DNA of 64,000 nucleotides, from NCBI GenBank assembly GCA_017644045.1, contig JAEPMI010000011.1:242763-306762 (forward strand), written 5' to 3'. The notes beneath the pieces were generated by a model. That model saw nothing but the letters and a program-made list of their open reading frames with translations. It ran no database searches and was not told the origin of the DNA. Source of the DNA: Deltaproteobacteria bacterium (lineage in GTDB: Bacteria > Myxococcota_A > Polyangia > Polyangiales > Houyiibacteriaceae). Shown piece after piece: positions 1 to 64,000 of this stretch (its first letter is position 1; the number at the start of each line of letters is the position of its first letter). The position numbers were made by a program, and so were the translations under genes.

Positions 1-896
1 CGGCCCGACGCCTTGATGACCTCGGTGATCTCGAAGTCGGTCGTCTTCTGGATCACGACCAGATAGACCGCGAACTTCACGGCGACTTCGACGGCGCCGT
101 ACACGCCGCTCATGAAGGGATAGAAGACCGCGATGGCCGCGAGCGCGAGCGCGCCGCGGTAGAGGTCCTGGCCGAGGGGCTTGCCCTCCTTGCGGTTCTT
201 GAGGACGCCGACGACGTAACAGGACGCCGCGAAGATCACCGCCATCACGCCACCCGGGCCGAAGCCGGAGGCGAAGAGGGTCTCGACCTGGATGACCGCC
301 GTCTGGTTGACGATCGGGTAGAGGATCATCGGGATCGAGGGCGGGATGAGGATGCCCAGCGATCCGGCGCTGGTGAGCAGACCGTGGGTGAAGCGCTCGC
401 CGTAGCCGGCCTTCACCAGGGTGGGCGCCATCATCGCGCCGATCGCGACGACGGTGGCCGGGCTCGAGCCGCTGATCGCAGCGAAGAAGACGCAGGCGAA
501 GACCGCGCTCATCGCCAGGCCGCCGGGGATCCAGCCGATGCAGGCGCGGGCGAAGCCGATCAGCCGCTGACTGATTTCGCCGCGACCCATGACGGCGCCG
601 CTCATGATGAAGAGCGGAACGGCCAAGAGGGTGGGGTTGTCGCCGAGCCCGCGGCTGCGCTCGATGAGCGGGAACTCGTTGGGCTGGCTCGCGCCCATGT
701 AGACCACGAAGGCGGTCACGGTCAGCAGACCGATGATTCCGAAGAGCGGAACGCCGAGGACCGCGGAGCCGATGACGACGGCGGCGATGATGCCGCCCTT
801 GCCCATGAAGGGCAGGCCGATCGCCAGCAGCGCCAGGATGGCGAAGACGGGGATGTTGCCGCGAGGCTTGGCGGGCGCGGGAGGAGCGGCGCTCAT
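1..896 (-). CDS. TRAP transporter large permease (DctM family); 5' part only, gene runs off the left edge
   Basis: Not in the ORF track because it is open-ended. My reverse-strand translation from ATG 896-894 reads MSAAPPAPAKPRGNIPVFAILALLAIGLPFMGKGG..., and later ...SSPATVVAIGAMMAPTLVKAGYGERFTHGLLTSAGSLGILIPPSIPMILYPIV, the conserved DctM core. ATGA start/stop overlap with the upstream gene. Confidence 0.85.
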   Translation of the reverse strand, partial: MSAAPPAPAKPRGNIPVFAILALLAIGLPFMGKGGIIAAVVIGSAVLGVPLFGIIGLLTVTAFVVYMGASQPNEFPLIERSRGLGDNPTLLAVPLFIMSGAVMGRGEISQRLIGFARACIGWIPGGLAMSAVFACVFFAAISGSSPATVVAIGAMMAPTLVKAGYGERFTHGLLTSAGSLGILIPPSIPMILYPIVNQTAVIQVETLFASGFGPGGVMAVIFAASCYVVGVLKNRKEGKPLGQDLYRGALALAAIAVFYPFMSGVYGAVEVAVKFAVYLVVIQKTTDFEITEVIKASG

Positions 897-2152
897 CGGT
901 CGTCCTCCTCGTCTTCGTCGTCATCCGACTCCGACTCCGACTCCGACTCCGACTCCGACTCCGACTCCGACTCCGAGTCTGACTTCGACTCCGACTCCGA
1001 CTCCGACTTCAGGCTTTCGAGCCCGTCCATTGGCGGATGCCGGTCGTCGCCCTGGATCACCGGGTTGTACGGGCCCTGTCGGGCGGCCTTGGCGGCTGCG
1101 AGGTCCTCGTCCTCGGCCGTGCCGTAGGAGCCGCCCATCCAGGTGCTGATCGCCGCGGCGACGAATCGGATGACCGTGAGACCGAAGGCGAGGGGGATGG
1201 CGATGGTCGAGAACCAGTCGGGCACGCCCGTCTGCTCGTACACGCCGCCGTACTCCATCGTGGTCTTGGAGTACTCGTAGCCGAGCCAGGCCATGATCCC
1301 GCAGAAGAACGCCGCCAACAGGAACCCGAGGGCGCTGATGTGCTTCTCGATCTTCTCGGGGACGACCTTGCTCGCGGCCTCCATCCGGATGTGCTTGCCC
1401 TCGTGGGCGCAGATCGAGGCGCCGAGGAAGCCGACCCAGAGGAGCATGATCAGCGAGAGCTCCTTGGACCAGGAGTACTCGTCCGGGAAATAGCTGAGCG
1501 CGAAGGCCGCCAAGAGCCCGCCGGCGACCACCAGCCCGACGATGCGCGTGACCCAGCCGTCTTCCTTCTTGCGGAAGAGCTGCACGCTCCAGGGCACGGC
1601 GACCAGGCCGTAGAGGAGCAGGTAGAAGTACTTGCTCGGGAAGACCCGCATCCGGCGCTCGAAGCCGAACTCGTCGAGGCCCGGCGCCTTCCACTTCATC
1701 AGGAAGCCGAGCCCGGTGATGAGCCCCGCGACCCCCAGGGTGATGAGCACGCTCTTCCCGTCGATCTTCGACTTCTCGCCGCGCGGGCTTCGCGTGGCGG
1801 CGACCCCGAAGAAGAGGACCACCAGCCCCACCACCGAGCTCAGGATCGGTGCGACCGTGTGCTCGAGCATGTGGACGGTGCCCTCGTCGGTGACGCCGAA
1901 GAGGCGCGCGAGGAGCAGGCCCACCCGGCTGTCGGGGGCGGTCAGCCGCCGGTCGACGAAGTCGAGGAAGACCATGACCGTGATCGCCGAAAGGAAGGTC
2001 GCGACGATGGTCTGTTCGACGGCGAAGATCGCGTCGTCGATCTTCCGCAGAAGCCCGAACGGTCCCTCCTTGGGGTCCCCCGAATCGGTCTTCGCCGAAG
2101 CTTCTTCCGACCCGTCCCCGTTCGCGGACTCGGCAGTGGCGGCGGTAGCCAT
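893..2152 (-). CDS. TRAP small-permease-like (DctQ-type) membrane protein, oversized (419 aa), with an acidic Ser/Glu/Asp repeat tail
   Basis: ORF 893..2152. Multiple hydrophobic spans and translational coupling to the DctM gene. The C-terminus SESESESKSDSESESESESESESESESDDDEDEEDDR is encoded by CCGACT repeats. Confidence 0.7.
   Translation of the reverse strand: MATAATAESANGDGSEEASAKTDSGDPKEGPFGLLRKIDDAIFAVEQTIVATFLSAITVMVFLDFVDRRLTAPDSRVGLLLARLFGVTDEGTVHMLEHTVAPILSSVVGLVVLFFGVAATRSPRGEKSKIDGKSVLITLGVAGLITGLGFLMKWKAPGLDEFGFERRMRVFPSKYFYLLLYGLVAVPWSVQLFRKKEDGWVTRIVGLVVAGGLLAAFALSYFPDEYSWSKELSLIMLLWVGFLGASICAHEGKHIRMEAASKVVPEKIEKHISALGFLLAAFFCGIMAWLGYEYSKTTMEYGGVYEQTGVPDWFSTIAIPLAFGLTVIRFVAAAISTWMGGSYGTAEDEDLAAAKAARQGPYNPVIQGDDRHPPMDGLESLKSESESESKSDSESESESESESESESESDDDEDEEDDR
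925..1008. repeat. CCGACT hexamer array (about 12 units, slightly degenerate) inside the 3' end of the DctQ-like CDS
   Basis: The + strand reads ccgactccgactccgactcc... Same core as the four intergenic arrays. Confidence 0.9.
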
Positions 2153-2253
2153 GGTCGGCTCACCCTACGCAACTCGCGACGCTCGCATCAAGCGCAAAGG
2201 GCGGGCCTTTCCTTCCATCCCCCGCGCGGAGAGCGCGGTACCATCCCGCCGCC

Positions 2254-3321
2254 ATGGTGGTGAAGGACGGAAGCCGGGTTCTGGTGACGCTCGGCGGAGC
2301 CGTGCTCGTCGCGGCCGGTCTGTACTTCGCTCGGCCGGTGGTCGGCCCCGTGCTCCTCGCCAGCCTCGTCGCGGCCATCACTGCCCCGCTGGTACGATGG
2401 CTGACCGAGCACCGCATCCCGAGCTTCGTGGCGGTCCTGACCGGGCTCTTCGTCGACGGTCTGGTCCTCGCGGCCATCGGAGCCGTCATCGCCAGCGCCG
2501 TGGCGGACATCAGCGCCTCCCAGGAGCGCTACACGATGCACCTCGCCGACGCCTTCGAGGCCGTCGAGCAGTGGACGGTCGCGCTCGGGCTCGACCTCGA
2601 GGCGGAGGTGATCGAGAGCGCGCTCCAGCCCGACGCTCTCATCGACACCTTCGGGGCCATCCTCCAGCGGCTGCTGGGGGTGTTCTCGCAGCTGGTGCTC
2701 CTGCTCCTCCTGGTGGGCTTCATGCTCTCGGAGCTCTCGGAGTGGTCGCGGAAGGTGCGAAGCCTGCTCCACGACCGCGGTGACCTCGAGGCCCTCCGCG
2801 AGGCCGGCGCGGAGGTGCGCGGGTTCCTCCGAGTGAAGTTCGCCACGAGCGCGATCACCGGCTTGTTCGCCACCGGCATCTGCTTCGGCTTCGGGATCGA
2901 TCTCCCGATCCTCTGGGGGCTGACGGCGTTCCTGCTGAACTTCATCCCCAACATCGGCAGCATCATCGCGGCGATCCCTCCCATCGCCATGGCGCTCCTC
3001 CTCCACGGGCCGGGCACCGCGGCCCTCGTGGGCGGCTCCTACCTGGTCGTGAACACGGTCATCGGCTCCATCATCGAGCCGAAGATCATGGGCGAGACGC
3101 TGGGCCTCTCCGCGCTCGTGGTCTTCGTCGGCCTGCTCTTCTGGGGCTGGCTGCTGGGACCGATCGGCGCGCTGCTCTCGCCGCCACTGATGCTCCTGCT
3201 CAAGACCTGGCTCGAGCACACCCAGGACCTGCATTGGGTGGCCGTGTTGCTCGGCTCCGACGTCGACGAGCCGGGTCAGCTACCGCCGGCCCCGGAGCCG
3301 GACTCGGCCGCTCCTCAGTAG
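2254..3321 (+). CDS. AI-2E family transporter (PerM/YhhT-like permease)
   Basis: 355-aa polytopic membrane protein. Its layout and the C-terminal ...GETLGLSALVVFVGLLFWGWLLGPIGALLSPPL... are typical of the family. Confidence 0.8.
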   Translation: MVVKDGSRVLVTLGGAVLVAAGLYFARPVVGPVLLASLVAAITAPLVRWLTEHRIPSFVAVLTGLFVDGLVLAAIGAVIASAVADISASQERYTMHLADAFEAVEQWTVALGLDLEAEVIESALQPDALIDTFGAILQRLLGVFSQLVLLLLLVGFMLSELSEWSRKVRSLLHDRGDLEALREAGAEVRGFLRVKFATSAITGLFATGICFGFGIDLPILWGLTAFLLNFIPNIGSIIAAIPPIAMALLLHGPGTAALVGGSYLVVNTVIGSIIEPKIMGETLGLSALVVFVGLLFWGWLLGPIGALLSPPLMLLLKTWLEHTQDLHWVAVLLGSDVDEPGQLPPAPEPDSAAPQ

Positions 3322-4235
3322 TGCCAGGGGAACTTGCGGAACTCGAACTCCCGCTTCTCCAGGAACGCATCGCGCCCCTCGACGGCCTCGTCGGTGCCGT
3401 AAGCCAGCCGCGTGGCTTCGCCGGCGAAGAGCTGCTGCCCGACCATGCCGTCGTCGACCATGTTGAAGGCCAGCTTGAGCATGCGGATCGCGGTGGGGCT
3501 CTTCGCGGTGATCCGCTTCGCCCAGTCGAGGGCGACCTCTTCGAGCCGCTCGTGCTCGACCACCCCGTTGACCATTCCCATCATCGCCGCCTCTTCGGCG
3601 GAGTAGTCCCGGCCGAGGAAGAAGATCTCGCGGGCGCGCTTCTGACCGACCATTCGGGCGAGGTAGGCGCTGCCGTAGCCACCGTCGAAGCTGGCGACGT
3701 CCGCGTCGGTCTGCTTGAAGACCCCGTGCTCGCGGCTGGCCAGCGTCAGGTCGCACACGACGTGGAGGCTGTGGCCTCCGCCGACGGCCCAACCGGGCAC
3801 CACGGCGATCACCACTTTGGGCATGAAGCGGATGAGCCGCTGGACCTCGAGGATGTGCAGGCGCCCCAGCTTGGCCGGGTCGACGCTCTCTTTCGTCTCG
3901 CCTTCCGCGTACTGATAGCCGTCCCGGCCCCGGATCCGCTGGTCGCCGCCGGCGCAGAACGCCCATCCCCCATCTTTGGGAGACGGGCCGTTTCCGGTCA
4001 GCAACACGCAGCCGACGTCGCTCGTCGTTCGCGCGTGCTCGAGCGTCCGGAAGAGCTCGTCCACCGTGTTCGGGCGGAACGCGTTGCGCACCTCCGGCCG
4101 GTCGAACGCGATCCGTACCGTTCCCTGGTTCTTGGCCCGGTGGTAGGTGATGTCCTGGAGGTCGTCGAAGCCCGGGACGACGTCCCAACGGCTCGGGTCG
4201 AAGATGGTGGAGACCATGACGGCGGAGCTTGGCAC
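3315..4235 (-). CDS. menB: 1,4-dihydroxy-2-naphthoyl-CoA synthase
   Basis: The 306-aa ORF aligns by eye along its full length to MenB: DITYHR...VRIAFDRPEVRNAFRP...FCAGGDQ...GGGHSLHVVCDLT...FKQTDADVASFDGGYGSAYLAR...FPWHY. The start is GTG 4235 or ATG 4217. Confidence 0.9.
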   Translation of the reverse strand: MPSSAVMVSTIFDPSRWDVVPGFDDLQDITYHRAKNQGTVRIAFDRPEVRNAFRPNTVDELFRTLEHARTTSDVGCVLLTGNGPSPKDGGWAFCAGGDQRIRGRDGYQYAEGETKESVDPAKLGRLHILEVQRLIRFMPKVVIAVVPGWAVGGGHSLHVVCDLTLASREHGVFKQTDADVASFDGGYGSAYLARMVGQKRAREIFFLGRDYSAEEAAMMGMVNGVVEHERLEEVALDWAKRITAKSPTAIRMLKLAFNMVDDGMVGQQLFAGEATRLAYGTDEAVEGRDAFLEKREFEFRKFPWHY

Positions 4236-4284
4236 TCTGAGAGCCGTCCGCCAGTGGCCGGTCTGCTATCGTTCCTGCAACCCC

Positions 4285-5523
4285 GTGTCGGAAGTGTCAG
4301 ACAGTCAGGAGTTTCCCCGAGAGGAGTTGCTCTCCCATTTCGGTGGATACGTCGCGCCGGGGCTCCGCATCGTCCGTTCGCTCGGTGCCGGTGGGCAGGG
4401 CCGGGTCGTGCTGGCGGAGGACGAGCGGCTGGCGCGCTCGGTCGCGGTGAAGTTCCTGGGCGACGAGGAGACGGTGAGCGATCCAGACATCGCCGCCCGG
4501 GTTCGAGTCGAGGCCCGCACGATGGCCAAGGTGCGTCATCCGGCCGTGGTCCAGGTCTTCGACGTCGGGGACGCCGACGGCCGGCCCTACCTCGTCATGG
4601 AGTACATCGAGGGCGAGACCATCGAGGCTCGGCTTCGCGCGCGTGGTCGGCCCTTCGATCTCGCGGAGGCACTCTCGCTGCTCGAGCAGATCGCGCTCGG
4701 CCTCCAGGCCGTGCACGAGGCCGGGCTCGCGCACGGCGACCTCCAGCCGGCCAACGTCCTGATCAGCGCCGACCATCGCGCGCGGGTCGTGGACTTCGGC
4801 CTCGCCTTCCTCTCCGGGGGCACCGCGCATTACATGGCGCCGGAGCTGCACAGCCCGACCATGCCCTCGCGCGACGTGCGTTCCCGGCAGCGGGCCGACC
4901 TCTACGCGCTCGGGGTGGTCGCCTACGAGCTCTTGGTCGGGGAGCGACCCTTCGACGCGCCCGACCGGGCTCGCGTCCTCGCGCAGCACCAGCACAAGGC
5001 GCCGCCCGCCCTGCTCGCGCGGCGCCCGGATCTGCCGGCATCGCTCGGGGCGATCGTCGCTTCCTGCCTCGCCAAGGAGCCGGCCGACCGACCGGCGAAC
5101 GCGGCGGCGGTCGCACAGGAGCTCGGGGACGCCTCCCGTCGTCAGAGCCGTCCGTCGTTCCGGCGGGTGTTGCTGGTCGATGACGACCCTGCCTTCCGGG
5201 CTCTGGTTCGAGCGCACGTCGAGAGTGCGTTCGAAGGCGTGCACGTGTCCGAGGCCGCCGGCGGCGCCGACGCCATCGCGGAGTGTGAGCGGGTGCGCTA
5301 CGACGTGGTGCTCCTCGACCTCCACATGCCCGACGTGAACGGCGTCGAGCTCGCGGGCGCGCTCTGCGCCGAGCCTCACGCGCCGCGGCTCCTGGTCCTC
5401 ACCGGTCAGGGCTCCGCCCGCGACTGGGCACTGCTACATGGGCTCGGCGTCTCCGCGTTCCTCGCCAAGCCGCTCGAGCCCGATGTGCTCCGAGCCGAGC
5501 TCCAGCGCGCGCTCTACGACTAG
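4285..5523 (+). CDS. Ser/Thr protein kinase fused to a C-terminal response-regulator receiver domain
   Basis: Kinase motifs LGAGGQGRV, AVK, HGDLQPANVL, DFGLA and APE. These are followed by a canonical receiver (VLLVDDDP...VVLLDLHMPDVNG...LTGQG...FLAKP). The ORF-track start 4147 overlaps divergent menB, so I chose in-frame GTG 4285. The start is uncertain. Confidence 0.75.
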   Translation: MSEVSDSQEFPREELLSHFGGYVAPGLRIVRSLGAGGQGRVVLAEDERLARSVAVKFLGDEETVSDPDIAARVRVEARTMAKVRHPAVVQVFDVGDADGRPYLVMEYIEGETIEARLRARGRPFDLAEALSLLEQIALGLQAVHEAGLAHGDLQPANVLISADHRARVVDFGLAFLSGGTAHYMAPELHSPTMPSRDVRSRQRADLYALGVVAYELLVGERPFDAPDRARVLAQHQHKAPPALLARRPDLPASLGAIVASCLAKEPADRPANAAAVAQELGDASRRQSRPSFRRVLLVDDDPAFRALVRAHVESAFEGVHVSEAAGGADAIAECERVRYDVVLLDLHMPDVNGVELAGALCAEPHAPRLLVLTGQGSARDWALLHGLGVSAFLAKPLEPDVLRAELQRALYD

Positions 5524-6297
5524 CGTCGGCCGAGCGTCACGGTGTCGCCGACCCTCAGGGTCCCGGTCGCCAGGTGCACGACGTTGACCCCGAAGAGCAC
5601 CTTCGAGCCGTCGCGGTGATAGGTCGCGAGCGTGGCGAGCGGCTCCTTGTGGCGGACCGCGTCGTCGTCGACGGTCACCATCGTGCAGCGCTCGCAGCGC
5701 TTCACGTTGCGCGCGGGGACGTCGCCGAGTCGGAGGTCGTCCCAGCCGTCTTCCGCGTAGGGCTCGGCGCCCTCGACGACGACGTTGGGTCGAAAGCGTC
5801 GCATCGGGACCGGTGCGTCGAGCCGGGCGTTCAAGTCGTCCAGGCTCGCCTGGCCCGCGAGCAGCATGGGATAGGCGTCCGCGAAGGCGACCTTCGCGTC
5901 GGGCGCGGAGCTGCCGGCGCTTCGTTCCGCCTCGGGACCGAAGCAGACCAACCGGACCGCGCGGCCGAGGTGCTCGCTCAAGAGGGCCGAGCCTTCGGCG
6001 TGCACGCGCGCCGTGACGGGATCGCCCCACACGCTCACCGCCGTCGTCTCGCCCGCGTCCTCCTCGTGGATGGTGACCTCGCCGCCGGCGGTCACCCGCC
6101 AGCCGCCATCGCGCGCGGCGAGCTCGACCAGGTTTCAGGCGGGTCTCCTCGCGCTGGGTCACGAAGACACCGCGCTCGTCGACCACCATCCAGCGGCGGT
6201 CACCGACCAGCCCACGCTCGTCCAGCGTCGCCTCCGCGACCGTGATCGAGCGACAGCTCTTGATCGGGTGCAGGTGGAGCGACGCGATCCGGATCAT
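5520..6297 (-). pseudogene. MOSC-domain protein (YcbX-like) split by a 1-nt frameshift near 6130-6137
   Basis: The N-terminal beta-barrel part (MIRIASLHLHPIKSCRSI...VFVTQREETRLK) is in the frame of ORF 5434..6297. The rest (LVELAARDGGWRVTAGGEV...RFRPNVVVEG...RCERCTMVTVD...) is in the frame of ORF 5520..6095. That second frame is closed upstream by TGA at 6135-6137. Confidence 0.6.
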
Positions 6298-6986
6298 CGG
6301 CCTTCCTGGCTCGCCGCCGCCGCCTCGCTCTCGAAGCGGGTGGACTCGATCAGCGTCCGGAGCGCCTCTTCCGCCACGCCCACCGGATCGCGCCAGACCT
6401 CCGACCGGGTGGGCTGCACGATCAGCAGCCCTTCCGCCTGGAGCTCACGGTCCCGCATCTGCCGGTCACGCGTCGCCTTCGGTCCGAGGTCGGCGCCGAT
6501 GGTGAGAATGGCCATCGAGCGCTCACGAACGATCTCCTCGAGCGCGTCACCCGCGTAGCTGCGGTGCTGGTAGCGCACGAGGAAGTCCAGGTGCGAGCGC
6601 GCGATCTCGGCGCCGCACCGGATGACGAGATCGGGCTCGATGGGCTCACGACCCGGGACGAACGCGAGGTCGCGCGGGTGCCACGCGCTGCCGTCGTGAG
6701 CCTCGACGCGGAGCGCACCGATCGGGGTCAGGCGGGCACCGGCGACCACGAGCGCCGGCAGCAGCGTGCGGGCGACCGGGTTCTCGATGAGTCGCATCGC
6801 GTGGTGCAGCTTGGCCGCCTCTGCGGAGGCCTGCTGCGTCACCAGATCCCACGCGGCGGACGCGGCGCGCGGGTCGACCGGCTCTTCGCCTTCGCGCGCC
6901 CACCGCCACTCTTCGAGCGCCGGGTTGGCGTGGCTCTCGAGCGACGCCTCGAAGCGCTCCGGCCAGCCCTGCGGCTTGCGCTTCAC
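6294..6986 (-). CDS. Hypothetical protein (230 aa)
   Basis: Only the 3' part of ORF 6294..7361 is used. GTG 6986 forms a GTGA overlap with the upstream stop, and the stop forms an ATGA overlap with the MOSC start. No motif I can name with confidence. Confidence 0.55.
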   Translation of the reverse strand: MKRKPQGWPERFEASLESHANPALEEWRWAREGEEPVDPRAASAAWDLVTQQASAEAAKLHHAMRLIENPVARTLLPALVVAGARLTPIGALRVEAHDGSAWHPRDLAFVPGREPIEPDLVIRCGAEIARSHLDFLVRYQHRSYAGDALEEIVRERSMAILTIGADLGPKATRDRQMRDRELQAEGLLIVQPTRSEVWRDPVGVAEEALRTLIESTRFESEAAAASQEGR

Positions 6987-8380
6987 GCGGTGTCTCCGGC
7001 CCGCTCCGCGACTCGACGCTTCAGCAGGCGCAGCGAGGGGTAGCCGAAGAGCAGGGTCTGCCACGCCCAGCGGCCGGCGCTCGCCATGCCCTCGCGCTTC
7101 GCGAGCTTGTAGGCGTACGTCGCCTCGCCGACGTGGGCCGCGATGGCCGCTGCGGCGATCCCCTGGAGCACTCGGCGCGGGAGCATGGGTCCCACGTTCC
7201 TCCGCCAGAACGCGTAGGCCTCCGGGACGAACGCGAGCGCGAAGAGCAGCCCGAGCCCTCCGAGCACGGCCACCTGCCAGCCCACCGCGGGGCGCTCCAC
7301 ATCTTCGCTCGCCATCATCCGTCGCTCCTCGGTCGCCAGGTAGGCGACCCACTCCTGGCATCGGCGGTGTCCTTCTTCCGGCGGGACCTCGGGGCGCCAG
7401 CCGAAGTCGCGCGCCGCGCCTTCGATCGAGAAGAAGTGATCGTGTCGGAGCTTGTCCAGCTCCATCGTCGTCAGCGCCGGGCGCGGCCCACCGACCGAGT
7501 GCAGGAGCTCGCCGATCCGGGTGATCGGGTCGACCACCGCCGAGGGGACCGAGCGGGTGGGGAAGGGCACCCCGAGCTGATCCATCGTGGGCTTGAAGAA
7601 GTAGAAGTAGTTCTGCGGCTGGCCGTCGTTGATGAAGTAGGCCCGGCCACGGTTGGCGGCGTCGGGGTCGCAGAGCGCTTCGGCCGCCATGCGGTGCGCC
7701 GAGACGAGGTCGTCGATGTAGACGTTGTCGGCGAGCGCTCGGCCGCCGTCGATGAGCGCGACGACCTGACCGCGGAGCGCGTTCTTCACGATGCGCGGGA
7801 AGTGCTGGCCCTCGCCGGGTCCGTAGATCCCACCGGGCCGGAGCGCGCAGGTCGCCAGCTCCTCACCGTCGGCCGCGAGCACGAGCCGCTCGGCTTCCGC
7901 CTTCGTCTGTGTGTAGAGGTCGATGCCCTCTTCGCTCGCGTAGGGGACCGACTCGTCGGCGCCGGCGTACGACCGGTCCACGACGACGTTCACCGAGCTG
8001 GTGTAGACGACGCGCTCGGTGCCGGCCTCGCGGGCCGCGCGCAGCACGTGCTCGGTGCCGCCGACGTTGACCGTCTCCACCTCGCGGCGCTGATCGTCGG
8101 ATGCGATGCGCAGCGGGACGATGCGCGCAGCCGTGTGGAAGACGGTGTCGATCCCTTCGCAGGCGGCGCGGACCGCGTCGTAGTCGCGGATGTCACCAAC
8201 GACCACCTCGACGCCGTCGATCGGCGCGTCCGGAGCCCGCACGTCGAAGACCCGAACCGGGAGCCCGCGCGCGGCGAGGTCCTTGGCGAGCTCGCGACCG
8301 AGATAACCGGCCCCGCCGGTGATCAGGCAGCGACCGAGGTTCGCGCCCAGCGGGCGCACGGCGGAAGCGGGAGCGTTCAC
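6983..8380 (-). CDS. NAD(P)-dependent 3-beta-hydroxysteroid dehydrogenase/epimerase-family protein fused to a C-terminal two-TM domain
   Basis: Rossmann motif ITGGAGYLG, catalytic YxxxK (YTQTKAEAE), and a 3-beta-HSD-like middle region. The last ~110 aa are hydrophobic (WQVAVLGGLGLLFALAF..., AAHVGEATYAYKLA..WAWQTLLFGYPSL). Confidence 0.75.
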   Translation of the reverse strand: MNAPASAVRPLGANLGRCLITGGAGYLGRELAKDLAARGLPVRVFDVRAPDAPIDGVEVVVGDIRDYDAVRAACEGIDTVFHTAARIVPLRIASDDQRREVETVNVGGTEHVLRAAREAGTERVVYTSSVNVVVDRSYAGADESVPYASEEGIDLYTQTKAEAERLVLAADGEELATCALRPGGIYGPGEGQHFPRIVKNALRGQVVALIDGGRALADNVYIDDLVSAHRMAAEALCDPDAANRGRAYFINDGQPQNYFYFFKPTMDQLGVPFPTRSVPSAVVDPITRIGELLHSVGGPRPALTTMELDKLRHDHFFSIEGAARDFGWRPEVPPEEGHRRCQEWVAYLATEERRMMASEDVERPAVGWQVAVLGGLGLLFALAFVPEAYAFWRRNVGPMLPRRVLQGIAAAAIAAHVGEATYAYKLAKREGMASAGRWAWQTLLFGYPSLRLLKRRVAERAGDTA

Positions 8381-8435
8381 GAGGCGGAGGGTAGCTCAAC
8401 CGCCGCCGAGTGCGATCGGTCCGTCGGAACGATCG

Positions 8436-10511
8436 CTACGGCCGGTCGGACTCGTCGTCCGAGGGCAAGAGCTGCTGCAGGAGCCAGCGCTGTCGGTAGA
8501 GATCCTCGTCCGCCTTGGTGAGGCGGTCGTGGATGCCGCCGACCATTCGGACGCTGATGAGCGCGGCCAGAACGCAGCTCACCATCATGAACACGCGCAG
8601 CGAGACCTCGTCGAAGGAGAAGACCGGCGAGCTGACCTGGATCGCGTCACCCACCACCGAGTAGCTGGCGGGGAAGAGGCCCATCCACTCGAGGATCCCG
8701 GGGATGACGATGGCGAAGACCGACGCGGCCAGGACGAATCGTCGCCCGATCCCGTCGAGGTTGAGCACGACCGCGGGCGCGGAGGCGACGACGATGACGG
8801 GCAGCAGGAAGTAGGGGCCGAGCACCAGGCCCACGGGGATGATGCTGAGGATCTGGACGACCGCCGCGAAGCGGAGGACCGACATGGGTACGGGGCGCTG
8901 GAGGGAGGCCCAGCTCTGGACGGCGCCGGCGATCATCGCGACGGCGGTGATCAGGATGCCGAGCTTGATGTTGTCGAAGCCGACCCACACCCAGAGCGGC
9001 GCGTTGAGCAGCCAGGCGTAGCGACCGAGCGCCAGGAAGCGCATGCCGGCCCGGCGCACGCCGTCCCGCCGATGCTCGAGCGCGCGGCGGGCTTCGGGCG
9101 GGAGCTTCGCCGGCGGTTTCGCGATCAGCTCGACCAGAGTGCGGCGAGCGACCTCCGAGTCGGGGTCGAGCGCGACGGCCATGCCGGCGCGCCGCATCGC
9201 TTCGCTGTGCGCCTTCGAGGCGTCTGCCTGACCTTCGTAGGCTCGCTGCGCGGCCCGCTCGGCGGCGGCGGCGTGGCGCATCGCGGCGGTCTTGCGACCC
9301 TGGTCCCACTGATCGCCGTCGAGGAAGCTCTGGACCGCGGCGTGGAGCTCGCGGGCGGTGCCGAAGCGCTCCTCGCGGTTGGGGGCCGTGGCCAGCCCGC
9401 AGATCTCGAGCATGAAGTGGCTGACCGGGTTCGGCTCCTCGAGGGTCTTGTAGCGGCCGTGCACGTCCAGGTCGTGGAGCGTGTCCGTGAGCATCACGTG
9501 CGCCTCGGCCTCCGGGATCAGCGCGTGGCCGCTGAGGACCTCGAAGAGGATCGCTCCGAGCGCGAAGACGTCGGCGCGACCGTCGAGGTCGTCGCCCCGG
9601 ATCTGCTCCGGCGCGAGATAGCCTGGTGTGCCGAGGAGCGACCCGGACATCGTCTGCAGATCCATGATCTCGCGGGTGTCGAGGTGGCCGCCGTCGGCGG
9701 CGCCGAGGACACGGGCGATGCCCCAGTCGAGCACGTACACCTCGCCGAAGTCGCCGACCATGATGTTCGAGGGCTTGAGGTCGCGATGGATCACACCGCG
9801 CGAGTGGGCGTAGTCCACCGCGAGACAGACCTGCGCGAACGCGTGCAGCAGCCGCTTGACCGGGAACTCCTCCATGGTTCGCAGGTGTCCGCGGCGACGG
9901 CGGTAGAGGATGCTCGAGAGGGTGTGGCCGCGGACCCGCTTCATCGTGAAGTAGGGGATGCCGCCCCGGGTCTCGCCGATGTCGTGGACGGGAACGACGC
10001 ACGGGTGGTCGAGCTGACCTTGGATGCGCGCTTCGCGGAGGAAGCGCATGCGCTTGGTCTCGTTGTCGGCGAACTCCGGCAGGAGGACCTTCATCGCGAC
10101 TTCGCGACCGACGTGGACGTCGCGGTAGAGCCGAACCTCGCCCATGCCTCCTTCGCCGAGCACCCCGCGACCGCGGTAGCGCTCCGACGCGTCCATCTCG
10201 CTGCTCGAGGTGGCGCCGCCGGAGCCGACGATCGTCTCGTCGGAGTCCTGGGTGACCATGGGCGGCGGCGGCATGGTCGAGACCCGGCCGGCGCCGAGGG
10301 GGAAGCCGCCCTCGAGCTCCTCCTCGACGTCGGAATGGCTCATGACCTCGGTCTGGTCGCCGGTCTGCGGCACGTGGCGTGGGCGCGGAGTGGTCATCGA
10401 GATCCGACCGCTGCGTTCGTCTCTCGGGAGCGGTTCCTGCGAAGCGTCGAGCTCGTCTTCGACCTTCTGGTCATCGGTGCTCAACGTCTTCGCGCCGCTA
10501 GTTGGACTCAC
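8436..10511 (-). CDS. Ser/Thr protein kinase with a C-terminal multi-pass membrane domain
   Basis: Motifs GEGGMGEV, AMK, HRDLKPSNIMV, DWGIA and GTPGYLAPE. The C-terminal ~200 aa contain several hydrophobic helices. Confidence 0.85.
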   Translation of the reverse strand: MSPTSGAKTLSTDDQKVEDELDASQEPLPRDERSGRISMTTPRPRHVPQTGDQTEVMSHSDVEEELEGGFPLGAGRVSTMPPPPMVTQDSDETIVGSGGATSSSEMDASERYRGRGVLGEGGMGEVRLYRDVHVGREVAMKVLLPEFADNETKRMRFLREARIQGQLDHPCVVPVHDIGETRGGIPYFTMKRVRGHTLSSILYRRRRGHLRTMEEFPVKRLLHAFAQVCLAVDYAHSRGVIHRDLKPSNIMVGDFGEVYVLDWGIARVLGAADGGHLDTREIMDLQTMSGSLLGTPGYLAPEQIRGDDLDGRADVFALGAILFEVLSGHALIPEAEAHVMLTDTLHDLDVHGRYKTLEEPNPVSHFMLEICGLATAPNREERFGTARELHAAVQSFLDGDQWDQGRKTAAMRHAAAAERAAQRAYEGQADASKAHSEAMRRAGMAVALDPDSEVARRTLVELIAKPPAKLPPEARRALEHRRDGVRRAGMRFLALGRYAWLLNAPLWVWVGFDNIKLGILITAVAMIAGAVQSWASLQRPVPMSVLRFAAVVQILSIIPVGLVLGPYFLLPVIVVASAPAVVLNLDGIGRRFVLAASVFAIVIPGILEWMGLFPASYSVVGDAIQVSSPVFSFDEVSLRVFMMVSCVLAALISVRMVGGIHDRLTKADEDLYRQRWLLQQLLPSDDESDRP

Positions 10512-10571
10512 GATGGATCAGTATAGCTGGCTGACGCATCGCGTCACGTTTCGAATCTGTATCTTCGTGCG

Positions 10572-12353
10572 ATGAACGTAGGACAAACGCCTACCTTTGG
10601 CGCCCTTTCACGAGCGATCGTGCTATCTGGCGGGACCATGCGGCGCCACGTCCATCGGCACTTTCTCGCCATCGTCGCGATCGCGGTGCTCGTCCTGCCC
10701 GCGGTCGCTCACGCGCAGGGAGTGGAAGCGGCCGCCGAGCCGGACTTCGGGTGGCTGAGTCTGCTGCCTCCGCTGCTCGCCATCGCGCTCGCGTTGGTGT
10801 TGCGGCAGGTGCTGCTCGCGCTCGCCGCGGGTGTCTGGCTCGGGGCGCTCTTCGTCGAAGGCTTCGACCCGCTCGCGGCCACGTTGCGCGCCGTCGATCG
10901 CTACGCGGTCGAAGCGGCGGCGGACGCGGACCACGCGTCGATCCTGATCTTCAGCCTGGCGCTCGGCGGGATGATCGGCGTCATCACCCGGAGCGGCGGC
11001 GCGAGTGGCATCGCGGGCTTGGTCACCAAGCGCGCGAAGACGGCGCCGCGCGGACAGCTCGCGACCTGGTTCCTCGGTCTGCTGGTCTTCTTCGACGACT
11101 ACGCGAACTCGCTCCTCGTCGGTTCGTCCATGCGACCGATCACCGACCGGCTCCGCATCAGCCGCGAGAAGCTCGCGTTCCTCGTCGACGCCACGGCCGC
11201 GCCGGTCTCGTCGATCGCGCTCGTCTCCTCCTGGATCGGCGTCGAGGTCGGCTACATCGGTGAGCAGCTCGCGGCGCGCGACATCGACCTCGATCCCTAC
11301 CTCGCGTTCCTGCAGACGCTGCCCTACCGATTCTACCCGTGGCTGATGCTCTTCTTCGGGCTCCTGCTCGTGCTCAGCCGCCGTGACTTCGGCGCGATGC
11401 GCAAGGCCGAGGAGCGCGCCCGCAAGACCGGTCAGGTGAGCCGCCCCGGCGCGCGCCCCGCGTCCGACTTCGACTCGAGCGCGCTCGAGGAGGCGAGCAA
11501 GCCCCGCGCGCTCCTCGCGATCGGTCCCGTCATCACGGTCGTCGCCGTGGCGCTCTTCGGGATGTACTTCGACGGGCGCGCCACCGTGCTCGAGAACGAC
11601 GGTGTGCTGACGCTCCGCAACATCTTCGGCAGCGCGAGCTCGCTCAAGGGCCTGCTCTGGGCCGCGGTCGCCGGCGGAGCCGTCGCCATCGTGCTCTCGC
11701 TCGTCACCCGAGCGCTCACGCTCACCGACGCCATGGACGCATGGGTCGACGGGATGAAGTCGATGCTCCTCGCGTGCATCATCCTCGTGCTCGCCTGGTC
11801 GCTCGGACGGATCTGCAAGGAGATCGGTACGGCTCAGTACGTCATCCAGCTGATCGGGGACGGCCTCGCGCCCGGGCTGCTCCCGGCGGTGGTCTTCGTG
11901 ATCGCTGCGGCGGTCAGCTTCGCGACCGGGACCTCGTGGGGGACGATGGCGATCCTCTTCCCGCTCGTCGTCCCGCTCGCGGATCACCTGGCGCCCGGCG
12001 AGATGCACATCCTGCTCGGGGCGATCTCGTCGATCCTCGCGGGCAGCGTCTGGGGTGACCACTGCTCGCCCATCTCGGACACGACCATCATGAGCTCGAT
12101 GGCCTCGAGCTGCGATCACGTGGACCACGTACGAACACAGCTGCCCTATGCGCTCTCGGTGGGCTTCGCCGCGCTGATCTTCGGTGAGCTCGGAACGGGT
12201 CTCGGCCTCTACCCGGCGTGGGTCGGCCTGCTGCTCGGCGCCGGCGCGCTCACGGCGCTGGTCTACGTCCTCGGTCGCCGCGTCGACGGCCCCGACGACC
12301 CGCCGCCCGCGGAAGCCGCACCGGAAGCGGAACCCGACGCCGACCCGGCGTAG
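10572..12353 (+). CDS. Na+/H+ antiporter NhaC-family membrane transporter
   Basis: Polytopic ORF with ...FFDDYANSLLVGSSMRPITD... and ...GDHCSPISDTTIMSS..., motifs typical of the family. The true start may be ATG 10638 (MRRHVHRHF..., signal-like). Confidence 0.7.
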   Translation: MNVGQTPTFGALSRAIVLSGGTMRRHVHRHFLAIVAIAVLVLPAVAHAQGVEAAAEPDFGWLSLLPPLLAIALALVLRQVLLALAAGVWLGALFVEGFDPLAATLRAVDRYAVEAAADADHASILIFSLALGGMIGVITRSGGASGIAGLVTKRAKTAPRGQLATWFLGLLVFFDDYANSLLVGSSMRPITDRLRISREKLAFLVDATAAPVSSIALVSSWIGVEVGYIGEQLAARDIDLDPYLAFLQTLPYRFYPWLMLFFGLLLVLSRRDFGAMRKAEERARKTGQVSRPGARPASDFDSSALEEASKPRALLAIGPVITVVAVALFGMYFDGRATVLENDGVLTLRNIFGSASSLKGLLWAAVAGGAVAIVLSLVTRALTLTDAMDAWVDGMKSMLLACIILVLAWSLGRICKEIGTAQYVIQLIGDGLAPGLLPAVVFVIAAAVSFATGTSWGTMAILFPLVVPLADHLAPGEMHILLGAISSILAGSVWGDHCSPISDTTIMSSMASSCDHVDHVRTQLPYALSVGFAALIFGELGTGLGLYPAWVGLLLGAGALTALVYVLGRRVDGPDDPPPAEAAPEAEPDADPA

Positions 12354-12372
12354 CCCACGATAGACTTCGGGT

Positions 12373-13860
12373 GTGCGCGCCGTCCTGCTCATCGCCGTCG
12401 CTTCTGCCCTCGGGCTGAGCTGCACGGATCCGGACGACCCCGCGCGCGACAGCCGCGCGCAGTGGGAGCGCGCGCAGAAGGCGTGGGAGCGGGGAGAGGC
12501 GGGCGCCTACGGTCTCTGGAAGGACATGGACACGGACACGTCCATCGGCCGCGAGGCACACCGCCGCCTCGCGCAGGCCGACCCGTTCTATCGAGAGGGC
12601 GTCGAGCTCCTCCGCGAAGGGGATCCGGACGCGCGCCTGGCCCTCGCCCGAGGGGTCGAGCTGGCGCCGATGGACCCCTCGCTCTACCTGCCGCTCGCCC
12701 GCGCGTGCCGCGACCAGGGCCTCTCGCTGCGAGCGGCCGAGTACTACACGAAGTTCCTGACGGCCTTCCCCGAAGGTCGGCGCGCCGACGAGGCCCGCGT
12801 CGAGCTCCGGCGGCTCGACCCGCAGCTCGCGGGCGTCTTCGAGAGCCGGACGGTGCTGCCCCGCGCACCTGCCGCGCCGGGTCGCAGCCCATGGCTCCTG
12901 GTCCTCGTGGGGGTGTTGCTCGGTGGGGTGCTGACGCTGACCGGCCAGACCGTCGCGCGATTCTTCCGGACCCGGGGAGTCTCGCTCGAGAAGCTCGTCG
13001 AGGGCAGCCCCGAGTTCCACCCGGCGATCGCCTACCTGGTCGGGTCACTCCGCCACGAGCTGCTCAAGCACCGCATCGGGGCGGCGGCCGACGCGATCCG
13101 CAACACCGCGGACGAAGAGCGCCTCGCCTTCCTCCGCAAGCGCCTCTACGGCGGCCAGCCCCTGGTCGAAGCGTGGGAAGCGCACCTGCTCGCCTTCGAG
13201 CGCGCGCTCGGTCACCGCGTCGACCTCCATCGCGACCGTTCGTTTCGCCGCGCCGGCCGGGCCATCCGGCGCATCGCGCGCCTCGAGGAAGGCATCGCCG
13301 GTGGCTCGCCCCGGGCGTTGCGCGAGCTGGCGCGCTCTCACACGACCTTGATGGAGCTCGACCGCCAGCTCGCCGATCTGATCGGTGCGCTGATCCGGAC
13401 GCTGGTGGACGCGACGTTGCTCGAAGAGGTCGCCCACGAGGTGCGGTCCGAGCACAGCGCGGGCGCCGTGGAGCTCGAGACGCTCGCGATCGAGGCGCCC
13501 GACGAGCGCGTGGTGCTCGACGTCTTCCGGGTCGACCTGGTGCTCATCCTCAAGAACATCCTCCGGAACGCGATCCTCGCCGTCGGCGAGGACCCGGCGC
13601 CCAGGCACGTGCGCCTCGACGCGGTGCTGGAGCTCGAGCCGACGGGTGAAGAGACGGTCCGCATCCGGGTGCACGACTCGAGCAGCAAGGAGCTCGACCC
13701 GGAGATCCTCTTCGATCGGCGGGTCGACCGGGGCCTCGGCCTGGTCGCGGCCGCCGTGCATCGTTACGGCGGCACGATCGACGTCGAGCCGGCGGAGGCG
13801 CCCTTCGAGAAGCGCGTGGTGATCGCGTTCTTCCGAACCTTCGACGGCGACGACGTTTGA
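12373..13860 (+). CDS. Lipoprotein-anchored TPR sensor with a TM helix and a cytoplasmic histidine-kinase-like ATPase domain
   Basis: Lipobox LGLSC. TPR-like periplasmic region. TM helix PWLLVLVGVLLGGVLTLTG. Possible H-box SLRHELLKH. N-box-like LKNILRNAILAV and G-box-like DRGLGLVAAAVHRYGGTIDVE. Confidence 0.6.
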   Translation: MRAVLLIAVASALGLSCTDPDDPARDSRAQWERAQKAWERGEAGAYGLWKDMDTDTSIGREAHRRLAQADPFYREGVELLREGDPDARLALARGVELAPMDPSLYLPLARACRDQGLSLRAAEYYTKFLTAFPEGRRADEARVELRRLDPQLAGVFESRTVLPRAPAAPGRSPWLLVLVGVLLGGVLTLTGQTVARFFRTRGVSLEKLVEGSPEFHPAIAYLVGSLRHELLKHRIGAAADAIRNTADEERLAFLRKRLYGGQPLVEAWEAHLLAFERALGHRVDLHRDRSFRRAGRAIRRIARLEEGIAGGSPRALRELARSHTTLMELDRQLADLIGALIRTLVDATLLEEVAHEVRSEHSAGAVELETLAIEAPDERVVLDVFRVDLVLILKNILRNAILAVGEDPAPRHVRLDAVLELEPTGEETVRIRVHDSSSKELDPEILFDRRVDRGLGLVAAAVHRYGGTIDVEPAEAPFEKRVVIAFFRTFDGDDV

Positions 13861-14351
13861 GCGCCTCGGCCTGGTCGAGCGAGACGGGTATCATCCCGCT
13901 CGTGTCCCGCCCCGCCCTGCTCGTCATCGAAGACGGCCACGAGTACGAGGAGTTCGCCCAGGCGTTCTTGGGGGAGCGCTACGAGGTGCGCGCCGCTCAC
14001 TCCGCCGAGGAGGCCCTCGCCGCGCTCGAGGTCCAGATGCCGGAGGCGCTGCTGGTGGACCTGCGCTTCGAGCGAGCGGCCGTGAGCGACCTGATCGGTG
14101 ACATCGACGGCACCGCCCGACGCCGCTTCGCCGGCGACACCCACCGCGCCATCCGCCACCTGAAGGAGCAGCAGGGCACGCTGGTCCTCGGGGCGCTCCG
14201 CGACGCCGGCTGCGACGCGCCCGCGGTCTTCGTGCACGACTTCCCGCCGCGCCGGCTCGCCAACCTCCGTCGGCTCTATGGGAAGGTCCGCGCGGTTCCG
14301 GCCTTCGACGCCCGCGCGATCGCGGCGGCCTTCGAGGAGCCGGAGCAATGA
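13857..14351 (+). CDS. Atypical receiver-like (pseudo-receiver) protein
   Basis: TTG start overlaps the upstream TGA. Contains LLVIEDGHEYE and ALLVDLRFE, which parallel [12 protein letters not shown] and AVLLDVRFE in the downstream activator. The conserved Thr/Ser position is not obvious. Confidence 0.5.
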   Translation: MSASAWSSETGIIPLVSRPALLVIEDGHEYEEFAQAFLGERYEVRAAHSAEEALAALEVQMPEALLVDLRFERAAVSDLIGDIDGTARRRFAGDTHRAIRHLKEQQGTLVLGALRDAGCDAPAVFVHDFPPRRLANLRRLYGKVRAVPAFDARAIAAAFEEPEQ

Positions 14352-14683
14352 GCGTCGACAGGGAGCGCGTGCTGCACGACGTGGGCAAGTACGTCGCGCG
14401 CACGGCGATGAATCTGCCGGAGGGCGCGCTGGTCGCGCCCGCGCTGGCCGAGCTCATGCTGCGAGACGTCTACGGCCGCGGCGACGAGCCGCGGATGAGC
14501 GAGACCTTCGACGCGCTGGTCGGCGAGACCGACGATCCGGTCCTCGGCGAGTGTCGCGACTGCCTCCAGGAAATCGATGCCCTCGAGGGTGACGCTCGGG
14601 CCGGAGACGTGGACGCACTCACCCGGATCGCGACGCTCGCTCGCTCGATCAGCGAACGGCTGAAGGCGTGGGCGCGCGCGTGA
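14348..14683 (+). CDS. Small hypothetical protein (111 aa) with an HDVGKY motif
   Basis: ATGA overlap upstream, and overlap with the downstream start. Only LHDVGKY resembles an HD-domain fragment. Confidence 0.45.
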   Translation: MSVDRERVLHDVGKYVARTAMNLPEGALVAPALAELMLRDVYGRGDEPRMSETFDALVGETDDPVLGECRDCLQEIDALEGDARAGDVDALTRIATLARSISERLKAWARA

Positions 14684-16341
14684 CCCACCCCACCAAGGTG
14701 CTCATCGTCGACGACGGCGATCGCTACGTGGAGCTGCTGCACGCGCTCCTGCGCGACCTCCGCTACGCCACCCGCTGCACGCTGCCGGGACCCTGCTGGG
14801 AGTGCCCCCACCGCGTGGGGTGCGAGCTGACCCACGCGCACGACTGGGCCGAAGCGCGCGAGGTCCTCGCGCGCGACTCGAGCGTGGACGCGGTGCTCCT
14901 CGACGTGCGCTTCGAGCTCCCGGAGCAGCGCTTGCTCGGGTCCGCGGACGAACCGCTCGAAGAACGGCAGCGACTGCAGGGGCTCCGCATCCTCGACGCG
15001 ATCCGGCACCTCCGTCCCGACGTCCCGGTGGTCCTGATGACCAGCGAGGAGGCGATCGGGCTCGAACGCGCGGCGCCGCTCGCGGCGGACGAGTACGTCA
15101 CGCTCGCGGGCGATGACGCCTTCGACGCGCAGAGCCTGGCGTCGCTGGTCTCTCGGTTGGTCGCGCGCCGCCGCCGCTACGACGACGACGACAGCTACGT
15201 CTGGGGCCAGAGCAAGGCGATGCGCGCGCTCCGCCACGGCGTGATCACGCGGATCCGAACCGGGTTGCCGCTGCTGGTGCTCGGCGAGACCGGGACCGGC
15301 AAGAGCGCGCTCGCCGAGCGCGTGATCCATGCGCAGTCGTCGCGGCGCGCCGGGCCCTTCGTCGGCGTCGATCTCGCCGCGCTCCCCGACACCCTCGTCG
15401 CCTCCGAGCTCTTCGGCTCCGTGAAGGGCGCGTTCAGTGGGGCGGTCGATCGACCCGGGCGCTTCGAGCAGGCCCACGGCGGGACGCTCTTCCTCGACGA
15501 GATCGGCAACCTCCCGGCGGACGCGCAGCGCATGCTCCTGCTCGCGCTGCAGGACGGGCGGGTGACGCGACTCGGCGACACCCGGCCCCGCGACGTCGAC
15601 GTGCGGCTCGTGGCCGCCACCCACGTGGACCTCGAGCGCCGGGTCCGGGAAGGCTCGTTCCGCGCCGACCTCTACGCGCGCCTCAACCCGGCCATGGCGT
15701 TCGAGCTCCCCGCGCTCCGCGAGCGGCGCGCGGATCTACGGGAGCTCTGCGAGGCGCTGGTGCGACGGCGCTTCGCCGAAGGGACCAACCACGACCGACT
15801 CGCGGCGTATCAGAAGGCGGTGGGCATCGGCGGTCCGGTCCTGGCCACCTTCGCGGTCGGCAAGGAGGACCCGCCGGCCGAGGGGGTGGCCTTCGTCTTC
15901 ACCGAGGAGAGCTGGAAGCGCATGCGGGCTCACCCGTGGCCGGGGAACATGCGCGAGCTCGAGTACTTTCTCGCGTCGGCGAGCTTGATGACGCTCGAGA
16001 CCGACCTCGACGCCGCGGAGCAGGGGAGGGCGTCGCTGCTCGGCGCGCGCCTCCCGGTGTCGGCCAGCCTGGTGAGCCAGCTGCTCGAGCGATCCTGGGT
16101 GGCGCCGGACGCGGAGGGTTCGTCACCGCTCGCGAGCGGGGCCATCGAGCCGAGAGCGCAGCTCAAGGAGGTCGTGCGCGATCTCGAGACGGCGCTCTTC
16201 GAGCGGCTCTTCGAGGAGACCGACGGCGACTTCGAGGCGATGGCCGCGCGTCTGCTCGAAGGCGACCCGGCGGAGAACGCGCGGCGGGTGCGGCTGCGGT
16301 TCAACCAGCTGGGGCTGCGGGTCCGTGAGCTTCGCCGCTGA
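14668..16341 (+). CDS. Sigma-54-dependent AAA+ transcriptional activator with an atypical Cys-containing receiver and no canonical Fis-type HTH
   Basis: Walker [18 protein letters not shown] (a GAFTGA variant), Walker B FLDEIG, and an R-finger region. The start may be GTG 14680, which gives a GTGA overlap with the upstream stop. Confidence 0.8.
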
Positions 16342-16345
16342 GGCG

Positions 16346-16750
16346 GCGACTCCGACTCCGACGCCGACTCCGACTCCGACGCCGACTCCGGCGCCGACGC
16401 CGACTCCGACGCCGACTCCGACTCCGACGCAGACGCCGACTCCGACTCCGACGCCGACTCCGACGCCGACTCCGACGCCGACGCCGACTCCGACGCCGAC
16501 TCCGACGCCGACGCCGACTCCGACGCCGACTCCGACGCCGACGCCGACTCCGACGCCGACTCCGGCGCCGACGCCGACTCCGCCGCCGACGCAGACTCCG
16601 ACAGCGACCACCGACCACCGAGAGCCGACTCCCGAGAGCCGACAGCCGACTCCCGAGAGCCGACTCCCGAGAGCCGACCGCCGACAGCCGAGAGCCGACT
16701 CCCGAGAACCAACCGACGACTCCGACGCCCGAGTGGACGAGAGCCGACTC
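16346..16750. repeat. CCGAC[T/G] hexamer array (about 40 units, with a 30-nt higher-order unit) decaying into ~14-nt units
   Basis: Read directly from the sequence. tccgacgccgacgccgactccgacgccgac occurs three times at 16471-16560. ccgagagccgactc-type units run from 16610 to 16750. Confidence 0.95.
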
Positions 16751-16786
16751 TGGCCTGAATCGACGGGCTGGGTGTAGCTTGCGGCC

Positions 16787-18162
<1,376 letters not shown>

Positions 18163-18166
<4 letters not shown>

Positions 18167-18981
18167 CGCGAGCGCTGGCCCTCGGCCTCTTCGTCTGTCT
18201 CGGGTGCGGCGAGGCCGGTGACCCCGACGCGCTGAGCGAGGACACGACCGCGCCGCTCGCTTGGACCGCGGGCGAACGCTTCGCGCTGGTCACCGTGAAC
18301 CGGCTCACCCGCGACCCGCTTCTCGGCGATCCGGTCTGCTCCATCAACGTGCAGCTCGGCGAGGCGAACGCCGACGGGGCGTTCCCGGCGGCCGACACCG
18401 AAGGCGCGTGCGTCGTCGGCGGAGCGCTCCCCGAGCTGCAGAGCGCGAGCTTCACCGCGCTCGACGGAGGCACGATGGACCTGCGGGTTGGCGGCACGGT
18501 CGACGCGATCACCGTCGACGACACGAACGTCGGCTCTCCACTGAGCTTCGAGTGCGCGCGGCTCGAGTCCGAGCGCAGCGTCGGGGTGACCAGCCTCGCC
18601 GACGAGAGCGCGACCGACGCGCTCGGGGCGTTCGTGGCCGAGATTCCCCTCCAAGCGGCGCCGACCTTCAGTGAGCCCGAGGAGCTCCGCGCGGGCGTGG
18701 CCCTCTGGCCGGAGGGCGACATCGAGGTGAGCTGGAACGGCGGCCTGGGGGACTCGGTCGAGCTCGTCCTCATGCCACGCGACGGCAGCGCGCCGATGGT
18801 CCGCTGCTTCGCGGACGACGACGGTGACTTCGCCATCCCCGCGCGGCTGGCCGACCCCTATCGCGCGGCCGGCGCGACCCTCGAGGTCGGGCGCGTCGGG
18901 GTCGAGGTGCGGGACGTGGACGGCGTCGAGGTGCGCCTCGCCAGCCGCTCCGCCACCCAGCTCTGGCTCGAGCTCCGCTGA
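18163..18981 (+). CDS. Hypothetical lipoprotein
   Basis: ATGA overlap with the NtrC-type gene. Signal peptide with lipobox (LFVCLGC). Confidence 0.6.
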
Positions 18982-19075
18982 CCCCTCGATCGAGGGAGGC
19001 GGCGCCGCGTCCAACTGCGATAGAATCTTCTGGCCGGGAGCGCGTCGAGCGACACGGCATCGGGAGAGGTGAGCG

Positions 19076-19681
19076 ATGTGGAATCGAGTTGGACCCGCCT
19101 TGGTGGTCCTCGGTCTGGTCAGTGGGATGGTGTGGGTGTCGGCCGAGACGGGCGAAGCCCAGCGGCGCGGTCGGCGCGCTCGAAACCAGGGGCCGGTGGC
19201 CTTCTTCGCCGGTGCTTCCGAAGAGCAGACCATTCGCGGTGACACCAAGCTCGACTTCCGCGCGGTGTCCGAAGGCTCGACCGGCTGGGACCCGCGCGCG
19301 GGTCACTTCACCGTGCCCGCCGATGGTGCGTACCACTTCGATCTGGGCGCTCGGATCACCCACGCGCCGCCCTCGCTCAGTTGCGCCTACACCTTCACTC
19401 TGGTGAAGAAGCGCGGCGGGAACACGGTGGCCAGCGTCGAGATGCTGGTGCTCGAGCAGAGCACGGTCGACGTCGGGGACACGGGGCGCGGCAACCCGGT
19501 GATGCGACAGACGTCTTGGCGGCTGCGTGACTCTGCGGGCGTGACGCTGCCGCTGAAGGAAGGCGACATTCTCGAGGTGCACGCCGAACCGAGCATTCAG
19601 CTCTGCGGCGGACAGGCGCGGCTGACGCCGCTATCGGGCAGCCAGGTGGTGTCGTTCTTCTCGGGCCACCGGGTGCGCTGA
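19076..19681 (+). CDS. Secreted C1q/TNF-like jelly-roll domain protein
   Basis: Signal peptide, then VAFFAG...FRAV...GWDPRAGHFTVPADGAYHFD...L.EGD...FFSGHRV, which matches the C1q-domain landmark pattern. GGAGAGG Shine-Dalgarno lies before the ATG. Confidence 0.55.
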   Translation: MWNRVGPALVVLGLVSGMVWVSAETGEAQRRGRRARNQGPVAFFAGASEEQTIRGDTKLDFRAVSEGSTGWDPRAGHFTVPADGAYHFDLGARITHAPPSLSCAYTFTLVKKRGGNTVASVEMLVLEQSTVDVGDTGRGNPVMRQTSWRLRDSAGVTLPLKEGDILEVHAEPSIQLCGGQARLTPLSGSQVVSFFSGHRVR

Positions 19682-19687
19682 CGGCGT

Positions 19688-20812
19688 TCAGTCGTCGTCG
19701 CCGGCTGGCGGGATCCGGCCCGCGGGGCCCGGGTCTTCGCGCGTGCCGGCGATGCCCACCTTGAGGCGCTGCATCACGGCGTCGTGCTGACGCGCCTTGT
19801 ACGCCGCGTGGCTGGCGTCGCCGATCTCGTTGCCCTGGTCGGTCTCGTGGTCGAGGACCTGGAACTCGGTCTGCACGAAGATCACGCGACCGAGCGCCCA
19901 CGCGGCCGGGGGCGCTTCGCTGAGGAGCTCTTCCGGGAGGCGAACCGGCATGTCCGCCACGAAGTGCACGACCCGGTAGGCCTTGGAGGTGAACATGTTG
20001 TCCACCAGCTCGCGGCCTTCGTCCTCGAAGTCGATGCTGAGCTGGAGATCGGGCAGGTGCTTCTTCAGGGCCGGGAGCGACTCGCAGTGGCTCCGGAAGT
20101 GCACCAGCGTGTTCGTGGACTCGCAGGGGATCACGTAGTTGAACGGGAAGACCTCGCGCATGAGGTAGTTCAACATGGGGAACACGTCGTCGACGGATCG
20201 GGTGACGATGCGGAAGCGCAGCTTGTCGTAGATCTGCGCGGCGCTGACCTCCTGCTTGGAGAGCAGCTTCGTGTAGAGCGAGTCCTTGTTCTTCCGGCCG
20301 CCGATGAACTCGACCACCGGGAAGCCGCGGGCGAGGGCGTTGCCGATGACCCGGTAGACCTTCTGCTCCACCAGGTGGAAGACCTCCTCGTCGGAGGTGG
20401 GGAGCATGAAGAGCAGCTCCCGCGCTTCCAGGTGATGAATGATGTGCATCACCTTGAGGATCGTGCAGGCGCAGAGCTGGCGGTGGCCCTTGGCGGACGC
20501 CAGCTCGAGCAGGCCCGCGACGTCGAGGGCCGCGACCGGCTTCGGGATGGGGAAGTCGAACTTCCGTCGGAGGTAGCTGATGGCGGAGTGCTTCACCGCC
20601 TCCGAGCGGGCCCGGTCGACAGGCTCGTTCAGATCGATCTCGTGGGCGTGGAGGAAGCGGTCGACCTCGGCCCGGCTCTTGAAGTTCAGCCGGTGCCAGT
20701 CGATGACCGATCCGCCGCGTAGGAGGAGGCGGATGCCCTCCAGCTCCGCGAGCGTGCAGTCGCGAAGCTCGGCCAGCTCGTCCTGGGGGCCTTCGCTCGG
20801 TCGAGCCGTCAT
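19688..20812 (-). CDS. RelA/SpoT-like nucleotidyltransferase-fold protein of unknown function
   Basis: Synthetase-type motif series: GGRKNKDSLYTKLLSK (RxKxxxSxxxK), DKLRFRIVT (DxxxxRI), YRVVHFV (YxxxH), and VQTEFQV...HAAYKARQ (ExQ...HxxYK). Has a ~170-aa N-terminal extension. Confidence 0.55.
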   Translation of the reverse strand: MTARPSEGPQDELAELRDCTLAELEGIRLLLRGGSVIDWHRLNFKSRAEVDRFLHAHEIDLNEPVDRARSEAVKHSAISYLRRKFDFPIPKPVAALDVAGLLELASAKGHRQLCACTILKVMHIIHHLEARELLFMLPTSDEEVFHLVEQKVYRVIGNALARGFPVVEFIGGRKNKDSLYTKLLSKQEVSAAQIYDKLRFRIVTRSVDDVFPMLNYLMREVFPFNYVIPCESTNTLVHFRSHCESLPALKKHLPDLQLSIDFEDEGRELVDNMFTSKAYRVVHFVADMPVRLPEELLSEAPPAAWALGRVIFVQTEFQVLDHETDQGNEIGDASHAAYKARQHDAVMQRLKVGIAGTREDPGPAGRIPPAGDDD

Positions 20813-20831
20813 CCGGCGCGATCGTGCGGGC

Positions 20832-21026
20832 TCAGGAGCGCCCAGCGGTGGAGGAGGTGGGGGCTTCCGAGCGGGTCGCTTCGGTGCTGCGACCGAGGCG
20901 GAGGGTTCCGAAGAAGATGCCGAAGGTCACGCCGAGGACGATCACGTTCCCGACCAGGGCGCCGTTGCAGCCCGTCAGGACCATGGAGCCCACGACCATC
21001 GCCATGGTGGAGAGCGCCTTCAGCAT
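20832..21026 (-). CDS. Possible small membrane or lipoprotein (64 aa)
   Basis: Hydrophobic N-terminus with LTGC, then a second hydrophobic helix. Ends 19 nt upstream of the RelA/SpoT-like gene. Short ORF, so weak support. Confidence 0.35.
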   Translation of the reverse strand: MLKALSTMAMVVGSMVLTGCNGALVGNVIVLGVTFGIFFGTLRLGRSTEATRSEAPTSSTAGRS

Positions 21027-21312
21027 TCGTTGGTTCCGTTCATTCGTTGGTCCTCAAAACTGCTCGACCGGGGCCAAGAGCGGCGAAGGATGACCGTCCG
21101 CTACGCTCGTGCAAGCCCAGCACTACCTACAGGTAGTACCATGTACGACATGTCGGAGTGAGGTCAAGAATCTGTGAGCCCTCACACCTGCTGGGACGTG
21201 GGACCCGAACGCCCATCCACGCCCAGCGACCCGGAGGGGGTATCACGGGCGCACGGATCCGATCCACCACGATTGCTCCGAGCGGGCGCCTTCTCTATCT
21301 TCCCCCGCACGC

Positions 21313-23681
<2,369 letters not shown>

Positions 23682-23685
<4 letters not shown>

Positions 23686-25976
23686 CCGCGGAGCGACAAC
23701 GGCGGCGGCTTCCGCTGCCTCCCCGCCTGGCTCGCGTCCTGAAGGAGCGGGCCACGCGGGTGTCGCTCGCCCTCGCGCTCCTGCTCGGGCTCGGGCTCAG
23801 CTTCAATCGGCTCTCCGGGGTCCCCGGCGTCGAAGGCGCGCTCGCGCTCGGCGTGCCGCTGCCCTTCCTGGCTGCGATCCTCTCGTCGCGCGCCGTGGTG
23901 CGCGCGCGAGGTGGCGAGGGGCCGGGCGGGGCGCGCGATCTGATCCTGGACGCAGCGCTCCGCGGCGCGCTGCTCTGGCTGGTGCCGAGCCTGGTGCTGG
24001 CGGCGAACATGGTCTGGGTCCGCGTCTGCGAGCCAGGCCTGGGGCTCCTCTTCCTGGTGCTCGGTCCGTTCGTGGGCGTTCAGCTCGCGAGCCTGGCGGC
24101 GCTTTGGGTCGCGGTCGTGGTGCCACGCTTCGTGACCTTCGCGGCGATCCTGGTCCCGCTCGGCGGCGTGCTCTGGGGGCTCGGCGAGTTCTGGGCGACC
24201 CCTGCCATCTTCGTCTTCTCCCACACCGCTGGCTGGTTCCCGGGGACGCTCTACGACGTCGGCCGCGCGTTCCCCTTCGCGCTCGTGACCTATCGCGCGC
24301 TGACGCTCGTGTGGATCGCGGTGGCGGTGCTCGGCGTGTTGGCGGTCCGACCGGACAGCGCGCGCGCGGGCCGGCCGCGTTGGGCGCTGCTCGCGTTCGC
24401 GCTCTTGCTCACGGCCTGTGGTGTGGTGGGCTGGGCGAATGGGCCCGAGCTCGGTCACCGCAGCACCGTGGCCGCGATCGACGAGGCGCTCGGCAAGCGG
24501 GTGGTGAGCGAGCGCTGCGTGGTGCACCTCCCGCGCGAGGTCTCGCCGCACGATGCGTGGCGGCTCGCCCGCGACTGCGACTTTCGGGTCCACCAGGCCG
24601 AGCAGGCGCTCGCGGTGGAGCAGCGCGCCAAGGTGCACGCCTTCTTCTATCGGTCCGCGCAGGAGAAGGAGCGCTGGATGGGCGCTGGCCGGACCTACAT
24701 CGCCAAGCCCTGGCGCGACGAGGTCCACTTGCAGCTCTCCGGCTGGCCGCACCCGGTGCTGGCCCACGAGGTCGTGCACGCGGTCGCGGCGCGCGCCGCG
24801 CAGGGGCCCTTCCGCGTCTCCGGCCAGCTCGGCGGCTGGCTTCCGGACCCGGGGCTCATCGAGGGCACGGCCGTGGGCATCGACTGGCGCGAGCGCGACG
24901 GCATGGACCCGCACATGTGGTCGCGCGCGATGCGCGACCTCGAGCTCCTTCCGCCGCTCGACCGATTGCTGGGCCTGAGCTTTCTGCAGCTCCCGCACAG
25001 CGTCGCCTACAGCGGCGCCGGCTCGTTCACCCGCTTCTACCTGGATCGCTACGGCTCGGAGAAGCTGCGGCAGGCCTACCACGACGGCGACTTCGGGGGG
25101 CCGGTCGGCAAGACGCTGGAGGAGCTCGACGCCGAGTGGCAGGCGGTGCTCGACGAGCAGGTACTCCCCGAAGGCACGCTCGAGCTGGCGAAGCTCCACT
25201 TCGACCGGCCGAGCATCTTCGAGACCACGTGTCCCCACCGGCTCGCTGCGCTGAAGGGCGAGCTCGGTGGCGATCTGGCCGCAGGCGACGATCGGCGCGC
25301 CCAGGCCACGTGCGAGGAGATTCTGTCCATCGATCCCGGCAGCGCGACGACGCGCGCGGCGCTCGTCGGCGCGCTCGCGCGCGACGGACAGCAGGATGTC
25401 GCGGTCGAGCAGCTGACCCTGCTCGAGGGGGCGCCGCTGACCTTGGTGGCCAGCGCCCGCGCGTCGATGGCCGACGCCAAGTGGCTCGACGGAGACAGCG
25501 AAGGCGCCGCCGCGATCTACCGCGAGCTCATGGACGCCCCGCAGTCCGAGGCCTCGCGGCGGCAGCTCCAGGTGAAGCTGCTGGCCATCGAGGCGGGCGG
25601 ACGGCAGGAAGCGATCCTGCGCGGCCTCTTCCTCGGCACCAGCGGCCGCGGCTCGAGCGTCCCCGCGGTGGTCCACTTCGCGCACCTCCTCGACGGCATC
25701 CGGGAGGACGGCCTCGGCAGCTACCTCGCCGCCCGCCAGCTGCTCGACGCCGCATCGCGCCCCGATCTCGCGCTTCCGATGCTCGCGAGGTCACGCGAAC
25801 GCGGGCTTCCCTCCCCCGAGCTCGAACGGGAGGCGCTTCGCTTTCACGGGCGCGCGGCCTACGGGGCTCATCACTGGGACGAGTCGCGGGAGCTCTGGCA
25901 GGAGGCGGTGAGCGATCCGTTGCTGCAGCACGAGGCGGAGGACTGGTTGGCCCGGCTCGACTGGCGCGAGGACTGA
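23682..25976 (+). CDS. Polytopic membrane protein with an HExxH...EG (MA-clan-like) metallopeptidase motif and C-terminal TPR repeats
   Basis: TTG 23682 forms a TTGA overlap with the lon stop. About 8 TM helices. LAHEVVHAV...[11 protein letters not shown]-like C-terminal half. The ORF-track start 23496 lies inside lon. Confidence 0.6.
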
Positions 25977-26003
25977 GCAGCGCACCGTCGCTCGGGGGCG
26001 GCA

Positions 26004-26131
26004 GTCGGCGTTCGGCGTCGGCGTCGGCGTCGGAGTTCGGCGTTCGGCGTCGGAGTTCGGCGTCGGTGTTCGGCGTCGGTGTTCGGCGTCGGAGTTCGGC
26101 GTCGGAGTTCGGCGTCCGTGTCGGACTTCGG
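26004..26131. repeat. GTCGG-core 6/7-nt array (reverse-complement orientation of the CCGAC family)
   Basis: gtcggcgttcggcgtcggcgtcggcgtcggagttcggcg... Starts 28 nt after the stop of the TPR/peptidase gene. Confidence 0.9.
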
Positions 26132-26365
26132 TTGTGTAGCCTCGCTTCGCATCGGCTTGCCTTCGGCAAGGGGTGAAGGGGCTGGGCTCGTCCTGCTGAT
26201 CTGAGGCTGCCCTCGCGGTCGGGGTAAGTAAACCCGGCTCGCTGCGCTCGCCCCGCCTTCGGCGGCTGACGGGGTTGACTGACCCCGCCCGCGAGGGCGG
26301 GGGGGCGGGTGCGCAGGACGGCGTGGCGGTCACGTCGTCGCTCGCGCGCCGAAAGGAACCCAATC

Positions 26366-26698
26366 ATGCTTCTCGTTCAGGAACTCTCGTTGGAGCTCGT
26401 GGCTCTCGTTCATCGCGATGTCATGCCGAAGGCTCGCGTTGGCGATCCGGACCTCGCGGACCAGCTCGGTCGTGCGGTGCGGTCGACGCCGCTCAACATC
26501 GCAGAAGGCGAAGGCTACGGGCGGTCGCGTCGGCGGGCGCATCACTTCAAGACGGCGCTCGGCTCCGGTCGGGAGGTCTTCATCGCACTTCGACTGTTGG
26601 TCTCGACCAACGTGGTGCCTGTGGCTCAGGCGGCCGAGAGCGTTGCGCTCAGTGACCGGGTCAACAAGATGCTCTTCGGGCTGATTCGGAAGGGCTGA
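26366..26698 (+). CDS. Four-helix-bundle protein (23S rRNA intervening-sequence protein / DGR Avd-like family)
   Basis: MLLVQELSLELV...DQLGRAVRSTPLNIAEGEGYGRSRRRAHHFKTALGSGREV... matches the family signature. AAGGA Shine-Dalgarno lies before ATG 26366. The ORF-track start 26309 is probably too early. Confidence 0.8.
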   Translation: MLLVQELSLELVALVHRDVMPKARVGDPDLADQLGRAVRSTPLNIAEGEGYGRSRRRAHHFKTALGSGREVFIALRLLVSTNVVPVAQAAESVALSDRVNKMLFGLIRKG

Positions 26699-26714
26699 GG
26701 GTCGGGAACGCGGC

Positions 26715-26747
26715 GAGACCCGCCGGGCAGGCTGCCCGGCGGGTCTC
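26715..26747. terminator. Bidirectional hairpin between the convergent four-helix-bundle genes
   Basis: 16+1+16 perfect palindrome GAGACCCGCCGGGCAG g CTGCCCGGCGGGTCTC. No clear U-tract. Confidence 0.55.
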
Positions 26748-26760
26748 CGTCACGTTCGCG

Positions 26761-27099
26761 CTACGCGACCTGGTGCCGCGTGAGCTTCCAGAGAATCGCG
26801 CAGACGTGATCGAGCCGGTCGAGCGCCTGCTTCACGCCCGCGTTTCGCTTCAGCGCCCGAGTCGCCAATCCGAGCTCGATGCAGGTCTTGCTCTCACGAG
26901 CGGACCCGAGCGCGATCTGGAAGTGATTCCGCTGCCGCTTGCCGCCGAGCAGCCCGAGCCCCTCGGAGACATTGAGCGCCACGGACCGAGCCGCACGATG
27001 CAGCTGCTGAGCGAGCTCGGCATCGTGAGCCGAGAGCATCGGCATGACGTCTTCATGGACCGCCGAAACAGCGTCGAGCGAGAGAGAATAGATCTTCAT
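26761..27099 (-). CDS. Four-helix-bundle protein (23S rRNA IVS / Avd-like family), paralog of 26366..26698
   Basis: MKIYSLSLDAV...QQLHRAARSVALNVSEGLGLLGGKRQRNHFQIALGSARES... GGAGG Shine-Dalgarno lies 6 nt before ATG 27099. The ORF-track start 27252 adds an implausible extension. Confidence 0.8.
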   Translation of the reverse strand: MKIYSLSLDAVSAVHEDVMPMLSAHDAELAQQLHRAARSVALNVSEGLGLLGGKRQRNHFQIALGSARESKTCIELGLATRALKRNAGVKQALDRLDHVCAILWKLTRHQVA

Positions 27100-27319
27100 T
27101 GGAAACCTCCGGTTGTTGCTGCCGTGGACGCCTCGTCCTGGCGCAGCCCCTCCGCCCTCGAGCGCAGGCGGAGTCAACCCCTTGCCGTCGCGAAGCGACG
27201 GTGCGGAGGCCAAAGGCCGGAGCAGGGTTGACGCCGCCGAGCACGAGGGCACGGTTGAACGACCAGGACGAGAGCCCCATCACCACTGGCTGAACGTGCC
27301 GGGGCGGCTGGGGCTCCCA

Positions 27320-27602
27320 GTCGGAGCTCGGAGTCGGCCGTCGGAGCTCGGAGCTCGGAGTCGGAGTTCGGAGTTCGGAGTCGGCCGTCGGAGTTCGGAG
27401 TTCGGAGTTCGGAGTTCGGAGTTCGGAGTCGGACTCGGAGTTCAGAGTCGGAGTTCGGAGTCGGCGTCGGCGTCGGCGTCGGAGTTCGGAGTTCGGAGTC
27501 GGACTCGGAGTTCAGAATCGGAGTTCGGAGTCGGAGTCGGAGTCGGAGTCGGCGTCAGAGTCGGAGTCGGCGTCCGCGTCGGAGTCGGCGTCCGCCGTCG
27601 GT
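27320..27602. repeat. GTCGG/TTCGG-core 6/7-nt array (units GGAGTC, GGAGTTC, GGAGCTC, GGCGTC)
   Basis: gtcggagctcggagtcggccgtcggagctcgg...ggagttcggagttcggagttcgg... Ends 34 nt before the stop of the FAD-oxidase gene. Confidence 0.95.
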
Positions 27603-27635
27603 GTTGGGAGTCGCGCGCCGGGGTCCCAACGCGGC

Positions 27636-28991
27636 TCACGGAAGCGCGAAGACGTCGTTCTCCAGCCAGGGGTTCAAGAAGTGCCGGTTCGGGTCCCACG
27701 CCTGCCGGACGGCTTTGAAGTCGTTCATCTTCGGGTACATCGTCGGCAGGTCGCCGTAGCGCGAGAAGTGCTTGCCCCAGTGCGGGCGCGCGCCGGGGAT
27801 GGCCGCCCAGCGGCTCTCGAGCTCGTCGAAGAAGGCCTGGAAGCCCGGGGTGCCGATCGCGGTGGTCGCCTCGATGTAGAGGCTGTGGCGGTCGTAGTTC
27901 GGTGCGATGTAGCCGTCGCCCGGACCGACGAAGCGACCGTGGAGCGCGTAGTTGATCGGGTACTTGCCGACGGCCGCGTACGCCGCGACCAGGTCGATCG
28001 CTTCCGACCACGCCTGCGACGCGTGGGTCGCAGGGATGCTGTAGGCGATGTCCCAGTTCTTCGAGTAGGCGTCCTGGAAGTGGAAGGCGTCCGAGGCGGG
28101 GATGATCTCCTTCTCGACCTCGGTGACGGTTCCACCCGCGAGCTTGGTGAGCACGGGCGTCAGCGATGGCGCGTTCTTCGCGATCCACGGCACCCAGACG
28201 TTCGCGGCGCGGCTCTGCACCTGGGTGTTCAGCCACTCCTCGGCCTTCCGCTGGAAGCTCCACTCGTCGGCGTGCGCCTCGGAGGGATCCATCAACAGGA
28301 AGTAGAAGGTGTCCGCGCCTGGCATCCAGAACATCTCGACGTATTCGTACGACGCGATGAGGTCGTCGAACTCGGCGAGCGTGCGGTCGACCGCGATGTT
28401 CCGCTTGTCGACGTAGACGTTGAACTCCTTCGAGACCTCGAGCTCGATCGAATAGATCATCCCGAGCGACCCGAGCGCGACCTTCGCCGCCGGCATCTCT
28501 GCATCGCCTTCGCTCACCGTTCGCACGGCGCCCGTCGCGTCCACGATCTGCAGCTCGGTGATGCTGTCGGAGAAGCAACCACCGCTCTTGCCGACGCCAT
28601 GCGAGCCGGTCGAGATGGCTCCAGCGATGCTCGGCCAGGGAAAGAGCGTCGGCGAGCGCAGGGTCAGGCCGTTGCCGTGCGTGATGGCGATGAGCTCGCT
28701 CATCTTCATGCCGGCTTCGACCTTCACGAAGTGGCGCTCGGTGGGTCCGCTACCGGTCGACCGAATCCCCAGGAGCCGGTTCAGCCCGCTCGTCTCGATG
28801 ATGCTGTTCCCGCTCGGCAGCGGGATGAGCGGCGTCCAGCTGTAGCCGGTGCCGGCGGGGCGGATCCGCCGGCTGCCGGTCGCAGCGTTCGTGACCGCGG
28901 TCTGCAGCTCCGTCAGGCTCGTCGGCGTGTAGACGTCGGCGATGCAGCTCTGGTTGCCGGTCCAGTTCTTCCATTCGCGTGTGGTGGGCAT
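27636..28991 (-). CDS. FAD-linked oxidase of the gulonolactone / arabinonolactone / alditol oxidase type
   Basis: N-terminal WKNWTGNQ, an FAD-binding PCMH-type region (PAGTGYSW...GAISTGSHG), and C-terminal ARPHWGKHF. GAGGA Shine-Dalgarno lies 5 nt upstream. Confidence 0.8.
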   Translation of the reverse strand: MPTTREWKNWTGNQSCIADVYTPTSLTELQTAVTNAATGSRRIRPAGTGYSWTPLIPLPSGNSIIETSGLNRLLGIRSTGSGPTERHFVKVEAGMKMSELIAITHGNGLTLRSPTLFPWPSIAGAISTGSHGVGKSGGCFSDSITELQIVDATGAVRTVSEGDAEMPAAKVALGSLGMIYSIELEVSKEFNVYVDKRNIAVDRTLAEFDDLIASYEYVEMFWMPGADTFYFLLMDPSEAHADEWSFQRKAEEWLNTQVQSRAANVWVPWIAKNAPSLTPVLTKLAGGTVTEVEKEIIPASDAFHFQDAYSKNWDIAYSIPATHASQAWSEAIDLVAAYAAVGKYPINYALHGRFVGPGDGYIAPNYDRHSLYIEATTAIGTPGFQAFFDELESRWAAIPGARPHWGKHFSRYGDLPTMYPKMNDFKAVRQAWDPNRHFLNPWLENDVFALP

Positions 28992-28998
28992 CGGGTCC

Positions 28999-30696
28999 TC
29001 AGATGTTGATGCTGTTGGGGACCCGAGAGGGCCGGTAGAAGGCGCAGTCGCGATAGCGGCTGGCGTCGCGCGCGACGATGGTCGCCTCGACGTTCTTCAG
29101 GGCGTCCTGGAAGTCGCGCACGATCGAACGAGTCCGCGGCAGCCAGCCGAGTCGATAGCGCCAGTAGGTCCCGATGCTGTCGAAGTGGAAGTCGCCGAAG
29201 GTGCTGTACGTGAAGCGGAGGTTGGCCGCGTCGAAGGGCGGGAGCATCGCGCGCCAGTGTGCTTCCGTGTCATCGGAGGGATCGGCGGGCGGTGGCGCGT
29301 AGGCCGACGCCGCGAAGGCCGGCGGATAGCGGTAGTACTCCATCTGCGAGAAGTGCTGCGACGCGTGCCCGGCGGTCGCGGTGTAGACCACCTGTGCCAG
29401 GATCCGGACCAGCGTCGCCTTGTTGTCGAGCGCTTCGCCCGGCTTGAAGAGACCGCGGAGGTTCCCTTCGGACGGGTCGGTCAGCTCCGCGACCCACCGC
29501 TGCATCTCCCAATCGGCGAGCACCTCGGAATCGTGCGCGTAGTACACGTCGACGTAGCGCTCGACGAAGGTGCGGATGGCGGCCGTGTAGAGCCGCATGT
29601 CGTCGCGGTAGGGGTAGACGGCGGGGCCGACGTCGACTCCGCGAGCGCTCACCTCCTCATCGAGCTCGAGCTTCCACAGCTCGTCCTCGTGGTGGGCGAT
29701 CTTCACGGTCTCCCGGAGCTCCTCGAGCGTGCCCGCGTAGAAGGTGAAGTAGGCATCCGTGCGGTCGACGAAGTTGTTGTACGCCGCCTCGTTCGTCCCG
29801 AGCGTGAAGCGCAGGTGGGGCTCGAGAAGGATGTAGACCGGGTGGTTCCGCGCGAGGTTCCGATAGGTCGCCATGCAGAAGGGGTCCATCGTCAGGTGCG
29901 TTCGGAGCACGTGACCCACGGCGACGTGGAAGTTCTCGTCGGCCACCTCCACGTAGAGCTTGCCGATGCGCCAGCCCATGCCGTCGGTCGGGTACCAGAC
30001 GCGGTTCGGCGGGTCGGCGTTCTTCTGGTCGACCTGGATGACCAGGGGGACCAGGTCACAGCCACGCGAGGGATCCGGGTCCTCCCAGAAGACCACGACC
30101 GGTGCAGGCAGGTACTTGTTGCGCCAGCGGGTGTCACGATTGGCCGGCGGCCGCAGCGAGCGCTGAAGGATCTCGTAGTCGAGGAAGTAGATCTTCCCCG
30201 CCGCGATCTCGGCGTCGAGCGTGGCGCCCCCGAGCTGCGCCTCGATGGCCGGCATCACCGTCGCCGGGTCGAAGAAGCGCCCCTCGAGATCGGCGCGGCT
30301 GGGGACCTTTCGCAGGCTGAGCGGGTTCGGTCCGGCGATGCGCCGCCATGCGAAGTCGACGTCCGAGTCGAAGTCGTCCACGTAGTCCGGCACGCGTCCG
30401 ATGAAGAGGTCCCGGTAGGCCTCGAGCTTGTCGTAGCGAAAGACCGCCTTCTGGAGGAGCGTCAGCCCCTTCTTCGCCGCGCGGTTTGCCTGCGCGAGTC
30501 CGTACAGAGGAAGGAACTTCGCGACCCAGGGCAGCCGGATCTTCTCGCTGACGAGCGGGAGCTCGCCGCTCGACATCACCGGGTCGAGCTGGTTCTCGTT
30601 CGGCGGCATCACGGCGTAGCGCTTGGCGCGACGAGCGATGAGCGTCTTTCGGAGCGCGGGAAAGCGGGCGTCGAAGGGCAGGGTGGGTTGGAACAT
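28999..30696 (-). CDS. Lipoxygenase (mini-LOX, 565 aa, no PLAT domain)
   Basis: Exact H-x4-H-x4-H-x17-H-x8-H signature (HVAVGHVLRTHLTMDPFCMATYRNLARNHPVYILLEPH). GHASQHFSQ. C-terminal ...VPNSINI (terminal Ile). ATG 30696-30694 overlaps the upstream TGA by 1 nt. The 891-aa ORF-track version is an artefact. Confidence 0.9.
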   Translation of the reverse strand: MFQPTLPFDARFPALRKTLIARRAKRYAVMPPNENQLDPVMSSGELPLVSEKIRLPWVAKFLPLYGLAQANRAAKKGLTLLQKAVFRYDKLEAYRDLFIGRVPDYVDDFDSDVDFAWRRIAGPNPLSLRKVPSRADLEGRFFDPATVMPAIEAQLGGATLDAEIAAGKIYFLDYEILQRSLRPPANRDTRWRNKYLPAPVVVFWEDPDPSRGCDLVPLVIQVDQKNADPPNRVWYPTDGMGWRIGKLYVEVADENFHVAVGHVLRTHLTMDPFCMATYRNLARNHPVYILLEPHLRFTLGTNEAAYNNFVDRTDAYFTFYAGTLEELRETVKIAHHEDELWKLELDEEVSARGVDVGPAVYPYRDDMRLYTAAIRTFVERYVDVYYAHDSEVLADWEMQRWVAELTDPSEGNLRGLFKPGEALDNKATLVRILAQVVYTATAGHASQHFSQMEYYRYPPAFAASAYAPPPADPSDDTEAHWRAMLPPFDAANLRFTYSTFGDFHFDSIGTYWRYRLGWLPRTRSIVRDFQDALKNVEATIVARDASRYRDCAFYRPSRVPNSINI

Positions 30697-33600
30697 CAGC
30701 GGGCCTGGACGTTGCGAAGTGAGAGACCGGGAGCCATGGCCCGCGTCCAGCGGGCCGGATCGGCGACGTCGAGCGCGACGAGGAGCTCGTCGATCTCGCG
30801 AACCTTGTCGGTGTCGCCGAGGATCTCGGCGGCACGGCGTCGGGAGGTGGCGGCGCGCACGGGCAGCGCAGCGCGCTCGAAGTGCCGCGACGAGAGCGCG
30901 AGACGATCGATCGCGCCCTCGTGGTCCCCGTCCTGGAGGACGATCGCGGCTTCCAGTGTCGCTCGGCGGCCGAGCGCGTAGTCGGTCTGGGCACCGCCCA
31001 GCCAGCGGCGGAGCATTCGCTTCGCGCGGCCTCGCATGCGGCGTCCACGCAGCCCCCGGGCGCCTTCGCTCACCGCGAGGAGCGCGCCGATGCGAAGCGC
31101 GCCGTAGAATTCGCGACCCACGCGCACCATGAAGAGGCCGGCTTTGCGCAGGCCGGGCCAGGCGTCCTCGATGCGCTCGTGGGCGCGCTCCGAGCGGCCG
31201 AGGTAGAGCTCCGTCAACGTGTCGATCGTGAGCGACGCGAAGCGCACGTACATCGCGAGGCCGGGCACCTTCTCCCGAGCCGACGCGGTCGAGCGGCGAG
31301 CCACGGCCGGGTGGCCCAGCGCCAGCGACGCATAGGCGCCGTCGACCATGGCGGCGGCCTCGGTGTACGGGTTCCCGACCTCCCGCGCGTCCGCGACGAT
31401 CCGCTTCGTTCGCTCGTCGAGCTCGCGGAAGCGGTCCAGGTAACGGAGCTGAGTGGGGATCTGCATCAACGCCGCATGGCGGACACCGACGGTGTCCTTC
31501 ACCCGCACGAGCTGCTGATGAGCCGCCTCGAGCTCTTCGAGTGCACGAAGCCAGTCGTCCTCCATGAACGCCTGCAGCCCGCGCGCGTAGGCGGCGGTGC
31601 CGAGCGCCTCGGGCGTGTCGACGCGCTTCGCGAGCTCGGTCGCGCGCGCGAGCAGGATTTCGGCGCGCTTCCATCCGAAGTTCGTGAAGAAGCTGCCGAG
31701 TACCGCCGTGCCGACGGCGACCGAGTGGGTGTCACCGGCGCGGAGGGCCAGCTCGTACCCCTGGATGTAGTAGTGCAACGCACGCACGAGGTCGGAGAGG
31801 GTCAGCGACGGAGCCAGCGTGAAGCACGCGCGAATGCGGAGCGCCTCTTCGGTGGGGATCGACTCCTGCGGTCGCTCGTGAAGCTCCTGGTCGCGGGCCA
31901 CCAGACGGATCAGACGCGCTGCGGTCTGTAGGTTCATGCGCAGGCGCGAGCTCGCCGGAGGGAGACCGAGTTGCCTGCCGAGTGGCTCGAGCAGCCCGTC
32001 GCCTTCGCGGGTCGCGCCGCTGGTGTAGTAGGCCTGTGCGGCCGACAGCTCGAGCTTCGACCGCTCGAGCGGGTCGGCGAATTCCCGGGCGAGCGACTCG
32101 TGGAGCCGGGCGCCCTCGCGGCACCGCCCGGCGCGCACCAGCGCCTCCCCGAGCTTGCGCCGCAGCACCCGTCGCTCGCTCATCTGGGGCGGCGTCGCCA
32201 TCTTGTCGGTCCACTCGAGCGCGCGCTCGTAGAGCTGCACCGCCTCTTCGAACGCGAGGGCGCGCGCAGCGTCGTCCCCGGCGCGCTGTGCGTGCAGCGC
32301 TGCGAGAGCCGCTTCGCCCGCCTCGACGAAGTGCGGGAGGAGCGCGCGCGACGGCGCACCCTCCTCGGCCAGCGAGTGACCGATCGCGCGGTGGAGCTCG
32401 CGCCGCGCCGGCGCGCTCAGTCCTTCGAGCAGCGTGGAGCGGATGCGGCTGTGGTAGGGCGCCACTCGTTCGACGTCGCCGCTCTGCTGGGTCCGGAGCA
32501 GGCGCGCCGCCACCAGCCGATGGACGGTCGTGCGGTCGGCGGGGGTCTCGCTCGCGGCGCGGTGAGCGGCGGTGACGGTGATCGGCACGCCCGCCACGGC
32601 GACGACCTCGAGCAAGCGTTGCGATCCGGGCGGGAGCTTGCGCAGGCGGTCGGCGAGCACCTGCGAGAGCAGGAAGCGACGGTCGTCGCTGTCGGGGGTC
32701 TCGCCGGAACGGTCGCCGTCCAGATCCCAGGTGCCCGAGTTCCGTGCGTGGCGCGCGAGCTCCTCGACGAAGAGCGGGTGGCCCGCGGCTTCTTTCGCGA
32801 TGCGCTTGGCAATGGTCGGGTTGTTGGTCGCCAGGATTCGGCCAGCGAGGTCGGCGCTCGCGTCCGCACGGAGCGGCGTGAGCGCGATGCGAGAGACCGG
32901 CAGCGACGGGTCGCTCTCGATCCGTTCGAGCAGGGCACGAGGGAAGGGGCTCGACCGCTCTTCGCTGCGCATCGCGAGCAGCCAGAGCACGGGCGGTGCG
33001 GCCGCGCCGCGGAGCTGGTCGAGGAGGATCTCCGCGCTCTGAGGGTCGCCCCATTGTACGTCGTCGACGAACGCGACGATCGGCCGGTCGCGGCCCAGCC
33101 GGAAGAGCAGCTCGCGGAGCGCGCGGAAGCCGCGCCGACGCGCCGCGACGGGATCGCCGAGCAGCTCCGCGCTCGAGACCTCGGCAGACTGGAGCACGGC
33201 CGCGAAGACCGGGAAGAGTCGGGCGAGCTCGGCGGCGTGCGGAGGCAGGAGCGCGCGCAGCTGGGGACCGGCGATGCGACCGAGGTGGTCGCTGAGCTCG
33301 TCCACCAACGCGTCCATCGCCTTGTAGGGAACGAAGTCCTGCTCGTAGCAGCGGCCCGGGAGGAGGAGCGCGTCGCGCTGTCCGGCGACGGCGTCGAGGA
33401 AGGTCTCGACCAGCGCGGACTTGCCCATGCCGGACTCGCCCTCGAGGAGCACGAGCCGGGGCTCGGCGTGGCGGGTGGTCTCGTCGAACGCCTGATGCAG
33501 CGCCTGCAGCTCCTCATCGCGTCCGACCACGGAGAACGCCTGGTGCTTCGGCGTCTTCATCCGCGGCGCGCGGCCGCCGAGCCCACGCGCGACGTGTGCC

Positions 33601-34607
33601 GCGTCCGGGCGCTGCTTCGGCTGGACCTCGAGGAGCGCGTCGCAGAGCTCGGCGAGCCGCTCCGGGACCCGTGGGTTGAGGTCGCGGACCTTCGGCGCGC
33701 CCCCGCGCACCTTGCGCCAGAGCAAGGTCATCAGGTTGGGGTGTTCGTAGGGCAGCCGGCCCGTGAGCACCTCGTAGAGGATCACGCCGAGCGCGTAGAG
33801 GTCGCTCGGCGGCCCGACTTCGCGGCCCGTCGCCTGCTCGGGGGCCATGTAGTTCGGGGTGCCGATGACCATGCCGGTGCGTTCGCCGGCGCCGCGCGGG
33901 TCGAGCTCCGTCACCAGCCCGAAGTCGAGCACCACCGGGCGACCGGCGCTGCTGACGAGTACGTTGTGCGGCTTCAGATCGCGGTGAAGCATGCCCGCGC
34001 CGTGCAACGTCGCGAGCGCGTCGGCGACGTCACCGAAGACGCGCGCGATGTTGGTCCAGTCCAGGTCGACCGGGTTCGGTTCGGGAGGTCCTTCGAGCTC
34101 GAGCTCGCCGAGCGTCTGCGCGAGCGCCTTGTCCTCCTCGGTGGCGTCGAGCGGCGTCGGCCTCGGATCGAAGTGGGTGGCGTCGCTCTCGGAGCTGATC
34201 GAGTGCTCGGCCAGCCGCTGGTCGGTCGGCAGGATCTCGTCGACCATCATGGTCTGCATGAGGCTCGCGCCCGGCCGGAGCGTCGGTAGCGGGCCGCTCG
34301 GACGCAGATGGTCGGTGATCGGGGTGCCCTCGACGAGCTCCATCGCGAGGTACCAGGAGCCGTCCTCCACGAAGAGCTCGTAGAGCGCGACGAGGTTCGG
34401 GTGGCTCAGTCGGGCGAGCGACCGGAACTCGCGCTTGAACCGATAGAGTCCGCGAGCGTCCGCGCGGTGGAGCCGCTTGAGCGCGACCTCCGTTCCACGC
34501 TCCGTGTCCACGGCGGAGAAGACCTCGCCATAGCTGCCGGAGCCGAGCACTCCTTCGATTCGAAAGCGTCGCCCGACGATCGCTTTCGAAGAGGGGGCCC
34601 CCGCCAT
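30696..34607 (-). CDS. Ser/Thr kinase fused to an AAA/STAND NTPase and TPR-like repeats (1303 aa)
   Basis: Kinase motifs GSGSYGEV, ALK, HRDLKPHNVL, DFGLV and APE. P-loop LLEGESGMGKSAL. Long helical-repeat C-terminus. Confidence 0.9.
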   Translation of the reverse strand: MAGAPSSKAIVGRRFRIEGVLGSGSYGEVFSAVDTERGTEVALKRLHRADARGLYRFKREFRSLARLSHPNLVALYELFVEDGSWYLAMELVEGTPITDHLRPSGPLPTLRPGASLMQTMMVDEILPTDQRLAEHSISSESDATHFDPRPTPLDATEEDKALAQTLGELELEGPPEPNPVDLDWTNIARVFGDVADALATLHGAGMLHRDLKPHNVLVSSAGRPVVLDFGLVTELDPRGAGERTGMVIGTPNYMAPEQATGREVGPPSDLYALGVILYEVLTGRLPYEHPNLMTLLWRKVRGGAPKVRDLNPRVPERLAELCDALLEVQPKQRPDAAHVARGLGGRAPRMKTPKHQAFSVVGRDEELQALHQAFDETTRHAEPRLVLLEGESGMGKSALVETFLDAVAGQRDALLLPGRCYEQDFVPYKAMDALVDELSDHLGRIAGPQLRALLPPHAAELARLFPVFAAVLQSAEVSSAELLGDPVAARRRGFRALRELLFRLGRDRPIVAFVDDVQWGDPQSAEILLDQLRGAAAPPVLWLLAMRSEERSSPFPRALLERIESDPSLPVSRIALTPLRADASADLAGRILATNNPTIAKRIAKEAAGHPLFVEELARHARNSGTWDLDGDRSGETPDSDDRRFLLSQVLADRLRKLPPGSQRLLEVVAVAGVPITVTAAHRAASETPADRTTVHRLVAARLLRTQQSGDVERVAPYHSRIRSTLLEGLSAPARRELHRAIGHSLAEEGAPSRALLPHFVEAGEAALAALHAQRAGDDAARALAFEEAVQLYERALEWTDKMATPPQMSERRVLRRKLGEALVRAGRCREGARLHESLAREFADPLERSKLELSAAQAYYTSGATREGDGLLEPLGRQLGLPPASSRLRMNLQTAARLIRLVARDQELHERPQESIPTEEALRIRACFTLAPSLTLSDLVRALHYYIQGYELALRAGDTHSVAVGTAVLGSFFTNFGWKRAEILLARATELAKRVDTPEALGTAAYARGLQAFMEDDWLRALEELEAAHQQLVRVKDTVGVRHAALMQIPTQLRYLDRFRELDERTKRIVADAREVGNPYTEAAAMVDGAYASLALGHPAVARRSTASAREKVPGLAMYVRFASLTIDTLTELYLGRSERAHERIEDAWPGLRKAGLFMVRVGREFYGALRIGALLAVSEGARGLRGRRMRGRAKRMLRRWLGGAQTDYALGRRATLEAAIVLQDGDHEGAIDRLALSSRHFERAALPVRAATSRRRAAEILGDTDKVREIDELLVALDVADPARWTRAMAPGLSLRNVQAR

Positions 34608-34717
34608 GAGCGGGACTCTAGCGTCTCGGAGTCGAGCTTGGAACGACTGGATTTACGGGGCGTCCCTGCCTTTGGAGGTCCGGAGACTCCGGCTCCGAGA
34701 GCCGACGACCGACCCTG

Positions 34718-36184
34718 ATGTCGAGTACCCTTCGCCGGATGAGTGTGGCTGAGGGGCTGATGACCCGACTGCAGCAGTGGGTTCCTCCCACCGAGCGGCG
34801 GTCGCGAGAGGCGATCCTCCGCGCGGGGATGCCGCCGCCCTGGCCAGAGTCGCCGATGCGGCAAGTGCGTCGGTGGGCCTCCGACATGGATGGGCTCCTC
34901 GGCGAGGCCGCGGCCACTGGCAGCGCGTGGACCTTCGACTTCTGGCGCCAGGGGCGCATGGCGGTCTTCACCTCGGAGTCCGCTCGCCGCCAGGTGCTGG
35001 CGGCGGGTCCCGAAGAGCTCGGCCACGCGAACGATCTCGCCGGGCTCTTCGTCGGCCCGCATTCGCTCCTGCTGCGCAACGGCGAGGACCACGCACGTGC
35101 GCGGCGTCGAACCCTCAAGCTGATCGGAGCGGAGCGCCTCTCGGTCTACGGGCAGGCGATGCTCGACGTGACCCGCGAGTGGCTCGCGACGCTCTCCCCC
35201 GGCGACGAGATCGAGGTGCTCGACGCCTGCCAGAACATGACCCTCGACATCATCCTGCGGACGGTGCTCGGCGTCCCGCCAGGGCCCGACTACGACGCTC
35301 TCCACGCCGCGGCGCGTGCGTTCATGATGAGCGGCCGCTCGGTCGCGGGGAACCTCGCGGCGCTCCTGTTGCCCACGGACGCGCTCCGTGGCGCCGTGCT
35401 GGGTCCGGAGGACCCGACCGGCGGCTCGGCGACCCTGGGGGCTCTGGGGCGGTCGCTACCCGGTGCCGTGGAGGGCCGCACGCTCGTCTCGCTCCTTCGC
35501 GCCTCGATCGCGCGCCGCCGTGCGAAGCCGGACGGTGACGATGTGCTCGCCAGGCTCGTCCAGGAAGGCGAGCTCGGAGACGCGGCCATCCTCGACGAGA
35601 TCGCCACCCTCCTGCTCGCGGGCCACGACACCACGGCCGTCACCCTCGGGTGGATGCTCTACCGCATCGGCCGGCGACCGACCCTCTGGACCGAGCTCCG
35701 CACGGAGCTCGAGGCCCACACCGAGGGCGAGCCGCTGGACCCGACGAAGCTGCCTCGCCGAGGCCTGCTCGGCGCGTGCGTGATGGAGAGCCTGCGCCTC
35801 GACGGACTCACGCTGGGAGTGCTCCGCCGCGCACGGCGCTCCGTGATGATCGACGGCTACCGGATCCCCGCGGGGACCTTGGTCAACGCCCTGGTCCGCC
35901 CGCGACACATCGACCCCGAGCGATGGGACGATCCGGAGCGCTTCGCGCCCGAGCGCATGCTCTCCGCGAAGCCCGCGCCCCACGAGTTCGCGCCCTTCGG
36001 TGGAGGCTATCGGCGCTGCGTCGGAGCGTCCTTCGCGACCTATGAGATGCAGATCGTGCTCGCAGGGATCGCGGAGGCGATCGAGCTCCACACGCCGCCG
36101 GACGTGGTGGTCGATCGGGTTCAGTACGGGCCCTTTCCCGGTCCGAGCAACCGCATCCCGATGCGGGTCGTCGCCCGCCCCTGA
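34718..36184 (+). CDS. Cytochrome P450
   Basis: I-helix AGHDTT, ExxR (ESLRL), PERF-like DPERFAPER, and heme loop FAPFGGGYRRCVGASFA. Confidence 0.9.
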   Translation: MSSTLRRMSVAEGLMTRLQQWVPPTERRSREAILRAGMPPPWPESPMRQVRRWASDMDGLLGEAAATGSAWTFDFWRQGRMAVFTSESARRQVLAAGPEELGHANDLAGLFVGPHSLLLRNGEDHARARRRTLKLIGAERLSVYGQAMLDVTREWLATLSPGDEIEVLDACQNMTLDIILRTVLGVPPGPDYDALHAAARAFMMSGRSVAGNLAALLLPTDALRGAVLGPEDPTGGSATLGALGRSLPGAVEGRTLVSLLRASIARRRAKPDGDDVLARLVQEGELGDAAILDEIATLLLAGHDTTAVTLGWMLYRIGRRPTLWTELRTELEAHTEGEPLDPTKLPRRGLLGACVMESLRLDGLTLGVLRRARRSVMIDGYRIPAGTLVNALVRPRHIDPERWDDPERFAPERMLSAKPAPHEFAPFGGGYRRCVGASFATYEMQIVLAGIAEAIELHTPPDVVVDRVQYGPFPGPSNRIPMRVVARP

Positions 36185-36207
36185 GAAGAGTCGCGGACCC
36201 AACGAAA

Positions 36208-36235
36208 GAGGCCACCCCGTCGCCGGAGTGGCCTC
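36208..36235. terminator. Candidate bidirectional hairpin between the convergent P450 and exbD-like genes
   Basis: GAGGCCAC-12 nt-GTGGCCTC. T-rich only on the minus-strand side (ctctttcgtt). Confidence 0.35.
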
Positions 36236-36255
36236 GATTCGTAGCGTCGCTTCGC

Positions 36256-36831
36256 TCAGTCGGGTCCGCCGATGGACCCGGTCTTGTTGGTGACGAAGCG
36301 CAGGTTGCTGAACTCGGTCTGGCCGAGCGTGTAGATCACCTCGGACAGGGTCCGGAACGGCGTCCGGGAGTCCGCGACGATCTGCACCTCTCCCTTGAAG
36401 GGGCGGGAGGGCGTTCGCTGCTCGATGAGCTTCTGCAGGTCTCGGATGCGCCCCATCTCGCGGAAGAGCGGGGTGATCAGGAACCCGGTGCCGCCGCCCT
36501 GCTTCTGGCTGGGGTCGACCAGCCCGTTGCGGAGCTCGAGGATGGTGTTTCCGTCCACGACGATCGCGTTGCGCGAGATCTGGATCGGGGTGGCTTCCCC
36601 CATCTCGATCTCGGTGGTGGAGTAGGGGATCCGAAGCTCTTCCGACTGCGTGATCGCGGCCGCCGAGGAGGACGCGAACTGCATGACCATGAAGACGAGG
36701 AGAATCGTCATCATGTCCATCATCGGGTAGATGTTGAGACCGTGCCCTTCGGGCTCGGGGTGCTTGGCGATGCGGCGGCGGATCTCCCGCTTCACCGCTC
36801 CCATCGACGCTTGTTCTTCTTCTTCGGCCAT
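36256..36831 (-). CDS. ExbD/TolR-family protein (triad A, distal)
   Basis: Single TM helix with the conserved Asp (NIYPMMDMMTILLVFMV) and a periplasmic ExbD-like domain. GAGGTAA Shine-Dalgarno. Confidence 0.8.
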   Translation of the reverse strand: MAEEEEQASMGAVKREIRRRIAKHPEPEGHGLNIYPMMDMMTILLVFMVMQFASSSAAAITQSEELRIPYSTTEIEMGEATPIQISRNAIVVDGNTILELRNGLVDPSQKQGGGTGFLITPLFREMGRIRDLQKLIEQRTPSRPFKGEVQIVADSRTPFRTLSEVIYTLGQTEFSNLRFVTNKTGSIGGPD

Positions 36832-36835
36832 GGTG

Positions 36836-37390
36836 TTACCTCACGCCCGCTGAGATGAGCACGTCGGGGAAAAGTTCCTCGCCTTCTTTGTCGCGCACCG
36901 CATCCATCGCCGAGACCAGGTCCTGGAACTCGACCAGGTTGTCGGCGGAGACGGTCACGCGAGTCTCGTCGGGGAACTCCTGCTTCACCGTCGACACGCA
37001 GTTGCGCAGCCCCTCCCAGTCGTAGTCGTTGCCGCGCTTGGGCACGGTGAGGACGTCGCCGGTCGAGGTGGTGGCGCAACCGGGCGCGAGCTTTCCGCCC
37101 GAGCCGGTCACGGTGATGCCGTTCTGCGTCACGAACACGCTCAGGTTGAGCTGAGGCTCGTCCGAGGCTCGCCGCCCCACGCCGCCGCTCGAGTACGTCG
37201 GTAGCGACGCTTCGAGCTGCGAGTAGAAGGCGATCGAGCTCGTGATCATGAGCAGGAACATGATCAAGTTCACGACGATGTCGAGGAACGGGATGATGTT
37301 CAGCTCGTCATCGGTCTCATCCGGCCCGGGCTCCTCGTACTTGGAGCGCTTCCGGATGTAGGCGCGCTGTTGTGCACTGAATTGCGGCAT
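36836..37390 (-). CDS. ExbD/TolR-family protein (triad A, middle)
   Basis: LNIIPFLDIVVNLIMFLL TM helix with Asp, plus an ExbD-like C-terminal domain. Confidence 0.8.
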   Translation of the reverse strand: MPQFSAQQRAYIRKRSKYEEPGPDETDDELNIIPFLDIVVNLIMFLLMITSSIAFYSQLEASLPTYSSGGVGRRASDEPQLNLSVFVTQNGITVTGSGGKLAPGCATTSTGDVLTVPKRGNDYDWEGLRNCVSTVKQEFPDETRVTVSADNLVEFQDLVSAMDAVRDKEGEELFPDVLISAGVR

Positions 37391-37403
37391 GGGGCGAGCC
37401 CCG

Positions 37404-38033
37404 TCAGCCCTTCGGGCGGAGCGTCAGCAGGTTCTCGAGCTTGGTCGCCGCCTTCTCCATCTCCGTCTTCTGCTTCTTGGCCATACCGTGCAGCACGAGG
37501 TGCGCGGTCATGCAGATGACGGCGATGAGGAGGCCGAGGAAGGTGTTCCACATGGCCTCGGCGATACCGGCCGAGAGGATCTTGGACTTCTCGCCCGGGT
37601 CGTCGATGGCACCGACGGCCTTGAAGGCCGTGATGAGGCCCTTGATGGTCCCGAGGAGACCGATGAGCGTCGCGATGTTCGCGAGCGTCCAGAGAGAGCC
37701 GATGCGCTTCTCCAGCCGCGGCAGCTCCTCGCCCATCCGCTCGTCCATCGCAGCGATGATCGCCTCCTCACCTCGGTTGACCTGGGTGAGACCAGCCTTG
37801 CAGACCTGCAGGAGCGGCAGCGGGGCTGCTTCGCAGAGCTTGATCGCGCGATCGATGTTGCCCGCCTGCACGAGCTTTCGGATCTGCCCCATGAACTCGG
37901 TCGTGTTGACCCGGTACTTGGTCAGGATGAACACGAAGCGCTCCGCGATGATCGCGAGCGCGAGGGCCAGCACTCCGATGTTGATGAACGAGAACGGAGC
38001 TCCCTCCATCAACGCATGCCAGACTTCTTCCAT
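37404..38033 (-). CDS. MotA/TolQ/ExbB-family proton channel (triad A)
   Basis: MEEVWHAL... contains three TM helices and the family C-terminal core LSAGIAEAMWNTFLGLLIAV. AGGAG Shine-Dalgarno lies before ATG 38033. The ORF-track start 38441 is too early. Confidence 0.85.
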   Translation of the reverse strand: MEEVWHALMEGAPFSFINIGVLALALAIIAERFVFILTKYRVNTTEFMGQIRKLVQAGNIDRAIKLCEAAPLPLLQVCKAGLTQVNRGEEAIIAAMDERMGEELPRLEKRIGSLWTLANIATLIGLLGTIKGLITAFKAVGAIDDPGEKSKILSAGIAEAMWNTFLGLLIAVICMTAHLVLHGMAKKQKTEMEKAATKLENLLTLRPKG

Positions 38034-38385
38034 CAGTAGGCTCCTATGGATGGCTCGGCTCGTCGTGGCCGAGTCGCCGTCCCCCCCGAGGGGCCCAATC
38101 GCGCCTGCGATTTGCCTTGGTCGGGCGGAATCCCTTGAAATCGTTGAACTTTCGCGGTTTTTAGGCCGCTTTCTCAGGGGCGACGCTACCGCAGCGCCGC
38201 TCGGGTTGTCAACGGAATCGGATGGGCATCCTGAACCCCCCATGAAGAGCACCTCTGGACGAGAGAAAAGGAGGGGCTCCCCAAATGAAGAGAGATGGCC
38301 GGGAACTTTTGCTCGCGAGTGGCCTCTCAGCCTCCACGTCAGCGAGGTCCCCGCACGGACATTCAGCCAGCCCGTCGGATCCCCG

Positions 38386-38413
38386 TTGACTTGTGGGCAC
38401 CACTCTGTATCAT
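38386..38413 (+). promoter_or_regulatory. Candidate sigma-70-type promoter for triad B
   Basis: TTGACT (38386-38391), 16-nt spacer, TATCAT (38408-38413), about 145 nt upstream of ATG 38559. Pattern match only. Confidence 0.3.
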
Positions 38414-38558
38414 CGCCCTCGCTCGAGCCCAGCCGTCCCAAATTGGTTGGTTTTTCGGGCTCGTTTCAAGATTTCGCAAGGTTCTGACGAGGACCGAGGC
38501 GGCACCGCATGGAGCGGGCCGCAGCTCCGGTCCGAGGTTTTCCAGGAGGCAGTCTGAC

Positions 38559-39212
38559 ATGTCGGCAATCGCACACCATTTCGACGAAGGCGGATGGGCG
38601 ATGTACGTCATCCTTTTCTGGCTTGTGATGGCGATTGGTTTCTCCATCGAGCGTGCCGTCTATCTCTATAAGGCGAGCATCAACAAGGATGTGTTCCTCG
38701 CGACGATGCAGAAGTGCATCTTGGCCGGTGACATCGGCCGCGCGATCAAGCTCTGCAGCGCCGCCAACGCGCCGCTCGCTCGTATCGTGAAGGCTGGCCT
38801 CATGAAGGTGAACCGGCCGGACGCGGAGGTTCAGGCCGCGATGGACGAGGCCGCGCTTCGCGAGCTCCCCAAGATCGAGGCTCGTACCCCGTTCCTCGGT
38901 CTCTTCGCCAACCTCGCCATGCTCTCGGGCCTCTTCGGCACCGTTCTCGGTCTCATCGGCGCGTTCGCTGCCGTTGCCGGCGCGGACCAGGCCTCGAAGG
39001 CCACCATGCTCGCCAAGGGTATCTCCGAGGCCATGAACTGCACGGCCTTCGGTCTCCTCTCGGCCATCGTCGCTCTCATGAGCATGGCGGTGCTGAACGG
39101 TAAGACCCAGGGTCTGCTCGACGACATCAACGCCGCGACCGTCCAGGTGATGAACCTTGTGGTGAACAACCGCTCCAAGGTGAACCTGCAGGGTCTCGAG
39201 CAGGGCGCCTGA
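38559..39212 (+). CDS. MotA/TolQ/ExbB-family proton channel (triad B)
   Basis: MSAIAHHFDEGGWAMYVILFWL... Paralogous to triad A (AGDIGRAIKLCSAANAPLARIVKAGL versus AGNIDRAIKLCEAAPLPLLQVCKAGL). AGGAGG Shine-Dalgarno. Confidence 0.85.
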   Translation: MSAIAHHFDEGGWAMYVILFWLVMAIGFSIERAVYLYKASINKDVFLATMQKCILAGDIGRAIKLCSAANAPLARIVKAGLMKVNRPDAEVQAAMDEAALRELPKIEARTPFLGLFANLAMLSGLFGTVLGLIGAFAAVAGADQASKATMLAKGISEAMNCTAFGLLSAIVALMSMAVLNGKTQGLLDDINAATVQVMNLVVNNRSKVNLQGLEQGA

Positions 39213-39249
39213 GGCGCTCGAACACAGGACACCTAGGAGGAACTGAGCC

Positions 39250-39726
39250 ATGGGCGGTATCGACACCGGTGGTGGACACGGCGGAAAGAAGAGCGTGGAC
39301 CAGGAGATTCCCCTGATCCCGTTCATCGACCTCCTGTTCTGCTGCATCATGTTCCTGCTCGCCACGGCCGTGTGGAACCAGCTGGCCCGCATCGCGGCCA
39401 ACCAGCAGACCCCCGGCCAGGCGCCCAGCGACGATCAGCCCCCGCCCGAAGAACGGGTGAAGCTCATCCTCCAGGTGCAGAACTCCGGCTACAAGCTGGC
39501 GTCCACCGCGGGCGACGACTTGCCGATCCCCAAGAACGGCGACGAGTACGACGTGGAAGAGCTTCGTAACAAGCTGCAGGAGCGCAAGCGCCTCGAGCCC
39601 AACCGGCAGGACATCATCGTCGCGCCGGAGGACGGGGTTCGCTACGAGGACGTGGTCACGGCCATGGATCTCGTGGTGGGCGAAGGCTTCCCGCAGATGA
39701 CCCTCAGTGACGGCGCCACGCTGTAA
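39250..39726 (+). CDS. ExbD/TolR-family protein (triad B, middle)
   Basis: IPLIPFIDLLFCCIMFLL TM helix with Asp. IPKNGDEYDVEELRNKL parallels VPKRGNDYDWEGLRNCV of triad A. AGGAGG Shine-Dalgarno. Confidence 0.8.
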   Translation: MGGIDTGGGHGGKKSVDQEIPLIPFIDLLFCCIMFLLATAVWNQLARIAANQQTPGQAPSDDQPPPEERVKLILQVQNSGYKLASTAGDDLPIPKNGDEYDVEELRNKLQERKRLEPNRQDIIVAPEDGVRYEDVVTAMDLVVGEGFPQMTLSDGATL

Positions 39727-39738
39727 GGATCGATACTC

Positions 39739-40278
39739 ATGGCCGTACACACCCCCGGACCGGTACTGCTCCACCACATCCCGCTCAAGTTCGTGCGGGA
39801 CAAGGTGGGTGGCGGAGGCCGAAAGAACGTCGACCAGTCACTGCCGCTGGTTCCGTTCATCGACTTCCTCATCGTTCTCATCGTGTTCCTGATCATGAAC
39901 TTCGCGGCGTCGGGTGAGCTCCTCGCGCAGAAGGCCTCCATCCGGATGCCCAACGCGTCGAACACCGAGACCCTGGAGATCTCGCCGGTCATCGCCATCG
40001 ACGATCGCGTCGTCACCCTCGACGGTGACCGCGTGGCCGATGCGAACACCCTGGCGCAGTCTCCGCAGCTCGACCGGATCGAGGCCCTCGTTCAGAACCT
40101 CGAGACCCAGAAGCGCAACTGGGGCATCCTCCATCCGGCGGAGCCTTTCCCGGGCGCCATCATCCTTCAGGCCGACGTCGACGTGGACTTCCGCGTCATC
40201 AAGAAGGTCATGTTCTCGGCGGCTCAGGCCGGCTACGCGAACGTGAACTTCGCGGTCAACAAGACCGGCGGCGACTGA
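39739..40278 (+). CDS. ExbD/TolR-family protein (triad B, distal)
   Basis: LPLVPFIDFLIVLIVFLI TM helix with Asp. C-terminal ...NVNFAVNKTGGD parallels ...NLRFVTNKTGSIGGPD of triad A. Confidence 0.8.
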   Translation: MAVHTPGPVLLHHIPLKFVRDKVGGGGRKNVDQSLPLVPFIDFLIVLIVFLIMNFAASGELLAQKASIRMPNASNTETLEISPVIAIDDRVVTLDGDRVADANTLAQSPQLDRIEALVQNLETQKRNWGILHPAEPFPGAIILQADVDVDFRVIKKVMFSAAQAGYANVNFAVNKTGGD

Positions 40279-40301
40279 GCCGACCGGCATTCGAGAAACG
40301 A

Positions 40302-40340
40302 GGCGCGTTCCTTCGGGAGCGCGCCTTCTTTCTTTGTTTC
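40302..40340 (+). terminator. Rho-independent terminator after triad B
   Basis: 10-bp stem GGCGCGTTCC / GGGAGCGCGCC with a TTCG loop, followed by TTCTTTCTTTGTTTC. A second perfect hairpin GGGGCTGG-cac-CCAGCCCC follows at 40343-40361. Confidence 0.7.
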
Positions 40341-40456
40341 TAGGGGCTGGCACCCAGCCCCTCTCTCCTCGGCGAAGCCTCGTCGATTCACCCGAACTCC
40401 CCCGCCCATTGGGTTGCGCCTTTCCTAAGGCCGACCTGTTCGGATATTGCCTGGGG

Positions 40457-41899
40457 ATGCGCTTCCTGCACCCCGAACGCGACGAGCAGCTCGAGCTCGC
40501 GCTCGAAGACGTCTTCATCGTTCCCGATCTGTTCGACGGCGGATCGCGCCTCGACGTGGATCTCACGCCCGACGACTTCGGTGGCGCCAGCCACCCGATC
40601 GTCTCCGCCAACATGAACGCGGTCACCGGCAAGCGAATGGCCGAGACCATGGCGCGGCTCGGTGGCCTCGGCGTGCTGCCGCAGGACATGACGCTCGCGA
40701 CGGTTCGCCGGATCGTCGAGCACGTGCATCGGGCGCACGTTCGCTTCGACACCCCGCTGGTGGTCGAACCGGAAGCGACCCTTCGTGACGTCCAGGGGAT
40801 CATTCACAAGCGGGCCCACGACATGGTCGTGGTGGTCGTCAACGATCGTCCAGTCGGCATCCTGACGCAGGCCGATCTGCAGGACCGCGATCAGTACACC
40901 CTGGCCGAGAACGCGATGTCCCGCGACATGGTGACGCTCGGCGCCGATCTCGAGCCGCGCGCGATGTACGAGCGCATGCGGACCAGTCGCGTTCGTTCGG
41001 CGCCTGTCGTCGCCGCCGACGGGCGGTTGGTCGGCATCGTCGGTCGGTGGGATCCGGTCCGTCAGTCGATCCTCGAGCCCGCGCTCGGAGGAGCAGGCAA
41101 GCTCCAGGTCGCGGGCGCGGTGGGCATCAGCGGCGACAGCGCGGAGCGCGCGGCGGCGCTCGTCGAGTACGGGGTCGACTGCGTGGTGGTCGACACGGCG
41201 CATGGTCATCAGCGCCGGATGCTCGCGACCCTCGGTGAGGTGCGCGAGTCCACCGGTGGCAAGGTGCCGATCGTCGCGGGCAACGTGTGCACGGCACCAG
41301 GCACGGCGGCGCTCCTCGACGCGGGCGCCGACATCGTGAAGGTGAACGTGGGCCCCGGCGCCATGTGCACCACGCGTATGCAGACCGGCGTCGGTCGCCC
41401 GAGCTTCAGCTCCGTGCTCGCCTGCGCGCGCGAGGCCCACTCGCGCGGCGCGAAGGTCTGGGCGGACGGAGGCGTGCGGCACCCGAGGGACGTCGCGCTC
41501 TACCTGGCGGCCGGCGCGTCGCGGGTGATGATCGGCACCGCCCTCGCGGGAACCTACGAGAGCCCCGGCGATCTCCGAACGGATCCCGAAGGCCGTCGCT
41601 TCAAGGAGAACTACGGCATGGCGTCCGCGCGCGCCGTCAGCGATCGGACCGAGAAGGACGACGCCTTCACGCGCGCGCGGAAGGCCTTCTTCCGTGAGGG
41701 CATCAGCACCTCGAAGATCTACCTGCGCTCGGGGTTCGAGAGCGTGGGCGACATCGTGGTCGACATGATCAGCGGGGTGCGCAGCACCTTCACGTACGTG
41801 GGCGCGAAGAACCTGCAGGAGCTCCGCGAGAAGGTGGTCGTCGGGGTGCAGACGCCTCACGGCTACGGCGAGGGGACCCCTCACGGCCGCGAGCGCTGA
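40457..41899 (+). CDS. GuaB1-type IMP dehydrogenase-family protein (GMP-reductase-like, with a CBS pair)
   Basis: MRFLHPE...DVFIVP...SANMNAVTGKRMAETMARLGGLGVLPQD, catalytic loop GPGAMCTTR, and GGVRHPRDVALYLAAGAS. ORF-track start trimmed to ATG 40457. Confidence 0.8.
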   Translation: MRFLHPERDEQLELALEDVFIVPDLFDGGSRLDVDLTPDDFGGASHPIVSANMNAVTGKRMAETMARLGGLGVLPQDMTLATVRRIVEHVHRAHVRFDTPLVVEPEATLRDVQGIIHKRAHDMVVVVVNDRPVGILTQADLQDRDQYTLAENAMSRDMVTLGADLEPRAMYERMRTSRVRSAPVVAADGRLVGIVGRWDPVRQSILEPALGGAGKLQVAGAVGISGDSAERAAALVEYGVDCVVVDTAHGHQRRMLATLGEVRESTGGKVPIVAGNVCTAPGTAALLDAGADIVKVNVGPGAMCTTRMQTGVGRPSFSSVLACAREAHSRGAKVWADGGVRHPRDVALYLAAGASRVMIGTALAGTYESPGDLRTDPEGRRFKENYGMASARAVSDRTEKDDAFTRARKAFFREGISTSKIYLRSGFESVGDIVVDMISGVRSTFTYVGAKNLQELREKVVVGVQTPHGYGEGTPHGRER

Positions 41900-42057
41900 G
41901 CGCGTTCAGCAGAGAGGTCGAGCGGAAGCGAAGGGTCGGTGCTCGATCGGCACCCCGGACAGAAACATCCGCCTCACCTGTGTCTCACGCGGTCGCGGGG
42001 GCGCCCACGGCCCGAATCCGAGTACCGTGGTGTGCGATTTCTCGCTATGACCGGCCC

Positions 42058-42543
42058 ATGACCTACCGACGCTTCCTCCCACTCTTCGCTCTGCTCCTCG
42101 CCGCCTGCGGCAGCGATCCTGCGGACGTCGCGGGCGACTACACCGTGGCGGTCACCAACGGCGCGAACGAGTGCATGCTCGGGATGTGGAACGAGGGTGA
42201 CACCAACAGCGGCATCGACATGGTCATCAGCCAGTCGGGCAGCTCTGCCAACGCGGACGTGCGTGGGCTGACCGGTGGGTTCCTCGACTTCTGGCTCGGT
42301 GCCTCGGTCTTCTCCGGCGACGTCGATGGCGACGAGCTCGACCTGCTGCTGATCGGTACGACCGAGCAGACCGCGCCGGGGTGCACCTACACGATCGACG
42401 CGGAGCTGGACGCGACGCTCGATGGAGACGTCCTGCTCGGCACGATCACCTACCGGCCGAACCCGATCGAGGGGACCTGCGGGATCCTCGAGGACTGTCG
42501 GAACGTCCAGGACTTCAACGGCACCCGCCCGCCGACGCCCTGA
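42058..42543 (+). CDS. Hypothetical lipoprotein
   Basis: MTYRRFLPLFALLLAACG lipobox. Start trimmed from 41980. Confidence 0.55.
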   Translation: MTYRRFLPLFALLLAACGSDPADVAGDYTVAVTNGANECMLGMWNEGDTNSGIDMVISQSGSSANADVRGLTGGFLDFWLGASVFSGDVDGDELDLLLIGTTEQTAPGCTYTIDAELDATLDGDVLLGTITYRPNPIEGTCGILEDCRNVQDFNGTRPPTP

Positions 42544-42558
42544 GCCCGGCCGCGGCCC

Positions 42559-43917
42559 TTGAGTTGGGGCCCAGCACCCCGCACTGTCCCCTCGTTGGCC
42601 CCGACCCCCGAGACCCCGGCCGACCGACCTCTCGGTCAGTCGATGGACATGCGCGCCGATCCGCTCGGCTTCCTCGAGCGGATCGCGAGCGAGCACGCCG
42701 AGGCGGGCATCGCGCCGCTGCGGCTCGGCCCGGTGGACGGGTACCTGGCCTTCGCTCCCGCGATGGTCGAGCAGGTGCTGCGCTCGTCGATGCGGAGCTT
42801 CAACCGGCAGACGCCGGTGTACCAGACCCTCACGCGTTTCCTCGGCAAGGGCATTCTCACCTCCGAGGGCGAGCCGTGGCGCAAGCACCGCCGGGTGGTG
42901 CAGCCCGCGTTTCATCGCCGTCGCCTCAGCACCTTCGCGAGCGCGATGGTCCGGCTGGCCGACGAGGCCGTCGACCGCTGGGACGACACCATCGACCTCG
43001 GCGCGGAGATGATGCGCCTCACCCTCTCGGTGGTGGGCGAGACGCTCTTCGGGACCGACATGCGCTGGATGGCCAGCGAGCTGACCCCTGCGCTCGACAC
43101 GGCTCAGCGACACACCGAGCGCGTCATCGCCGGTCTGATCCCCGCGGACGAGTCGAGCACCTCACGCCGCGGGCGACGCTTCGATCGCGCGGTGGAGACG
43201 TTGGACGAGCTCGCCTACCGGCTCATCGACGAGCGTCGCGCCGCTGGAGCCGAAGGCGACGACGTCCTCGGGATGCTGCTCGCCGCGACCGACGAGACCG
43301 GTGAGATGCTCCCGCGACGGCAGGTTCGAGACGAGGTGCTCACCCTGGTGAGCGCGGGCCACGAGACGACTGCCAACGCCCTGAGCTGGACGCTGCTGGC
43401 GCTGAGCCGCCACGCGGACGTGTGGGAGCGTCTGGTGGAAGAGGTCGATGCCGCCGTCGGCGAGCGTGCTCCGACCATCGAGGACGTCGCCCAGCTCACC
43501 TACGTCCGCCAGGTGCTCGACGAGTCGATGCGGCTGCGTCCGCCGGTCTGGACCTTGGGTCGCATCGCCGACGAGCCGGTGGACCTCGGTGACGAGGTCA
43601 CCGTGGCGCCCGGGGAGCTGGTGTTGCTCAGCCCGTGGATCACTCATCGGCTGCCCACGCTATGGCCCGAGCCGGAGCGCTTCCAACCGGAGCGATGGGT
43701 GGAAGGCGTCCCAGCCCATCCCTTCGCGTTCTTTCCCTTCGGCGGTGGGGCTCGAAAGTGCGTGGGCGAGGCGTTCGCCTACCTGGAGGCCACGCTGGTG
43801 CTCACGCGGATCGCTCAACGGGCCCGGCTCGAGCTGGTGGGCGCGGCGCCGGAGCCGGAGCCCCAGATCACGCTCGGGGTCGGTAGCGGGGTCCAGATGC
43901 GGGTGCGCCAGCGCTGA
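42559..43917 (+). CDS. Cytochrome P450
   Basis: AGHETT, ExxR (ESMRL), PERFQPERW, and FFPFGGGARKCVGEAFA. The start is uncertain (TTG 42559 or ATG 42643). Confidence 0.9.
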   Translation: MSWGPAPRTVPSLAPTPETPADRPLGQSMDMRADPLGFLERIASEHAEAGIAPLRLGPVDGYLAFAPAMVEQVLRSSMRSFNRQTPVYQTLTRFLGKGILTSEGEPWRKHRRVVQPAFHRRRLSTFASAMVRLADEAVDRWDDTIDLGAEMMRLTLSVVGETLFGTDMRWMASELTPALDTAQRHTERVIAGLIPADESSTSRRGRRFDRAVETLDELAYRLIDERRAAGAEGDDVLGMLLAATDETGEMLPRRQVRDEVLTLVSAGHETTANALSWTLLALSRHADVWERLVEEVDAAVGERAPTIEDVAQLTYVRQVLDESMRLRPPVWTLGRIADEPVDLGDEVTVAPGELVLLSPWITHRLPTLWPEPERFQPERWVEGVPAHPFAFFPFGGGARKCVGEAFAYLEATLVLTRIAQRARLELVGAAPEPEPQITLGVGSGVQMRVRQR

Positions 43918-43964
43918 CGAGGTCGGCGCTGGCGCAGGCTGGCGTGGTCAGGTGTGAGTCTCAG

Positions 43965-44924
43965 TCACACATCTGTGGCAAGAGCTTCACGCTGGGTGGG
44001 CTTCGGGAGCGCGCCGATCTTGCCGAGATCCTCGAGGGTCGCGCGGGTGCCGCGGCGCTGCCAGATGGCCGCGACGATGAAGACCGCGTTCATCGCGAAG
44101 AGGCGGACGTAGAGGTAGACGTCGAGCCGGTCGAAGATCGCGCAGATGGCCATGAGGTAGCTGTGCGGCGCGAGGCTGACGATGGCCCAGAGGCGCATCG
44201 GGCCCTGGTTGTGCTTCCGGTAGATCTCGGCGGTCGCTTCGTTCCGCTCGATGTTGTTCCGGTTCTGGACCGCGAGCGGATCGAGGAGCTTGATGATCTT
44301 CTGCTGGGTCTGCACGTAGGGCAGGAGGACGTGCTTCACCGCGAAGTGGGTGATGGCGCCCTTCTCCTTCGCGCGCTCGACGAGGCGGGCGACCTGCTCC
44401 GGATCCTCACCCTCGCCGCCGCGGTCGAGCCGGGTCCGGCGCAGGTAGTTTTCCTTGTAGAAGTCGTAGAGCCAGAGGTGCACGGCCGTGAGGCCGATGG
44501 CCGGAACCATGAGGTAGAGGTGGGTCGGGTTCTGGTCCTTGAACCACAGATGCGCGAAGGCCGGGAAGACGGTGGCGACTGCGACGATCACGTCCGCCGC
44601 CCCATCGAGTGCGCGGCCGAACTGCGAGGCCTGGTTCTTCGCTCTCGCGAGGATCCCGTCTGCGCCGTCGAGGATGGCGGCAGTCCAGAGGAGCGCGCCG
44701 GCGGCGACCATCGCGGTCGGCGTGCCGGTGAGGAAGAAGGCGCCCGAAGCGATGCCCGCGATGATCGCGAGCAGCGTCACGCCGTTCGGCGTCAGCGGGG
44801 TTCGGAAGACCGACCACACGAACGCGTACGCCAGCGGCCGATGGACGCAGATGTTGACCGGGTCCTCCACCTCGGTGGATTTGAGGAGCGACCGGAAAGG
44901 GGGGAGTGTCGGTTTCGCCTGCAT
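43965..44924 (-). CDS. CDP-alcohol phosphatidyltransferase-family membrane protein with a long C-terminal extension
   Basis: Signature DGADGILARAKNQASQFGRALDGAADVIV (D-G-x2-A-R-x8-G-x3-D-x3-D). Start trimmed to ATG 44924 (MQAKPTL...). Confidence 0.8.
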   Translation of the reverse strand: MQAKPTLPPFRSLLKSTEVEDPVNICVHRPLAYAFVWSVFRTPLTPNGVTLLAIIAGIASGAFFLTGTPTAMVAAGALLWTAAILDGADGILARAKNQASQFGRALDGAADVIVAVATVFPAFAHLWFKDQNPTHLYLMVPAIGLTAVHLWLYDFYKENYLRRTRLDRGGEGEDPEQVARLVERAKEKGAITHFAVKHVLLPYVQTQQKIIKLLDPLAVQNRNNIERNEATAEIYRKHNQGPMRLWAIVSLAPHSYLMAICAIFDRLDVYLYVRLFAMNAVFIVAAIWQRRGTRATLEDLGKIGALPKPTQREALATDV

Positions 44925-45265
44925 CGTCACCCTTGTGGAAAGCAAGACCCGGACCGTTGCATTTTCTGGTCGCCGACCCCGGTTTTGGGGCCGATCGGGC
45001 CGGATTGAGCGTGAACCGTGGCACCACCCGTTGCCGAAAGGCACCACCAGGTGGCTATCCGAGAAGCCACTGAAGCCGCAAATTCACGGCCCATTCGCGC
45101 TCGTTGTCGGGGCTACGGACGGGCCGTAACGCGCATTTCACGAGAACTTCGCGAGTGTGAAGGGGGATCGATGCTCGCCCGACGCCTCGGCGAGGCACGT
45201 GGTCTGCATTGGTAACCGCGCATCGGATCCCCCGACGGGACCGAAGAGCCGGACCGCCTCTCATC

Positions 45266-46330
45266 ATGCTGGATTCCAAACCATTCGACCGCAGCCCCTT
45301 TCGCGGGACCTTTCTCGACCGGATGCCCACGCATCCACTTCGCACGCTCCGTCGCGCCGCCCTCGCGATGGCGAAGAAAGAGACCCCGCTGCTGACCCAG
45401 CTCGTGGTCATCCGGCGCTGCAACCTGACCTGTGGCTACTGCAACGAGTACGACGACCACTCGGACCCGGTGCCCAAGGAGGTCCTCTTCGAGCGGATCG
45501 ATCACCTGGCGAAGCTCGGGAACCTGATCCTCACGCTCACGGGCGGCGAGCCCTTCATGCACCCGGACCTGCACGAGGTCGTGAAGCGCGCCGTCGACCA
45601 CGGGATGATCGTGACTTCGATCTCCAACGCCTACCCGGTCACGCGCCGACGCATCGAGCAGATGAACGAGGCGGGACTCACGCTCCTGCAGGTCAGCGTC
45701 GACAACATGGAGCCCAACGAGGTCAGCCAGAAGAGCTGGTCGAAGATCAAGAAGCGCCTGCTGGTCATGCAGGAGCACGCGAAGTTCAAGGTCAACGTCA
45801 ACGCGGTGCTCGGCTCGTCGCCCCCCGACTCGACTCGGAAGCTGATCGACGAGATTCGATCGCTCGGCTTCTACATGACGGTCGGCCTGCTCCATGACCA
45901 GAGCGGCGCCATCGACTCCGGGCTGATCGGCGACATCCTCCCGGAGTTCTACGAGGAGATGCGCGAGCTCTGTCGGAAGAGCTTCTTCCACCAGTTCGGC
46001 GAGGGCTGGGAGCAGAAGATGCTCCGCGACGGAGAGGCGCCCTGGAAGTGTCGGGCCGGAGCGCGCTACCTCTACGTCGACGAGCATGGGGCGGTGAACT
46101 ACTGCAGCCAGCGCCGCGGCGAGCCGGGCACGTCGATTCTCGACTACGGGCGCGCGGACCTGAAGCGCGAGCACGGTCGGGCGAAGGGCTGCGAGGACCA
46201 CTGCACCATCGCGTGCGTCCGACGCGCCTCGAGCTTCGACGAGTGGCGGCCCCAGACGAGCGCTCCGCGTCCACCCAGGGTCACCGTTTCGCGCGACGAC
46301 GGCCGGGTCGGGCTGCCGGTCGCGGTCTGA
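45266..46330 (+). CDS. Radical SAM enzyme with a SPASM/twitch-like C-terminal Cys region
   Basis: CNLTCGYC (CxxxCxxC), GGEPF, then C-x12-G-x4-C (CRAGARYLYVDEHGAVNYC) and CEDHCTIAC. The start is uncertain (ATG 45266 or a later in-frame ATG). Confidence 0.8.
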   Translation: MLDSKPFDRSPFRGTFLDRMPTHPLRTLRRAALAMAKKETPLLTQLVVIRRCNLTCGYCNEYDDHSDPVPKEVLFERIDHLAKLGNLILTLTGGEPFMHPDLHEVVKRAVDHGMIVTSISNAYPVTRRRIEQMNEAGLTLLQVSVDNMEPNEVSQKSWSKIKKRLLVMQEHAKFKVNVNAVLGSSPPDSTRKLIDEIRSLGFYMTVGLLHDQSGAIDSGLIGDILPEFYEEMRELCRKSFFHQFGEGWEQKMLRDGEAPWKCRAGARYLYVDEHGAVNYCSQRRGEPGTSILDYGRADLKREHGRAKGCEDHCTIACVRRASSFDEWRPQTSAPRPPRVTVSRDDGRVGLPVAV

Positions 46331-46436
46331 GCCGCGCTCACGGCTGGGACTCTTCTCACATCGCACCGCCTCCAGGGGCAACAGGTTCGTGCGTCCATGT
46401 GAACCACGTCGTGGGATGATGTAGGCTGCGCCCGTC

Positions 46437-47957
46437 ATGCGCCGTTTGCAGCTTGTCTTTTTGACTTCCCTCGCCCTCGTGGCCCTCGCCGGTTGCGGTC
46501 GTTCCGTTCTCAGCACCGACGACTCCTTCGAAGACGGTGGCCCGCCGCGCGACATGATCGACCCCCCGGACCTGCCGGGTGAGGTCTGCGGCAACGGGTT
46601 CTGCGCCCCGGGCCTCGAGAGCTGCAACACCTGCGCGGCGGACTGTGGCGAGTGCCCCCGCGAGTGCGGCGACGGCCTCTGCGGTGGTGACGAGGACTGC
46701 GCGAGCTGCCCGGCCGACTGTGGCTTCTGCCGCGAGTGCGGCGACGGCTTCTGTGACCCGGACGTCGAGGCTTGCGACAGCTGTCCGGAGGACTGCGGCT
46801 CCTGCGCCGGCTGCGGCGACGGTGCCTGCAACGGAGCCGAGACCTGCGCCTCCTGCGCGATCGATTGTGGCGCCTGCGTCCGCTGCGGTGACGGCACCTG
46901 TCAGGCGGACCGCGGCGAGAGCTGCGCGACCTGCCCGAGCGACTGCGGCTTCTGCGACACCTGCGGCGACGGCGCGTGCACGGCTGGCGAGAGCTGCTCG
47001 AGCTGCCCGCGCGACTGCGGTCTCTGCGAGACCTGCGGCAACGGCCGCTGTGGCGCCGGCGAGGACTGCGCGTCCTGCCCCGACGACTGCGGGTTCTGCG
47101 TGACCTGCGGCGACGGCATGTGTGCCGGCAGCGAGAGCTGCTCGAGCTGTCCGGCCGACTGTGGCCGCTGCGAGTTCTGTGGGGACCGCACCTGCGGCAC
47201 CGGCGAGAGCTGCACCAACTGCCCGGAGGACTGCGGTCTCTGCGAGAGCTGCGGCAACGGCCGTTGCGCGACCAGCGAGAGCTGCTCCACCTGCCCGGTG
47301 GACTGCGGTCTCTGCGTCGAGTGCGGCGACGACCGCTGCAGCCCGTCGGAGAGCTGCAACTCCTGCCCCGGTGACTGCGGTGTCTGCGACACCTGCGAGG
47401 ACGGCTTCTGCCGCCCCGAGGACGGCGAGGACTGCCTCAGCTGTCCGGAGGACTGCGACGCCTGTCCGGCCTGCGGCGACGGCATGTGTGACGCGGGCAT
47501 CGAGAACTGCTCGACCTGTCCGGCGGACTGCGGGATCTGCCCCGGCTGTGGCGACGGACGCTGTCAGCCGCGGCGCGGTGAGACCTGCGCGAGCTGTGCC
47601 CGCGACTGCGGTGCGTGCTCGTTCTGCGGCAACGGGGTCTGCGAGGCGGACGAGTTCGAGAGCTGCACGAACTGTCCCGGCGACTGCGGGACCTGCCCCG
47701 GCGTCACCTGCATCGAGGTGGTGACCTGCACCTTCGGCTGCATCGAGCTGATGTCCTCTCCGCCGATGGTGTCGTTCACCTGCATCTCGACATGCGTCGC
47801 TCAGGCGTGTGCGGACGTGCAGTTCTTCGTCGATCAAGTCATCAACTGCGCCATTGGTCAGATCGGCACCTGCACCGACATCAGCTGCATCATGAACGAG
47901 TGCAGCTCCGAGATCGCGGCCTGCCTGACGGCGCCGCGCTGCCCGATGGGCATGTGA
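46437..47957 (+). CDS. Lipoprotein with 15 tandem Cys-rich repeats (Myxococcus-type cysteine-rich repeat) plus a distinct Cys-rich C-terminal domain
   Basis: Lipobox LALAGC. 15 copies of C-G-[DN]-G-x-C-x4-6-C-x2-C-x2-D-C-G-x-C at a ~25-aa (75-bp) period. Confidence 0.85.
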   Translation: MRRLQLVFLTSLALVALAGCGRSVLSTDDSFEDGGPPRDMIDPPDLPGEVCGNGFCAPGLESCNTCAADCGECPRECGDGLCGGDEDCASCPADCGFCRECGDGFCDPDVEACDSCPEDCGSCAGCGDGACNGAETCASCAIDCGACVRCGDGTCQADRGESCATCPSDCGFCDTCGDGACTAGESCSSCPRDCGLCETCGNGRCGAGEDCASCPDDCGFCVTCGDGMCAGSESCSSCPADCGRCEFCGDRTCGTGESCTNCPEDCGLCESCGNGRCATSESCSTCPVDCGLCVECGDDRCSPSESCNSCPGDCGVCDTCEDGFCRPEDGEDCLSCPEDCDACPACGDGMCDAGIENCSTCPADCGICPGCGDGRCQPRRGETCASCARDCGACSFCGNGVCEADEFESCTNCPGDCGTCPGVTCIEVVTCTFGCIELMSSPPMVSFTCISTCVAQACADVQFFVDQVINCAIGQIGTCTDISCIMNECSSEIAACLTAPRCPMGM

Positions 47958-47970
47958 GCCCCGGCCGACG

Positions 47971-48438
47971 GTGCCGCGCGCGCAGTCGGCCGGGTTGGTG
48001 ATGGTCCGGGTCGGTTCGCCGACCCGCTATCTCCTCGTTCACCCGGGCGGTCCCTACTTCCGCAAGCGAGAGGACCACGTGTGGTCCATACCCAAGGGCC
48101 TGCCCGAAGACGGCGAGTCGTTGCTCGACTGCGCGCGCCGAGAGATGCGCGAAGAGACCGGCTACGAGCCACCACTCGAGGGGTACGTCGAGCTCGGCTT
48201 CGTTCGTCAGAGTCGCAAGGACGTCCACGCCTGGGCGTTCCGCGACGACGACTGGGACCCGGCGACGCTGGTGAGTCAGCCCTTCGAGCTGGAGTGGCCC
48301 CCGAAGTCCGGCAAACGCGAGTCGTTCCCCGAGGTCGACCGCGGCGCGTTCTTCACCCTCGAGGAAGCAGGCCCTCGGGTCGTGAAGGCCCAGCTGGAGC
48401 TACTCGAGCGTGCCGCCGCGCGGCTGGGCGACCTGTAG
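47971..48438 (+). CDS. NUDIX hydrolase
   Basis: Nudix box GLPEDGESLLDCARREMREETG. N-terminal ...SAGLVMVR is typical of one subfamily. GTG start. Confidence 0.85.
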   Translation: MPRAQSAGLVMVRVGSPTRYLLVHPGGPYFRKREDHVWSIPKGLPEDGESLLDCARREMREETGYEPPLEGYVELGFVRQSRKDVHAWAFRDDDWDPATLVSQPFELEWPPKSGKRESFPEVDRGAFFTLEEAGPRVVKAQLELLERAAARLGDL

Positions 48439-48440
48439 AG

Positions 48441-48764
48441 CCGACTGCCGACTCCGACTCCGACAGCCGACTCCGACAGCCGACTCCGACAGCCGACTCC
48501 GACAGCCGACTGCCGACTCCGACAGCCGACTCCGACTCCGACTCCGACTCCGACTCCGACTGCCGACTGCCGACAGCCGACAGCCGACAGCCGACAGCCG
48601 ACAGCCGACAGCCGACAGCCGACTCCGACTGCCGACAGCCGACTCCGACTGCCGACAGCCGACAGCCGACTCCGACTGCCGACGACCGACAGCCGACCAC
48701 CGACTCCGACGCTGAGACAGCCGACTGCCGACAGCCGACGCCGACGCCGACACCGACACCCGAC
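48441..48764. repeat. CCGAC-core array mixing 6-nt (CCGACT) and 7-nt (CCGACAG/CCGACTG) units; fills the whole convergent intergenic gap
   Basis: Starts 3 nt after the NUDIX TAG and ends at the base before the stop of the minus-strand SGNH gene. Seven consecutive CCGACAG units at 48570-48618. Confidence 0.95.
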
Positions 48765-50153
48765 TCACTCCGCGTCGACGACCGGCCGGTCGATCACCAC
48801 CGTGACCGACTTCTCCTGCTCGGGGCTCAGCTCCACGACCAGGTGGTGCACGCCTCGCTGCAGGGTCACCTCGAGGTCTTCCTCGCCGCGGGCCGCGCAG
48901 GCCATCGGGTCGGCCTCGGCGCCGAGCAGGAACGTGCGCGCCCCTTCGTCGGCGAAGACGTTCACTTCGAGCCGGGTCTCTTCCTCGACCCGAATGCGGT
49001 AGACCCGCTCCGCGCCTCCGGAGGGCTCGGCGCCCTCGCACCCGTAGGCCGTCAGGGCGCTTCCTTCGGAGGGAACGAAGCGCTCGCCGAAGGGGACGCG
49101 CGTCAGGTGGAGCGGCGCCTCGGCCGTGCCCTCGCCTGCCATCTCGCGGGGCTCCGGGTCGGGGGCGCCTTCGCCGGCGACCACGGTCCGGCGCAACCGA
49201 TCGAGCAGCTCGAGGGTGCGCAGGTTCCGCTGGTTGCTGCCGTGCTGGAGCCCTTCTTCGCTCATCACGCAGGCGCGGCCACGACCGCCCTCGAGCAGCG
49301 TGTTCGGGTGCACTCCGTCTCCGGCGAGCCCGCGCCCCGGGAGGGCGTCCTGGGCGACGTAGAAGTCGAGGTAGGGCACCTGCCAGGCCTGGGCGATGGC
49401 ACGGCTGATCCGGTTGTAGCGCTTGGCCCAACCGTCCATCTCGGGATCGTCGCCCCGAGGTGAGGTCGCTCCGACGATCGGGATCAGCCCCCGGTCGAGC
49501 AGCTGGTCCAGCATTCGCTCCAGTCGCTCGGCGAAGCTCCGGGGGCGGCGCGCCTGGACGTCGTTGCCGCCGAAGAAGACCAGCGCGAAGCGTGCGTCGG
49601 TGGCGCGTGCCTCCTGGAGCGCGCGCGACGGGCGGCCCGCGAGCCCCTGACGCAGCGACCAGCCGACCTGGGCGGCGGTGCTCTCGCGCCCAAAGGGGTT
49701 GGAGCCGGCGGCGTTGCCGCGACGGAAGAACTCGAGGGTCTCGACGAGCTCGTCGTGGTCCGCGAGGTCCAGGTTGTCGCCGTCGTAGGCGAAACAGTGG
49801 AGGAAGGCCCGGCTCTCGACCGACGAGCCCCCGAGCTTGATGAAGACGTCGTCGCGGTGCTCGCGGCCCTCGCGCAGGGCGCGGAGCCGGGCGACCATCG
49901 CCGGAGTCAGCGCCGAGTGGATGGCCGGCGCGACCCACGTGAGCGCCGGGTCCGGCGGTGGCTCGGGGATCAGCCGGACCTCTTCGGCCGGCTCCGGCTC
50001 GGGGTCCGCCGTCGCCCGTGCCGGCCGCTCGTCGCCGGTGGGCTCGGCCATCTCTGCAGTCTCCGGTTCGGGAGGCGTGGCGCAGGGCGCGAGCGCACTG
50101 ACGGCCGCGACACTCAGCCCGAGGGCCAACGCTGCGTGCACCGGAGACGACAC
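48765..50153 (-). CDS. SGNH/GDSL-like hydrolase lipoprotein with a C-terminal beta-sandwich-like domain
   Basis: Lipobox LAPC. FFGGNDV and GDGVHPN blocks. Confidence 0.55.
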   Translation of the reverse strand: MSSPVHAALALGLSVAAVSALAPCATPPEPETAEMAEPTGDERPARATADPEPEPAEEVRLIPEPPPDPALTWVAPAIHSALTPAMVARLRALREGREHRDDVFIKLGGSSVESRAFLHCFAYDGDNLDLADHDELVETLEFFRRGNAAGSNPFGRESTAAQVGWSLRQGLAGRPSRALQEARATDARFALVFFGGNDVQARRPRSFAERLERMLDQLLDRGLIPIVGATSPRGDDPEMDGWAKRYNRISRAIAQAWQVPYLDFYVAQDALPGRGLAGDGVHPNTLLEGGRGRACVMSEEGLQHGSNQRNLRTLELLDRLRRTVVAGEGAPDPEPREMAGEGTAEAPLHLTRVPFGERFVPSEGSALTAYGCEGAEPSGGAERVYRIRVEEETRLEVNVFADEGARTFLLGAEADPMACAARGEEDLEVTLQRGVHHLVVELSPEQEKSVTVVIDRPVVDAE

Positions 50154-50243
50154 TCGCTACCGATAGCACGGGACCGGCGTTGGCTCCCCTTTGCCGCAAG
50201 CGGGGTGGCGAGGGTCCGGTCGGCGGTCCATCCTCCGCCCGAC

Positions 50244-50756
50244 ATGCCCCTCGACGACGCCTTCGTGAAGGACTGCCCCTACGGCCCCGGCGGCCTGCTG
50301 ATCGACGATCTGCTCGAGGTCGACGAAGAGGCCAGCCGCGTGGTGGTGCGCATGCCCACCCACCCCGAGCTGCCCCTCACCCGAGAGCAGCGGGCTCACC
50401 CGGTCTTCCACCCTCGTCACGTCAGCGGCGGGCTGATGGTCCACATGACCGGGATGGTCGGCTTCGTGCACGCATATTACGTGCTGGGCCTCCGCCATTC
50501 GGAGGGGTGGATTGGCTACGGCGGCCGCATCTACGACGCCCGCTTTCTCGCGCTCGCCGAGCCCGGCGAGCCGCTCATCCTCGAGGGCGAGGCCACCAAG
50601 GTCCGCCGCCGAGCCAAGCAGATCTTCGCTCGCTACCGTTTCCGCTTCACCCAGGGCGACAGCGAGGTCTACGTGAGCGAGCAGGCAGCCATGTGGATGC
50701 GGGTCGAGGCCAGCGACCAACCCGAGGCAGGGGCCGCCGCTCTGGAGCACGCCTGA
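50244..50756 (+). CDS. Hotdog-fold (FabZ/MaoC-like dehydratase or thioesterase) protein
   Basis: 170 aa. HPVFHPRHVSGGLMVHMTGMVG resembles the FabZ active-site region. Start trimmed to ATG 50244. Confidence 0.45.
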   Translation: MPLDDAFVKDCPYGPGGLLIDDLLEVDEEASRVVVRMPTHPELPLTREQRAHPVFHPRHVSGGLMVHMTGMVGFVHAYYVLGLRHSEGWIGYGGRIYDARFLALAEPGEPLILEGEATKVRRRAKQIFARYRFRFTQGDSEVYVSEQAAMWMRVEASDQPEAGAAALEHA

Positions 50757-51166
50757 TGCACCGTCGGAAGCTCACGATCGCGACGCCGGGGCGGGCGACC
50801 CTCGAGATCACCGGCCAGGTCCAGGCGGCCGTCGCCGAGTCCGGGGTAGCGGAGGGGGTCGCGAACGTCTTCGTCCACCACACCAGCTGCTCGCTGATGA
50901 TCAACGAGAACGCCGATCCCGCCGTTCAGCGGGACCTGGAGGCGTTCCTGGCTCGGCTGGTGCCCGACGGGGACCGGCTCTTCGAGCACACCGCCGAGGG
51001 GCCGGACGACATGCCCGCTCATGTCCGGACGGCGCTCACCGCGACCACCCTGACCATCCCCGTCGAGGGAGGGCGCTGCGCCCTTGGAACATGGCAGGGG
51101 ATTTACCTGTTCGAACACCGACACCGGCCCCATACCCGCAGGGTGACTGTCACCACGTGGGGGTGA
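50756..51166 (+). CDS. YjbQ/UPF0047-family protein (secondary thiamine-phosphate synthase type)
   Basis: ...GVANVFVHHTSCSLMINENADPAVQRDLEAFL...MPAHVRTAL...GRCALGTWQGIYLFEHR... 1-nt overlap (ATG 50756 with the upstream TGA 50754-50756) in the sequence TGATG. Confidence 0.85.
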   Translation: MHRRKLTIATPGRATLEITGQVQAAVAESGVAEGVANVFVHHTSCSLMINENADPAVQRDLEAFLARLVPDGDRLFEHTAEGPDDMPAHVRTALTATTLTIPVEGGRCALGTWQGIYLFEHRHRPHTRRVTVTTWG

Positions 51167-51290
51167 AGCGTTAACGCAACGCTCTGTTTTCGTTGAGAAA
51201 TGTAAAACTCGTCAACATCGCTTGACTCACTTGGGGGCCGGATCCAGTCTTTGTGGACCGAATGGTCCAGAATGACGAAAGGGGTCATCG

Positions 51291-51836
51291 ATGAACCGAC
51301 CCAACGACGAGAGCACGGCGACGACGAGCGGCACTGCGCCCGCGCGCCTCGACAAAGACCTGGTAGCGGAGCTCGAGCCCACCCTGATGCGCTACGCCCG
51401 GCGCCGGGTGGCCACCGAAGAGCAGGCCCGCGACCTCGTGCAGGAGACCTGGCTCGCGGCCCTGGGCGGCATCGACCGCTTCGCCGGCCGATCGAGCCTG
51501 CGGACCTGGCTGGTCAGCATCCTCCGACGGAAGATCGTGGACTCCCACCGCCGGAAGCGTCCGAAGGTCACCTTCGAGGAGCACCACACCCCGCCGGTCG
51601 ATCCGCCCCGCGAGCGTTTCGATGACGCCGCGGCCCTCCAGATGATCCACGAGGAGCTCCCGAGCCTCCCGCGCCGCGAGCGCCAGGCCGTGACCTTCGT
51701 CGACGTCGAGGGGCTCTCCCGCGAGGAGGCCGCGAGCCGGATGGGCGTGAAGCGCACCGCGCTCCGCGTCATGCTCCACCGCGGTCGCCGTCGGCTGAAC
51801 GACAAGCTCAGCGCCGCCGGCCACGCCTTCAGTTAG
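51291..51836 (+). CDS. ECF-type RNA polymerase sigma factor
   Basis: Region 2 (ARDLVQETWLAAL...FAGRSSLRTWLVSILRRKIVDSHR) and region 4 (LPRRERQAVTFVDVEGLSREEAASRMGVKRTALRVMLHRGRRRL). Confidence 0.85.
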   Translation: MNRPNDESTATTSGTAPARLDKDLVAELEPTLMRYARRRVATEEQARDLVQETWLAALGGIDRFAGRSSLRTWLVSILRRKIVDSHRRKRPKVTFEEHHTPPVDPPRERFDDAAALQMIHEELPSLPRRERQAVTFVDVEGLSREEAASRMGVKRTALRVMLHRGRRRLNDKLSAAGHAFS

Positions 51837-53250
51837 CGCGTGATGCGCTAGGTAGGCGAGGTCGGACGGCCTCGAAGACGAACTCGACGTCCGGGCGGAG
51901 CCCGACGAGCCGCTCTCGTTCACCCTCCGCCAAGGGGACCTCGATCAGGACTACCCGCTGCAACGCGCTCATCGACGCGATGCACGCGGGTAGTCGTGCG
52001 ATCGGGTTGAAGCTCAGACCGAGGGACACCAGCTGGTCCAGCTGACCGAGCGCCTCCGGAACGCTGGTGAGCTCGTTGTGGTTGAGGGCCAGTCGGGTCA
52101 GCGAGGGCAGCTCGAAGAGCGCGGGGTGCCACTCGGTCAGCCCAGCGCGGTTGAGGTGCAGCTGCTGCAATCGCGTGCAGCCCTCCAGACCGGCGAGGTC
52201 GAGAGAGTCGATGTCGTTCAGCCGCAGGATCTCGAGCGCGGTGGACCCGAGGCCCTTCGGGAGCGCACCGAGCCGGGTCGCAGCGAGATTCAACGACGTG
52301 AGTCGCTCGAGCGATGACAGGTCGCCGATGCGCTCGAGCGGGTTGTCCATCACGCTCAGCCGCTCGAGTCGACGCAGCTGGCCGAGCTCGCTCGGGAGCT
52401 CGACGACTCGGTTGTGGTCCAGCTCCAGTCGTTCGAGCTCCGTGAGCGAGAAGAGCTCCACCGGCAGGCGCTCGAGGTGGTTGCTCGAGAGTTGCAGTCG
52501 CCGAAGCCGCGTGAGCTCCCCGATCGCCGAGGGGATCTCGCTCAGGTGGTTGTTGCGGAGGTCGAGGTGCTCGGCCTCGGTCGCGGTCCACACCACGTCC
52601 GGGATCTTGGCGTTGAGCTGGCGCAGGAGCTTCAGAGCGCGGGTGCCCGGCTCGATCTGGAGTGGAGCCGACACGGTTCGCAGGGACTCCCGTAGCCAGT
52701 GCTCGAACCAGTCGAGGAAGGACAGCCGCGCGCCCGTGTCCTCGTCGAAGTGCGGGCACCAGCCGAAGTCGCCCACGGTCCAGACGTCGCCGTGCATCGG
52801 CCCCTCGAGGACGACCGCCGTGTACCACCCGCAGCCGAAATGGGAGAGCTCCAGCACGCCGTCGCGGCTCCGCGAGTCGGCGTCCACGAAGTCGCCGATG
52901 TCGCGGCCGGAGCGCCGGGCCTCGATGACCGCCTCACCGGCGGCGTGGTCGAGGGGGAAGGGCGCCTGCAGATGGTCACCACTCAGGTGGTCGAGCAGGG
53001 TCAGTCCGTAGCCGGGGCCCATTCCACCCGCGCTGACCTCCAGCACGAAGCGTCGGAGCTCCTCGGGGAGGCGCACGCCAGCCTCGCTCTCGAGTGCCTC
53101 GACCTCGGCTTCGCTCAGCGGTGGGAGCGCGCGGTGACCGTGCCCGGCCGGCGGCTCGGAACCGTGGATCCGGTAGGCGACGTCGATCCCACGGAGCTCG
53201 TCCAGCCCTTCGCGGATCGCGCGCAGGCGCTCGGTCAGGCTCGCGCTCAT
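51829..53250 (-). CDS. SMI1/KNR4 (SUKH)-domain protein fused to leucine-rich repeats
   Basis: The N-terminal LSEAEVEALESEAGVRLPEELRRFVLEVSAGG is the SUKH pattern. The C-terminal half has about 10 LRRs (LxxLxLxxNxLxxLP). ATG 53250 is preferred over TTG 53253. Confidence 0.75.
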   Translation of the reverse strand: MSASLTERLRAIREGLDELRGIDVAYRIHGSEPPAGHGHRALPPLSEAEVEALESEAGVRLPEELRRFVLEVSAGGMGPGYGLTLLDHLSGDHLQAPFPLDHAAGEAVIEARRSGRDIGDFVDADSRSRDGVLELSHFGCGWYTAVVLEGPMHGDVWTVGDFGWCPHFDEDTGARLSFLDWFEHWLRESLRTVSAPLQIEPGTRALKLLRQLNAKIPDVVWTATEAEHLDLRNNHLSEIPSAIGELTRLRRLQLSSNHLERLPVELFSLTELERLELDHNRVVELPSELGQLRRLERLSVMDNPLERIGDLSSLERLTSLNLAATRLGALPKGLGSTALEILRLNDIDSLDLAGLEGCTRLQQLHLNRAGLTEWHPALFELPSLTRLALNHNELTSVPEALGQLDQLVSLGLSFNPIARLPACIASMSALQRVVLIEVPLAEGERERLVGLRPDVEFVFEAVRPRLPSASRAN

Positions 53251-53287
53251 CAATCGATGATCGCCCGCCGACGAGCAGATGTCGACG

Positions 53288-55360
53288 CTACTCGATGCGC
53301 CAGGTGCGGTGCGGCTCGCCTTGGAAGTCGCGTGGAACGGTCTGGCGAGTGATCTCCTTCACCTCGTGGCCGCGGATCGGATCGAGCTCGAAGTCCCGGG
53401 CGTGGGTGGAGAAGAAGAGCGCGCCGCCCGGTGCCAGACACTCGAGCGAGCTCTCGATCAGCTCGGCATGGTCGCGCCGCAGATCGAGCTCGTCGGCTCG
53501 GCTCGAGCGGCTGAAGCTCGGCGGCGCCAGCAGGACGGTGTCCCAGCGCTGGCGACCGCGGACGTGTGAGAGGAAGCGGCGAACGTCGAGCGGCTCGAAG
53601 ACGTGCTCGTTCGGGTCGAGGTCGTTCTGGCGGAAGTTGTCCTCGCCCCACGCCAGGTAGGTCTTCGAGAGGTCGACGCTGGTGACCTTCGCGCCGGCCG
53701 CCGCGGCGACGACGCTCGCGGTGCAGGTGTAGGCGAAGAGGTTCAGGAAGCGGCCATCGCCCACCCGCTCGGCGGCCATGGCTCGCAGGTCGCGGTGGTC
53801 GAGGAAGAGCCCGGTGTCCAGGTAGTCTTGGAGGTTCACCTCGAAACGGCACGAACCCTCGCGGACCACGTGCCGTTCGCCGGTCGCCTGCCGCTTCTCG
53901 TACTGCTGCTCGCCGCGCGCGCGAACCCGGAGGTGCACCTGCTTTTCGTCGAGCTCGAGCACCTCCTGGACGACCAACAGAGTGTCGCGAAGCCGGGCTT
54001 CGGCCAGCCCGGGATCGATCTTCCGCGGCCGGTGGTGCTCCTGCACCAACGCGGCGTCGCCGTAACGATCGATCACGACGTTGTACTCGGGGATCTCGGC
54101 GTCGTAGATGCGATAGGCGTCGAGGTCGCGCTTCGCGGCCCACTTGCGCAGCCGCTTGAGGTTCTTGCGCAGCCGGTTGACCAGCATCTCCGCCTCCGGC
54201 CGGCGGCGGGGCTTGCTCGGCTTGGCGTCTTCCGCGATCGCGTAGCTCGCGAAGGTGCAGCGGATCGGGCCGTTGTAGAGCGTCTGCCGGTCGCGGCTCT
54301 TGAGCCCGAGCTGCTTGAGCATGCGCGGCTCGCCGGTGATCACGTGCGCCTCCCAGCCTGGGAAGTGGCGGAAGGTGGTGCCGAGGTCCAGGTGCGCGCG
54401 AAGGGCGTCGCCGCTCGCGCCGAGGCGCTCGCCGTAGGGCGGGTTCACCACGAGGTGCCCCGGACCGCTGCCGAAGGGGCGCGCCTCGATCGCGGGGCCC
54501 TTCTCCAGCATCACCCCATGCACGCCCGCGCGGCGCAGACTCTCGCCGGCGCGCCGCAGCGACTCCGGGTCGGTGTCGCGGCCGCGGATCGCGATGGCGA
54601 GATTCTCGCGTTCCTTGGCGTCGCGCTCGAGCGAGTCCTTGATCGACCGAAAGGCGCGCTCGTCGTGGCCGCGCCAACCCCCGAGCAGGATCGACCGCCC
54701 CGGCGGAACGGCCCGCGCCATCAGCGCGGCCTCGACCAGGAGCGTCCCCGAGCCACACATCGGATCGAGCAGTGGCTGCGAGGGCTTCCAGCCCGAGGCG
54801 TGGAGAATCGCCGCCGCCAGGGTCTCTTTGAGCGGCGCCTTCGCGCCCTTCGGCCGATAGTGGCGGCGGTGGAGCGAGCGCCCGGCCAGGTCGAGCGCGA
54901 GCGTCACCTCGTCGGCGAAGTGGACGTGGAAGGCCACGTCGGGCTCGTCGCGGTCCACGTCCGGTCGCCGGCCCGCGCGATCGCGGAGACGGTCGACCAA
55001 CGCGTCCTTCACCCGCTGCTGCAGGTACCGGGCGTGGATCTTCTCCTTCGAGCCGATGGCGGTGCGGATCGCGAAGGTGTCGTCGGGCCCGAGGTGCTGC
55101 TCCCAGGGGAAGTCCATCAGCAGCGGGTAGAGCGCGTCGGCGTCGAAGACGTCGTCCCAGTGCCCCAGTGGCCAGAGCACCCGCTGGGCGATGCGCGAGC
55201 CGAGCATCGCGCGGTACGCCGCCTGGAGTCCGCCGCGCCCTTCGACGGCGCCGACACTGGCCTCGCCATCCACGCCGAGGGCCTCGAGCTCGTTCACCAG
55301 GAGCGCCTCGGTGCCCCGGGCGCAGGTGATGGCGAAGGTGTTGGGTCGGGGCGTTCTCAT
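53288..55360 (-). CDS. rlmL: Bifunctional 23S rRNA methyltransferase RlmKL (THUMP plus two methyltransferase modules)
   Basis: Collinear by eye with E. coli RlmL: ...APLKETLAAAIL..SGW...LLDPMCGSGTLLVEAA...NPPYGERL...YRIYDAEIPEYNVVIDRY...YLDTGLFLDHR...DPPSFS. Start trimmed to ATG 55360 (ATGA overlap). Confidence 0.9.
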   Translation of the reverse strand: MRTPRPNTFAITCARGTEALLVNELEALGVDGEASVGAVEGRGGLQAAYRAMLGSRIAQRVLWPLGHWDDVFDADALYPLLMDFPWEQHLGPDDTFAIRTAIGSKEKIHARYLQQRVKDALVDRLRDRAGRRPDVDRDEPDVAFHVHFADEVTLALDLAGRSLHRRHYRPKGAKAPLKETLAAAILHASGWKPSQPLLDPMCGSGTLLVEAALMARAVPPGRSILLGGWRGHDERAFRSIKDSLERDAKERENLAIAIRGRDTDPESLRRAGESLRRAGVHGVMLEKGPAIEARPFGSGPGHLVVNPPYGERLGASGDALRAHLDLGTTFRHFPGWEAHVITGEPRMLKQLGLKSRDRQTLYNGPIRCTFASYAIAEDAKPSKPRRRPEAEMLVNRLRKNLKRLRKWAAKRDLDAYRIYDAEIPEYNVVIDRYGDAALVQEHHRPRKIDPGLAEARLRDTLLVVQEVLELDEKQVHLRVRARGEQQYEKRQATGERHVVREGSCRFEVNLQDYLDTGLFLDHRDLRAMAAERVGDGRFLNLFAYTCTASVVAAAAGAKVTSVDLSKTYLAWGEDNFRQNDLDPNEHVFEPLDVRRFLSHVRGRQRWDTVLLAPPSFSRSSRADELDLRRDHAELIESSLECLAPGGALFFSTHARDFELDPIRGHEVKEITRQTVPRDFQGEPHRTWRIE

Positions 55361-56286
55361 GGGTCGAGCGTCACGATCCAGAGAGCGCTCGGGCCCGTGC
55401 GGAGCCCGCGATACTGGTTGTCCACCAGCAGCGCCACCCGATCGTCGTCGAGCCGGGCGATCCCCTCGAAGTTCGGCTGCTGGTCCAGCGAACGGACCCA
55501 GTCGTCGAGGTTCACCAGAACCTCCGACCGCACCGAGACCGGCTCGCCCGCGTGGGGCGGTGGCAGCTCGAAGCCCAAGATTCGCGTCACGCCGAAGTGG
55601 CGCTCCACCGCGATGACCTCGGCGCTCCCGTCCGGGCTCGCGCGGCAGGTGATGCCGGCCAGCTTGCCGGTCTCCGAGCTGAGGAAGACGCGGTAGGGGC
55701 TCCACTCGCCGTTCTCGGTGCGCCAGGCGAGCGGGGCGTAACGACGCCCTCGCACCGAGCCGGTCACCTCCGCGGCGACGATCACCCCTGCGTCGCCGAC
55801 CGTGCAGAGGCCCTCGAGCCCGCGGTTGCGATCGCTCTGGAGTCCCCAGAGCTCATACGAGCACTCGTAGGACTCCCGGACCCGCGCGACGCTTCCGTCG
55901 AAGTCGAGCACGTAGAGGTAGTCGGTCGGGCGGTCGATGCCGTCGGTCTCGGTCCCGACCAGGAATTCGCCGTTCCCGCGGTAGGACAGGGCTTCCGCCT
56001 CCACGCCCTCCGGCAGGCCTTCGATCGGGTAGGCGGTGACCGCGCCCGTCTCACGATCGATGCGAAGGAGCTCGCGGCGCTCCTCGGGGATCGCCCAGAG
56101 CGATCCGTCGGACCCCAAGGCCAGACCGCTCAGCCCCGGCGCGTCCGTCTCCAGGTGGATGGGATCGTTGGGCAAAGGCCGTGTACAGCCGAGCGCCAGG
56201 ACCGCCACGAGGGCAGCCGACCGGCCGCGAGGGTGGCGTCGTCGCACCGTCGGATTAACCTCTCGCCAGCCTTCCGGCGCAAGCAT
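55357..56286 (-). CDS. Lipoprotein, probable beta-propeller (SdiA-regulated / phytase-like family)
   Basis: Lipobox LALGC. Repeated GLSGLA / EGL / FEGIA motifs. Confidence 0.45.
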   Translation of the reverse strand: MLAPEGWREVNPTVRRRHPRGRSAALVAVLALGCTRPLPNDPIHLETDAPGLSGLALGSDGSLWAIPEERRELLRIDRETGAVTAYPIEGLPEGVEAEALSYRGNGEFLVGTETDGIDRPTDYLYVLDFDGSVARVRESYECSYELWGLQSDRNRGLEGLCTVGDAGVIVAAEVTGSVRGRRYAPLAWRTENGEWSPYRVFLSSETGKLAGITCRASPDGSAEVIAVERHFGVTRILGFELPPPHAGEPVSVRSEVLVNLDDWVRSLDQQPNFEGIARLDDDRVALLVDNQYRGLRTGPSALWIVTLDP

Positions 56287-56382
56287 CGCGCGATCGCACT
56301 GTCACCCGGTGTCCTTTGGGGCCAATGGCCCGATCCGCAACCCGCGACGCAACTCCCGCCGGCCGATGGCGACAACCGCCAC

Positions 56383-58266
56383 ATGCTCGAACCCAGCTCC
56401 GTGACCGACCCAGCACCCTCCGACGCCGTCCAGCGAGCGCTCGAGGAGCGCTTCGGGCTCGAGGCCTTCCGACCCTGGCAGCGTGAGGCGATCGACGCGC
56501 TCCTCGAGGGACCGAAGCGGGTGCTGGTCGTGGCGCCGACGGGTGGTGGAAAGTCGCTGACCTACCAGCTGCCCGCGGTGGTCCTCGAGGGGACCACCGT
56601 GGTGGTCTCGCCGCTGATCGCCCTGATGGAGGACCAGGTCCGCGGGCTGCGCGAGCGCGGCATCGAGGCGACCTACCTCGCATCCACGCTCTCGCGCGCC
56701 GAGGTCTCGGAGCGCGAGCGGGGCATCGCCCAGGGGCGCTACCAGCTGGTCTATGTGGCGCCGGAGCGGCTGGGGAACCGCTGGCTGGTCGAGCTGCTGC
56801 GCAAGGTCGCGCCGCCGCTCATCGCGATCGACGAGGCGCACTGCATCAGCCAGTGGGGCCACGACTTCCGGCCGGACTACCTGCGACTCGGTGAGCTCGT
56901 TCGGGAGCTCGACCCGCGCCACGTGCTCGCCTGTACCGCGACCGCCACGCCGCTGGTGCGCGACGAGATCCTCGAGCGGCTGGACCTCGGCTCGGCCGAC
57001 GTGGTGCTCCGCGGGTTCGCGCGACCGAACCTGCACCTCGAGGCGGCGCCGGTCGACTCCAAGAAGGCCCGGATGCGCGCGCTCCACGATGCGCTGGCGG
57101 ACGCGATCGGCCCGCCTGGCGAGCCGACGAGCGGAGCCGCGATCGTCTACACGGCCACCCGCAAGGAGACCGAGAAGGTCGCCCAGACCTTGGCCGAGCG
57201 TGGCTACGACTGCTCCGCCTATCACGCGGGGCTCCCGAGCGAGGAACGCGCCGAGGTGAACGCGCGCTTCGGCGCCGGCGAGCTGGACGTGGTCGCCGCG
57301 ACCAACGCCTTCGGCATGGGCATCGACCGACCCGACATTCGTCTGGTCGTGCACGTGCAGGCGCCGGGCAGCATCGAGGCCTACTACCAGGAGGTCGGTC
57401 GCGCGGGGCGTGACGGGCTGCCCGCCAAGGGCCTGCTGATGAGCGCCAGCCGCGACCTCGGCCTCCGGCGCTTCCTGATCGAGTCGGGGACCTCCAACAC
57501 GGAGCACGTCGAGCGGCAGTGGTCGCTCTTCCTCGACCTGATGCGCTACGTGGAGGCCGGGAGCTGTCGGCACGACTTCATCCTCCGCTACTTCGGCGAC
57601 GAGGAAGAGATCCTCGGCGGCTGCGGCCACTGCGATGTCTGCGCGCGCATGGACGAGGGCGACGCGCCCGCGGTCACGCCGGCGGACGAAGAGCTGGTGC
57701 GCAAGGCGCTCGCTGGGGTCGCCCGCACCAAGGGGCGGGTCGGCATGCGCTCGGTCGCCGACATGCTCGCGGGGCGCGGCGGCCAGAAGCTCAGCCGCTG
57801 GGGCTTCGACCGCCTCAGCACCTACGGACTGCTCGAGGGCGAGTCGAGCGAGTGGCTCGTGGCGCTGCTACGACGGTTGGTGACGGCGGGCTACGCGACG
57901 ATCAGCGGTGACCGCTACCCGCTCGTGGGCATGACGCGGCTCGGTTGGGAAGTGATGAAGGGCGAGAAGCCGGTGCGGGTGATCGCGCCGAGCAAGACCC
58001 GCCCCCGGCGGAAGAAAGGCAGCCGGCCCGATCGACCCGCGGGCGCCGAGGGCGATCTCTTCGACGCGCTCCGAGAAGCGCGGCGCGCGCTCGCGAAGGA
58101 GCACGGCGTACCGGCGTACGTCGTCTGCAGTGACCGCACGCTCCTCGAGATCGCGTCCGTCGCGCCCTCGGACGCGGCGTCGCTCGAGGACGTCTACGGG
58201 ATGGGTCCCTCGAAGGTCGCGCGCTTCGGCGACGCGCTCCTCGCGGTCGTCGCCCGGCACTCCTGA
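56383..58266 (+). CDS. recQ: ATP-dependent DNA helicase RecQ
   Basis: APTGGGKSL, DEAHCISQWGHDFRPDY, TATAT, QEVGRAGRDG, a Zn-binding Cys cluster (CRHD...CGHCDVC), and a C-terminal HRDC domain. Start trimmed to ATG 56383. Confidence 0.9.
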   Translation: MLEPSSVTDPAPSDAVQRALEERFGLEAFRPWQREAIDALLEGPKRVLVVAPTGGGKSLTYQLPAVVLEGTTVVVSPLIALMEDQVRGLRERGIEATYLASTLSRAEVSERERGIAQGRYQLVYVAPERLGNRWLVELLRKVAPPLIAIDEAHCISQWGHDFRPDYLRLGELVRELDPRHVLACTATATPLVRDEILERLDLGSADVVLRGFARPNLHLEAAPVDSKKARMRALHDALADAIGPPGEPTSGAAIVYTATRKETEKVAQTLAERGYDCSAYHAGLPSEERAEVNARFGAGELDVVAATNAFGMGIDRPDIRLVVHVQAPGSIEAYYQEVGRAGRDGLPAKGLLMSASRDLGLRRFLIESGTSNTEHVERQWSLFLDLMRYVEAGSCRHDFILRYFGDEEEILGGCGHCDVCARMDEGDAPAVTPADEELVRKALAGVARTKGRVGMRSVADMLAGRGGQKLSRWGFDRLSTYGLLEGESSEWLVALLRRLVTAGYATISGDRYPLVGMTRLGWEVMKGEKPVRVIAPSKTRPRRKKGSRPDRPAGAEGDLFDALREARRALAKEHGVPAYVVCSDRTLLEIASVAPSDAASLEDVYGMGPSKVARFGDALLAVVARHS

Positions 58267-58270
58267 CGCG

Positions 58271-60322
<2,052 letters not shown>

Positions 60323-60449
60323 CGCGTCCGCCGTCTAGCACGAGGTCGCTCCGTTCGCTCACCGACGCGCTTCGGTCGCTGGCTCGTGCTTCTGTCGATC
60401 CACGCGCGTCCGTCGATCGGATGCCAGCGTCGACCTCTCGCGGGGCAGG

Positions 60450-61676
60450 TCAGAAGAGGCGGGTGACGAGAAAGGTGAGCAGCGCCGCGAGACCGGCGGT
60501 GACGGGCACGGTCGAGACCCAGCTGAACGCGATCTCCCGGACCACTCGCAGATTGATCGCGCCGATGCTCCGCGAGAGCCCGACGCCGACCACGGCGCCC
60601 ACGAGCACCTGCGTGGTGCTGACCGGGAGACCGAGCTCGCTGGCCACGACGATGGTGAGCGCGGCGCCGAGCTCCGCCGCGAAGCCGTGCGCCGCCGTGA
60701 GCTCGGTGATCTCGCGGCCGATGGTCGCCATGACCCGGAAGCCGAAGGTGGCCAGGCCGAGCACGATGCCGACGGCGCCGATCAGCAGGAGGTTCATCGG
60801 GACGGCGACGGACTCCGTCAGGTGCCCGCCGAGCGCCGCGAACACGCCGGCCATGGGACCGACGGCGTTGGCGACGTCGTTGCTGCCATGGGCGAGCGCG
60901 ATGAAGCACGCGGTCACGATCTGGAGCCGGATGAAGAGCCGGTCCGCCGTTCGGTGCCGACCGTCGCGCAGCTCGCGGCCGAGCCAGATGCGCGTCACGA
61001 TTGCGCCCACGACACCGGCGCCGAGGGCGATGGGGAGCGCGACGGTCCAGTCCTGCCCGAGCGAGAGCGGCGGGCGCGGATCGACCAGGAGCGCGAACGA
61101 AGGAACCGCGAGCATCACGAAGACGGCGGCCGGCCCGAGGCCGAGCAGACCGCGCGCGGGCCGCGGGGCCTGGAGCACACGGCGCTGGATCGTCCGAAAG
61201 AGGAGCCACGCGACCAGCCCTCCGAGCACCGGCGAGACCACCCAGCCGATGGCGATGGTGCTGACGAGTGACCACTCGACCGCGTCGGGGCCTCCGACGA
61301 CCAGTCCGAAGCCGAGCACGGAGCCCACGATCGCGTGGGTGGTGCTCACGGGCCAGCCTCGCTGGGTCGCGAAGTGCAGCCACACGGCGGCGCTGATGAG
61401 GCAACAGGTCAGGCCCCCGGCCACGGTGCGCGCGTCGAGCGGCAGCGAGGAGACCTCGACGATCCCATCGGCGATGGTCTCGGTGACCGTCGAGCCGAAG
61501 AAGACCGCCCCGGCCAGCTCGAAGATCGCGGCCGCCACCAGGGCCTGGCGCAGCGTGAGCGCGCCGGAGCCGACCGAGGTGCCCATCGCGTTGGCGACGT
61601 CGTTGGCGCCGATGTTCCACGCCATGTAGAGCGCGCTCACGGCGGCCGCCGCCAACAGTAGGGTGACGAAGTCCAT
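60450..61676 (-). CDS. Inorganic phosphate transporter, PiT family
   Basis: Duplicated GANDVANA / GSNDVANA motifs. Polytopic. Confidence 0.9.
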   Translation of the reverse strand: MDFVTLLLAAAAVSALYMAWNIGANDVANAMGTSVGSGALTLRQALVAAAIFELAGAVFFGSTVTETIADGIVEVSSLPLDARTVAGGLTCCLISAAVWLHFATQRGWPVSTTHAIVGSVLGFGLVVGGPDAVEWSLVSTIAIGWVVSPVLGGLVAWLLFRTIQRRVLQAPRPARGLLGLGPAAVFVMLAVPSFALLVDPRPPLSLGQDWTVALPIALGAGVVGAIVTRIWLGRELRDGRHRTADRLFIRLQIVTACFIALAHGSNDVANAVGPMAGVFAALGGHLTESVAVPMNLLLIGAVGIVLGLATFGFRVMATIGREITELTAAHGFAAELGAALTIVVASELGLPVSTTQVLVGAVVGVGLSRSIGAINLRVVREIAFSWVSTVPVTAGLAALLTFLVTRLF

Positions 61677-61690
61677 CGGACGTCAGCAGG

Positions 61691-62371
61691 TCAGCGTGCG
61701 ACGAAGAGGCGAAACTGGTCGCCCACGTTCTCCGCGTGGTTGGCCATGTCGCCCATCTGCTGCAGGACCTTCGTCCACATGAAGAGGGCGACCGGCGCGA
61801 GCTCGGACTCGGCGCGGAAGAGCGCCTTGGCGCACTGGTCCTGGAGCTTGTCCGCTTCGTGCTCGCGTTCGCTGATGACGGTCACGCGCTCCAGCGCCTC
61901 CGTCGCGGCCCGCCCGCTGAAGCCCGCCTTGACCAGCGTGTCGAGGGTGTCGACCAGCTCTCGGGCCGCCGCGACCGTGTCCATCACGCCGACCACCAGA
62001 TCCCGCAGCCCCTCCCGCATCCCATCCGGAACCGTCAGGGGCCGAAGCGTGAAGAGGACCCCGACGTCCTCCGTGCAGTCCGCGATGGCGTCGACCTCGC
62101 TGACCAGCCGAAGCAGATCGCGGCGATCGACGGGGAGCAGCAGCCGGGTCGGCAGCTCGTCCCGGACCATGTTCTTCACCTCGTCGGCGCGGCCTTCGAG
62201 GATGCTCGTCTCCTTGGCGAGCCGGTCGAGGCCTGCCGAGTCCTCCGCGATCACGGCTTCGACCAGAGGGGGGAGCATGTCGGCGCACGCCTGGACCGCC
62301 ACCATCAGCTCGCCGATGCGCGGGAGCGGGCTCTTCACGAGCAGGTTGGCCAAGGGGATACGCATGGGCAT
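61691..62371 (-). CDS. DUF47 / PhoU-like phosphate-transport regulator
   Basis: Helical ~225-aa protein immediately upstream of PiT. E..AD and D.AD motifs (HEADKL, DAIADCTED). Confidence 0.75.
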   Translation of the reverse strand: MPMRIPLANLLVKSPLPRIGELMVAVQACADMLPPLVEAVIAEDSAGLDRLAKETSILEGRADEVKNMVRDELPTRLLLPVDRRDLLRLVSEVDAIADCTEDVGVLFTLRPLTVPDGMREGLRDLVVGVMDTVAAARELVDTLDTLVKAGFSGRAATEALERVTVISEREHEADKLQDQCAKALFRAESELAPVALFMWTKVLQQMGDMANHAENVGDQFRLFVAR

Positions 62372-62498
62372 TCGAGTCTAGCAGCACGGCGCGAAGGCTG
62401 AACCGTGAATGAGGGCCGAGTCAGGTCCGTGGGGCAGGCGGCGGGGAGTGTCCAGCGGTCGCTTGATCTCCCGGGCGGGGCCGGGGTATGGCGCACTC

Positions 62499-62819
62499 AT
62501 GGCTGACACCGTTCGCGCGTCTCACATCCTCCTCATGTACCAGGGCTCGGCCCGCTCGACCGCCAGCCGGTCGAAGGACGAGGCCCAGACCCAGATCGCT
62601 CAGATCAAGCAGCAGCTGGACGGCGGCGCCGACTTCGCCGACCTCGCTCGCCAGCACTCCGACTGCCCGAGCGGGCAGAAGGGCGGCGACCTGGGTGAGT
62701 TCGGCAAGGGCCAGATGGTCAAGGCCTTCGAGGACACCACCTACGCCCTGCAGCCCGGTCAGACGAGCGACGTCATCGAGACCGACTTCGGCTACCACAT
62801 CATTCATCGGACGGGCTGA
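62499..62819 (+). CDS. Parvulin-type peptidyl-prolyl cis-trans isomerase
   Basis: ASHILL...FADLARQHSDCPSGQKGGDLGEFGKGQMVKAFE...TDFGYHIIHR. Start trimmed to ATG 62499. Confidence 0.85.
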   Translation: MADTVRASHILLMYQGSARSTASRSKDEAQTQIAQIKQQLDGGADFADLARQHSDCPSGQKGGDLGEFGKGQMVKAFEDTTYALQPGQTSDVIETDFGYHIIHRTG

Positions 62820-63717
62820 CCCAGTCGCCGGCGGCCCATCGTTCGTCGAAGGTCGCTCGGTCGAAGCTCACGGTCAGGGATGCGGCGCGCTCGAGGATCG
62901 CGCGACGCCGAGCCTCGTCTCGGAGGTGCGCCGCCAGGTCCGGCGCGAACGCGTGCACCTGGGGCGCGGGGTCGTGCTCGAAGGGCTGCCCAGCCTCGTC
63001 GGTGACCAGCTCCCACTCGAGCGACCAGGCAGCCTGGCTGAGGCTCAGCTCCTCGCGGCCCAGTAGCGCGTCGACGAGCGCGCGATGGCGCGCCGCCGGC
63101 TCCCGCTCCACGAAGCTCAGCTCGCGGCTGTAGATCACCGCGTTGTGGAAGTGGTCCGCCACTCCCGCGAGACCGTCGAGCTCGAGTCGCTCGGTGACCC
63201 GGTAGAGGACCTCGAGGATCTGCTCGCCCATCCCGAGACCCGGGGCGTCCTGGCCGGGGAGCCGGGGGCGGCTCTCGCTGAAGGGCCGCGCCGGATCGCG
63301 CATGGTCAGCCAGTCGAGCGTCAGCACCTCGTGCTCGCGCTCGATGGGGGAGTCCGGCCCCGGGACGAGTCGGTCGCGCCGAACCACCATCTCGATGAGG
63401 AGCTGCGGCCCTTCGAGGCCCGGGGTCGTTCCCTCGACGCGCAAGACGTGCCGGGAGTCGTCCGCATCGGTCTCCAGGGTGATGTCGCCGTAGCCCCGCT
63501 CTTCCAGCGAGCGCTCGAGCCCGTACTTGCGGAAGCCGAGGCGGAGGCCGTCGGACCCGTAGAAGTCCAGGAAGCGCCGCGGTCCGCGTCGCTCGTCCGG
63601 GCCGCCCGAGAGGCCGAGGTCCTCGGGCATGAAGGAGTCGTCCATCGACTGCGCCATCAGCTCGACGGTGCCGAGCTTCCGGGCGATGCGCCGATAGTCT
63701 CGCGCGAAGCGGGTCAT
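62800..63717 (-). CDS. Hypothetical protein (305 aa)
   Basis: Long ORF with coding-like composition and no nameable motif. Its 3' end overlaps the parvulin gene by 20 nt. Confidence 0.5.
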   Translation of the reverse strand: MTRFARDYRRIARKLGTVELMAQSMDDSFMPEDLGLSGGPDERRGPRRFLDFYGSDGLRLGFRKYGLERSLEERGYGDITLETDADDSRHVLRVEGTTPGLEGPQLLIEMVVRRDRLVPGPDSPIEREHEVLTLDWLTMRDPARPFSESRPRLPGQDAPGLGMGEQILEVLYRVTERLELDGLAGVADHFHNAVIYSRELSFVEREPAARHRALVDALLGREELSLSQAAWSLEWELVTDEAGQPFEHDPAPQVHAFAPDLAAHLRDEARRRAILERAASLTVSFDRATFDERWAAGDWVSPSDE

Positions 63718-63753
63718 CCCAGGTCGAGTCTAGGCTCCACGGCGATGGTCACG

Positions 63754-64000
63754 CTACGCCCCTCGCTTCGGGAGGGGGGCGAGGGTCGTGGCCAGGTCGA
63801 GGCATCGGGCTCGCCGCTTCTTCCCGCTCGCCGTGCGCGGCAGCGCGTCCACCACGTACACCTCGCGCACACGGCGGTGCGGCGCGAGGGACTCGTTGGT
63901 GCTCGCGATCGCCGCGGCGACGTCGTCCGTGCCGGCCACGACGAGCGCGCTCACGCGCTGACCCCACTCGGGATCGGGCGAGCCGAAGACGGCGGCCTCG
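63754..64000 (-). CDS. AMP-dependent synthetase/ligase (acyl-CoA synthetase-like); C-terminal end only, gene runs off the right edge
   Basis: The reading frame is open to the window edge. ...VYVVDALPRTASGKKRR... is the conserved C-terminal lysine motif region. Confidence 0.6.
   Translation of the reverse strand, partial: EAAVFGSPDPEWGQRVSALVVAGTDDVAAAIASTNESLAPHRRVREVYVVDALPRTASGKKRRARCLDLATTLAPLPKRGA

Follow-up and report, generated by a model that had tools for sequence, protein, structure and literature searches.

What are two neighbouring sets of ExbB/ExbD-like genes doing head to head in a myxobacterial genome, with none of their customary partners alongside? The window analysed here, a 64-kb stretch of DNA from an uncultured member of the Polyangiales represented by a MAG, carries such a region at 36256-40278. 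We think it quite likely that the region consists of two separate three-gene operons, each coding for a complete Agl-family proton-driven envelope motor; that judgement covers the explanation as a whole, i.e. the operons, the orthology of one triad, the separate clade of the other, the mechanism and the partners.

Gene content and paralogy of the two triads

Two channel–ExbD–ExbD triads, made up of six intact ORFs, mirror each other across a 525-bp spacer (38034-38558), as the first-pass annotation had described with the same coordinates and with peptides that are all found in the translations. Triad A (36256-38033, minus strand) comprises a MotA/TolQ/ExbB-family channel, A1 (37404-38033, 209 aa), a middle ExbD/TolR-family subunit, A2 (36836-37390, 184 aa), and a distal one, A3 (36256-36831, 191 aa). 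Triad B (38559-40278, plus strand) has the same order: channel B1 (38559-39212, 217 aa), B2 (39250-39726, 158 aa) and B3 (39739-40278, 179 aa). Gene callers give products identical to these in four independent assemblies. The channels match Pfam MotA_ExbB at 84 bits (A1) and 90 bits (B1), and A2 (53.2 bits), A3 (42.8 bits), B2 and B3 all clear the Pfam ExbD cut-off of 25.4 bits, with scores of 43-70 bits.

The position-by-position paralogy noted earlier is, by pairwise protein comparison, well above chance: 39% identity for A1/B1 (E=4e-41), 32% for A2/B2 (E=2e-19) and 27% for A3/B3 (E=3e-17). Of the cross pairs, A2/B3 match within the TM helix only (E=9e-6), and A3/B2 gave no match in the same comparison.

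Family placement and alternative readings

The M. xanthus aglRQS reference locus (MXAN_6862-6860) was retrieved via the published aglR primer, and its products (245/162/194 aa) match the published ones. By BLASTP, B1 is 53% identical to AglR over 94% of its length (208 bits, E=1e-71), B2 is 36% identical to AglQ (E=1e-22) and B3 aligns with AglS at 34% identity (100% of its length, E=3e-32). Neighbour-joining trees (distance-based, 200 bootstraps, 143-209 columns, few named taxa, E. coli ExbB, ExbD, TolQ and TolR included) place the B-type channels with AglR in 198/200 bootstraps, and B2 with AglQ and B3 with AglS in 200/200 each. Judged by these alignments and trees, triad B is the Sandaracinaceae orthologue of M. 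xanthus AglR-AglQ-AglS. Gene order is the same, product sizes are similar, neither locus has adjoining Glt genes, and triad B has both the equivalent of AglQ D28 (B2 Asp27) and the channel Thr/Glu/Thr (B1 T128, E157, T162). B2 and AglQ also have in common an N-terminal motif, DTGGGxGGKKSxD, and a Pro/Gln-rich linker. B3 has a long, basic, cytoplasmic N-terminal tail. The differences are that B1 lacks the first ~25 residues of M. xanthus AglR and that triad B stands head to head with a second motor operon, unlike the M. xanthus locus. Identity to B1 is at least 80% across 120 database clusters.

Triad A lies further off. A1 is 38% identical to AglR (115 bits) and scores lower on E. coli TolQ (50 bits) and ExbB (37 bits); A2 is 22% identical to AglQ (E=3e-5) and A3 21% identical to AglS (E=1e-10). 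The A-type channels, the A2 group and the A3 group each form a clade in 200/200 bootstraps, and the two ExbD-like subunits divide by position, with an AglQ-type clade for position 2 (158/200) that takes in A2 and an AglS-type clade for position 3 (179/200) that takes in A3. Tree topology thus makes triad A a distinct, older Agl-family clade, not sister to B. Among the best 120 of 669 A2 homologues, identity is 55-97% and the named sources are all Sandaracinaceae, Polyangiales or Myxococcota MAGs.

All four ExbD/TolR-like proteins were said to keep the TM aspartate, and they do: A2 D37, A3 D39, B2 D27 and B3 D42 align with TolR D23, ExbD D25 and AglQ D28. The full set of proton-path residues is retained in both triads, including T129, E159 and T164 of A1. 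The Agl family separates from E. coli TolQ/ExbB in 200/200 bootstraps and from TolR/ExbD in 197/200, and all four E. coli proteins score far below the M. xanthus Agl subunits in BLASTP. By these measures canonical ExbBD or TolQR identity fits neither triad. Both belong to the Agl family, so that AglRQS was aptly chosen as the model for a motor of one channel plus two TolR-like subunits, and the placement supports the earlier proposal that these are proton-motive-force motors.

A different proposal is that one or both triads are ExbB-ExbD1-ExbD2 energisers of TonB-dependent outer-membrane transport, with TonB and the receptors encoded elsewhere. The Pfam families are identical, M. xanthus Ton-Oar (tonB1-exbB1-exbD1-exbD2) likewise pairs one ExbB with two ExbD proteins, of the seven ExbB/ExbD clusters in M. 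xanthus three have no TonB gene, and bacteria in general often carry tonB unlinked from exbBD. We nevertheless find this improbable: the triads reach 20-40 bits on the NCBIfam ExbB/ExbD equivalog models, whose cut-offs are 123-216 bits, and B groups with AglRQS. In same-clade relatives (L015, L016) the R-Q-S genes are flanked by TPR (GltD/E-like) and FHA (GltG-like) genes in ‘core complex’ clusters, not by TonB-dependent receptors, and neither canonical ExbBD clustering in the trees nor a TonB or receptor gene close to the module in the eight genomic contexts examined was seen. The case against is less firm for triad A, because the ExbB and ExbD sequences in the tree came from E. coli.

The mirror-image layout, common gene order and position-wise paralogy might also suggest a recent local inverted duplication, leaving redundant copies of one motor or, in triad A, a decaying copy. 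This we regard as very improbable. Identities are just 39/32/27%; A and B are sisters in 0/200 bootstraps and therefore did not arise by local duplication, and the A-type clade takes in Kofleriaceae and stand-alone loci. Triad A is intact, with coding-type GC3 (0.88-0.90), all proton-path residues and changes mostly at third positions, and the second Agl-like set of M. xanthus is no substitute for AglRQS. The word ‘duplicated’ in the first-pass annotation thus holds only in the sense of ancient paralogy. Both triads are under purifying selection (third-position identity 72-95% vs 87-98% overall), and four Sandaracinaceae/Polyangiales lineages preserve the six-gene module although its flanks have turned over, those in L012, L020 and L021 being unrelated.

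A third alternative, that these are TolQR-type motors belonging to a Tol-Pal envelope/division system, is scarcely credible, even though TolQ and TolR give several subunits their top NCBIfam and PDB matches. The scores of 57-65 bits for TolQ and 27-30 bits for TolR fall far short of the 221 and 127 bits that the equivalog models require. Two distinct ExbD-like genes accompany each channel, rather than a single one; tolA, tolB, pal and cpoB are all absent from the window; and in M. xanthus the bona fide Tol-Pal cluster is a separate one.

Output partners and proposed mechanism

When essentially all credible ORFs of the window were compared with Pfam, no TonB_C, TolA, TolB, Pal/OmpA or TonB-dependent receptor domain turned up, in agreement with the earlier statements that such genes are not adjacent and that output partners are not encoded locally. 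This absence is not strict for TonB-like proteins, because about eight ORFs gave no Pfam match, and a very divergent one may be among them. Nor were Glt, GltG/J-like or TonB-like genes found in the window; the partners and a gliding role are therefore things that we infer rather than observe, as are the motor stoichiometry and proton mechanism in this uncultured organism.

Homology to TolQ5R2, whose structure is published, and to the AglR5-AglQ-AglS model suggests a membrane ring of five B1 subunits, with one B2 and one B3 forming a heterodimer whose single aspartate-bearing helices insert into the pore of that ring. Protons passing the aspartates and a ring of Thr/Glu residues would make the complex turn or ratchet, and the work would be delivered, through TonB/TolA-like inner-membrane transducers (GltG/GltJ/NfsG type), to Glt-like trans-envelope complexes whose genes lie elsewhere in the genome. 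The heterodimer model of AglR5QS and its GltG contact are described in PMC11761067; AglQ D28N is a loss of function, and AglR interacts with GltG/NfsG (PMC3858216). M. xanthus AglRQS powers gliding together with Glt and spore-coat assembly together with Nfs. As for the uncultured organism studied here, gliding is reported only for the cultured relative Sandaracinus amylolyticus. Operon A, with B-like subunit order and proton-path residues, would encode a second motor that most likely drives a different Glt-like or TonB-like output.

Known systems offer several comparisons. Like triad A, MXAN_3003-5 of M. xanthus is a second complete R-Q-S set besides aglRQS, with Agl-like motor genes; it lies apart from aglRQS and encodes 260/173/193 aa vs 209/184/191 aa here. 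Neither motility nor sporulation requires it, and in two-hybrid tests MXAN_3003 bound neither GltG nor NfsG (PMC3858216). The Agl/Glt ‘core complex’ clusters described by Luciano et al. 2011 (aglRQS with gltC/D/E/G homologues; Bdellovibrio, Geobacter, gammaproteobacteria, Fibrobacter) share a protein clade with the triads but carry partner genes, from which the motor genes of the window are separated. ExbB-ExbD(-ExbD)-TonB systems, Ton-Oar included, and E. coli TolQR-TolA have superfamily, 5:2 architecture and proton-path residues in common with the triads, and pass force to a TonB/TolA-like protein; they belong to another clade (197-200/200), and the locus here reaches no equivalog threshold and lacks genes for TonB, TolA, Pal or a receptor. 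One channel that adjoins a vWA-like gene (L017) nests in the B-type clade, so clade membership alone does not settle the output.

A match in layout is sce2991-2996 of Sorangium cellulosum So ce56, also of the Polyangiales, whose order S-Q-R-R-Q-S corresponds to A3-A2-A1|B1-B2-B3; the comparison uses published tags, lengths and homologies, strands not being tabulated. Product lengths are 202/187/225/220/189/169 aa vs 191/184/209|217/158/179 aa here (Luciano et al. 2011, Table S3). The Agl family in myxobacteria, and probably the mirrored two-operon layout as well, were thus catalogued in 2011, which makes the present finding real but ordinary.

Promoters and hairpins

The 525-bp spacer had been taken for a shared control region. 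The spacer stands, but it contains two separate sigma-70-like promoters, back to back and ~173 bp apart; the sequence that separates them is poorly conserved. That of operon B (38386-38413, plus strand) has TTGACT, a 16-nt spacer and TATCAT, matching the consensus at 10/12 positions; its elements, GTTGACTTG and GTATCATCG, are kept with equal spacing in L020 and L021, and it is 100% identical in L002 and L004. The putative promoter of operon A (38183-38212, minus strand), identified by phylogenetic footprinting and not called by the consensus scan, has TTGACA (38212-38207), an 18-nt spacer and TAGCGT (38188-38183), ~143 nt from the A1 start codon. Its hexamers persist as TTGACA/TAGCGT in L020 and TTGACA/TAGTTT in L021, where the remaining spacer has diverged. 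By this conservation, operons A and B are each served by a sigma-70-type promoter of their own, retained in deep Sandaracinaceae lineages. The variable centre (38241-38300), with one indel of 24 nt and another of 37 nt, is only 44-56% identical even in close relatives. The divergent layout may reflect reciprocal or co-regulation of A and B, as had been suggested; two separate promoters with a poorly conserved middle would fit with or without it.

The 5' leader of operon B (38414-38558, plus strand; ~140 nt) ends in an AGGAGG ribosome-binding site and shows 97-100% identity in L002 and L004, compared with 84-95% at the third codon positions of B1-B3 in those two. Its conservation does not extend to the more distant L012, its predicted fold is no more stable than that of shuffled sequence (z=-1.35), and it has no match in Rfam. 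Each operon is followed by a terminator-like hairpin with a 12-bp stem and a T-rich tail: after B3 at 40300-40327 (plus strand), 22 nt past the stop codon, and after A3 at 36208-36235 (minus strand, 9 GC pairs), 21 nt past the stop codon. The hairpin on the A3 side sits between A3 and a convergent P450 gene.

Six motor genes and their pairwise correspondence

A position-by-position correspondence between two complete motor gene sets is evident from the analysis of the six ORFs, all of which were found where the first-pass annotation had placed them. On the minus strand, triad A consists of the MotA_ExbB channel gene A1 (37404-38033) followed by the ExbD/TolR genes A2 (36836-37390) and A3 (36256-36831); on the plus strand, triad B consists of the channel gene B1 (38559-39212) followed by the ExbD/TolR genes B2 (39250-39726) and B3 (39739-40278). 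Both thus have one channel gene and then two different ExbD/TolR-family genes, in the R-Q-S order of the M. xanthus gliding motor AglR/AglQ/AglS. Gene callers gave identical products for all six genes in each of four independent assemblies, whether of the same genome or of its sisters, with starts that yield 209 aa for A1 and 217 aa for B1; in Pfam, A1 and B1 belong to PF01618 (MotA_ExbB) and the other four to PF02472 (ExbD/TolR), all well above threshold. Upstream extensions of A1 and B1 (345 and 305 aa) were rejected as coding, as the gene callers start at the shorter forms, and are also ruled out by spacer indels of lengths not divisible by three and by homologues whose alignments begin at the short starts. 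Long antisense or intergenic ORFs also lie over the motor genes (37389-38039, plus; 38466-39401 and 39127-39777, minus); the window has a G+C content of about 70%, and such overlapping long ORFs are typical of DNA of that composition.

The paralogy seen by eye between the triads is borne out at each position, with identities of 39% for A1/B1 (E=4e-41), 32% for A2/B2 (E=2e-19) and 27% for A3/B3 (E=3e-17); crossed pairs of A and B subunits have the TM helix alone in common, or do not match. The TM aspartate that all four ExbD-like proteins had been said to keep is present in each (A2 D37, A3 D39, B2 D27, B3 D42), and the alignment places an aspartate of the AglQ D28 type in both triads. In the channels, B1 T128/E157/T162 and A1 T129/E159/T164 are the counterparts of the proton-path residues TolQ T145/E173/T178. 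A glycine-rich N-terminus and a Pro/Gln-rich linker are common to B2 and AglQ, and AglS, B3 and A3 alike have a long basic cytoplasmic tail; these shared features fit the published AglR5-AglQ-AglS heterodimer model (PMC11761067). In both triads substitutions fall mainly at third codon positions, which shows purifying selection, with triad A evolving faster than triad B.

Placement in the Agl family

To place the triads, M. xanthus aglRQS was recovered from the genome collection by an exact DNA pattern corresponding to the published aglR cloning primer; its products of 245/162/194 aa agree with the published sizes. In BLASTP, triad B matches these proteins with 53% identity for B1 and AglR (208 bits, E=1e-71), 36% for B2 and AglQ (E=1e-22) and 34% for B3 and AglS (E=3e-32), and triad A with 38% for A1 and AglR (115 bits), 22% for A2 and AglQ (E=3e-5) and 21% for A3 and AglS (E=1e-10); E. 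coli proteins score far lower than M. xanthus Agl for all six. Matches to PDB sequences are weak and confined to TolQ and ExbB chains. A HMMER search of 1.84 billion cluster representatives returned only 130 at E<=1e-30, which in a neighbour-joining tree form one clade at a great distance from E. coli TolQ and ExbB; A1 and B1 belong to separate sub-clades of it. The MAGs that supply B1 homologues of 80-97% identity carry the labels Sandaracinus, Sandaracinaceae, Polyangiaceae or Myxococcota, which, together with the G+C content, assigns the window to an uncultured member of the Sandaracinaceae (Myxococcota, Polyangiales).

The phylogeny against AglR/Q/S, TolQR and ExbBD that the first-pass annotation had proposed (neighbour joining, 200 bootstraps, with the E. 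coli proteins as Ton and Tol references) puts both triads in the Agl family. B1 joins AglR in 198/200 replicates, and B2 and B3 join AglQ and AglS in 200/200 each. The A-type proteins of the window, of the comparison loci L012 and L013 and of a Kofleriaceae contig form a clade of their own (200/200), outside the group that holds AglR and the core-complex channels. All position-3 subunits are united in 179/200 replicates and all position-2 subunits in 158/200. An Anaeromyxobacteraceae triad of 230/163/190 aa, which matches the published sizes of Anaeromyxobacter AglRQS (224/162/194 aa), groups with triad B, and other members of the clade stand in the published core-complex arrangement, adjoining TPR (GltD/E-like) and FHA (GltG-like) genes. 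On this sequence evidence triad B is the AglRQS orthologue, and triad A is a second, older Agl-family motor that is not AglRQS itself; neither triad is a Ton or Tol motor of the canonical kind. In a further locus (L017, 5010-7669), an Agl-family channel nested with the AglR/B-type ones has directly upstream a gene of 664 aa that matches YfbK_C (vWA-type) faintly; the contig ends at the channel gene, and the pair is reminiscent of the vWA force transducers linked to TolQ that PMC12204202 proposes.

The main alternative is that the triads energize Ton-dependent uptake, a role that is conceivable in that M. xanthus Ton-Oar uses an ExbB with two ExbD proteins and tonB is often unlinked. It is contradicted for triad B and disfavoured for triad A: none of the six proteins reaches the NCBIfam equivalog cut-offs for TolQ, ExbB, TolR or ExbD, with TIGR02797 giving 33-40 bits against a cut-off of 206 and the ExbD models 18-29 bits against 123-216. 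The Agl family is also split from E. coli TolQ/ExbB in 200/200 replicates and from TolR/ExbD in 197/200, in trees whose Ton and Tol reference proteins came from E. coli. The first-pass annotation would have given way to firm clustering with canonical ExbBD and a tonB gene nearby in relatives; the triads cluster apart from E. coli ExbB/ExbD, no TonB or receptor gene was found in the window or beside the motor genes in eight contexts from relatives, and these contexts count against a Ton role for A and B alike.

The same annotation had called the motors duplicated, which holds in the sense of paralogy, but a recent local duplication, or a copy in decay, is contradicted by the absence of any replicate (0/200) with A and B as sisters, by the intact residues and by purifying selection. 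A Tol-Pal TolQR motor is excluded by the two ExbD-like genes per channel instead of a single TolR, by the lack of tolA, tolB or pal in the window, and by TIGR02796 scores of 57-65 bits against a cut-off of 221.

The divergent spacer and the linkage of the two motors

The 525-bp spacer is indeed a divergent region, as first described, but it does not hold one shared control element: it carries two putative sigma-70-like promoters on opposite strands. That of operon B lies at 38386-38413 on the plus strand (TTGACT, 16 nt, TATCAT) and that of operon A at 38212-38183 on the minus strand (TTGACA, 18 nt, TAGCGT). Their -35 elements are about 173 bp apart, and conservation across the spacer is lowest at 38241-38300, within the stretch between them; the leaders are about 140 nt long in both operons. 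The hexamer pairs of both promoters are kept in L020 and L021, loci from deep Sandaracinaceae lineages with otherwise diverged spacers, and are not recognisable in L012. The promoter and leader of operon B (38386-38558) are 97-100% identical in the close relatives L002 and L004, whereas third codon positions downstream are only 84-95% identical; the leader shows no conservation in the more distant L012. We make no claim of a structured RNA here, because the leader folds no better than shuffled sequence (z=-1.35), and 35900-40700 has no match in Rfam at E<=1.

Terminator-like hairpins, each with a 12-bp GC-rich stem and a T-rich tail, follow operon A (36235-36208, minus) and operon B (40300-40327, plus); the region holds 5 terminator-like structures against 2.8±1.7 in shuffles, which is not significant alone, and we note only that the two 12-bp stems stand where the operons end. 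The spacer contains no sigma-54 promoter consensus. The sole exact match in the window, TGGCAC-N6-TTGC at 45019-45034, is followed about 175 nt downstream by a radical SAM gene (45209-46330), and two sigma-54 activator genes are found at 14593-16341 and 16778-18166.

The head-to-head pair is kept with about 490-530 bp between the triads in the window group, L020 and L021, and with a spacer of about 1.2 kb in L012, while the flanking genes are wholly different among these four. A 244-aa gene called between the triads of L012 (6606-7340) has a low-complexity translation and is probably not real. L013 has an A-type triad alone, and the A-type triad of L014, a short Kofleriaceae contig, has no B-type neighbour there. 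Luciano et al. 2011 (PMC3169522) tabulated the close homologues of M. xanthus AglR/Q/S and found two sets in most Myxococcales. In Sorangium cellulosum these are the consecutive genes sce2991-2996 (202/187/225/220/189/169 aa), in the order AglS-, AglQ-, AglR-, AglR-, AglQ- and AglS-like; judged from that table, the gene order is mirrored as in the window. The linkage of A and B is a Polyangiales trait, visible already in the published Sorangium table, because the locus tags of the two sets lie far apart in Haliangium, Myxococcus and Stigmatella (PMC3169522).

That the Agl family exists and is present twice per genome has been published since 2011-2013, the Sorangium gene order implies the same mirrored adjacency, and no new kind of system is revealed here. 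Our analysis adds the assignment to the Agl family, at the sequence level, of motors in a Sandaracinaceae lineage that is uncultured and lives in the sea or in soil, including the gliding-motor orthologue; evidence that in Sandaracinaceae this motor is constantly paired with a second one of the Agl family, in a six-gene module that persists while the surrounding genes turn over; and two footprinted, putative promoters, which supply conserved elements for both operons. The practical value is modest; generic database labels ('ExbB/ExbD/TolR' or 'MotA') can be replaced by Agl-type ones.

Roles of the two motors and their gene neighbourhood

By homology, each operon would encode a 5:1:1 proton-driven motor that passes its work to a TonB/TolA-like inner-membrane transducer. 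For M. xanthus AglRQS the transducers are GltG in gliding and NfsG in spore-coat assembly, and AglQ D28N abolishes both functions (PMC3858216). Triad B would by analogy serve gliding in the window organism; gliding is reported for the cultured relative S. amylolyticus.

Triad A has the M2-type character of a complete extra R-Q-S set beside the aglRQS orthologue, M2 being the second Agl-like motor set (MXAN_3003-5 in M. xanthus; others of this type are sce2991-2993 and Hoch_3390-3392). The Kofleriaceae A-type triad (224/240/193 aa) matches the published sizes of Hoch_3392-3390 (223/242/187 aa). The 260-aa protein P0141 was considered as M2 and rejected; it belongs to a 260/174/157-aa triad from a metagenome. 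MXAN_3003-5 are dispensable for motility and sporulation and do not bind GltG or NfsG (PMC3858216), and no later papers on them were found in the literature searched. One possible, if on balance somewhat doubtful, reading is that triad A is a distinct ancient Agl-family lineage that in Polyangiales (Sandaracinaceae, and Sorangium by published gene order) is physically tied to aglRQS in a module of six genes whose promoters lie back to back and whose ~140-nt leaders are symmetric, that it powers a non-gliding envelope process, e.g. an orphan Glt-like complex, and that its expression is coordinated with that of the gliding motor via the shared spacer. If true, this would provide a genomic handle on the long-unexplained second Agl motor. 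Polyangiales, with both motors linked, are a place to ask what the A-type motor does.

Pfam detects no TonB, TolA, TolB, Pal or TonB-dependent receptor domain in the window, where nearly all credible ORFs were searched, as had first been noted for the adjacent genes. Pfam likewise found no Glt/Nfs-type partner complex with GltG/GltJ/NfsG in the 64-kb window and the 10-kb flanks covered, and no hits were obtained in the window when 15 proteins of two core-complex loci (L015 and L016), Glt-like ones and their neighbours, were run against it by tblastn; triad B is in this respect like M. xanthus aglRQS, which is unlinked from glt. The genes around the module have nothing to do with envelope motors and encode a lipoxygenase, a Ser/Thr kinase-AAA protein, two P450s, an IMPDH-like protein, a CDP-alcohol transferase and a radical SAM enzyme. 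Among them (27636-36184 and 42559-43917), the lipoxygenase gene (28999-30750) adjoins an FAD/ALO-type oxidase gene near the two cytochrome P450 genes, and these may form a set of lipid-oxidation genes on either side of the module.

A Lon protease gene followed by a gene of about 730-855 aa without a Pfam domain recurs in the window (21178-25976), about 10 kb from the module, in L012 (9090-14114), directly beside the A triad, and in L021 (1-2261), directly beside the B triad. At 46437-47957 lies a gene for a 506-aa secreted-looking protein that consists almost wholly of many tandem cysteine-rich units (C..C..DCG.C) and has no Pfam match, kept at the same place in the comparison loci L001 and L002. 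Further away, 6983-8395 encodes a fusion of a 3-beta-hydroxysteroid dehydrogenase/epimerase domain with a C-terminal TMEM254-like membrane domain, which to our knowledge is unusual for a bacterium.

Follow-up and report, generated by a model that had tools for sequence, protein, structure and literature searches.

An over-representation of long simple sequence repeats (LSSRs) with units of 5-11 nt, most of all of heptamers, has been described for some large GC-rich genomes; their proposed origin is slippage (Mrazek 2007, cited here through PMC4679880 and PMC4692102). The described examples are intergenic, lie less than 50 bp from stop codons and vary between close relatives (PMC4692102). The heptamers GGGAATC and GGGGA(C/T)T of Xanthomonas and Nostoc are genome-specific, reside near stop codons and mainly between co-oriented ORFs (Rehm et al. 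2015, PMC4692102), are rare between divergent ORFs, differ between close relatives and have no established function; those of Nostoc are the STRR heptamers first reported in Calothrix (PMC4692102). TAACTGA repeats occur in marine Beggiatoaceae, cyanobacteria and Bacteroidetes in 2-6 copies, mostly just upstream of start codons (MacGregor 2015, PMC4679880), and have been proposed as binding sites of a translational regulator (PMC4679880). Regions used by the termination factor Rho (rut regions) are in turn described by a C>G bubble spanning some 80 nt or more, YC dimers spaced 9-13 nt apart and unstructured RNA (Nadiras et al. 2018, PMC6144790).

The array considered here was analyzed within a window of 64,000 nt, by which we mean the whole stretch of DNA under study. 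The GC content of the window is 69.5%, and its best protein matches point to a marine Sandaracinus-like myxobacterium as the putative host. The array separates two convergent genes encoding a NUDIX hydrolase and an SGNH/GDSL hydrolase (Table 1), whose products are 100% identical to MBO6939261.1 and MBO6939262.1, respectively. The SGNH ORF comprises 462 aa, and gene callers choose a later start codon. The initial annotation had placed the array between the NUDIX TAG and the SGNH stop, and the ORF coordinates agree: two bases only (AG) separate the TAG from the first unit, the SGNH stop directly adjoins the last CCGAC, and with the exception of these two bases the array occupies the entire stop-to-stop gap of 326 nt.

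Parsing on the CCGAC core yielded 48 units over a span of 324 nt, namely 28 heptamers, 18 hexamers, one 15-mer and one cut final unit that runs into the SGNH stop codon, which bears out the earlier description of a convergent gap filled by a mix of hexamers and heptamers. The most frequent units are CCGACAG (17 copies), CCGACT (15) and CCGACTG (8), followed by CCGACG (2), while CCGACGA, CCGACCA, CCGACA, CCGACAC, the 15-mer and the last unit occur once each. The seven successive CCGACAG units that had been noticed before were likewise recovered by parsing. On the plus strand, the array contains 72 A, 148 C, 80 G and 24 T. The motif CCGACNCCGAC occurs 70 times in the window as opposed to 1.5 expected occurrences, a number reached by none of 100 dinucleotide shuffles. 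Tandem Repeats Finder reported an array at 48440-48751 with a period of 7, 46.9 copies and a score of 319, and alternative periods of 13 and 20 across 48439-48766; both of the latter can be traced to higher-order blocks (Table 1). The degenerate end on the SGNH side, where the variants CCGACGA, CCGACCA, CCGACA and CCGACAC, both CCGACG copies and the 15-mer are located, is presumably the older part of the array.

Table 1. Positions of the flanking genes, of the CCGAC array between them with its subdivisions, and of the other arrays of the family in the window.
Feature	Position (nt)	Strand	Description
NUDIX hydrolase gene	47971..48438	+	PF00293; TAG stop at 48436-48438
SGNH/GDSL hydrolase gene	48765..50153	-	PF13472; stop at 48765-48767
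Whole CCGAC array	48441..48764	C-rich strand = +	48 units
Homogeneous part adjoining NUDIX	48441..48678		36 units, all CCGACT, CCGACTG or CCGACAG
Higher-order block (CCGACT CCGACAG) x4	48454..48505		source of the 13-nt period
(CCGACT) x5 run	48526..48555		
(CCGACAG) x7 run	48570..48618		
Higher-order block (CCGACT CCGACTG CCGACAG) x2	48619..48658		source of the 20-nt period
Degenerate end adjoining SGNH	48679..48764		12 units, mostly variants
Array #1	925..1008	read in frame on minus strand	(TCCGAC) x14, hexamers only
Array #2	16347..16758		412 nt; CCGACT/CCGACG hexamers, then CCGAGAG/CCGACTC/CCGACAG heptamers
Array #3	26004..26130	G-rich strand on +	13-mers: GTCGGC/GTCGGA plus GTTCGGC
Array #4	27320..27601	G-rich strand on +	AGTCGG hexamers mixed with AGTTCGG heptamers

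The array is one of five with a CCGAC/GTCGG core in the window, whose combined length of 1,229 nt amounts to 1.9% of the DNA. Array #1 is read on the minus strand as (SE)n, within the acidic tail at the C-terminus of DctQ, whose stop codon shares bases with the start codon of the following gene (ATGA). Array #2, the hexamer part of which shows higher-order periods of 18 and 30 nt, lies between a sigma-54 activator gene, whose stop precedes it by 6 nt, and the next gene, whose ATG follows after 29 nt. Array #3 begins 28 nt past a stop at 25976, array #4 ends 35 nt from the stop (27636) of a minus-strand ALO/FAD oxidase gene, and two 23S-rRNA-IVP (four-helix-bundle) genes are flanked by arrays #3 and #4. 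Thus, arrays #2-#4 and the one between NUDIX and SGNH are 3-35 nt away from the stop of the neighboring upstream gene, and no array of the family lies between divergent genes in the window. All family arrays containing heptamers are intergenic, and the sole intragenic one, array #1, is purely hexameric and in frame, by which a coding filter becomes visible. This upholds the earlier view that heptamers mark freedom from coding, as does the irregular interleaving of 28 heptamers with 18 hexamers for the proposal that the NUDIX-SGNH array is under no coding constraint.

With respect to orientation, the transcript of the upstream gene is C-rich at arrays #2 and #4 as well as at three loci of relatives described below (L203, L004 and L210), and G-rich at arrays #1 and #3 and for SGNH in the window; with regard to the upstream gene, the window arrays and the relatives thus present a mixed picture. 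A bias by replication direction was rejected, given that both array orientations occur within 64 kb and GC skew was uninformative. Neither shared flanks nor target-site duplications were seen by eye at the arrays.

To follow the junction through related genomes, SGNH homologs were collected and their contigs compared, which provided 12 orthologous loci. The same strain (L001, SGNH identity of 100%) carries the same array, in which the contig breaks, with one CGTCGG unit fewer and a different order of the interior units. In the nearest relative (L210, GCA_964462035.1, 91%), the two genes are separated by a 27-nt spacer, TTGGGGAG-CCGACT-CCGACC-GCCCCCT, that holds two units only, CCGACTCCGAC, on the SGNH-sense strand and thus opposite to the window. 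At least 20 CCGACT/CCGACTA units, again on the SGNH-sense strand, are present in L203 (87%), the contig of which ends in the array. CCGAC arrays break short-read assemblies. The 25-nt spacer of L204 (85%) is devoid of an array, as are the loci L002/L003, L207 and L205/L206 (82%, 80% and 78%), some of which have other neighbors in place of NUDIX. At L004 (77%), approximately six CCGACT/CCGACG units overlap the stop and a 23S-rRNA-IVP gene comes next, and in a Sandaracinus sp. MAG (L005-L007, 70%) the stops are 5 nt apart without an array. The copy number at this junction accordingly varies from 48 units in the window to two at 91% identity and none at 85% and 70%, with a long inverted array at 87%. 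The NUDIX and SGNH C-termini end at homologous residues in the relatives compared, and therefore the array sits between intact orthologous stop codons. A conserved element was rejected on the basis of the 12 loci compared, the array being absent, tiny or inverted in close relatives.

These comparisons also bear on the claim of the initial annotation that the array replaces a hairpin terminator. According to a crude GC3-based gene call, the 64-kb window harbors eight other clean convergent pairs, in which the distance between the stops is -20 to +71 nt; six of these pairs overlap or sit at most 6 nt apart. The gap of 326 nt is hence an outlier made by the array itself. The claim is contradicted both by these eight pairs, which overlap or are at most 71 nt apart, and by relatives whose stops are 5, 25 and 27 nt apart without a long array. 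Since the stops nearly abut in the relatives as well as in the other pairs, no terminator-bearing spacer existed that could have been replaced. Instead, the gap was almost empty until, recently, the array was inserted into it or expanded there.

The other arrays tell the same story for the DNA that was compared, which comprised 64 kb of the host genome and 43 kb of the nearest relative. Locus L208, which belongs to the genome of L210, shows synteny with the window across arrays #2-#4, and its ALO protein is 95% identical. At the site of array #2 it contains about five degenerate units (CCGACG CCGAGAA CCGAGAA CCGACC...), and at the site of array #4 four heptamers (GACTCGG TTCTCGG TCGTCGG CTCTCGG) beside the ALO stop. 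Runs of at least three perfect CCGAC units were absent across 42.7 kb of this relative, and the array orientation was kept at only one of the three orthologous sites. The sites of the relative thus hold proto-repeats, which indicates that the orthologous arrays were greatly expanded in the lineage of the window. A collapse of longer arrays during assembly of the relative is unlikely because its units are degenerate, non-identical and located in a unique context. The CCGAC family is recently inflated in this species.

As RNA, the two strands of the array are predicted to behave very differently. The initial annotation had correctly assigned the C-rich strand to the NUDIX transcript and the G-rich strand to the SGNH transcript. 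The C-rich (plus) RNA has a minimum free energy of -65.2 kcal/mol compared to a shuffle mean of -77.4 kcal/mol (z = +3.0) and folds more weakly than 100 of 100 shuffles, whereas the G-rich (minus) RNA reaches -213.6 kcal/mol compared to a shuffle mean of -153.9 kcal/mol (z = -12.6) and is predicted to form essentially one long G-C/G·U hairpin. DNA folding parameters gave the same direction (z = -5.0 for the G-rich and +4.2 for the C-rich strand), and the folding asymmetry is alike in all five family arrays. Among GC-matched heptamers, CCGACAG/CTGTCGG exhibits the largest RNA strand asymmetry (top 0.2%) and CCGACTG belongs to the top 3%, while GCCGAC is the maximum among hexamers; these high values result from a G+T-rich strand opposite a C+A-rich strand. 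The single-strand DNA hairpin propensity of the G-rich units is only moderate, at the 9th to the 31st percentile of GC-matched units, and hairpin-prone DNA was consequently rejected as the cause of the motif specificity, to which it is a weak contributor at best.

Taken together, the array is probably a lineage-specific, hypervariable LSSR with a unit of 6-7 nt that grew by slippage at its present site. Its starting point would have been one or two CCGAC units, a proto-repeat in a gap of no more than approximately 27 nt between the convergent stops, and replication slippage together with unequal recombination would have enlarged it in place, both acting on single units as well as on multi-unit blocks of 13 and 20 nt. 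Such an array may be tolerated at a 3'-3' junction, where neither a promoter nor a reading frame could be damaged, and frame-breaking heptamers would be permitted there since the junction carries no coding constraint. Both genes would thereby have gained a repetitive 3' region of about 320 nt, and effects of the array on the transcripts are probably by-products rather than its reason to exist. Multi-unit blocks and the contrast between an old, degenerate end and a young, homogeneous part are what growth by slippage and unequal exchange usually leaves behind. We infer this mechanism from the anatomy of the array and its pattern of turnover, and likewise the absence of a selected function. Several points run counter to slippage as the only factor. 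It does not explain why one and the same core, CCGAC/GTCGG, is found in all long arrays of the window. The top-ranking RNA asymmetry of CCGACAG could hint at selection on the transcripts, and the short distance between the arrays and the upstream stops is compatible with a 3'-end function.

Such a function would be expected if the array were a selected, strand-asymmetric insulator or terminator between the convergent genes, an extension of the idea put forward in the initial annotation that we consider unlikely. On the NUDIX side, a C-rich, unstructured RNA would load Rho and end transcription, and on the SGNH side, a G-rich hairpin would pause RNA polymerase and/or shield the 3' end from exonucleases. 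The opposite folding z-scores of the two strands, shared by all five arrays, the maximal asymmetry of CCGACAG/CTGTCGG among GC-matched heptamers and the start of arrays 3-35 nt past stop codons all speak for this idea. Moreover, the plus strand (45.7% C, 24.7% G) contains 65 YC dimers and 47 starts of the pattern [(YC)N9-13]6 within an uninterrupted C>G bubble at 48426-48845, so that bubble and YC spacing match the Rho utilization descriptors (PMC6144790). With regard to composition and predicted folding, the C-rich RNA therefore looks like a rut region and resembles a Rho loading site. However, at 24.7% G this strand is not G-poor, and the genome contains many C>G windows of comparable strength: the mean skew of the array (0.29) falls between the 95th (0.24) and the 99th (0.32) percentile of 78-nt windows, a value that is reached by many coding windows in the 64 kb.

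The absence of an intrinsic-terminator-like site near the NUDIX-SGNH junction, where a scan of 48.4-48.8 kb returned none, likewise speaks for the insulator. The array itself was rejected as an intrinsic terminator, as no hairpin followed by a U tract is found at the junction; neither of its strands contains a T run, the plus strand has just 24 T, and the lack of a U tract behind the predicted hairpin also weighs against the insulator. There were no Rfam matches at the gathering threshold in the whole window. Further points against the insulator are that relatives with genes 5-27 nt apart evidently function without the array, that the remaining convergent pairs of the window overlap or adjoin each other with no array in between, that the arrays face either way with respect to the upstream gene, and that their orientation flips at the same junction between close relatives. 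Nothing in our analysis shows a role of the array as a dedicated transcription stop signal. It is quite unlikely that the CCGAC family as a whole represents either a bidirectional terminator/insulator that colonizes 3' ends or a genome-wide, motif-specific process of repeat expansion. Arrays of 2-6 units have nonetheless grown to 48-65 units, and flipped in orientation, between genomes that share 91-95% identity in their orthologous proteins; an expansion process of this kind, if it did exist, would be comparable to eukaryotic repeat-expansion loci.

A role at the DNA level is very unlikely. The arrays would then be multivalent sites for a protein recognizing CCGAC/GTCGG, such as a nucleoid-associated, partition-like or recombination-stimulating factor, or a tandemly amplified recombination or Chi-like hotspot motif. 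The five arrays do share the 5-nt core despite differences in the remainder of the unit, about 1.9% of the window belongs to the family, and (CCGACWG)n arrays recur in many phyla. However, no candidate protein was found, orthologous sites hold between 2 and about 65 copies, and the arrays are dispensable in close relatives. Furthermore, orientation and spacing are irregular owing to the mix of 6- and 7-nt units, and the flanks suggest no dedicated system.

Extremely improbable, in our view, is a templated or element-borne addition of units in place of passive slippage, be it by a stuttering enzyme of the reverse-transcriptase or telomerase type or by co-insertion with 23S-rRNA-IVP gene cassettes. 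Unit lengths that alternate irregularly between 6 and 7 nt around a fixed core resemble stuttering synthesis, either orientation is found at the same junction in different relatives, and IVP genes are located beside arrays #3 and #4 and beside the short array at the SGNH stop of L004. Yet no IVP gene lies near 48441-48764, array #1 or array #2, and the flanks display neither a conserved sequence nor a target-site duplication. The higher-order blocks and the polarity from degenerate to homogeneous units are typical of slippage in place, and the orthologous sites of the relative carry proto-arrays of 2-6 units. Least likely of all is translation into a repetitive peptide or an origin as an assembly artefact, and a coding tandem repeat was rejected for 48441-48764: although the array is nearly stop-free and crossed by long ORFs in several frames, a regular peptide repeat does not result from the irregular 6/7 mix, the stops of both flanking genes are conserved in position and lie ahead of the array, and independent contigs from other samples (L001, L203) enter a CCGAC array at the same junction, which shows that it is no artefact of assembly.

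As it stands, the array is a striking example of a neglected class, the long-unit SSRs of large GC-rich bacterial genomes. In a scan with one genome per species, (CCGACWG)3 was found at at least 120 loci, and the matches listed came from Acidobacteriota, Planctomycetota, Streptomyces, Bacteroidota, cyanobacteria, Chloroflexota and others. Among the matches listed, the (CCGACWG)n arrays consist of heptamers only, have 5 units in the median and 31 at most, and are often embedded in longer NNNACTG heptamer arrays. Mixed arrays of 7+6 nt gave 75 matches in metagenomes, nearly all of them with 3-5 units, suggesting that the long mixed form is rare. Our search of the literature found nothing on CCGAC arrays or on SSR families of myxobacteria. 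The loci compared here constitute a natural series from proto-repeat to expanded and inverted array in which the birth of bacterial satellites can be studied, and the difference between the two strands as RNA offers a clean test of repeat effects on termination or mRNA stability. If the arrays were functional strand-specific terminators, they would represent a new design of termination signal in organisms poor in canonical hairpin terminators.

Of the known systems compared with the array, several were rejected. CRISPR arrays have repeats of 23-50 nt with spacers, whereas the 6-7-nt units abut without any, and a phase-variable (contingency) SSR does not fit an array that lies beyond the stop codons of both neighbors. 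A REP unit is by itself an imperfect palindrome, about 20-40 nt long; such units frequently form inverted pairs and are linked to RAYT transposases, and the RNA hairpins of REP/BIME elements are able to stabilize upstream mRNA. The array shares with them its nature as repetitive extragenic DNA at gene 3' ends and its RNA hairpin potential, but REP/BIME was rejected since the units are 6-7-nt direct repeats in one orientation and only the G-rich strand folds, by means of G·U pairs. Rut regions are similar in the C>G bubble of the NUDIX-sense strand, its unstructured RNA and the YC spacing of 9-13 nt; in contrast to them, the array strand is not poor in G, the region lacks conservation, and the orientation is the opposite one after other genes.

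Closer likenesses exist to heptamer repeats. Like TAACTGA repeats, the CCGAC units form abundant intergenic direct repeats including heptamers, with a patchy phylogeny, and the CCGACTG heptamers of this array and of many phyla share the ACTG core with them; however, the array at 48441-48764 resides at gene 3' ends and in 48 copies. With the Xanthomonas and Nostoc heptamers the family shares its many intergenic sites, the distance of less than 50 bp from stop codons, the location between co-oriented or convergent rather than divergent ORFs and the variation in length and sequence among close relatives. These heptamers nevertheless contain tracts of three or four G, form G-quadruplexes and prefer four units, while CCGAC arrays have only GG/CC doublets and no canonical G-quadruplex, are predicted to form a G-C/G·U hairpin instead, are far longer and combine two unit lengths. 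The G-quadruplex heptamer class (GGGNATC/STRR) was therefore rejected on the basis of the 6/7 mix and a longest G run of GG. On every point that could be tested, the array belongs to the LSSRs: head-to-tail units of 6-7 nt extend beyond chance length, are mostly intergenic in a GC-rich host, vary among close relatives and, in coding DNA, are restricted to unit lengths that are multiples of three. Within this class, it is set apart by hexamers and heptamers mixed around a fixed 5-nt core, by an exceptional length, the CCGAC arrays reaching from 48 to about 65 units and thus much more than is typical, by the presence of several arrays with the CCGAC core within 64 kb, and by its rapid expansion and flips of orientation.

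In this genome, a convergent gene pair usually shows either an overlap or a gap of less than 10 nt between its two members, as seen at the junctions in the window, and their termination signals must therefore sit within the opposing gene.

Coordinates of features considered in this section
Feature	Location	Strand	Remark
DctQ homologue C-terminal tail, (SE)n + D/E-rich, acidic	window 893-1008	-	TRAP transporter small permease
Small 23S-rRNA-IVP / four-helix-bundle gene	window 26366-26698	+	PF05635
Small 23S-rRNA-IVP / four-helix-bundle gene	window 26761-27099	-	PF05635
Cysteine-rich repeat protein, 506 aa, modules CGDGxC...C..C..DCG.C	window 46437-47957	+	
Convergent junctions	window 3315-3321, 5520-5523, 19681-19688, 51829-51836, 58266-58271, 62800-62819		
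Short TCGGTTC/TCGGGG heptamer array	L208 4259-4299		divergent promoter region, p450 gene / Ser/Thr kinase gene
Long mixed array (CCGACT CCGACGG)n	L131 7-140		metagenome contig
Long mixed array (CCGACT CCGACTG)n	L193 67-115		metagenome contig

Two mutually convergent IVP genes lie between arrays #3 and #4 of the CCGAC family, and a conserved element (..GGGGTTGACT..CGAGGGCGGGGGGG..) is located upstream of both. This element is also found ahead of an IVP gene at 8883-9222 of L004, a contig of a relative with an SGNH homologue, where the gene is inserted directly after the SGNH stop. In the 95% relative (L208, about 11455-11640) such a gene is present as a remnant only. The IVP gene together with its upstream element gives the impression of a small, mobile-like cassette that is inserted at the 3' ends of genes. 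The cysteine-rich protein, which is encoded by DNA tandem repeats of 72 and 144 nt, had no match in Pfam; its gene is conserved beside NUDIX in the relative's contig L210 and beside SGNH in L002.

The DNA coding for the DctQ tail (array #1) is a pure-hexamer array of the CCGAC family, and the TGA stop of this gene shares bases with the ATG start of the permease gene that lies downstream (ATGA). For the divergent-promoter array of L208, no comparable counterpart was reported by TRF for the matching region of the window.

Beyond the window, the only further long mixed 6+7 arrays found were those of L131 and L193. Both are situated at contig ends, which indicates that mixed 6+7 arrays break assemblies elsewhere too. 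Heptamer arrays of the type (CCGACTG)n / (CCGACAG)n occur in many phyla (at least 120 loci, one genome per species, L008-L127), with low-GC Bacteroidota and cyanobacteria among the carriers in the matches listed. Among these matches, it is common for the arrays to lie inside arrays built from related heptamers of the form NNNACTG (CTGACTG, CCCACTG, CCTACTG, CCAACTG). They may represent a pan-bacterial class of heptamer repeats that deserves separate study; the ACTG core of the surrounding NNNACTG heptamers is shared with the published TAACTGA repeats.
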